From assembly GCA_964589775.1 (NCBI GenBank), contig CAZPUN010000012.1:1-32000 (forward strand): a stretch of 32,000 nt of DNA, in the 5' to 3' direction. Position 1 is the first letter of the stretch; each line of letters opens with the position of its first letter. The stretch comes from an uncultured archaeon (GTDB taxonomy: Archaea; Asgardarchaeota; Thorarchaeia; Thorarchaeales; CAZPUN01). Made by a program: the position numbers and the translations under genes. The notes below the pieces were generated by a model. The model was not told the DNA's origin and did not search any database. It saw nothing but the letters and a program-made list of their open reading frames with translations. Below, piece after piece: positions 1-32,000 of the stretch.

Positions 1-1
1 T

Positions 2-451
2 ACAGGTCTAAAATATGTTTTCGAAAATGAACCGCGATTATACAAAGTAACCGGAAAAGTTGTACCGGGTCTCGGAGAAGGCGCTTATTATGTGAAAATG
101 TATTCGGAGCGATTTAAAGAGAAACTTGGGTTTACGCCTTATCCTGGGACATTAAATATAAAGGTCATAAGAAAACCGGAATTAAATCAATTACTAGCTG
201 TCCTTGAGAATAATGCAATAATTGTAGAAGGATTTGAAGCAGATAATAGAACATTTGGCAGAGTGCGATGTTGTATTGTTTCCATTGAAGATAAGGTACA
301 AGGTGCAATAGTTTTAGCAGAACGTACACATCATGAAGAAGATACAGCTGAAATTATAGCTCCGGTTAATTTACGAGAAACACTTAATCTAAAAGATGGA
401 GATATATTAAATGTCACTGTGATTTTACATGATTTCAAAGCTAATCGGTAA
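2..451 (+). CDS. ribK: CTP-dependent riboflavin kinase, 5'-truncated by the window edge (possibly HTH-fused RbkR type)
   Basis: The frame is open from nt 2 (TGLKYVFENEPRLYKVTGKVVPGLGEGAYY...). Archaeal RibK motifs GxVxxGLGEGxYY, PYPGTLN, RTHH and EIIAPVNLR are present. Confidence 0.92.
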   Translation, partial: TGLKYVFENEPRLYKVTGKVVPGLGEGAYYVKMYSERFKEKLGFTPYPGTLNIKVIRKPELNQLLAVLENNAIIVEGFEADNRTFGRVRCCIVSIEDKVQGAIVLAERTHHEEDTAEIIAPVNLRETLNLKDGDILNVTVILHDFKANR

Positions 452-1124
452 TTCCAAATTTTCCAACTAAGGGTACAAATGCAACACCACCGTGATATGA
501 TTTTGAAAGATTCCCATCAATATCTTTTTCTATAACAATTAATTCTTGCCAAAATGCATGCTCACCAACAGGGATTACTAACCTGCCTAAAGGTGCTAAT
601 TGTTCAACTAGAGGCGGAGGTATTCTTGGTGCTGCAGCAGTTACCAGTATTCGATCATAGGGGGCCTCATCAGGATATCCTAAGGACCCATCACCAATGA
701 TAACTTTTACAATATCACCATATCCCAACCGATTTAATGTTTGTTCGGCTTGTAATGCAAGTTCAGCTATTCGCTCAATTGTATAGACTTTGCCATTTAG
801 AGTTGGATCAGGTGATGAAACTAATTCTGCACATAATGCGGCATGATAACCACTTCCAGTACCAATTTCTAATAATTTATGGCCCGGTCTTAATTTTAAT
901 AATTCACACATCATTGCACACATATGAGGGGCAGAAATAGTTTGCCCTTTCCCAATTCTAAGAGGGGTATCAAGATATGCACTGTTTCTTGCATGTGGTG
1001 GCAAAAACTCCTCACGCGGAACTTTTCTAAATGCCCGTTCTACTTCAGGAGATACAATATATCCATTAGATTTTAAACGATGAATTAGATATTCTTTTGA
1101 TTCTTTTAGGGATTTGTCAGTCAT
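441..1124 (-). CDS. pcm: Protein-L-isoaspartate O-methyltransferase
   Basis: Motifs VPREEF, GQTISAPHM, LEIGTGSGYHAA, GDGSLGY, APYDRILVTAAA and FVPLVG. Confidence 0.96.
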   Translation of the reverse strand: MTDKSLKESKEYLIHRLKSNGYIVSPEVERAFRKVPREEFLPPHARNSAYLDTPLRIGKGQTISAPHMCAMMCELLKLRPGHKLLEIGTGSGYHAALCAELVSSPDPTLNGKVYTIERIAELALQAEQTLNRLGYGDIVKVIIGDGSLGYPDEAPYDRILVTAAAPRIPPPLVEQLAPLGRLVIPVGEHAFWQELIVIEKDIDGNLSKSYHGGVAFVPLVGKFGITD

Positions 1125-1207
1125 ATATTATGCACCATAATGATTTTCTAATCATATTATAAATTATTATCGAATAATTTAAAGATTAATAGATAAAAAT
1201 TAAAGTT

Positions 1208-1636
1208 ATGAATGAACTGTCAATAACATTTATTGCTTTTGGACATAAAAATATTAGAGCTACACATAAGACAACTTTAGAAATTACAAAAGAATCAGAT
1301 CTTACAATTAAAGGCGATTGTATCATAGGCGTAAATGCAGATATCGCCTGTTATGATATTCCCAAGCATATATTAGAAGCCGCAAAAAGTAAAGACTGCA
1401 TAATAAAATTAATTCTAGAAATAAATGGGAAAAAAGAAATTATTACAGGCAGAGGAGATCCACGATTAACATATAAAAACAAAATAAGCTTTGTAGTACG
1501 CAAAAGTAATTTTGTGTGTGATAGAACGTTAATGATCAATGCAGATAAATCAGCAAGAGATTTAGACCGGAGTTTCATAGAAGAACTAAAAGATGAAAAA
1601 TCCAAAATTTTAGGTAAAATAATATATATTTACTAA
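1208..1636 (+). CDS. DUF371 family archaeal protein
   Basis: Motifs GHKNIRATHKTTLEITK, GDCIIGV, VVRKSNFVCDRTL and ADKSARDL. Confidence 0.88.
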   Translation: MNELSITFIAFGHKNIRATHKTTLEITKESDLTIKGDCIIGVNADIACYDIPKHILEAAKSKDCIIKLILEINGKKEIITGRGDPRLTYKNKISFVVRKSNFVCDRTLMINADKSARDLDRSFIEELKDEKSKILGKIIYIY

Positions 1637-2694
1637 TCAAGCATAACATCAATAGCCATATGATATTCATGAGGCGCACTTTCGCGAACACGCCGGACAT
1701 TAATTACTTTAGACACATGACGACCAAAATTATTTACTAAAAGAGAAACATGTCGAATTAATTTCTCTTCCGGATCTGGTTCAGGCATAAAAGCATATAG
1801 ATGCATAATTCCACCATGTTTCAGACAACGACATGCAACATCTATGAATTCTAATGCATGCCCCGGTAAATTCATAATAACATGATCTGCAATATTTGCT
1901 AATTTTTGATTTACGACTTCCCTTGCATCGCCGACTATGGGTATAATTTCACCAACAAGCTTATTTAATTCAATACTTCGTTTAAGAAGGGCGATTGCAG
2001 AAGGATTTAGATCAATTGCATATACTTTCGCTTTATGATTTTTGGCAATTAAAATTGCAAAAGGTCCAATCCCGGTAAATAGATCTACAACGACTTCATT
2101 ATCCTTAACTTGTCTCATAATTCGCTTGTGTTCTTCAGATAATCGCGGACTAAAATATGCTTTAGATAGATCAACATAAAACACACATCCATGTTCACGA
2201 TGTATCGTATGAGTCCTTTGTTCACCTGCAATTACTTCATAGTTTCTAATTCGGAATGTTCCTGAAACACTACCCAATTTCATTAAGACAACATTAATGT
2301 TTGGAAGAGATCGAACTAAAACTTTACCGATTTCATATTTATAAGATAAGATTTCATTAGGAATTTCGATAATTAAAATATCCCCGACAGATTCAAAAGA
2401 TCTAGGTAAAAATCTAAGCAGATCTTCAGGCATTCGCCCTCGGAATTCTTCGACAAGCCCTTTAAATCGTTTTTTTCTCTGAGGCAACTCATAAGATAGA
2501 ATTTTAAAATCAATACATATTTGTTTCAGTATATCAAGTACATCCTTAGAAGGCTCTTTAATTAGCGGAAAATACACAAATTTTTGTTGACTAATTGGCT
2601 TTCGTTCCATATCTAAAAGATTTAAACGTATGAGAGCCTTTCGAACTTTTTCAGCACATTCCTGCTTTACTACAATAGTCAAGTCAGATAGCAT
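1633..2694 (-). CDS. trm5: tRNA (guanine-37-N1) methyltransferase, Trm5/Met10 family
   Basis: Motifs GDILII, HREHG, YFSPRLSEE, SAM motif DLFTGIGPF and MNLP. Confidence 0.88.
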   Translation of the reverse strand: MLSDLTIVVKQECAEKVRKALIRLNLLDMERKPISQQKFVYFPLIKEPSKDVLDILKQICIDFKILSYELPQRKKRFKGLVEEFRGRMPEDLLRFLPRSFESVGDILIIEIPNEILSYKYEIGKVLVRSLPNINVVLMKLGSVSGTFRIRNYEVIAGEQRTHTIHREHGCVFYVDLSKAYFSPRLSEEHKRIMRQVKDNEVVVDLFTGIGPFAILIAKNHKAKVYAIDLNPSAIALLKRSIELNKLVGEIIPIVGDAREVVNQKLANIADHVIMNLPGHALEFIDVACRCLKHGGIMHLYAFMPEPDPEEKLIRHVSLLVNNFGRHVSKVINVRRVRESAPHEYHMAIDVMLD

Positions 2695-2707
2695 AATACA
2701 AAACTCA

Positions 2708-3265
2708 TCAACAGTCCCTTATGATTTTATCGGAAAGACAAAAATTCTTATCCAGACTAATATGAATACCATTAATAATTTTGAAAAGTAAAACGTTAAT
2801 TCGTTCATTATGAACATTCAATTCTAAAAACGTAGAATCATGAATGGGAAAAGTACCACCATAAGCGCCAGTAATAGTTCCAGGATTCAAAACCAAAACG
2901 TCAGAAATAACAATGATTGTAGGTTCATGCGTATGCCCAGTAACCACAACATTTGCGTTATAATTTTTCGATCTACTGACGAGCTTCTTGTATTTTCCAC
3001 GCCCTACAATATGCCCATGCGTGATATAAAATTTGAAATTTGAAATTTCAATTGTTTCTTCAAGAGGAATATCACCATAATCCATGTTTCCACGAACAGA
3101 TATAATTTTAGGAACAGAAAGTTCTTGTAATATGGAATAATCTGTTAAATCACCAGTAGTTATTACTAAGTCGATATCGCCAGTATTTACATAATCAATA
3201 AATTCAGTGGGTAATTGTGACGCCCTAGAGGGTATATGAGAATCGCCAAATACTACTATTTTCAC
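2708..3265 (-). CDS. Metallophosphoesterase, MJ0936/YfcE/Vps29 family
   Basis: Motifs GDSHIP, TGD, RGNMD, THGH, GHTH and NPG. The GTG start overlaps the upstream stop (GTGA). Confidence 0.9.
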   Translation of the reverse strand: MKIVVFGDSHIPSRASQLPTEFIDYVNTGDIDLVITTGDLTDYSILQELSVPKIISVRGNMDYGDIPLEETIEISNFKFYITHGHIVGRGKYKKLVSRSKNYNANVVVTGHTHEPTIIVISDVLVLNPGTITGAYGGTFPIHDSTFLELNVHNERINVLLFKIINGIHISLDKNFCLSDKIIRDC

Positions 3266-5466
3266 GAAGACTTCCTCACTTTGTCTTCTTTCATATGCTC
3301 TAATATTCGTTCGTAAATGAACTTTGTTTTTTCATTTGCTAATCGGTACAATCGTTCGACAATTAATTCGGGAGTACTTCTTGCAAGATAATTGAATCGC
3401 GGATTTCTATTTACAATTAATTGCAATGAATCATCTAAACCTTTTGCCTCAATACCATCAACTCGAACGTGTGCTTTAGTTGATTCAAGTATCTCCTTTG
3501 CAAGATGACTCACTAACAATGTACAAGTAGATTCGGAGTCCTCAAGAATTTCAAGCAACCCGGCAATAACACTTGCAGCAGCACCAGGTTCAGTCATTGC
3601 CTCAATTTCATCAAACATTGCTAACTTTGATTTATTTGATGATACGATTTTAGCAAATTGTTTTAGAGTTGTTTCAAAAGCGCCAGCACTTACCATACCT
3701 TGGGATTTTGAGAAATAATAAAGTTCTTCGAAAATTCTTAATGATGCACGCTTTGCGGGAACTGGAAAGCCCATTTGTGCCAAAATTGCAATGTGAGCTA
3801 CTGTTTGTAATGCAGATGTTTTACCTCCAGAATTGGCACCACTTAATATAATCGTACGTTCACCATTTGTACCTTCAGGTTGGTAATGATTAGTACCAAT
3901 TGTATAATTAATGGGTACAGGTTTTGAACCGCCTCGCAAGTAGTTTTGTTGCAATAGAATATTTAATCCACCTTCAAAACCAATCCCAGTATATTTTTCA
4001 TTAATCTCAGGGATCTCAAGTTCATACGCCTTACCAAACCTACCTACAGTAAAGAATAAGTCAAATTCAAGTAATGTTTGTACAATAGAAACAAGAGTGT
4101 CACGAATATCACTCAATACATTCGCAAATTCACGTAGTTGTTTATATTCTTTCATTGCATACAAACTTTGCATCTGGTTTTCTAAATCAGATACCTTCTT
4201 TTGATTTAATTGAATAGGAACTGAAATTTCTTCAGAGAACAATCCTTCAACCCAATCAGATTCACGTACAGTTAAACCTAGCTCTTTTGCGAGCTTGTCT
4301 TCAGCAAGTTGAGTTACTTCGGAAAATGTTTCAATAATCTCTGCAGGAAGTAAAGCAGAAGCATCCGTTTCTTCAGCATCCAAGGATTGCAATATACTAA
4401 GAATTTGTTTTCCATCTAGAGATACTTTACTATTTGCAATACGGTTTTCAAGTTCTTGATTCACCCAAACTTCAATATCCAGAATTGTATTGTCGAAATT
4501 CTTTATTGCTTTTCTAAACCTATCAATATCAGGGTCAATTCCAGGAGCTACTTCACCTGTATTTGTAATTTTAGACAATAATTCAGATACGACTTTTAAT
4601 TTTTCAATATCCAATCGATCTTTAAACTTCTTTAAACTATCAGATTCGGGAAAGCCCATTAAAATTTCACTAATTTCAATTGCAGCCTTTATAATTTCAT
4701 AATTGATTGCATAGAAAGATATAATTTTTTCAGGAAGAATCATTTCTAAATTCCAATCAGACGGTAGAACTTCAATATTTTCAATATAATCCAAATTATA
4801 TTCTAGCATGGATTCACCTTTTCCAGGAATTAGAAATACTAAATTGTAACCTTCTGCATAATCCGCGGGATTTTCACCCTTATCTAAAAGCGATACACTG
4901 CACCATTTATCAACATCTTGTTCTAGAAGTTTATCATATACATCGCGGTTATATGTAATAATAGCTCTACCGGGAATTCGTCGAGGGGGAATACGACGGC
5001 GTAATGCACGGATCTTACGAAGTTTAGATACTAACTGTTTTTCAATTTCAGGAGATATCGAACGAAGAAGATTAAGACTATCACCAAAGAATTTTTGCCG
5101 TTCGAGAATCTCATCCATTTTTGAGGGGGGCAAAGGAAAGTATAGAAGTAACTTATCACGCGCATATTGAGTGGATGCAAAGTCTTGTATGATACCTAAA
5201 ATTTGTTCATATATTTTATTGATATCCTTAGTTTTTAGAACATCTTTTGAAGATACCCCAAACTTTACTTCAAATGCACTTTTTACAATATTTACAGCTT
5301 GTCGTGCGCCAATTCCAGGAATAGCAGATAAGATATCAACTCTTGCATCTTCAATAACACGAATTGCTCTTTTTTCAGATTTAAAATATTGTTTTAGAAT
5401 TGTAGCAGTTTTCTCACCAATTCCCGGTATCATATCAAGACGTTCGAAACTCATCGCACTCATCAT
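3262..5466 (-). CDS. Archaeal MutS5-like ATPase with N-terminal helix-hairpin-helix motifs
   Basis: Two HhH motifs (IPGIGEKTA, IPGIGARQA) and a MutS domain V: Walker A SGANSGGKT, GAFE, MFDEIE-TEPG and VSHL. The start was moved to the ATG cluster at 5466/5463/5454 because the longer ORF overlaps the divergent nadM. Confidence 0.85.
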   Translation of the reverse strand: MMSAMSFERLDMIPGIGEKTATILKQYFKSEKRAIRVIEDARVDILSAIPGIGARQAVNIVKSAFEVKFGVSSKDVLKTKDINKIYEQILGIIQDFASTQYARDKLLLYFPLPPSKMDEILERQKFFGDSLNLLRSISPEIEKQLVSKLRKIRALRRRIPPRRIPGRAIITYNRDVYDKLLEQDVDKWCSVSLLDKGENPADYAEGYNLVFLIPGKGESMLEYNLDYIENIEVLPSDWNLEMILPEKIISFYAINYEIIKAAIEISEILMGFPESDSLKKFKDRLDIEKLKVVSELLSKITNTGEVAPGIDPDIDRFRKAIKNFDNTILDIEVWVNQELENRIANSKVSLDGKQILSILQSLDAEETDASALLPAEIIETFSEVTQLAEDKLAKELGLTVRESDWVEGLFSEEISVPIQLNQKKVSDLENQMQSLYAMKEYKQLREFANVLSDIRDTLVSIVQTLLEFDLFFTVGRFGKAYELEIPEINEKYTGIGFEGGLNILLQQNYLRGGSKPVPINYTIGTNHYQPEGTNGERTIILSGANSGGKTSALQTVAHIAILAQMGFPVPAKRASLRIFEELYYFSKSQGMVSAGAFETTLKQFAKIVSSNKSKLAMFDEIEAMTEPGAAASVIAGLLEILEDSESTCTLLVSHLAKEILESTKAHVRVDGIEAKGLDDSLQLIVNRNPRFNYLARSTPELIVERLYRLANEKTKFIYERILEHMKEDKVRKSS

Positions 5467-5552
5467 CCATAAAATTTCGCGAAGTACATAAAATGTTTTT
5501 GATGATAAAAGATAATAATAATATAAATCTTTATTGTCATAGGTGCAAAAAT

Positions 5553-6068
5553 ATGAGAGCATTATTTGTTGGGCGATTCCAGCCATTCCATAAAGGACAT
5601 CTTTCGACAGTTAAGCAAATACTTGAAAAATTTGATGAATTAATTATTATGATCGGCAGCGCGCAATATAGCCATACAGAACATAATCCATTCACTGCAG
5701 GAGAACGAATTGAAATAATAAAAGAAACACTACTTGATGAAAACATTCCATTTGAAGCGATTTATATAATCCCAGTTCCAGATACCGGAATACATCCAAT
5801 ATGGGTTGCACACGTTCAGTCATTAGTTCCATCATTCGATGTTGTATTTACCCACAATAAATTAGTAGAAAAATTATTTACAGACAAAGGGATAAAAGTC
5901 CAGCATACACGATTATTAGACCGAGCGCACATATCAGGTACAGAAATCCGCAAAAAAATCGCAAAACAAGAAAATTGGGAACAATATGTACCTCCAAAAA
6001 CAGCTGAGTTAATTAAAAAGAAAAGGTTAGATTTACGCATAATAGAACTATTTGGAGAACAGAAATAA
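5553..6068 (+). CDS. nadM: Nicotinamide-nucleotide adenylyltransferase
   Basis: Motifs GRFQPFHKGH, IGSAQ, NPFTAGER and SGTEIR. AGGTG SD-like element at 5541-5545 precedes the ATG at 5553. Confidence 0.95.
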   Translation: MRALFVGRFQPFHKGHLSTVKQILEKFDELIIMIGSAQYSHTEHNPFTAGERIEIIKETLLDENIPFEAIYIIPVPDTGIHPIWVAHVQSLVPSFDVVFTHNKLVEKLFTDKGIKVQHTRLLDRAHISGTEIRKKIAKQENWEQYVPPKTAELIKKKRLDLRIIELFGEQK

Positions 6069-6069
6069 A

Positions 6070-7113
6070 ATGATTGAAATTGATGGCGCATTAGGTGAAG
6101 GTGGTGGCCAGATCTTACGAACAAGCATAGCATTATCAATAATTTCTGGAGAGCCTGTAAAAATATATAATATACGTAAGAACAGACCAAAAGGAGGCGG
6201 ATTAAGACCGCAACACATAACAGCAATAAATGCTCTTAAAGAAATTTCAAATTCTAGAACAGAAAATGTTTTTGAAGGGTCAAAAGAAATCACATTCTAT
6301 CCGGGCAAACCAAAACCGGGTAAGTACTCATTTAATATTGGAACAGCTGGAAGCATATCCTTAGTACTTCAAGCAATTTTACCAGCTATTTCTAAAATTG
6401 ATGGATTATTTGACATTCACCTAATTGGTGGCACAGATGTAGCATGGAGCCCACCGATTGATTACTTAGATCATGTGTTATTTCCTGTTCTGAGAAGAAT
6501 GGGAATAAGCATACAGTTAGAACTTAAAAAAAGGGGATATTATCCGAAAGGTGGAGGCGAGGTATTCATAAAAGTAAAAGGAACCTCGGAAATAAAGCAA
6601 ATTAATGCTATTTACCGACCAGATATTGTGTATATTAGCGGTATTTCACATGCTACGAACCTACCAAAACACATTGCAGAACGACAAGCAAAAAGTGCTA
6701 AAGAAATTTTAATGACTGCAGGATATACAAATGTAAACTTTAAGATAGAGCACAACATATCAAAAGAATTTAGAGGACTTGGCAGTGGCATTTGTATCTG
6801 GGCAAATTCTCAAGAATTAGTAGCAATTGGAGGAGATGCACTAGGCTCAAAAGGAAAACGAGCTGAAGTTGTCGGACAAGAAGCAGCTGAAAAAATAATC
6901 GAAAGCCTAGAAACAAAAATGGCATTTGACTATCATGTGGGAGATATGCTAATTCCATTTTTAGCACTCGCTAAAGACACGAGTAAAATTGGTGTCTCAA
7001 AAATAACAAATCATCTGACAACAAATATTACAATTGTAAGGAAACTACTAGGCACGGATATCTCACTTAAAAAAGAAAATGGTGCTACAATAATTATTGT
7101 CAAACGTAAATGA
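6070..7113 (+). CDS. rtcA: RNA 3'-terminal phosphate cyclase
   Basis: Motifs IDGALGEGGGQILRT, GLRPQH, TAGSISL, GGTDV, RGYYPKGGG and the catalytic His in HLTTN. The ATG lies 1 nt after the nadM stop. Confidence 0.95.
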   Translation: MIEIDGALGEGGGQILRTSIALSIISGEPVKIYNIRKNRPKGGGLRPQHITAINALKEISNSRTENVFEGSKEITFYPGKPKPGKYSFNIGTAGSISLVLQAILPAISKIDGLFDIHLIGGTDVAWSPPIDYLDHVLFPVLRRMGISIQLELKKRGYYPKGGGEVFIKVKGTSEIKQINAIYRPDIVYISGISHATNLPKHIAERQAKSAKEILMTAGYTNVNFKIEHNISKEFRGLGSGICIWANSQELVAIGGDALGSKGKRAEVVGQEAAEKIIESLETKMAFDYHVGDMLIPFLALAKDTSKIGVSKITNHLTTNITIVRKLLGTDISLKKENGATIIIVKRK

Positions 7114-7121
7114 GGAACAAT

Positions 7122-8138
7122 CTATTCTGAAACAATTTGCACTTGATCAAGTGCATATTTCATTAGCTCATTAACGCCATATCCTTTCTCAGCAATTATT
7201 TCAAATTTTATTTCGGGAATTTTTTCTTTGATTCGAGTTATTTGAATATCTGAAGCAAGATCTATTTTATTTAAAATAGGAATTATTGGAATAGTAGGGA
7301 ATGTTCGCCTTATCTCATTATAAAGATTAATTTGATCATCAATAGGAAATCCACAGGTTTCTGATGGATCTATTATATGTATGATCACGTTCGCAAGATA
7401 TTTTAATGCAACGACTGCTTGCTTTTCCACAACATTGCGATCATTAGGAGGACGATCTAATATACCGGGGGTATCTACAATCTGTATTCGTTTATCATTA
7501 ACAATAGTATGTCCTACAATTATTGATTTTGTTGTAAAAGGATAAAATGCAATTTCAGGTTCTGCAGTTGAAATTTGACGAACTAATGTAGACTTGCCAA
7601 CATTAGGACTTCCAGAACATACAATTGTTGGAACAAGAGGATCAATACTGGGAAGCTTCGATAAAATTGTTTTTGCTTCGATGAGTAATAATATTTTATC
7701 ATTAGTTTTTCTTAGGACAGATGCCATACGGCCTAGTGCGGCACGTCTTATTTTTGCAGCTTCTGCAGGGGTTTTCGCATATTTTACAGATTTACCATAT
7801 TTATTTCCGAGCCCAATAATGGCTTTCGCAGCCCCATTTACGGCACCTAAAGCTTGTTTTAATTTATCAAGACCGATTAAAATATCTGCTAGTTCAATAT
7901 AAAATGGATGTAAATGATCTAATGAAGGATAATATTTTACAATATCAAATAATTTGCTAGAAATAAGTTCAGATAAGTATGTAATCCGTTCGTATTCTTT
8001 AAATCTAGCAACACGAATAGCTTTAAGGCGGGGCCTTAATTTAAAGTTCATCTTACGTAATCTACCGATAGCATAATCCATAATTTGTTCGTAAGTCATT
8101 ATGGTTCCAATTCTAGCAAAGGGATTTGTAGAGTTCAT
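7122..8138 (-). CDS. nog1: Nog1-family (Obg-class) GTPase, ribosome biogenesis
   Basis: G1 GSPNVGKS, G2 YPFTT, G3 DTPGILDRP and G4 NKID. The N-terminal helical domain carries LHPFY. Confidence 0.92.
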   Translation of the reverse strand: MNSTNPFARIGTIMTYEQIMDYAIGRLRKMNFKLRPRLKAIRVARFKEYERITYLSELISSKLFDIVKYYPSLDHLHPFYIELADILIGLDKLKQALGAVNGAAKAIIGLGNKYGKSVKYAKTPAEAAKIRRAALGRMASVLRKTNDKILLLIEAKTILSKLPSIDPLVPTIVCSGSPNVGKSTLVRQISTAEPEIAFYPFTTKSIIVGHTIVNDKRIQIVDTPGILDRPPNDRNVVEKQAVVALKYLANVIIHIIDPSETCGFPIDDQINLYNEIRRTFPTIPIIPILNKIDLASDIQITRIKEKIPEIKFEIIAEKGYGVNELMKYALDQVQIVSE

Positions 8139-8222
8139 ACAGGCACCGCCTTTAATTATAAATACTTAGATGTAATATATACAATGTAATATCTCAAAAA
8201 TTATGTTATAAATGGATTGAAA

Positions 8223-9959
8223 ATGACACAAATACATAGTATAGCAAAAACATTTAGGGTTTTAAAAGAGATCTCTAAAGAAATAAAATCGATTGATATA
8301 AACACAATAATAGAGAATCCTATAAAAGTGAAAAAACAACTTAAGAAGTGGCAAATAGAACTAAAAGATTTGAAAGGACATATTATACATTCTACGATTA
8401 GTCCCTTTTCAATAAGAATGAAATATGATTCAGAGCAAAGAGATATAGATCAATTACGTCAAATAAGGAGTTTTGAAAGAGAAGAAACGCAACGTAATGC
8501 TGCAATAGATCAGTTAAAATCATCAATTATTGCGTTAAGAATTGCGGAAGGGATAATTGATGAATACGTCCCAATAATAAAAAGGATAAAAGATATTGAG
8601 AATTTCAAAAAATATGAAGCATATACTAAAAGTAGATTAGCACTAATTAAAAACTTGCCAATTGAAGGAGAATATTTACGAATTATTAGAGAACTATTAA
8701 ATAAAAATGAACGAAAATGCATACAAACAATACTACATTTACTTGCAGAAACTCAAAAAAATGAAACTCGCTTAGCAATAATAAAAGTTATCCATAGTAA
8801 AAACGGAACGCAGAAAATTTCAACTGTTGCCATAACAATTCCTAAGAATTTTAAACGAAAAATAGATAAAATAATTAAAGCAAACTTTGGCCAAAACGCG
8901 AGAGTTTTAAGAATTAGGTTTTATAAAACACAACGTGCACTCGTTCATAATAAATATTCTAGAACCGCATTAGCGATATCATATTGCAAAACATTTTCTG
9001 AAAAATACGAGCCAGATACTATCAAGCACATTCTAATTTGGGATATTATACGACATTATATATTAAATTCTAAGCGAACTCGCGAACGATATTCAGGTCA
9101 ATTTCCATATTTAGCAAGTGTTCCGACAGATGAAATGAAGAATTTATTGAAAGAACACCTTGGCAACACGAAAATCAAGATAATACCCTATGAACTAAAT
9201 ATTAATTCATTATTATTAAAGCTACACTTAGAAGAGAAATATGATGCCGATCTTCGGAAAATACATATTTTCAAGGATCCGACATTGGGTTTGATATCCA
9301 TATACTTAACGACGAACAATGATATTAACGAACTCTTAAAAGTATATCAAATAAGTAAGGATGAATTTAATGATACACTTTTTAAGCTGAGATTATTGGG
9401 ATTCCCAACATCATTTCTAAACATAGATTATGAAAAGCTACCTAAATTTGATATAAAGACATCACTAGCAAAACAAGTAATTAAAGCAATAAAAGATTAC
9501 GCTTCAAAAAAACATAGTGCGGATTATAAGAAAATTGAAAATTATGAAAGTGAGAATATATCTCAAATATATCAAATTATAGTAAACAATCGAGATGAAT
9601 TATTGGCAGCATTAGAAAATCAAAAAGACCATAGCTTTGAGAACATATATATAAGTATAAGACCAACAGTTGAAATTTTATTTGTTTTAGCAAATGAATT
9701 CCCAAACTTAAAACGTATTTATTGCCCAACAGGAAAATTTAAGGAATTATCAAAAGCTGTAATTCAAATTGCAAATCTTGCAAATATAAAAATTCTGCCA
9801 TTACATAAACCTAAAGGACGGAGCCAGAAGTATTCTGATGAGACTGTAAAAAAAATCAAAGAGCAGTATAACTCCGGAAAATCTGTATCGGAAATTTCCC
9901 AATCTTTTGATATTCCCATAAGAACAATTTATCATATAATAAAGAAAAAAAATACTTAA
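8223..9959 (+). CDS. DUF530-like protein fused to a C-terminal DUF1699-like domain and HTH
   Basis: Segments AIDQLKSSIIALRIA, RLALIKNLPIEGEYL, KTQRALVHNKY and WDIIRHY...RERYSGQFP resemble DUF530 as I recall it. The C-terminus IYISIRPT...PNLKRIYCP...KGRSQKY plus HTH (SVSEISQSFDIPIRTIYHII) resembles DUF1699 proteins. Alternative TTG start at 8217. Confidence 0.65.
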   Translation: MTQIHSIAKTFRVLKEISKEIKSIDINTIIENPIKVKKQLKKWQIELKDLKGHIIHSTISPFSIRMKYDSEQRDIDQLRQIRSFEREETQRNAAIDQLKSSIIALRIAEGIIDEYVPIIKRIKDIENFKKYEAYTKSRLALIKNLPIEGEYLRIIRELLNKNERKCIQTILHLLAETQKNETRLAIIKVIHSKNGTQKISTVAITIPKNFKRKIDKIIKANFGQNARVLRIRFYKTQRALVHNKYSRTALAISYCKTFSEKYEPDTIKHILIWDIIRHYILNSKRTRERYSGQFPYLASVPTDEMKNLLKEHLGNTKIKIIPYELNINSLLLKLHLEEKYDADLRKIHIFKDPTLGLISIYLTTNNDINELLKVYQISKDEFNDTLFKLRLLGFPTSFLNIDYEKLPKFDIKTSLAKQVIKAIKDYASKKHSADYKKIENYESENISQIYQIIVNNRDELLAALENQKDHSFENIYISIRPTVEILFVLANEFPNLKRIYCPTGKFKELSKAVIQIANLANIKILPLHKPKGRSQKYSDETVKKIKEQYNSGKSVSEISQSFDIPIRTIYHIIKKKNT

Positions 9960-10031
9960 TTTTTCTAAAAAGTCTTAATAATGCAAATTAAATAATAAAT
10001 GTAACATATTTTATTTGGAGAGTGAAAAGGA

Positions 10032-13000
10032 GTGAAGGAAACACTATCAAAAATGCTTTCTGAAAAATTAGGCTTAACTAATGAAGAAATAGACACATAT
10101 ATTTGGACGCTTGTAATGGGATACACAACGGCGGGTGATTTAGTAGCATATACCGGCATGCCCCTTGAAAAAGTAGATCAAGCACTAAATTCGTTAATTG
10201 ATAAAAATCTCATATACAAAATTGAAGGGATAATTGCACGGTATAGAGCACAACCTCCATTTAAGGGATTTTCAGATATTTTAACAGAATTTGGTAATAA
10301 AATGAACACGATTGAGAAAGAACTTACAAAAGAAGTTGAAACATACAGAGAAAATTTGAATTCACTAATGCAGGACCTTAAACAGAATATTAATGAAATA
10401 ACAGATAATGCAATCCAAACACAAAAGGAAAAATCTGATGCAGCAATTGAACAAATTAAAAAACATATTGAAGATAAGAAAAATGAAGTTGAAAATATAA
10501 ACGAGGAAACAATAGAGAAGATTTCACTTACGATCTCAAATAATGATGAATACATACAAAATACTATAAACACATTCAAAGAAACAATAATTCAAAATTT
10601 CGAATCATTGAAAGAAAAAGGAAATGAAACATTATCAACAATAAATCAGGAAATAAAAACTGAGCTAAATAACTTTGCAGAAGATATAAATCAGAAATCT
10701 ACAGAATTAAAAACATCAATTAATGATAATTTACATTCAATAAGTTCAGATACTGCAGCCTTTATTACATCTATACAAAACGATTTTAAATCAGAATTAG
10801 ATATGTTTCATAATACATCGAAAGAACATATTATAAAAATGAATACACACCTTAGCAAAAATATTCAAGATGAACAAAATAAACTAACCTCAAAAATATC
10901 AACCTCAACTGACACGTTAAAGAATTTGTTGACACAATATAACCAAGCAATTAATAATGAGATAACTAAATTCAAGGAAACAGTATCTGAAAATATTGGC
11001 ACATTCAAACAAATGAATACAGATAAAATAAAAACCCTCCTTGAGACTAGTTCATCATTAATACAAAATGGAAAAGAAAATATAAATCAACAAAAAGAGA
11101 CACAGATCGAAAAAATTGCGGTGGCATCTAAGAATGCGTCAGAAGCCGCATCAGTTTTGTCTAGAAGTTTAATTGAAAAAACTCAAGCAACCATTACAGA
11201 TACGAAATCTAATTTTGAAGAATCATTAAATGATTCTAAAACAAAAGAAATTGCACTAGTAAAGATGTTTCAAGCTACACTTGGAACCACATTTGATGAA
11301 TTGTATACAATATCCTCAGAAAAAACTGAAGAACAAAAAGGGATTCTTACAGAATTAATTAACAACACAACACAAACATCTCAAACTACAATTGAAAATA
11401 TTGCCAATAATTTAACACAAAAATCAGGAGAGTTATCAGAAGATCTCAGAAGTAAAATGGAAATAACAATATCATCAGAAAAAGAAAAAATCGAACTATC
11501 CTCACGAATGATATCAGAACAAATAGAAAAGATGAAAGAAACAATTCAAAAAATTGTTGCGGAAACTGTTGAAACAATTATGCAAAACATTTCAATACAA
11601 TTTAATGATATGGTGGCACAATTAACTTCATTCGGAGATTCTACAAATAATGTGATCTCGGAATACATCACTCAAATGAATAAGAGTATAGCAGATGAAA
11701 AAGACAACGGAATTATACAGATCAAAGAAATAACAAAACAACAGACTGAAACATTGAATACATCAATAGAAACATACATAGCGAAGACTAAAGAAACCTT
11801 AACAAATACGAAGGAAGACTTAAACTCGAAGATTATAGAATTAGAATCAGATATAGACACATTTGTCTCAAATAGAATTCAACAACAAAACAAGACTTTT
11901 GATAATTATTTGAATACAGTCAATACCGAAATTACAGAATTTCGTAATAATATGCATCAAGAAATAAACAATTTAGAAACTACATTAAATGCAAACACCA
12001 ATGATTTATGTAGTACACTTACAGAAACACTTGAGAGTATAGATAATACCATAACTGAAACACATAATCAACTTATTGATGAGACAAATAATATTGCTAC
12101 AAAACTTGAATCGGATACAGAATCAGTAGAAAATACAATGAAAACGCAATTGTCACAAAATACAGAAAACGCAATTGAAGAAATTAGTTCTACCCATTCT
12201 GAGGAAATTGAATTTGTAAATTCATTTGCAAATAATATGCAAAACATAGTTTCAGATATTTCAGATGAAATAACAACATCTTTGACTTCAACCGTAAATT
12301 CAACAAAAGATAATGTAGACAATAAAGCCAATGAATCACAAGAAAAGCTAAATACGCATATTGAAAATTCAAAAGCTACGATTTCAGAAACGATTGATCA
12401 AGGAATTGTAAGAATTACAGATACAATCAATGCATTAGACAACACTTTAGATCAAAATATAACAACATACAAACAAGTAATTTCCAATACATTAGATAGT
12501 GGAATTGAGAAAACAACAGAAGTATCAAATAATACAATAACAAACCTGAGAGAAGCATTAACTAACATAAGTCAGGATAGTAGAACAGGAATACAAAACA
12601 TGAATAAGAATGTACAATTAACATTGACGACCTCAAAAGAATTCATACTAAATCAAATAAGTACTCAAATTTCTGTATTCGGAGAATTGTCTAATGAATT
12701 AAAAGAAAAGTATCTTACGGCAGTCAATGAAGCAAATAGTGGATTATTACATATTTTCTCAGACGAAGCACTAGGAAAAATCACTGCAAATATGAGAGAA
12801 GCCGTGAATAACTCAAATGAACTATCAAAATTACTAAAGACAATTTGGGATGAAGTAGCTGATATTAAACCAGTTCATACCAAGAAAACATGGACAGTCG
12901 TAACACGCAGTGGCATAATGGCACACATAAAGGATATGATCAAAAGAGCCAAATCACATATGCTTCTTGTTGTTCCTACAATAGCAGATGTTCCAGTAGA

Positions 13001-13307
13001 TTTAATTCTAAAAATGAAGAAATCTGTTAGAACAGAAATAGTATTTGATGTAACTCAAAAAGATAAGAAAACTGCATTACAATTAGTACAACAAGGAAAC
13101 ATAAGAGTCAGAGATAGAAAAGAACGCGACTATTACAGTTGTGTTATTGATGCGGAAGAAGTACTATTAGGTCCTGCAGCCCAAAAAGATGAAGAAAACA
13201 TGGCGATCGTCTCAGAAGATGAAAATATAATTAAACTAGTTATGCAACATATGGGCCCAATATGGCAAGCACAGGCAAAGAATCTGAAAGAAGCAGACCT
13301 ACAATAA
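10032..13307 (+). CDS. TrmB-like wHTH, very long hendecad coiled coil, and C-terminal TrmB/PLD-like domain protein
   Basis: The N-terminus (LGLTNEEIDTY...TAGDL...ALNSLIDKNLI...YRAQPP) matches a TrmB wHTH. Residues 77-946 contain no proline and show 3-4-4 hydrophobic spacing. The C-terminus (TWTV...IKDMIKRAKSHMLLVVP...CVIDAEEVLLG...W) is like the TrmB effector domain. GGAG elements precede the GTG start. Confidence 0.75.
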   Translation: MKETLSKMLSEKLGLTNEEIDTYIWTLVMGYTTAGDLVAYTGMPLEKVDQALNSLIDKNLIYKIEGIIARYRAQPPFKGFSDILTEFGNKMNTIEKELTKEVETYRENLNSLMQDLKQNINEITDNAIQTQKEKSDAAIEQIKKHIEDKKNEVENINEETIEKISLTISNNDEYIQNTINTFKETIIQNFESLKEKGNETLSTINQEIKTELNNFAEDINQKSTELKTSINDNLHSISSDTAAFITSIQNDFKSELDMFHNTSKEHIIKMNTHLSKNIQDEQNKLTSKISTSTDTLKNLLTQYNQAINNEITKFKETVSENIGTFKQMNTDKIKTLLETSSSLIQNGKENINQQKETQIEKIAVASKNASEAASVLSRSLIEKTQATITDTKSNFEESLNDSKTKEIALVKMFQATLGTTFDELYTISSEKTEEQKGILTELINNTTQTSQTTIENIANNLTQKSGELSEDLRSKMEITISSEKEKIELSSRMISEQIEKMKETIQKIVAETVETIMQNISIQFNDMVAQLTSFGDSTNNVISEYITQMNKSIADEKDNGIIQIKEITKQQTETLNTSIETYIAKTKETLTNTKEDLNSKIIELESDIDTFVSNRIQQQNKTFDNYLNTVNTEITEFRNNMHQEINNLETTLNANTNDLCSTLTETLESIDNTITETHNQLIDETNNIATKLESDTESVENTMKTQLSQNTENAIEEISSTHSEEIEFVNSFANNMQNIVSDISDEITTSLTSTVNSTKDNVDNKANESQEKLNTHIENSKATISETIDQGIVRITDTINALDNTLDQNITTYKQVISNTLDSGIEKTTEVSNNTITNLREALTNISQDSRTGIQNMNKNVQLTLTTSKEFILNQISTQISVFGELSNELKEKYLTAVNEANSGLLHIFSDEALGKITANMREAVNNSNELSKLLKTIWDEVADIKPVHTKKTWTVVTRSGIMAHIKDMIKRAKSHMLLVVPTIADVPVDLILKMKKSVRTEIVFDVTQKDKKTALQLVQQGNIRVRDRKERDYYSCVIDAEEVLLGPAAQKDEENMAIVSEDENIIKLVMQHMGPIWQAQAKNLKEADLQ

Positions 13308-13322
13308 CATTAAATTCTTAAC

Positions 13323-13340
13323 TTTTATTTTTCCTTTTTT
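13323..13340 (+). terminator. Oligo-T archaeal terminator candidate
   Basis: TTTTATTTTTCCTTTTTT lies just after the stop of the 1091-aa gene. Confidence 0.5.
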
Positions 13341-13344
13341 ATAT

Positions 13345-13358
13345 GAAAAATTTTAAAA
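13345..13358 (+). promoter_or_regulatory. BRE/TATA promoter of tRNA-Gly
   Basis: GAAAAA followed by TTTTAAAA, about 30 nt upstream of the mature tRNA 5' end. Confidence 0.5.
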
Positions 13359-13383
13359 CACTATCAATGTTTGATGAAAATAA

Positions 13384-13461
13384 GCGGTTGTGGTCTAGAC
13401 TGGTCTAGGACGGAAGCCTCCCAAGCTTCCAACCCGGGTTCAAATCCCGGCAACCGCACCA
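13384..13461 (+). tRNA. tRNA-Gly(CCC)
   Basis: Acceptor GCGGTTG/CAACCGC, anticodon arm GAAGC-CT CCC AA-GCTTC, T arm CCGGG-TTCAAAT-CCCGG, encoded CCA. Confidence 0.98.
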
Positions 13462-13476
13462 CCAAATTTTGTATGG

Positions 13477-13491
13477 CAAAACATTATAAAA
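13477..13491 (+). promoter_or_regulatory. BRE/TATA promoter of putative C/D sRNA
   Basis: CAAAACA followed by TTATAAAA (13484-13491), about 25-30 nt upstream of the sRNA terminal stem. Confidence 0.55.
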
Positions 13492-13513
13492 ACTATTTTT
13501 GAAAATATCAGGT

Positions 13514-13594
13514 AGATGACGAGTGATGAAATAAAGACCCCTATGAGAATTTAAAATTCGATGATTAAGATCTTGAGTATTGAACTCGTCATCT
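13514..13594 (+). ncRNA. C/D-box 2'-O-methylation guide sRNA (predicted target Cm34 of tRNA-Leu CAA)
   Basis: 11-bp terminal stem AGATGACGAGT/ACTCGTCATCT. C box GTGATGA (13523-29), D' ATGA (13543-46), C' ATGATTA (13561-67), D TTGA (13580-83). Guides of 13 and 12 nt. Followed by a short T run. Confidence 0.8.
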
Positions 13595-13695
13595 TTTAAA
13601 AATATTTTCGGATATCTCTCTGTTATTTGTATATTAAAACATACAATTTACATAAAACTTATTAGAGATAAAAGAAAGTATTAATGGGATAAAAA

Positions 13696-14907
13696 GTGTC
13701 GACCAATTTTCTTGAAGAAGAGCTACATAGAAAATCGGTATTCAGACCGAAAGGCGAGCGGTACTTGGATATTGAATATGTACCCCAAACAATGCCACAT
13801 AGAGAAGAACATTTGAGACAATTAGCTCGAATTTTTAAATCAGTAATAGAGTCCCCAAGTAATACTAGTCAGAAAGTACTAATACATGGAAATACAGGAA
13901 CTGGAAAAACTGCAGTTACTAAATATTTTGGGGCAATGATAGAAGATTCTGCAAGAAAACGGTCTTTACGAATTGATTATAAACATATTAATTGTAGAAG
14001 TAAAAAAACAGAATATTTAGTTCTTTTAACGATATTAAGACATTATGATAAGAATATTCCAAAACGTGGCTTTTCACCTTCTGAATTATTACATATGCTA
14101 ATAGATATATTAGAAGCAGAAGATCGACATTTGGTACTTACGTTAGATGAAGTTGATTATTTAGTGAGGACAAGGGGTCCAGATTTAATTTACGATCTTA
14201 CACGTTTAACTGATGATCGTCTAAATGCGCCACAAAGGCTATCCTTAATTACAATAGTAAGAGATACTACGTTTCTAAATGTCTTAGATTCAAGTACATT
14301 AAGTACATTTCAAAAGAATGTTATGAAATTAGAAAAATATACAGCATCACAGCTTGAAGATATTTTAAACTTAAGGGTTCAATACGCATTTAGGGACAAT
14401 ACAGTTCCAAAAGATACAATCTCATTAATTGCAGATATTGCATCAGATATGGGTGATGCACGCTATGCCATAGAATTACTATGGAAAGCGGGAAAATATG
14501 CAGATTCAAATAACGCTGAACGCGTATATCCCGAATTTGTAAGACTTGCAAAATCCGAAATACATCCAGAAATTAGAAAAGAGATCTTAGATGCACTTTC
14601 AGACTCACAAAGAGTTTTACTATTATCGATCGCAAGGCAATTAATAAACAAAAAATCAGCATACATAACAATTGGCGAATTAGAAGAAATGTATCAAATA
14701 GTTAGTGAAGAATACTCTATAAAGCCACGAGCCCATACTCAGGTATGGACACAAATTCAAGAGTTAGAACACCATGGGATAATATCTACAAAAATATCAG
14801 GCCAAGGATATAGAGGAAAAACAACATTAATTGGACTACCTGAAATTCCTGCAGAACAACTAGAACGTATACTAACAAAATATATGAAATCAGGGGAATA
14901 TATATGA
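13696..14907 (+). CDS. cdc6: Orc1/Cdc6 replication initiator family protein (Orc1-2-like)
   Basis: Motifs YVPQTMPHREE, Walker A GNTGTGKT, INC, Walker B LDEVD, YTASQL and GDARYAI, plus a C-terminal winged helix (GYRGKTT). Confidence 0.95.
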   Translation: MSTNFLEEELHRKSVFRPKGERYLDIEYVPQTMPHREEHLRQLARIFKSVIESPSNTSQKVLIHGNTGTGKTAVTKYFGAMIEDSARKRSLRIDYKHINCRSKKTEYLVLLTILRHYDKNIPKRGFSPSELLHMLIDILEAEDRHLVLTLDEVDYLVRTRGPDLIYDLTRLTDDRLNAPQRLSLITIVRDTTFLNVLDSSTLSTFQKNVMKLEKYTASQLEDILNLRVQYAFRDNTVPKDTISLIADIASDMGDARYAIELLWKAGKYADSNNAERVYPEFVRLAKSEIHPEIRKEILDALSDSQRVLLLSIARQLINKKSAYITIGELEEMYQIVSEEYSIKPRAHTQVWTQIQELEHHGIISTKISGQGYRGKTTLIGLPEIPAEQLERILTKYMKSGEYI

Positions 14908-15185
14908 GCAAAGTAGAAACTACAAAAATACCGATAGAAGAAGTATTATCATCACGAGGAAGAGTTAAAATTCTTTCAGAACTAGCAAAAGCGGGTGAAC
15001 TTAATATTTCAGAATTAGCAAAAAGAGCAGGATTAAATCATGCGACGGCAAAGCAGCATCTTAAAATTTTAGTAAGATCTGGAATCGTAATTGAAAAAAC
15101 ATTTGGACGAATTCGGATCTATAAATTTAATAGTGATGACCTACGAGGACGCGCATTAAAGAAACTTTTTGAATCATGGGAATAG
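14904..15185 (+). CDS. ArsR-family wHTH transcriptional regulator
   Basis: SSRGRVKIL...ELNISELAKRAGLNHATAKQHL...FGRIRIY. ATGA overlap with the cdc6 stop. Confidence 0.85.
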   Translation: MSKVETTKIPIEEVLSSRGRVKILSELAKAGELNISELAKRAGLNHATAKQHLKILVRSGIVIEKTFGRIRIYKFNSDDLRGRALKKLFESWE

Positions 15186-15220
15186 ATAAGTTAAAATAAA
15201 AAAGAATTATTCATGGAACC

Positions 15221-16021
15221 ATGAATGTTGCCGTCAAAGTGTTTTACATAGGGACAAAATATCATGGCTCACAAATGCAACCGGGTTTGAGGACCATAGA
15301 AGGGGAATTACAAAAGGCTGTAAATAAATATAATGCAGAAAATTATGGTAAAGTAAAATTTTCAGGACGAACAGATAAAGGGGTGCACAGCTTAGGACAA
15401 ATTGTAGTTTTACCAATTAAAGGCGAGATGTTTTATCCTGAAAAATTAAATACTGAGCTTCCAGAAGACATAATTGTATGGGCATGGACAAAAGTACCGC
15501 CTAATTTTAATCCACGAAGAGACGTAAATTCAAGAACATATCGATATTTTTATCCAACATGGAATGTAAGTTTAGATTTTGAAAAAATGCGAATAGCTGC
15601 AAATGAATTCATAGGAGAACATAATTTTTCACATTTTGCAAAACCAAGAAACGATCAAAATCCGGTAACTATAATACACAATTTAGAGATTTTTCAAAAT
15701 AACACATATATTGAATTCAAAATACGTGGACGAAATTTTTTATGGATGATGGTTAGAAAGATAATAAGAGCACTAATTCAGGTAGGCTCAAATGAACTTA
15801 ATATTGAGACTTTACGGGACATCATAAATTTAAAATCAAAGCCACAGAAGGGTTTTCAGCCAGTACCAGCCAATGGATTAATTCTATGGGACATAGAAAC
15901 AAAGTTTAATTTTACGATCAATAAAAAAGGAATTAAACGCATAAAACAACTAGTAAATTCATATATATTTAATTTAGAACAAGGCTTAAACATTATGAAA
16001 AAAATTAATGACTTTATGTAA
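15221..16021 (+). CDS. truA: tRNA pseudouridine(38-40) synthase
   Basis: Motifs YxGxxYHGSQxQP, GRTDKGVH, RTYRY, GEHNF, FLWMMVR and GLIL. Confidence 0.95.
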   Translation: MNVAVKVFYIGTKYHGSQMQPGLRTIEGELQKAVNKYNAENYGKVKFSGRTDKGVHSLGQIVVLPIKGEMFYPEKLNTELPEDIIVWAWTKVPPNFNPRRDVNSRTYRYFYPTWNVSLDFEKMRIAANEFIGEHNFSHFAKPRNDQNPVTIIHNLEIFQNNTYIEFKIRGRNFLWMMVRKIIRALIQVGSNELNIETLRDIINLKSKPQKGFQPVPANGLILWDIETKFNFTINKKGIKRIKQLVNSYIFNLEQGLNIMKKINDFM

Positions 16022-17204
16022 TAGTTATTTGTTTTTCATCGACATTTAGCCAATCGGCTATTTGCTTTTTGGGAATTTTGGTAAGGATTATTTTAAATAG
16101 CGCATAAAGAGAATTTACTTCATTTAATGACAAATGTAGCTTATCAGCAATTAATTGCTTATTTAACAAATCCTTGTCACTTTTTCTTCTTCCAATATAT
16201 ACTAATAATGGCCATTCGGATTCCGTAATGATTTTTTTATGAGGATATTTATTAGATCGCATTAATGCCAAAACAAGGAATTCATAAATATATTTTAATA
16301 AATTCCAATTCATATTTTCGGAAATATTTTGTAAATATAGATCTGCTAGGGATATGTTTTTAATCACTACAAGCGCATCTTCTAATGACATGCCATTTAG
16401 CAAAGAGTTTTCATAGAGCAATAATAGAGTAGTATCAGGATCTGTATCAAGATTTAGAGCTTTAAATTCAGAAATTTCTTTGAGCGATAGTAAATTCTTA
16501 ATTGCATCCTCTAAAGTTAATTGTTGCTCTCTGAATGTATCACGATCAACAAAAGAATCATGTATAATTAGAGACTGTAAATCATTAATTGCAGCTCTCA
16601 AATCCCCATTTGATCTATTAGCAATATTTTCTAAAATTTCATCAGAAACATCGATATGCTCCGCATTACATATTCTCTTTAAAATTTCAACAACATTTGA
16701 TTTTGAAAGAGGCGCTAATTCAATAATTAATGAGAACTTTCCTAAGAATTTTGTTTGCGAACGATCTAATTCGTTTGCAGTAAAAATTATAGGATGTTGC
16801 GTTTTTTCAACTAATTCTTTAAGTGATTTAAAACCACCACGGTCAAGAGAACCAGATAACCCATCAATTTCATCTAGCAGAATAACGCGATGTTCATTCC
16901 AGAAAGATTGAGTTAAAGCAGATTCAAGAACTGTAGATAGTATAGACTCCTTATTTCTTGTATCACTTGCATTAAATTCAACTACTTCATAACCAAGCGA
17001 CTTTGCAGCAACATAGACCATTGACGTCTTTCCAATTCCAGGAGGCCCAAATATAACTAAAGCTTTTTGTGCCTTTTTAGGAGACCATGATTTTATCCAT
17101 CTAATTAATTGCGATAGCTTGTCTTTATGCCCTATAAATTCACCAGGATTGCTAGGTCTATATTTTTCAACCCATGGAATTGAACCAGAATTCATGTATA
17201 TCAT
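16014..17204 (-). CDS. rfcL: Replication factor C large subunit
   Basis: Motifs PWVEKYRP, GPPGIGKT, EFNASD, LLDEIDG and GDLRAAINDLQ. Confidence 0.93.
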   Translation of the reverse strand: MIYMNSGSIPWVEKYRPSNPGEFIGHKDKLSQLIRWIKSWSPKKAQKALVIFGPPGIGKTSMVYVAAKSLGYEVVEFNASDTRNKESILSTVLESALTQSFWNEHRVILLDEIDGLSGSLDRGGFKSLKELVEKTQHPIIFTANELDRSQTKFLGKFSLIIELAPLSKSNVVEILKRICNAEHIDVSDEILENIANRSNGDLRAAINDLQSLIIHDSFVDRDTFREQQLTLEDAIKNLLSLKEISEFKALNLDTDPDTTLLLLYENSLLNGMSLEDALVVIKNISLADLYLQNISENMNWNLLKYIYEFLVLALMRSNKYPHKKIITESEWPLLVYIGRRKSDKDLLNKQLIADKLHLSLNEVNSLYALFKIILTKIPKKQIADWLNVDEKQITIT

Positions 17205-18154
17205 CTCAGTTGAGCCATAAATGCGATTAATGAAGAGATCTGTATTTTACCAGATGCACCTTGACTTAATTGAAAATCAATGTTTCCAATTTCATGTAAT
17301 ATCTTAATTTTTTTAGATTCTTCAATATCAAGTTGTTTTACTGCAAGATGTATTTGTTTTAACAAATCCTCCGGAGAAATACCCTGCCCAATAATTAGAT
17401 CGTCTATAATTTGTAATGCAGATTCAAATTCACCATGAATTGATGTGTTTACCAATTTTTCAATATCTTTTGGTGATGCGCGACCTGCGACCTTATATAC
17501 ATTTTCAGCTGTGATATTAGAATCTAAAGCAGCTGCAGATTGAAGTAAATTAATTGCCACCCTCATATCCCCTTCACAAACATATAGAATTGCACCAAGT
17601 CCATCTTTTGTTAGATTTATATTTTCTTTTTTAGCAATGTAGTTTAATCTTTCCGAAATAGATTCATCAGATAATGCATTAAATCTGAAAATAGCACATC
17701 TGCTTTGTATGGGAGGTATTATTTTCGATGAATAATTACAAATAAGTATGAATCTGCAAGTCGAAGAATATTCTTCCATTGTTCGTCTTAAGGCGTGCTG
17801 CGCATCAGAAGTTAAATGATCTGCTTCATCAAGGACTAATATTTTAAATGGTACATCACCAACAGGAAGCGCCCTAGCAAACTTTTTAATATTGTTTCGT
17901 ACAACGCCAATTCCACGCTCATCACTTGCATTTAATTCCATAAAATTATATTGATATGTTTCCTCACCATATAGCTCACGCGCGATACACAAAGCTGTAG
18001 TAGTTTTGCTTGTACCGGGGGGTCCAGAAAACAAACAATGCGGAAGATCTTTTTGCTCCACCATTTTCTTTAGTTGTTTGACTATTGCATCTTGCCCAAC
18101 AATTTCATCAAGTTGTTTAGGGCGGTATTTCTCAGTCCAGATAGTGGATTCCAT
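17201..18154 (-). CDS. rfcS: Replication factor C small subunit
   Basis: Motifs WTEKYRP, GPPGTSKT, ELNASDERG, LDEAD, AQHALRRTME, IQSRC and GDMR. No intein. Confidence 0.96.
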   Translation of the reverse strand: MESTIWTEKYRPKQLDEIVGQDAIVKQLKKMVEQKDLPHCLFSGPPGTSKTTTALCIARELYGEETYQYNFMELNASDERGIGVVRNNIKKFARALPVGDVPFKILVLDEADHLTSDAQHALRRTMEEYSSTCRFILICNYSSKIIPPIQSRCAIFRFNALSDESISERLNYIAKKENINLTKDGLGAILYVCEGDMRVAINLLQSAAALDSNITAENVYKVAGRASPKDIEKLVNTSIHGEFESALQIIDDLIIGQGISPEDLLKQIHLAVKQLDIEESKKIKILHEIGNIDFQLSQGASGKIQISSLIAFMAQLR

Positions 18155-18242
18155 TTTTCAGCAGCCTCATCAAATAAAATATTATTCAATAAGAGAAAGT
18201 ATATCATTGAATTTAAATTTAATCAAGTCTATATTTAGAATC

Positions 18243-18809
18243 ATGAATAATAATTTAAACACCAACATTACAAAACAATTGAAACGAATATGGTTTAAAA
18301 TATCACATGAGAAAATTCCAGTTATATTCAAACAACCAATTGATGAAATTAATTTAGCAGGAATAAAAATAGGACCATATCAAAAGGGAAGCGAAGTAAA
18401 TTTAGAATGGTGGATAACACAACATCTGATATCAGAAGAAATTGTAGAGCCAAAAATATCAATTTTACAATTTTTATCAGATTTAGAAAAAGAAAATTTC
18501 AAAGAGATTAATAATTCAAGACTACAAGAAGTTGATAAGGATCTATACTTTGCAACAACGTTATATCGTAAAATCATAATTGAGCGCTCAAGAAAAAATC
18601 CAGAGCCTATGATTATGCACCAATATGAAAAGATTGCATCATTACTTTTCGACATTTCCTTAAAGCGCGCAGCAAAATTATTAAAAATAGCTCACGCAGG
18701 AGAGCCAACAAGAGAACAAATGAACCGAATGACAGAAGAAGAAAAAACAATTGTGAAAATTTTATCAACTGTATTATCAACTTGGAAGAATTTCTTAGAA
18801 GAAACTTGA
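18243..18809 (+). CDS. GINS complex subunit Gins23
   Basis: N-terminal beta-rich B domain (IGPYQKGSEVNLEWW), then a helical A domain (KRAAKLLK, MTEEEK). Directly upstream of mcm. The start was trimmed to avoid overlapping rfcS. Confidence 0.78.
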   Translation: MNNNLNTNITKQLKRIWFKISHEKIPVIFKQPIDEINLAGIKIGPYQKGSEVNLEWWITQHLISEEIVEPKISILQFLSDLEKENFKEINNSRLQEVDKDLYFATTLYRKIIIERSRKNPEPMIMHQYEKIASLLFDISLKRAAKLLKIAHAGEPTREQMNRMTEEEKTIVKILSTVLSTWKNFLEET

Positions 18810-18885
18810 TTTTCCAATTATGATATCTTTATATAAAAAAGTTAAGTATCTTAATAATGATAGCCAAACAGGTGTAATATGAAAA

Positions 18886-20946
18886 ATGGAGGACTTTGAG
18901 TTTAATTTTGATCCTGAAGAACGCTTTGTAAACTTTCTCAAAATGTGTAGAGATGAGCGCGGAGAATACATATACAGAAATAAAATTGCAAAGCTCCCAA
19001 CCAGTGGAGAAATTTCATTATATGTAGATTTCGATGACCTATTACGATTTGATCCGGAGCTAGCTCGAAAGACAATTTCTGAACCGGATAGTATGTTGAG
19101 AGTTGGAAGTAGCGCTCTTAGAGAAGTATTAAAGATACATGATGAAGAGTATGCAGAAAATACTGCAAATCTTCATTTACGATTTAGAAATGTTGAAACA
19201 TATGTTCCCTTACGCCAAATAAGAGCAAACCACATTGGAAAACTAATTCGTGTTGAAGGTATCTTAATGAGAGCATCTCAAGTCAAACCTTTACTTGTTA
19301 ATGGTGTTTTTCAATGTGGACATTGTGGTGAGAAAATTAGAATCCCCCAAGAAGAGGGTCGCTATACTCCACCAATGGTCTGCCCTAATCCTGCATGTAG
19401 GAAAAAGGGTCCTTTTAAGCTAATAATAGAAGAATCTGAATTTATTGATTGGCAGAAAATTAGAATTCAAGAGACTCCCGATGAACTGCCACCAGGACAA
19501 ATGCCACGTTCATTAGATGTAATATTTACTGATGATTTAGTCGACACATGTAGACCTGGAGATTTAGTAAGAATAGTAGGAATATTAAGGTCTGCACCTG
19601 ATTTTACAGGCGCACGAAAATTAGCTACTTTTCATGTATTTATTGAGGCTAATGGAGTAGATGTCTCAGAGAAAGAATTCGAACACTTACAGATATCAGA
19701 AGAAGATGAAAAACAAATTATAGAATTATCAAAGGATCCTTTTGTACATACAAAAATAACTCAATCATTAGCACCTTCAATTCATGGAAATGAAAAAATT
19801 AAGGAAGCAGTCACATTAATGTTATTTGGAGGAGTACCAAAAGTACTTCCAGATGGAACAAAAATTCGAGGAAAATCAAATATACTATTGGTAGGAGACC
19901 CGGGTACTGGAAAAAGCCAACTACTAAAATATGTTGCCACCTTAGCCACAAGAGGGTTGTATACTTCAGGAAAGGGTACAAGTGCAGCGGGACTTACTGC
20001 AGCTGTAGTTCATGATAGTGAAACTGGAGCTATGACTTTAGAAGCTGGTGCATTAGTCCTTGCAGATCAAGGAGTAGCATGTATTGATGAATTTGATAAA
20101 ATGGAAGCAAGTGATAGAAGCGCCATACATGAAGCCATGGAACAACATACAGTAAGTATAGCAAAAGCAGGAATTGTCGCAACACTAAATGCCAGGACAT
20201 CAATTCTTGCAGCAGCAAATCCAATAATGGGGCGATACAATCCAAATCTGACAGTTGCAGAAAATCTAAAATTGCCAGTCACAATTCTTTCACGTTTTGA
20301 TTTAATCTTTATAATGATCGATAAGCCGGATACTAAAAAGGACCGCGAACTTGCACGCCATATTCTCGGATTACATAAAACAAAAGGTAAAGAATTGCCT
20401 CCTGTATTACCTCCTGAATTCTTAAGAAAATATATTGCATACGCAACCAAAAATGTAAAACCAGTGATTTCAGCAGAAGCCGCTGAAGAAATTGAAAATT
20501 TCTACATTAAAATGCGTTCATCAGGAGAAGCAGAAGGCTCACCAGTACCGATCACTGCGAGACAATTAGAAGCAGTTATCAGACTTGCGGAAGCACGCGC
20601 AAGAATGGCACTCAGAGATGAGGTTACTAGAGAAGATGCGAGAGCAGTAATTGATTTAGTAACTGAATCGCTAAAAGCAGTTGGAATAGATCCGGAAACA
20701 GGACAATTTGATATTGATACAATATATACAGGAAGAAGCAAGTCCCAACGCGACAAAACACAACAAATTGTCGAAATTATAGAACAATTACAACTCGAGC
20801 TGGATGGGCCAGTTCCAGTTGATCAAATTATCGATAAGGCAGTAAATGAAGGCATAGATAAAGAGTTCGTAATTCGAAGCATAGATCAGCTAAAACTTGA
20901 TGGTATGTTTTATGAACCCCGTCCGGGATATATCAGTAAAGCATAG
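18886..20946 (+). CDS. mcm: MCM replicative helicase
   Basis: Zn finger CGHC...CPNPAC, GQMPR, Walker A GDPGTGKSQ, LEAGALVLAD, IDEFDKM, SRFD and ITARQLE. No intein. Confidence 0.98.
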   Translation: MEDFEFNFDPEERFVNFLKMCRDERGEYIYRNKIAKLPTSGEISLYVDFDDLLRFDPELARKTISEPDSMLRVGSSALREVLKIHDEEYAENTANLHLRFRNVETYVPLRQIRANHIGKLIRVEGILMRASQVKPLLVNGVFQCGHCGEKIRIPQEEGRYTPPMVCPNPACRKKGPFKLIIEESEFIDWQKIRIQETPDELPPGQMPRSLDVIFTDDLVDTCRPGDLVRIVGILRSAPDFTGARKLATFHVFIEANGVDVSEKEFEHLQISEEDEKQIIELSKDPFVHTKITQSLAPSIHGNEKIKEAVTLMLFGGVPKVLPDGTKIRGKSNILLVGDPGTGKSQLLKYVATLATRGLYTSGKGTSAAGLTAAVVHDSETGAMTLEAGALVLADQGVACIDEFDKMEASDRSAIHEAMEQHTVSIAKAGIVATLNARTSILAAANPIMGRYNPNLTVAENLKLPVTILSRFDLIFIMIDKPDTKKDRELARHILGLHKTKGKELPPVLPPEFLRKYIAYATKNVKPVISAEAAEEIENFYIKMRSSGEAEGSPVPITARQLEAVIRLAEARARMALRDEVTREDARAVIDLVTESLKAVGIDPETGQFDIDTIYTGRSKSQRDKTQQIVEIIEQLQLELDGPVPVDQIIDKAVNEGIDKEFVIRSIDQLKLDGMFYEPRPGYISKA

Positions 20947-20957
20947 GTGACATTATT

Positions 20958-23156
20958 TTGAAACTGAGTGAATTACCACTAAATGAACGAGTAGTACAGA
21001 TACTAATAGAATCAGGAATAGAAGATTTATTTCCACCGCAAGCAAAGGCAGTCCAAGCAGGTCTTTTAGAACGCAAAAACATAGTACTTGCAGTACCAAC
21101 TAGCTCAGGAAAAACATTAGTTGCTGAATTGGCAATGGTTCATGATATTTTGAATGGATATGGAAAAGCTATATACATGGCACCACTAAGAGCAATAGCA
21201 TCAGAAAAGTTTGAAGAATTTAAAAAATATGAAAAAATAGGATTGCGTGTAGCATTAACAATGGGAGACTATGATTCAGAAGATCCAGAATTAGAGAACT
21301 ATGATATTATAGTAGCAACAATAGAAAAACTAGATGCGTTAATGCGACACAGAGCAAAATGGTTGAAAGAAATTGGAACAATCGTAGCTGATGAAGTACA
21401 TCTGCTTACAGATCCATTACGTGGTCCAACATTGGAAATGACCATTACAAAAATTAGAAAGTTACTAAAAGATATTAGATTCGTATTTCTAAGCGCAACA
21501 ATAAGTAATTCAAAAGAATTAGCAGGATGGATCAATGCGAAATTAGTCCAATCGAATTGGAGACCAGTACCACTTAAGGAAGGCGTTTATTTGGATTCAT
21601 ACATTTATTATGACGATGGCAGTACAAAACGGCTTAAAAAAAATAAAAACTCTGTATTAGCATTAGTAGATGATTGCATATCACAAGGGGGACAAGCATT
21701 AGTTTTTGTAAATACAAGAAGTTCATCAGTAAAATTAGCAGAAGTTTTATCAAAAACCGTTAAGAAATACATGTCTGAAGATGACATAAAAGAAGTAGAA
21801 AAATCATTTTCAAATGATGACCTGATAGATACAGACATTTTAGAAAAACTTAGAAAATATACTTCTGGAGGCGTTGCATTTCATCATGCAGGCTTATCCA
21901 ATAAAGAGAGACAAATAGTAGAACGCTTATTTAAATCAAACATATTGAAGGTTATTACTGCAACACCAACGTTAGCAGCAGGGGTTAATCTTCCAGCAAG
22001 ACGCGTAATTATTAGAGATTACAAGAGATATGATATGAATTATGGATTGATTCCAATACCTATACTTGAGATTAAACAAATGTCTGGAAGAGCCGGAAGA
22101 CCGAAATATGATAAAGAAGGAGAAAGCGTACTAATAGCAAAAAATGATAGGGAATTCCAATTCTTATTTGATAATTACATTTCAGGCGAAGTCGAGAGAA
22201 TTAGTTCGAAATTAGCTACTGAATCTATATTACGAACGCATCTTTTAGGAGTAATCGCAGGAGAATTTGCTAATGATAGAGATGAATTAAAGGACCTACT
22301 CAATCAAACATTTTACGCTTATCAAAACGACATTTATGTATTAGACGTAGCAATTGACGAGGCGCTAGAGTTTTTGAATTTACACGCTTTAATTGAAATT
22401 TCAGATTCAAAATTTTATGCTACAAAATTTGGAAAAAGAGTTTCACAGCTATACATAGATCCAATGACTGCAATAATAATAAAAGAATCACTAGAATATA
22501 TAAAGCATCGAAATATTACAGATTTTTCATATTTATCATTGGTTTCGCACACACCAGATGTAAATACAATATACGTACGAGTTCATGAAAGAGGTAAATT
22601 GCATAAGTTTGCATATGATCACAAGAATGAGTTAATATATGATGTAAACGTTGATTATAGTATAGATGATGATTGGTTCCTATCTGAAATAAAAACAACT
22701 GAATTATTGTTAAATTGGATTAATGAAGTTCCGGAAAAACAAATTACCGAAAAATATTCAATAGGTTTAGGAGACATCGCAAATATTGTTTCACGAGCTG
22801 AATGGATTTTATATGCAGCTGGTGAGATATATAGAATTTTTGAACGCCCAGACCTCAAAAAGGAACTAGATAGATTGCGAATTCGTGTCAAACATGGAAT
22901 AAAGCCGGAATTAATTGATTTTGTTTCACTAAAGGGTATTGGACGTGCAAGAGCTAGAGCGATCTATCGCGCAGGATTCAAGACAATATCAGCACTAAAA
23001 TCCGCGACTCTTGAAGAACTAATAAAAATTCCAATGATTGGAAAAAACCTTGCAATCTCAATTAAAAAACAATTAGGCACATATGATCCAACAGAAAAAG
23101 TTCCAGAAATAATCAAAGCGAAAAGAAGTGGACAAACAAAAATCACCGATTTCTAG
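20958..23156 (+). CDS. hel308: Ski2-like DNA helicase Hel308/Hjm
   Basis: Motifs LFPPQ, PTSSGKT, DEVH, LSAT, FHHAGL, TPTLAAGVNLPA, QMSGRAGRP and C-terminal HhH GIGRARAR. TTG start after a GGTGA element. Confidence 0.95.
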   Translation: MKLSELPLNERVVQILIESGIEDLFPPQAKAVQAGLLERKNIVLAVPTSSGKTLVAELAMVHDILNGYGKAIYMAPLRAIASEKFEEFKKYEKIGLRVALTMGDYDSEDPELENYDIIVATIEKLDALMRHRAKWLKEIGTIVADEVHLLTDPLRGPTLEMTITKIRKLLKDIRFVFLSATISNSKELAGWINAKLVQSNWRPVPLKEGVYLDSYIYYDDGSTKRLKKNKNSVLALVDDCISQGGQALVFVNTRSSSVKLAEVLSKTVKKYMSEDDIKEVEKSFSNDDLIDTDILEKLRKYTSGGVAFHHAGLSNKERQIVERLFKSNILKVITATPTLAAGVNLPARRVIIRDYKRYDMNYGLIPIPILEIKQMSGRAGRPKYDKEGESVLIAKNDREFQFLFDNYISGEVERISSKLATESILRTHLLGVIAGEFANDRDELKDLLNQTFYAYQNDIYVLDVAIDEALEFLNLHALIEISDSKFYATKFGKRVSQLYIDPMTAIIIKESLEYIKHRNITDFSYLSLVSHTPDVNTIYVRVHERGKLHKFAYDHKNELIYDVNVDYSIDDDWFLSEIKTTELLLNWINEVPEKQITEKYSIGLGDIANIVSRAEWILYAAGEIYRIFERPDLKKELDRLRIRVKHGIKPELIDFVSLKGIGRARARAIYRAGFKTISALKSATLEELIKIPMIGKNLAISIKKQLGTYDPTEKVPEIIKAKRSGQTKITDF

Positions 23157-23216
23157 AAAATGCAAACGACAACATGTTTATATATAATTTTTTTAGGTAA
23201 TAGTTTACGAAGATAT

Positions 23217-23319
23217 GGGTTCGTAGTCTAGATACTCGTATGATATATACGAGCTAGAATGGTATGATACGTGCCCGGGGCGCACGTGGTCGGGAGTTCA
23301 AATCTCCCCGGACCCACCA
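23217..23319 (+). tRNA. tRNA-Pro(GGG) with a 26-nt non-canonical D-loop intron (about 23234-23259)
   Basis: Acceptor GGGTTCG/CGGACCC, anticodon arm CGTGC-CC GGG GC-GCACG, T arm GGGAG-TTCAAAT-CTCCC, encoded CCA. The insertion forms a bulge-helix-bulge. Confidence 0.92.
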
Positions 23320-23867
23320 TTTAAACTAAATTTTTTGAGAACAGTATAAATAGGACCTTGTGGTGTTAAGGTACTTTTCATTAGAGTAAAATGATCAACA
23401 ACCATACGACCAATATAAACATCAGAAATTTTTAATGCTTCCCTAAATTTTTGAAAATCAATGATTCGTTTTACTCGCCCAATCGTTAAATGAGGCGTGA
23501 ATTTTTCCTTGGGAACACGTATTCCACTACGCCATACAGATTCATCAACAAGCTGTTTTAAGTTTTTAAATTCGGCGATTCCTAAAGTTGTACCAATCCA
23601 CAAAACACGGGGTTTACTACATGACGGAAAACAGCCAAAATTTGCTATTTCAATTTGGAATGGAGATAAGATAATATCATTTAAGTTCTCAATAAGCTTC
23701 TCAGCTTTTGCTTCTGAAATTTCACCAATAAATCGCAAAGTAAAATGAAGATTTTCACGCTCAACTAATTTTACCTTAGCAAAATCAAGAGGAATTTTTG
23801 ATTGAACTTCGACAATTCTGTTTTTTAAGTTATCATCTTCAATAGGTACAGCAATAAAGGTTCTCAT
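23298..23867 (-). CDS. thpR: RNA 2',3'-cyclic phosphodiesterase (2H family, '2'-5' RNA ligase')
   Basis: MRTFIA start, two HxT motifs (NLHFTL, PHLT), PRVLW and STLTPQGPIY. Confidence 0.95.
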   Translation of the reverse strand: MRTFIAVPIEDDNLKNRIVEVQSKIPLDFAKVKLVERENLHFTLRFIGEISEAKAEKLIENLNDIILSPFQIEIANFGCFPSCSKPRVLWIGTTLGIAEFKNLKQLVDESVWRSGIRVPKEKFTPHLTIGRVKRIIDFQKFREALKISDVYIGRMVVDHFTLMKSTLTPQGPIYTVLKKFSLNGGSGEI

Positions 23868-23978
23868 AAAAAATGTAATGCAATGGAAAGCATTAAAAAC
23901 TATCGGTTTTCTAGGTAATATTAGTAATTATTTAATTCTTAGACTAATAATTAGAATTATTGAATATACAATACAAGA

Positions 23979-25121
23979 GTGATGGAAAAATTGAAGCGAA
24001 GAAAAGAACAAACAGTGGACAAAACACGTACAACAGTCGAGAATAAACCAGAAGAAAAATACGAAACATATGAAAATGTACCCATGGCCGAAAAAGTTGT
24101 AATTGCACCAATTGGTTATCCAATAAAAATGAAGGGTGAATATGAATCAGATGAGATCGAAATAGGTGATCCGGAGTTATTTCAAACATATGCAATAGAA
24201 CAGTGGAATGGTATTGTAGTTAATGAAGATACATTTCTTTTTGATCGCTTTGCAGTTCCAGATTTTGCATTTAAAGTAATAAAAGCTGTTCCTGAAAGAA
24301 GTCGAATAGGGTCTTCAACAAAGATAGTAGTTAAAAAAGTCAAACGCAAAATTAAGAAAACACATTATAATGTTTCATTCGATGAAATAATTGGACATGA
24401 AAAAGTTAAAGAAAAAGCAAAGTTAATAATCGAATATTTAAAAAATCCGAAAATATTTGGAGAATGGGGACCTCATGCAGTTCTCTTTTACGGAGAGCCA
24501 GGTACAGGAAAAACAATGATGGCGAAAGCAATTGCATCAGCAGTAAAAGCTCCAATATTTTTCGTAAAAGCAACTGATCTAATAGGAAATCATGTGGGTG
24601 ACGGCTCAAGAAGAATTTCAGGATTGTTTAAAAAAGCTATAGAACAAACACCATCAATTGTTTTTATAGACGAATTAGATGCGATAGGATTGACACGAAA
24701 CTTTCAATCCATTAGAGGCGATGTATCAGAAGTAGTTACTGCATTATTATCGGCAATTGATATGATCAAAGAAATCCCAGGACTTGTTGTAATCGGAACT
24801 ACAAATGCACCACATCTACTAGATAAAGCATTGCTAAGTAGATTTGAAACTCAGTTTAAATTTGGGTTACCTAATTACAATGAACGCCTCAAAATGCTAA
24901 AGATGTACGGCAAAAGGCTTCCAATAAAACCAACATTTAGCTTTGAAAGAATTGCAAAATTGACAAAGGACTTTTCAGGAAGAGATATCAAAGAACGCCT
25001 ATTAAAAACGGCATTACATATCGCAATAATTCGAAACTTAAAAGAAATAGATGACAAATTAATTGATGAAGTACTGAAGGATTTAGGTAAAAATCCAAGA
25101 AAAGGACAATATTATATTTAG
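23979..25121 (+). CDS. Archaeal AAA+ ATPase (COG1223-like)
   Basis: N-terminal PIGYP and YAIEQW, Walker A GEPGTGKT, Walker B IVFIDE, RGDVSEVV, SRF and SGRDI. Confidence 0.85.
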   Translation: MMEKLKRRKEQTVDKTRTTVENKPEEKYETYENVPMAEKVVIAPIGYPIKMKGEYESDEIEIGDPELFQTYAIEQWNGIVVNEDTFLFDRFAVPDFAFKVIKAVPERSRIGSSTKIVVKKVKRKIKKTHYNVSFDEIIGHEKVKEKAKLIIEYLKNPKIFGEWGPHAVLFYGEPGTGKTMMAKAIASAVKAPIFFVKATDLIGNHVGDGSRRISGLFKKAIEQTPSIVFIDELDAIGLTRNFQSIRGDVSEVVTALLSAIDMIKEIPGLVVIGTTNAPHLLDKALLSRFETQFKFGLPNYNERLKMLKMYGKRLPIKPTFSFERIAKLTKDFSGRDIKERLLKTALHIAIIRNLKEIDDKLIDEVLKDLGKNPRKGQYYI

Positions 25122-25127
25122 AATTTT

Positions 25128-25676
25128 GTGAGTGTGATTGCAGTGAATCTTTTATTGATAACGGGTATGCCAGGTGCAGGAAAATCCATAGTTGCTGAAT
25201 TCTTCAAACAAGAGGGCTATCCAGTAATTTGTATGGGTGATATAATTCGAGAAGAAGTACGGAAAAAAGGATTAGAGTATACACCCGAAACAGGAAAAAA
25301 AACCATGTTGGAATTACGCGAAAAGTATGGAAATAACGCTGTAGCCATAAAATGTATTGAAAAAATCAAAAAGATGGATGACGAAACTATTATCGTAGAA
25401 GGTGTAAGAAGCTTAGATGAAGTAAATGAATTTAAGAAAATTGCGAATATAAAGATTATTGGAATTCATGCCTCACCTGAAACAAGATTCAAAAGACTTT
25501 CAACCAGGAAACGCGGTGATGATCCAGATAATTACGATATATTTCAAGAACGCGATCTTAGAGAACTGAAAATAGGTTTAGGAAATGTTATCGCGCTAAG
25601 TGATATAATGATAATTAATGAATATAGTTTAGATGATCTAAAACAAAATTGCATAAAAATTAAGGAGATTTTATAG
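25128..25676 (+). CDS. UPF0200 P-loop kinase (dephospho-CoA kinase-like)
   Basis: Motifs TGMPGAGKS, MGDIIR, EGVRS, RGDD and RDLRELxxG. The start is uncertain (several GTGs). Confidence 0.82.
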   Translation: MSVIAVNLLLITGMPGAGKSIVAEFFKQEGYPVICMGDIIREEVRKKGLEYTPETGKKTMLELREKYGNNAVAIKCIEKIKKMDDETIIVEGVRSLDEVNEFKKIANIKIIGIHASPETRFKRLSTRKRGDDPDNYDIFQERDLRELKIGLGNVIALSDIMIINEYSLDDLKQNCIKIKEIL

Positions 25677-25678
25677 AA

Positions 25679-26098
25679 ATGGATTTTTTAGTTAAAGTTC
25701 ATGTTAATATTTATCCAACAGAAGATCCAGAGATAATAAAAAATGCACTATCAAAAATCTTTCCAGAAATTACATTTAATGTATCCGAAACAGAAATCGT
25801 CGGGGAATCTAATGACTATCATAGCTTAGATAAATTACGCAATAAGATTCATGAACAACGAATCATCGATTCAGCAAGACTTTCCATTATTTCAAATTCG
25901 AACGATGAAATCATAAAATTAATTATTACTAAGCAACATTCAATTTTAGGTACAATCCATTTTTGCGACAGTGACACAGAACCCCCATTAGGTTGTATAG
26001 TAATCGAAATATTTACTGAAAAAAGAGATCGATTTATTGATTGGTTCACTCCAAAAACACAAGATGGTAGAATAATAGAAGAAATAGATTTTGAATAG
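25679..26098 (+). CDS. UPF0201 (DUF54) putative RNA-binding protein
   Basis: Motifs YPTED, QRIIDSAR, KQ, PLG and W..PKT.DG. It is the usual partner of UPF0200. Confidence 0.82.
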   Translation: MDFLVKVHVNIYPTEDPEIIKNALSKIFPEITFNVSETEIVGESNDYHSLDKLRNKIHEQRIIDSARLSIISNSNDEIIKLIITKQHSILGTIHFCDSDTEPPLGCIVIEIFTEKRDRFIDWFTPKTQDGRIIEEIDFE

Positions 26099-26100
26099 AT

Positions 26101-27144
26101 TTATTCTTTCTTTTTAAATACCATAACACGTCTTGTAAGACCACTATGAACATAAACAAAATAATTTTCAACCAATTTAATATTTCTATATTTCATAAGA
26201 ATCTTATCTAAAATATCATTTGTGAGTATATTCGCTGAAAAAACAATACATGCAAATCCATTATTTTCAAGATATTTAGACAATTCAGAAATGAAGTTTT
26301 CTAGTAAATATAGTGGGTTCCTATTTTTTGTCGATGAAGACCGTCCATATGGCGGATCACAAACAACATGAGTAATATTCATCAATGGCAAAAACCTAGC
26401 ATCACCTTGAATTATTGATACTAATGAGTTATTCCCAATATTTTTCATAGCACATGAAACCATATTATACATGATATCCATTCCAATAAATTTTATACCC
26501 AACTTAATGGCTCGGGCTCCTATTCCCCCAACGCCACAAAAAGGATCAAAAACGACACTGTTTTCAGAAGCCCGCGCAAGATTAATCATAACTACGGACA
26601 ATATTGGATTCATAACAGATGGATGAGGACACTTTAATTTTGACATTTTATCATAAAAAATAATTTTTCTGAATGTATTTGTAGGATTTACAATAAGATA
26701 AAATTTTGATGATATCGTAACATAAAATAGATATTTTGGAGAAGTTAGCGAAACTATAGATCCTGTCTTATCCTTTATTATCCTTCCAAATTTACGCTCT
26801 AATATCTCTGAATTGTAATTGGACTTTTTGAGCTTATTTATACGAACTGCGAAAGAATCAGTTTTTTTAATAAAATCAAAAGAATAATGTTTAAGATTAT
26901 TTTCAAATTCAGAAATCGACTCGGCAACAAATAATAAATTACCAACGAGTATCGACAAAGCAGCACGCTTCTTGATAATTTGTAAAACAGGTTGAGAAGA
27001 TGCAACAATTACAATGAGCCCATCAACAAATAATTCGTATGAAATATTATAAATCTCCATAATTGCTTTAAGTTCTCCAATAGCTAGGTCGGGATTCTCC
27101 CCACTGATAATAACAGCAGTATGAAATTTATTTTCCGATTTCAT
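26101..27144 (-). CDS. trm11: tRNA (guanine-10-N2) methyltransferase, THUMP + MTase (Trm11/TrmG10)
   Basis: Motifs SGENPDLA..E, SFAVR, HPSVM.P, DPFCGVGG, DPPYGRS and VHSGLTR. Alternative start at 27150. Confidence 0.85.
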   Translation of the reverse strand: MKSENKFHTAVIISGENPDLAIGELKAIMEIYNISYELFVDGLIVIVASSQPVLQIIKKRAALSILVGNLLFVAESISEFENNLKHYSFDFIKKTDSFAVRINKLKKSNYNSEILERKFGRIIKDKTGSIVSLTSPKYLFYVTISSKFYLIVNPTNTFRKIIFYDKMSKLKCPHPSVMNPILSVVMINLARASENSVVFDPFCGVGGIGARAIKLGIKFIGMDIMYNMVSCAMKNIGNNSLVSIIQGDARFLPLMNITHVVCDPPYGRSSSTKNRNPLYLLENFISELSKYLENNGFACIVFSANILTNDILDKILMKYRNIKLVENYFVYVHSGLTRRVMVFKKKE

Positions 27145-27913
27145 AATCATCTCCAGCTAGCATTAACCTTTGAAGAACCGCTACAATATTTTCAAGACCC
27201 GTATAATCTTTAGCTGATGCAGGGTATAGGTCTGCTTCCATACCAAAATCAGATAACACTTCCAAAATACGACGGGAAAATTCATTTTGCATACTAGGAG
27301 CTTCTGAAGATAAAGCATTATACATATCAAACGGATCATCAATCCAATTTAGAATATGTTCAAGCTCATTTTTTTCAAGAATATCGGCTTTACTTAAAAT
27401 ATTCACTTTGGGAAACAAAAATCGGTAATGAATTGATGCAGATAGTAGTTGAGCCGAAATAAAACCACTTGGGGTTCTAGCTAAATTCGCATCAATTAAG
27501 AATAACATGGAACTTGGCTCATTTCCAGATATAGTATGAAGTAAAATTGGCCCCGAGCTGCGATATGCAAATAACTCCATTTGACCTGGACAGTCTACAA
27601 GTATTTGATCAGCATCGATAGATTGTATTTCATCACGTATTTGGTCTATAAGAGTAACAGCATAATCTATGGCGGCAATCAATCCGCCATTTGGACCCAA
27701 TCCTAAAGTATCCATTAGCTCAGAATAATTTACAAATTGACGGATATCAAAATCTGCAGAATATGGTAAAGACATAACACCAGGATCTAAATTTACAGCA
27801 GCAGTATCAACTCCAGATTTAATCAACCAATCCTTTAGTGCAGCCGTCAAACTAGTCTTACCAGCACCAGCTGGACCAATTATAAACGTAAATAACATCA
27901 AATACATCTCCAA
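27128..27913 (-). CDS. GPN-loop GTPase
   Basis: Motifs GPAGAGKT, NLDPG, LGPNGG, DCPGQME and SKAD. Confidence 0.94.
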   Translation of the reverse strand: MEMYLMLFTFIIGPAGAGKTSLTAALKDWLIKSGVDTAAVNLDPGVMSLPYSADFDIRQFVNYSELMDTLGLGPNGGLIAAIDYAVTLIDQIRDEIQSIDADQILVDCPGQMELFAYRSSGPILLHTISGNEPSSMLFLIDANLARTPSGFISAQLLSASIHYRFLFPKVNILSKADILEKNELEHILNWIDDPFDMYNALSSEAPSMQNEFSRRILEVLSDFGMEADLYPASAKDYTGLENIVAVLQRLMLAGDDYEIGK

Positions 27914-27975
27914 TTTTAATTTTGTAACACATTACAAAGCTTATCGTAAATATAAATAATAAAAATTAAGTGATA

Positions 27976-28053
27976 TGGTGCCTCGGCCGGGATTTGAACC
28001 CGGGTCAAAGGATCGAGAGCCCCTTATGCTTGGCCGGACTACACTACCGAGGC
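27976..28053 (-). tRNA. tRNA-Glu(CTC)
   Basis: Reverse strand reads GCCTCGG...AGGGG-CT CTC GA-TCCTT...CCGGG-TTCAAAT-CCCGG-CCGAGGC-A-CCA. Confidence 0.96.
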
Positions 28054-28100
28054 ACGCAGTTTAAATAAATAATGGGAAAAATTTAAGATTTTCCATAGTG

Positions 28101-28646
28101 TTATAGTTGTTTTGCATTGATACCCAAATCGTACCCTGCATTAAATGCTTGTAAATTCAAGTCTACATACTTTTTAGATGTCGTTTCTTTTATAGCACGA
28201 ATAATAGAGTCTTTTTTGAGGACATTTGTAATGCCAATGAGCGAACCAAGTAAAATCATATTCATGACAACTTTTTTACCAATTTGCTCGGCTCTAGATA
28301 ATGCAGGTATTGCATATGTCTTATATTTGTCAGTATCACGAATGTTTCGCACAAGATCTTTTTCAACGATTACAAAACTATTTTCTTTTGCCTTTTCTAG
28401 CTTTGCATCATAAGCCTCTTGACAAAATGCTACAAAAATATCAGATTTGCGAACTTTTTGAAAATGAATATCCTCATCACTAATAATAACATTACTTTCA
28501 GACAAAGTTCCAGTAGCTTCTGAACCATAGGATTGTGTTTGTATTGCATTTTTATTTTCATACATAACTGCAGCAGTTCCAAGTAATACCCCAATTAAAA
28601 TAACGCCTTGGCCTCCAAGTCCGGTTGCACGAATCTCATGTCTCAT
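28101..28646 (-). CDS. 2-oxoacid:ferredoxin oxidoreductase gamma subunit
   Basis: Motifs GLGGQG, QSYGSEATG, NMILLG and NLQAF..G. Confidence 0.92.
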   Translation of the reverse strand: MRHEIRATGLGGQGVILIGVLLGTAAVMYENKNAIQTQSYGSEATGTLSESNVIISDEDIHFQKVRKSDIFVAFCQEAYDAKLEKAKENSFVIVEKDLVRNIRDTDKYKTYAIPALSRAEQIGKKVVMNMILLGSLIGITNVLKKDSIIRAIKETTSKKYVDLNLQAFNAGYDLGINAKQL

Positions 28647-28647
28647 T

Positions 28648-29469
28648 TTAATGGCTCCTTGCTTTATTTTGAATCTCTTTTAATCTACTAATATAACCAG
28701 GACGATTACGTTGGATAATTTTTCCAATTCTAATTTTACTTCCATCCTTCAATTCAATATTACCTTTTTTAGACATTTCAGATATGGTTTTAAACCACCG
28801 AATTAATTCATCAGGATCGGGCTTTCCAATTCGACGCCCGAAGGACGTAGGACATTGCGAAATTACTTCAATAAATCTAAATCCTTCCTGCTTTAGTGCT
28901 TCCTTTATTGAATGAATTAATGGAAAAACATGTGCAGTAGTCCAGCGCGCAACATAATTTGCACCAGCAGCAGCTACAACTTCTGAAGCATCAAGGGGGG
29001 GATCAGGATTACCATAGGGGGTTGTTGTTGTCGTCAAATTTTCAAATGTTGTTGGGCTTACTTGTCCACCAGTCATTCCATAAATGAAATTATTAATCAT
29101 AATAACAATTAGATCCATATTTCGTCTAGCGGCATGCATTAAATGATTTCCACCAATTGCTGAAAGATCACCATCACCACTCATCACAACAACATTTAGT
29201 TTTGGATTTGCAATTTTCAAGCCAGTCGCATACGCAATAGCACGACCATGTAAAGTATGTAATGTATCTGCTTTGAAATATGGTGAAATCGTCCAAGCAC
29301 CACAACCAATCCCGGATACAAAAGCGAATCCATCTAATGATTCATATCCTAACTCATTGAGCGCTTTCAAAAATGCATTCATTACGATTCCATTTCCACA
29401 ACCAGGACAAAATGCGGTTGGCAACAATTCATCTCGAAGATATTTTCTTGCAAAATGGACAGAAGCCAC
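28648..29469 (-). CDS. 2-oxoacid:ferredoxin oxidoreductase beta subunit (TPP-binding, KorB-like)
   Basis: Motifs FCPGCG, SGIGC, HTLHGR, GDGD...IGGNH, NN.IYGMTGGQ.SPTT and SQCPT. A GTG start after GGTGA was chosen (alternative 29481). Confidence 0.93.
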   Translation of the reverse strand: MASVHFARKYLRDELLPTAFCPGCGNGIVMNAFLKALNELGYESLDGFAFVSGIGCGAWTISPYFKADTLHTLHGRAIAYATGLKIANPKLNVVVMSGDGDLSAIGGNHLMHAARRNMDLIVIMINNFIYGMTGGQVSPTTFENLTTTTTPYGNPDPPLDASEVVAAAGANYVARWTTAHVFPLIHSIKEALKQEGFRFIEVISQCPTSFGRRIGKPDPDELIRWFKTISEMSKKGNIELKDGSKIRIGKIIQRNRPGYISRLKEIQNKARSH

Positions 29470-29624
29470 AATAATCACCAAATTTCATATTCTATTTTCC
29501 ACTTCATATCCAATTGACCTTTAAGATTTGTTGTTCTGAACAAAATTATAAAAATGACATTAGACAAAGATTTAAGATTAGTTTACTTAAAATCTAAAAC
29601 AGTAAATAAAAGGAGAATGAAAAT

Positions 29625-30050
29625 ATGGCTGAAGGAACAGCAAATGTTGCCTTTTTCAAAGAATTAGCTTCTGTGCTTGGAAATGTTGTAAAGGTTATTA
29701 CAAAAGATAATAAGTCATATACAGGCACTCTAAAAGGTTTTGATAGAAATACATTGAGTGTAGTTCTGGTAGATGCAGTCGATGAAGAAAATACAAAATA
29801 TCAAAAAATATTCATTTATGGCTCCACAATAAAATATTTCACGAAAGAAAAAGAAGCATTTAACTTACAAGGTTTAGCAAAAGAGTTAGAGAGAATGTTC
29901 CCACCGGGTGGAGTAGTATATCATGAAGACGGAAACGTAATCGCAATCATGAATAAAGTATATGTCACAGAAGATGGCGTTGAAGGAACAGGACTACTTG
30001 CAGATAGAGTACGTTCAGTATATGAAAAATATGTAGCACAAAACAAATAA
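29625..30050 (+). CDS. Sm/Lsm protein with C-terminal extension (SmAP3 type)
   Basis: Sm1 (VKVIT...YTGTLKGFD...SVVL) and Sm2-like (IFIYG) motifs, plus a roughly 60-aa C-terminal domain (V.VTEDGVEGTG.LA.RV). AGGAG SD. Confidence 0.85.
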   Translation: MAEGTANVAFFKELASVLGNVVKVITKDNKSYTGTLKGFDRNTLSVVLVDAVDEENTKYQKIFIYGSTIKYFTKEKEAFNLQGLAKELERMFPPGGVVYHEDGNVIAIMNKVYVTEDGVEGTGLLADRVRSVYEKYVAQNK

Positions 30051-30057
30051 AGTTCGT

Positions 30058-30084
30058 GCAAGGGCATTAGCCCCTGCTATTTTT
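30058..30084 (+). terminator. GC hairpin plus T tract between the convergent lsm and rpl2 genes
   Basis: GCAAGGGC-ATTA-GCCCCTGC (7 of 8 bp) followed by TATTTTT. Confidence 0.5.
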
Positions 30085-30098
30085 ATATTAAACACAAA

Positions 30099-30809
30099 TT
30101 ATCGCTTTCGACCAGTTCTCTTCGGTGCGATCATACCGACTTTTCTGCCTGGAGGTGTATTTCTAGCTACAGAGCTTGGTTGACCAGGGGATTGATGCGA
30201 GCCTCCACCATGGGGGTGCGAAACTGCATTCATCGCAACACCACGTACAACAGGCCATTTCCAAGCTTTAGTCTTACTAAGATGATATTTTGCTCCAGCC
30301 TTTAAGAATGGCTTTTCAGGTCGTCCTCCACCAGCCACTACACCCAATGCAGCACGAGCATTTGGATTAAATGCACGATCCTGACCAGATGGAAGGCGTA
30401 CAATAGATTTGTCCGTTGCATGTGTTTTTATAGTAGCATAAAGTCCTGAAGCCCTAACGTATTTACCACCATCACCCGGAAGAGATTCAATATTATAAAT
30501 TGGATATCCTTCAGGTATTTTGTACAATGGCAATACGTTTCCAATAGATAATGCGGCATCAGGTCCACATTCAATGGTTTGGCCGATTTGAATAGATTCT
30601 GGTGCGATCATAATTACTGTTTGATCTGCGAATTTAACTTTCATAAGTGGCGCTCCACGCCCTGGATCATGCATAATATCTACAACTTTTCCTACAACTG
30701 TATTTTTGGAAAGCTTTGGATGTTTTGCACGACCTTTTCGCTTATGCACTGGAGCTCGAAATGCCTGAGCACCACGACCCTTCCTTTGTGCAAGAATTCT
30801 CTTTCCCAT
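30099..30809 (-). CDS. rpl2: 50S ribosomal protein uL2
   Basis: Motifs MGKRILAQRKGRG, HDPGRGAP and VRGVAMNAVSHPHGGG. Confidence 0.98.
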   Translation of the reverse strand: MGKRILAQRKGRGAQAFRAPVHKRKGRAKHPKLSKNTVVGKVVDIMHDPGRGAPLMKVKFADQTVIMIAPESIQIGQTIECGPDAALSIGNVLPLYKIPEGYPIYNIESLPGDGGKYVRASGLYATIKTHATDKSIVRLPSGQDRAFNPNARAALGVVAGGGRPEKPFLKAGAKYHLSKTKAWKWPVVRGVAMNAVSHPHGGGSHQSPGQPSSVARNTPPGRKVGMIAPKRTGRKR

Positions 30810-30821
30810 TTATAAGCCTCC

Positions 30822-31088
30822 TTAGAATATACCCAGTTGCGTGGCAGTCTCCGCGGCACTGTAATCAGGCGCAAACTTGACAAATGCCTTTTTACGTCCA
30901 TCAGGAGTGATAACTGTATTTACCTTTTCGACTTCTACGTCAAATAGTTCTTGAACTGCCCATTTTATTGTATTTTTATTTGCTTTCCTGGATACATAAA
31001 AGACTAACTTATTTTCAGTCTCAATTAGATCCAGTGCAGCTTCGGTTGTTACTGGCTCGATAATAATTTGATTTGGATCCATATTCAT
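30822..31088 (-). CDS. rpl23: 50S ribosomal protein uL23
   Basis: Motifs PVTTE, ENKLVF.V, VEKVNT and KKAFV. Alternative start at 31082. Confidence 0.97.
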   Translation of the reverse strand: MNMDPNQIIIEPVTTEAALDLIETENKLVFYVSRKANKNTIKWAVQELFDVEVEKVNTVITPDGRKKAFVKFAPDYSAAETATQLGIF

Positions 31089-31096
31089 TCACTCCT

Positions 31097-31882
31097 TTAC
31101 ATGAATAACTTTTCTTCAGCTAAGGCTTTAATAGCGCCTTCAGTCCAGAGACATAATCTTCCGGGATATGTACCTGGTGCAAGCAGCTCTACATTTAATG
31201 AATGTACATTAACAACATCCACACCAGGAAGATTTCTGGCAGCTTTCATTAGTTCAGAGGGCCCATTCGTTATGATCAATACAGATTTTGCACGCTTGTA
31301 TTTTCGTCCTCGCATTTTACCTTTTCCTGCTCGAATCTTCCGTTTCTGTGCGCGGTCCAAATCTTCTGCTAAACCTAGCTTTAAGAATAGATCAATCACG
31401 TCAGAAGTCTTTGTTAGATTTTCAACTTCGGATTCTACGATTAATGGAAGTTCAGGAACATCTGAAATACGATGACCACGAGAAGATACGAGGTCTTTAT
31501 TTGCTGTAGCAGCAATCGCAGAACGAATAGCTAACCTACGTTCTTTCTTGTTAATTCGTTCTATGAGAACCTTTTCAGCTCTAGGTGCATGAGCTCTATA
31601 TCCACCAACCGTCGATGGGGCAAATGCACCTTGACTTGACCTCAGAGAACCACGACCCTTAACACGGGGAACTCGAGACACTCCATGACCTGGGCCCCAT
31701 GATTCTGCAGTAGTTCTTTTACCTGCTAATTTATTGACACCATGAGGGTTTAATCTTAGTGTCTGAAGACTAATAACCGCACGCCTAATAACATCAGGAC
31801 GATATGGTGTTGAAAACTGTGGTGGAAGGTCAATATTTCGTACAGGAGTTCCATCAAGTGAATAAACGTTAGCTTTCTTCAT
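31097..31882 (-). CDS. rpl4: 50S ribosomal protein uL4
   Basis: Motifs RPDVIRRA, AESWGPGHGVSRVPR, RAGKGKMRGR and LAPG..PGRL. GAGGTGA SD. Confidence 0.98.
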   Translation of the reverse strand: MKKANVYSLDGTPVRNIDLPPQFSTPYRPDVIRRAVISLQTLRLNPHGVNKLAGKRTTAESWGPGHGVSRVPRVKGRGSLRSSQGAFAPSTVGGYRAHAPRAEKVLIERINKKERRLAIRSAIAATANKDLVSSRGHRISDVPELPLIVESEVENLTKTSDVIDLFLKLGLAEDLDRAQKRKIRAGKGKMRGRKYKRAKSVLIITNGPSELMKAARNLPGVDVVNVHSLNVELLAPGTYPGRLCLWTEGAIKALAEEKLFM

Positions 31883-31894
31883 CTTGTTTCACCT

Positions 31895-31999
31895 CTACTT
31901 CCCCTGCTTAGAGGAGGTACTAATATAGACAATTTGAGGTACCTTCTCGGGGAATTTATTAGTTGGACGTATTGGATATCTCAGGCGAACTAATCTTTT
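31895..31999 (-). CDS. rpl3: 50S ribosomal protein uL3, C-terminal fragment
   Basis: Translates as KRLVRLRYPIRP...PQIVYISTSSKQGK*, the typical archaeal L3 C-terminus, upstream of rpl4. Confidence 0.92.
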   Translation of the reverse strand, partial: KRLVRLRYPIRPTNKFPEKVPQIVYISTSSKQGK

Positions 32000-32000
32000 A

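Follow-up and report, generated by a model that had tools for sequence, protein, structure and literature searches.

A TrmBL2-like protein family of Asgard archaea with a long hendecad helix of conserved length

TrmBL2 (TK0471 / PF0496; PDB entries 5box, 5bpd, 5bpi, and 5bqt), a nucleoid-associated protein of the Thermococcales, consists of a winged helix, an amphipathic dimerization helix, and a PLD-like C-terminal domain devoid of a sugar-binding subdomain. The 264-amino-acid (aa) protein forms tetramers and covers DNA, giving a stiff filament of 7 to 11 nm in thickness (PMC4877046). For TrmB of P. furiosus (3qph and 2f5t), a sugar-sensing transcription factor, an antiparallel coiled-coil dimer has been described, in which domains are swapped between the chains, the helix serving as hinge (PMC4158304). 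Here, we analyzed a protein with the same domain order as TrmBL2, encoded in a 32,000-nucleotide (nt) stretch of an Asgard MAG (the window), which may originate from a hydrothermal vent. The gene (10032..13307, + strand) comprises 1,091 codons plus a stop codon and starts with GTG at 10032, an in-frame ATG at 10053 being a possible alternative start. The pI of the whole protein (1,091 aa) is 4.8. Existing annotations of family members read only "hypothetical" or "helix-turn-helix domain-containing," and we found no description of this architecture in the literature on Asgard TrmB-like, coiled-coil, hendecad, apolipoprotein, or nucleoid proteins. The Asgard-wide spread of this TrmBL2-like family and the fixed length and mirror-symmetric indels and conservation of its hendecad rods are newly described here.

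Terminal domains and the helix that joins them

A sequence-only reading of the window had assigned a TrmB-type winged helix-turn-helix to the N terminus of the protein and a TrmB-effector/PLD-like domain without an HKD motif to its C terminus. We confirmed that both termini are TrmB/TrmBL2-like. The winged helix (aa 9 to 76; 10056..10259, + strand) scored 41.1 bits with Pfam PF01978 (TrmB; cutoff, 25.6 bits), and the best PDB sequence match of the N-terminal part was TrmB of P. furiosus (3qph; E = 1e-5). The wing residue Arg70 and Pro76 are invariant in the orthologs. At the other end lies a TrmBL2-type alpha/beta domain with a PLD-like fold (aa ∼950 to 1091; 12870..13304, + strand), in which aa 954 to 1073 (nt 12891 to 13250) matched model positions 3 to 123 of 233 in PF11495 (Regulator_TrmB) at 23.6 bits (cutoff, 22.2 bits). 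A 45-sequence profile of the C-terminal domain retrieved TrmBL2 (5box/5bpd; E = 8e-4) over chain residues 78 to 261 of 263. The AF2 model of this domain had a pLDDT of 93 and, in a Foldseek search, retrieved TrmBL2 chains at ranks 1 to 8 (E = 2e-11), followed by TrmB and then by PLD-fold nucleases (NucT, Nuc, and Zucchini). The HxK(x)4D active-site motif of PLD occurs nowhere in the protein. The assertion that ATPase, transmembrane helix, and signal peptide are lacking also stood up, since neither a Walker A motif nor an ATPase family (Pfam and NCBIfam) was detected in the protein, its N terminus does not resemble a signal peptide, and no segment is convincingly transmembrane, the highest-scoring Kyte-Doolittle window of 19 residues falling within the folded C-terminal domain.

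The two domains are joined by a helix of 870 residues (aa 77 to 946; 10260..12869, + strand) that contains no proline, as had been noted from the sequence; prolines occur only at 44, 75, 76, 947, and beyond. Fourier analysis of the residues ILMFVWY in this rod gave a single peak at T = 3.67, with a power of 118 versus 0.86 at T = 3.5, whereas the maximum power in 1,000 shuffled controls averaged 6.9 and reached 15.2 at most. The periodicity is thus 11/3, as anticipated, and not heptad. When laid out in rows of 11, all 79 repeats of the a-d-e-h hendecad were in register, with hydrophobic residues occupying 78% of the a, 43% of the d, 43% of the e, and 62% of the h positions, and the phase track showed zero slips from ∼71 to ∼885. 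An AF2 model of the full-length monomer, of low confidence (pLDDT, 62; pTM, 0.30) and used for secondary structure only, was helical between 77 and 943 apart from five breaks of low confidence. The middle of the protein is one continuous hendecad helix. Ser, Thr, Asn, and Gly are abundant in the rod, the net charge of which is about −57; rods of orthologs carry 25 to 58 glycines per 863 residues, a large number for a rigid coiled coil. The 3.67 peak was found in nearly all long homologs of the family, and in the whole 2.16-Mb genome only this open reading frame (ORF) and one paralog contain rods with such a signal. The strongest heptad signal in the genome belongs to two other ORFs of 1,144 and 1,216 aa. 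The tail of ZorA (Zorya), matched in NCBIfam at 35 bits against a cutoff of 250 and 19.5 against 190, was rejected as a likeness at the level of periodicity only. TrmB-family matches of the N-terminal part reach into the beginning of the rod, the last ∼40 residues of which align with the TrmBL2 helix, in agreement with the proposal that the rod is an expanded TrmB-family dimerization helix.

Gene neighborhood does not help toward function. Orc1 was found near orthologs in only 2 of 15 loci, and in a different orientation, so synteny with Orc1/Cdc6 was rejected, and DUF530 was not conserved beside the orthologs. Recurrent neighbors were housekeeping genes (amino-acid kinase, a small winged helix-turn-helix protein, class I tRNA synthetase, URO-D, HDAC, and PolX). 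A search of the ESM Atlas with the upstream partner of the paralog returned no usable match.

Rod length and the placement of length changes

We found matches to the C-terminal domain in 250 of the 251 Asgard genomes searched, mostly several per genome; cultured Asgard species also carry family members. The distance between the anchors Pro76 and Trp939 was 863 residues in 12 of 20 distinct orthologs. Compared without gaps, the rod of the window's protein was only 10 to 12% identical to the rods of this 863-class (z = 1.0 to 1.8 versus in-register shifts), and the Thor rods were 19 to 21% identical among themselves (z = 7 to 12). Global pairwise alignment of the window's rod to orthologs introduced many compensating gaps, which are meaningless at 11% identity, and was set aside. 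In the paralog, the anchor distance was 1,077 in the 12 measurable genomes of this order and 1,076 to 1,078 in other Asgard classes. These comparisons show a rod length that is frozen within each subfamily while its sequence drifts to noise. Across the family, anchor distances ranged from 81 to 1,684, and short forms were recovered by an exhaustive homolog search but missed by a word-index search. Since every residue class modulo 11 was represented, the idea that linkers would grow in steps of 11 was rejected as a general rule: length is instead fixed per subfamily, and only some changes within subfamilies (−22) are multiples of 11.

We then considered where length changes fall, taking their placement as confident when the alignment reached at least 25% identity. 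Ten rods of the 863-class aligned without any gap. Orthologs have lost residues solely in the central region (aa 445 to 558; 11364..11705, + strand), around a putative two-fold point near aa 507 (nt 11544 to 11558). This region contains neither Gly nor Pro, its repeat is unbroken, and it is the best conserved part of the orthologous rods (34 to 37% versus 22 to 27% elsewhere). One deletion of 114 residues removes 445 to 558 and is centered on 502, compared with 507 for the rod; another removes 22 residues at 518, and a third removes 7 residues at 491, the center of an already shortened rod. All three (114 being 10 × 11 + 4) roughly keep the helical phase. In the 517-class, an insertion of 84 residues at 88 is paired with one of 84 at 429 (88 + 429 = 517), pairs of +40/+40 and +44/+44 occur at the same two sites, and a +4 insertion lies at 258, the exact center. 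The 871-class combines +8 at 184 with +7 at 691, and the 442-class carries +10 or +12 at 224 (center, 221), where helical phase is not preserved. All confidently placed changes were central or formed equal mirrored pairs, except for two deletions of one residue each in a single 1539-class protein.

Conservation provided a separate view of the same symmetry. We compared per-column conservation with its mirror image after removing the register effect, testing 530 sums (S). The correlation was best at the geometric center: the orthologs peaked at S = 860 to 863 (r = 0.22 unsmoothed and 0.39 with 3-residue smoothing), and the paralog family gave an independent peak at S = 1,078 to 1,082, close to its geometric value of 1,077. 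The size of the peak alone is only ∼1.8 standard deviations above block-shuffled maxima, and the weight of the test comes from the position of the peak. Neither hydrophobic core strength nor charge gave a mirror correlation at the rod center, and the 517-class set, with 8 sequences that are ∼75% identical, was too alike to inform.

The coiled-coil contacts of TrmB, Phe81/Ile91' and Phe84/Leu88' with their converses (PMC4158304), have residue numbers that sum to a constant, so the dimer helix of TrmB is antiparallel. Together with the central or mirrored indels and the mirror-symmetric conservation, this shows, by evolutionary and homology-based reasoning, that the two halves of the rod would pair antiparallel about its midpoint. 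An off-centered indel would shift all pairs beyond it, which would explain the frozen length. Only length changes that are central, in mirrored pairs, or of whole hendecads would then survive. A ruler function is possible, yet it is unnecessary to explain the conserved length.

Possible arrangements of the rod

We tentatively favor, with a little less than even confidence, an antiparallel bipolar rod of two chains, ∼125 nm long with a TrmBL2-family head at each end. In this member of the TrmBL2 family, the amphipathic helix that links the winged helix to the C-terminal domain would have expanded from ∼35 to 40 to ∼860 residues. Two antiparallel chains would pair in register around a two-fold point close to residue 507 and form a two-stranded rod, straight or with a slight right-handed twist, of ∼125 nm (860 × 0.148 nm). 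At each end, the winged helix of one chain would sit beside the PLD-like domain of the other, as in half a TrmB/TrmBL2 dimer, and such a strut would hold two identical binding sites at a fixed distance without ATP. If the ligand is DNA, as homology suggests, the product would be a long-range chromatin cross-link or spacer. From sequence patterns, we infer that pairing occurs between chains rather than within one, and the oligomeric state likewise.

The alternative that deserves most attention, and that we consider possible although less probable, is that the helix turns at ∼507 and its halves pair within one chain, forming an antiparallel arm of ∼63 nm. At the base, the winged helix would then lie next to the PLD-like domain of the same chain, as in an un-swapped TrmBL2 protomer, with the conserved center as the tip; the bases could still polymerize on DNA as TrmBL2 does, with arms radiating out. 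All the evidence for antiparallel pairing, from the central and mirrored indels to the mirror conservation, fits both arrangements equally well, and the high conservation of the center would suit a tip. Long natural antiparallel coiled coils are mostly single-chain hairpins (SMC, Rad50, and colicin Ia), and a hairpin escapes the entropy cost of dimerization, a point against two chains. Elsewhere in the family, the 517-class has a conserved Gly-Phe-Phe-Trp-x-Gly-Lys4 motif at its exact center that resembles a hairpin tip, the paralog has glycines just past its center, and the 10- and 12-residue indels at the center of 442-class rods break the helical phase. The domain swap of the TrmB dimer also makes an un-swapped form structurally reasonable (PMC4158304). 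However, residues 495 to 520 contain no Gly, Pro, or loop-like residue in the window's protein and 17 orthologs, hendecad power and phase are unchanged across the center, and between 499 and 515 no position is conserved in 10 or more of 12 sequences. At the new junction left by the 114-residue deletion, Gly and Pro are likewise missing, and the AF2 monomer, though a low-confidence model, shows an intact helix from 482 to 589 with no turn at the center. These features argue for the two-chain rod.

The remaining explanations account less well for the symmetry. A surface-binding amphipathic 11-mer helix of the apolipoprotein, perilipin, synuclein, or LEA type, disordered alone and folding on a membrane or lipid surface to tether the TrmB-like domains there, is suggested by a match to PF01442 (101.1 bits over 7 stretches against a cutoff of 90; 99 bits for the paralog), by basic residues enriched beside the hydrophobic stripe with acidic ones on the far face, and by the Ser-, Thr-, Asn-, and Gly-rich composition. 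We nonetheless regard it as quite improbable. The stripe is narrow (∼2.2 to 2.3 hydrophobic residues per 11), the strongly negative charge is ill suited to this role, only 6% of windows score above 0.68 with a HeliQuest-type discriminant, proline punctuation is absent, self-similarity at lag 22 is not above that at other multiples of 11, the N terminus is not signal peptide-like, and an exact length with mirrored paired insertions would be senseless for a surface-coating helix. We read the PF01442 match as a mimic arising from shared 11-mer periodicity and composition, and the apolipoprotein-like lipid-binding bundle offered as an alternative by the sequence-only reading is unlikely on the same grounds. 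For a compact multihelix bundle, globular or spectrin-like, with close termini and no long rod, one may cite the breaks at 219 to 225, 399 to 402, 478 to 481, 590 to 594, and 795 to 801 in the AF2 monomer, but they have a pLDDT of 34 to 50 in a model with a low pTM, delimit unequal segments (142, 173, 75, 108, 200, 101, and 39 residues), and never coincide with Gly, Pro, or a phase slip. A repeat that stays phase coherent over 800 residues around a single mirror center would be unexpected for multiple hairpins, making such a bundle very improbable. The least probable arrangement is a parallel in-register homodimer or homotrimer with the winged helices at one end and the C-terminal domains ∼125 nm away, although an a-d-e-h hendecad is compatible with parallel right-handed coiled coils, of which tetrabrachion is an example. 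Indels anywhere would keep parallel pairing, yet those placed are central or mirrored, bar the two in the 1539-class, while conservation is mirror symmetric and the homologous TrmB helix pairs antiparallel. The parallel dimer implied by the sequence-only reading, with both winged helices at one end, is contradicted by this same evidence.

DNA as the ligand of the two-chain rod, and any cellular role, would follow from homology to the TrmB family. DNA binding by the winged helix of this subfamily is doubtful, because the domain is acidic (net charge, −2 to −8; pI, 4.1 to 4.9), its presumed recognition helix is rich in Glu and Asp, and Tyr50 and Asp51 are replaced. In the alignment to 3qph, these two positions correspond to Asp49 and Gln50 in the window's protein and to variable, mostly acidic residues in the orthologs; in TrmB, they are DNA-recognition residues (Table 1 in PMC4158304). 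We give only a low probability to ATP-independent bipolar struts of fixed length that space or cross-link chromatin, or link it to another structure, at defined distances. Were this so, there would be two strut sizes in this order, ∼125 nm and ∼160 nm, and other sizes in other Asgard lineages, amounting to a nucleoid scaffold that is restricted to the archaea most closely related to eukaryotes and has no equivalent in the known nucleoid-associated proteins. Little is understood of the cell architecture of Asgard archaea, to which eukaryotes are more closely related than to any other known group; the near-invariant rod length of each subfamily, tens to hundreds of nanometers, would span a substantial part of a small cell. 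The family shows a well-studied small chromatin protein turned into a very long regular hendecad helix and offers a clean natural example of antiparallel pairing constraining indel evolution. Its members pass the Pfam Apolipoprotein threshold and thus risk being mislabeled in annotation pipelines.

Comparison with known systems

TrmBL2 is the best profile and fold match of the C-terminal part, up to the end of the chain. Unlike TrmBL2, in which the helix has ∼35 to 40 residues and the two winged helices occupy adjacent major grooves, the protein has a regular hendecad rod of ∼860 residues and an acidic winged helix without the Tyr50/Asp51 pair. The tetramer, the filament, and nonspecific DNA binding are features of TrmBL2; for the window's protein, the charge of the winged helix calls for caution on such properties. 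TrmB is the best PDB match for the N-terminal part, from the winged helix into the beginning of the rod, but differs in helix length and in having a second, sugar-binding subdomain, absent here as reflected in the partial match to PF11495.

Other long helical proteins share single traits with the rod. The tetrabrachion stalk and the peripheral stalk of A/V-ATPases have the same 11-residue repeat and a-d-e-h core, and nearly straight helices are expected in all of them. These stalks, which do not exceed a few hundred residues, are built as parallel bundles or as heterodimers and are not known to carry end domains of DNA-binding type; in contrast, the rod would pair antiparallel and runs for ∼800 residues without a slip. 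The arms of SMC, Rad50, and MukB are long antiparallel coils whose halves must match in length, the same logic as that of the mirrored indels, but they are heptad based and carry ATPase heads and a hinge or zinc hook, whereas the window's protein is hendecad based and has no ATPase motif. Apolipoproteins A-I, A-IV, and E (PF01442) share the 11/3 periodicity and the basic residues beside an apolar stripe; unlike them, the rod has neither proline-punctuated 22-mers nor a secretion signal, and it combines a narrow stripe and an acidic chain with frozen length and mirror symmetry. The transverse filaments of the synaptonemal complex (SYCP1/Zip1) consist of parallel, heptad-based dimers that meet head to head. 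Here the likeness is one of analogy only, not homology: both may be ATP-independent rods of ∼100 nm with binding ends that space chromatin elements.

The rod protein and its genomic setting

The rod gene (window 10032-13307, + strand) begins with GTG, with an in-frame ATG at 10053, and encodes a protein of 1,091 residues, P0001. It belongs to a 2.16-Mb assembly of 64 contigs, and the sole full DNA match among public sequencing runs came from a hydrothermal-vent metagenome. The window is low in G+C (28-33% around the rod gene) and contains archaeal information-processing genes: a MutS-like protein, RNA cyclase, a NOG1-type GTPase, a DUF530 protein, the rod gene and tRNA-Gly(CCC), followed by a dense replication cluster (13696-23156) composed of Orc1/Cdc6, a small ArsR-type wHTH protein, TruA, RFC large and small, MCM and a Hel308-type helicase. 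This neighborhood was uninformative for the rod gene. The DUF530 gene (8217-9959, + strand, 580 aa) lies directly upstream in the same orientation and was not seen beside rod-gene orthologues; the C terminus of its product bears a weak, sub-threshold likeness to DUF1699 and to the HTH of the CRISPR repeat-binding protein Cbp1. Between tRNA-Gly and orc1/cdc6, an interrupted inverted repeat (13490-13608) encloses ∼60 AT-rich bases. Its arms (13490-13524 and 13584-13608) contain the perfect 11-mers AGATGACGAGT and ACTCGTCATCT, respectively, and no Rfam family matched there. The two arms may represent origin recognition boxes, which would place a replication origin ∼200 bp downstream of the rod gene.

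The sequence-only reading had placed a TrmB-type winged helix at the N terminus of P0001 and a PLD-like TrmB-effector domain lacking an HKD motif at its C terminus, and both assignments were borne out. Residues 9 to 76 matched the TrmB winged helix (PF01978, 41 bits against a cutoff of 25.6), with Pyrococcus furiosus TrmB as the closest PDB relative (E = 1e-5). The last 160 residues exceeded the Pfam threshold for Regulator_TrmB, with coverage of the first half of the model only. When a profile built from 45 homologous C termini was used, the top solved relative was TrmBL2, aligned up to the end of its 263-residue chain. Furthermore, the AlphaFold2 (AF2) model of residues 900 to 1091 was confident (pLDDT of 93), and its fold matches were, in order, eight TrmBL2 chains, TrmB, and PLD-fold nucleases. 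Scanning of the whole protein revealed neither an HxK....D nor a Walker A motif, and no segment was convincing as a membrane span, in keeping with the earlier statement that ATPase and transmembrane elements are absent.

Residues 77 to 946 contain no proline, and the 11-residue repeats proposed for this stretch of ∼870 residues stay in register through 79 copies. Arranged in rows of eleven, position a is hydrophobic in 78% of cases, d and e in 43% each and h in 62%. As anticipated, the period is 3.67 and not 3.5: the hydrophobic residues gave a single spectral line at 3.67 residues with a power of 118, against 0.9 at the heptad period and a maximum of 15 over 1,000 shuffles. The local hendecad phase runs along the rod without any jump. 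Across the whole genome, such a signal was found only in the rod ORF and in one paralogue. The strongest heptad (3.5) periodicity belongs to two other ORFs, on contig 64 (50300-53734, − strand, 1,144 aa) and contig 57 (42823-46473, + strand, 1,216 aa), which probably encode SMC- or Rad50-type proteins. The rod is strongly acidic (net charge of −57) and would therefore not be expected to bind along DNA or anionic membranes.

An Asgard family with a second giant member

When the C-terminal domain was searched exhaustively with HMMER, 195 clusters were obtained at E < 0.001, ranging from fragments to proteins of 1,907 aa, with the domain nearly always C-terminal. The strongest hydrophobic period was 3.65 to 3.69 in nearly all long members. 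All members with a named source came from Asgard MAGs (labeled Thor-, Loki-/Prometh-, Hel-, Frey-, Sigyn-, Baldr-, Ran- or Heimdall-), and a contig scan with conserved peptide patterns matched only Asgard MAGs or archaeal MAGs without a lineage label. Atlas look-alikes from outside Asgard were all short (240 to 320 aa). In group searches, which covered genomes within the Asgard phylum, the domain profile matched 250 of 251 genomes with a completeness of ≥80%, typically two to seven times per genome. Members are currently annotated as hypothetical or HTH domain-containing proteins, and a literature search found no published description of the architecture. The family is real, is found widely among Asgard archaea and, within the reach of that search, is undescribed. 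Annotation holds a trap: both P0001 and the paralogue pass the Pfam cutoff for Apolipoprotein A1/A4/E (101 and 99 bits versus 90) because of their 11-residue periodicity.

The giant paralogue of the window's genome (contig 17, 37011-40907, i.e., 7011-10907 of the fetched locus L050, − strand) has 1,298 aa and a linker of 1,077 residues, and it shares the architecture of the rod protein, with a TrmB wHTH, the Apolipoprotein match and a TrmBL2-like C terminus. Its neighborhood recurs in 14/14 loci of the same order, the outermost genes missing where the fetched stretch or the contig ends. Upstream are genes for a 168-aa protein, a 399-aa protein, D-aminoacyl-tRNA deacylase, a 228-aa coiled coil and a Cys-rich 273-aa protein; a convergent GNAT gene, a gene for a 145-aa protein and ThiF follow. 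The 168-, 399-, 228-, 273- and 145-aa proteins are labeled unknown. The stop of the Cys-rich gene overlaps the paralogue start, and neither the 273-aa nor the 228-aa protein had a Pfam match; these two may be partners of the paralogue.

Frozen linker lengths and evidence for antiparallel pairing

We measured the linker from the invariant Pro that ends the winged helix (Pro76 in P0001) to the invariant Trp that precedes the C-terminal domain (Trp939). Across the family it spans 81 to 1,684 residues, and no class modulo 11 is favored, so the suggested steps of 11 were not found. Within subfamilies, which we name by linker length, it hardly varies. Among 20 distinct orthologues of the Thor-type order, 12, including P0001, have a linker of exactly 863 residues, the others having 862, 862, 861, 841, 834, 749, 749 and 748. 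The Thor rods align with one another without gaps at 19 to 21% identity (z of 7 to 12 versus whole-hendecad shifts). The P0001 rod is only 10 to 12% identical to them, no better than a shifted alignment, and yet has exactly 863 residues. The paralogue linker is 1,077 in all 12 genomes measured within this order and 1,076 to 1,078 in other Asgard classes.

The sites of the rare length changes account for this constancy through antiparallel pairing. Every change among the orthologues lies centrally in the rod: a deletion of 114 residues (445-558) is centered on 502, against a rod center of 507; another removes 22 residues at 518; and a third removes 7 at 491 from a rod that had already lost 22 residues and whose center then lies at 493 to 496. 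In the Loki-type 517-class, one species carries +84 at 88 and +84 at 429 (88 + 429 = 517), two others carry insertions of +40/+40 and +44/+44 at this pair of positions, and unpaired +4 insertions fall at 258, the exact center. A member of the 871-class has +8 at 184 with +7 at 691, and the 442-class has +10 or +12 at 224. We also corrected per-column conservation for the register effect and, taking each possible center in turn, correlated the profile with its own reflection. The best sums were 860, 863 and 862 among 530 tried for the orthologues (geometric value, 863) and 1078 for the paralogue family (geometric value, 1077). These peaks are modest, block shuffles attaining similar maxima ∼1 time in 20, and their weight lies in their central position in two independent families, not in their height. 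Packing of a against h' and d against e' corresponds to sums congruent to 4 (orthologues) and 2 (paralogues) modulo 11, and the expected values, 862 and 1080, fall within both peak clusters. Paralogue rods (L051 to L061) have two invariant glycines, at rod positions 104 and 971 (sum, 1075; rod length, 1077), which would fit antiparallel pairing with a small residue facing a small residue across the halves.

This evolutionary evidence indicates that the two halves of the rod pair antiparallel. A parallel coiled coil leaves the central or paired indels unexplained, and we give it little weight; the same applies to a compact bundle, for which the sole support was helix breaks in a low-confidence AF2 model. 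The apolipoprotein-like alternative of the sequence-only reading is unlikely: what is shared is the amphipathic period of 11 residues, and this alternative is contradicted above all by the mirrored indels, as well as by the missing proline punctuation, the lack of extra self-similarity at lag 22, the narrow apolar stripe, the rod charge and a low lipid-binding discriminant.

One chain or two, and the ligand of the heads

Pairing about the midpoint fits a two-chain rod of ∼125 nm and a one-chain hairpin, a fold-back arm of ∼63 nm, equally well. The hairpin is the usual form of long antiparallel coiled coils, the center is the best-conserved stretch of the rod, and the 517-class has a Gly-flanked Phe-Phe-Trp and poly-Lys motif exactly there. 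However, P0001 and 17 orthologues have neither Gly nor Pro at the center, which looks like ordinary coiled coil; no residue at 499 to 515 is strongly conserved in the window's subfamily; the hendecad signal and phase continue through the center unchanged; all three central deletions nearly keep the helical phase; and the AF2 monomer, a low-confidence model, shows no turn there. We regard the hairpin as possible but less likely and tentatively prefer the two-chain antiparallel rod, to which we grant nearly even chances. The 517-class motif (L066 to L077, rod positions 250 to 275) comprises Lys-Lys-Gly, Phe-Phe-Trp-x-Gly and Lys4-Tyr-Lys-Ala-Arg. Together these residues make a greasy, basic patch suggestive of a central binding site or of the tip of a hairpin, and the window's subfamily lacks it.

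Homology hints, weakly for the window's subfamily, at DNA as the ligand of the heads, and the rod protein might thus act as a DNA bridge. In this subfamily the winged helix has a net charge of −2 to −8, Glu and Asp abound in the counterpart of the recognition helix, and Tyr50/Asp51 of TrmB are replaced, while Arg70 (wing) and Thr33 are invariant; winged helices of other subfamilies are neutral or basic.

The proposal that the rod is an expanded TrmB-family dimerization helix holds. In TrmBL2, this helix promotes dimerization and positions the two winged helices at neighboring major grooves (PMC4877046). The TrmB dimer is described as domain-swapped, the helix serving as a hinge, and its coiled coil is antiparallel, with contacts Phe81/Ile91' and Phe84/Leu88' (PMC4158304), in agreement with the pairing that we infer for the rod.
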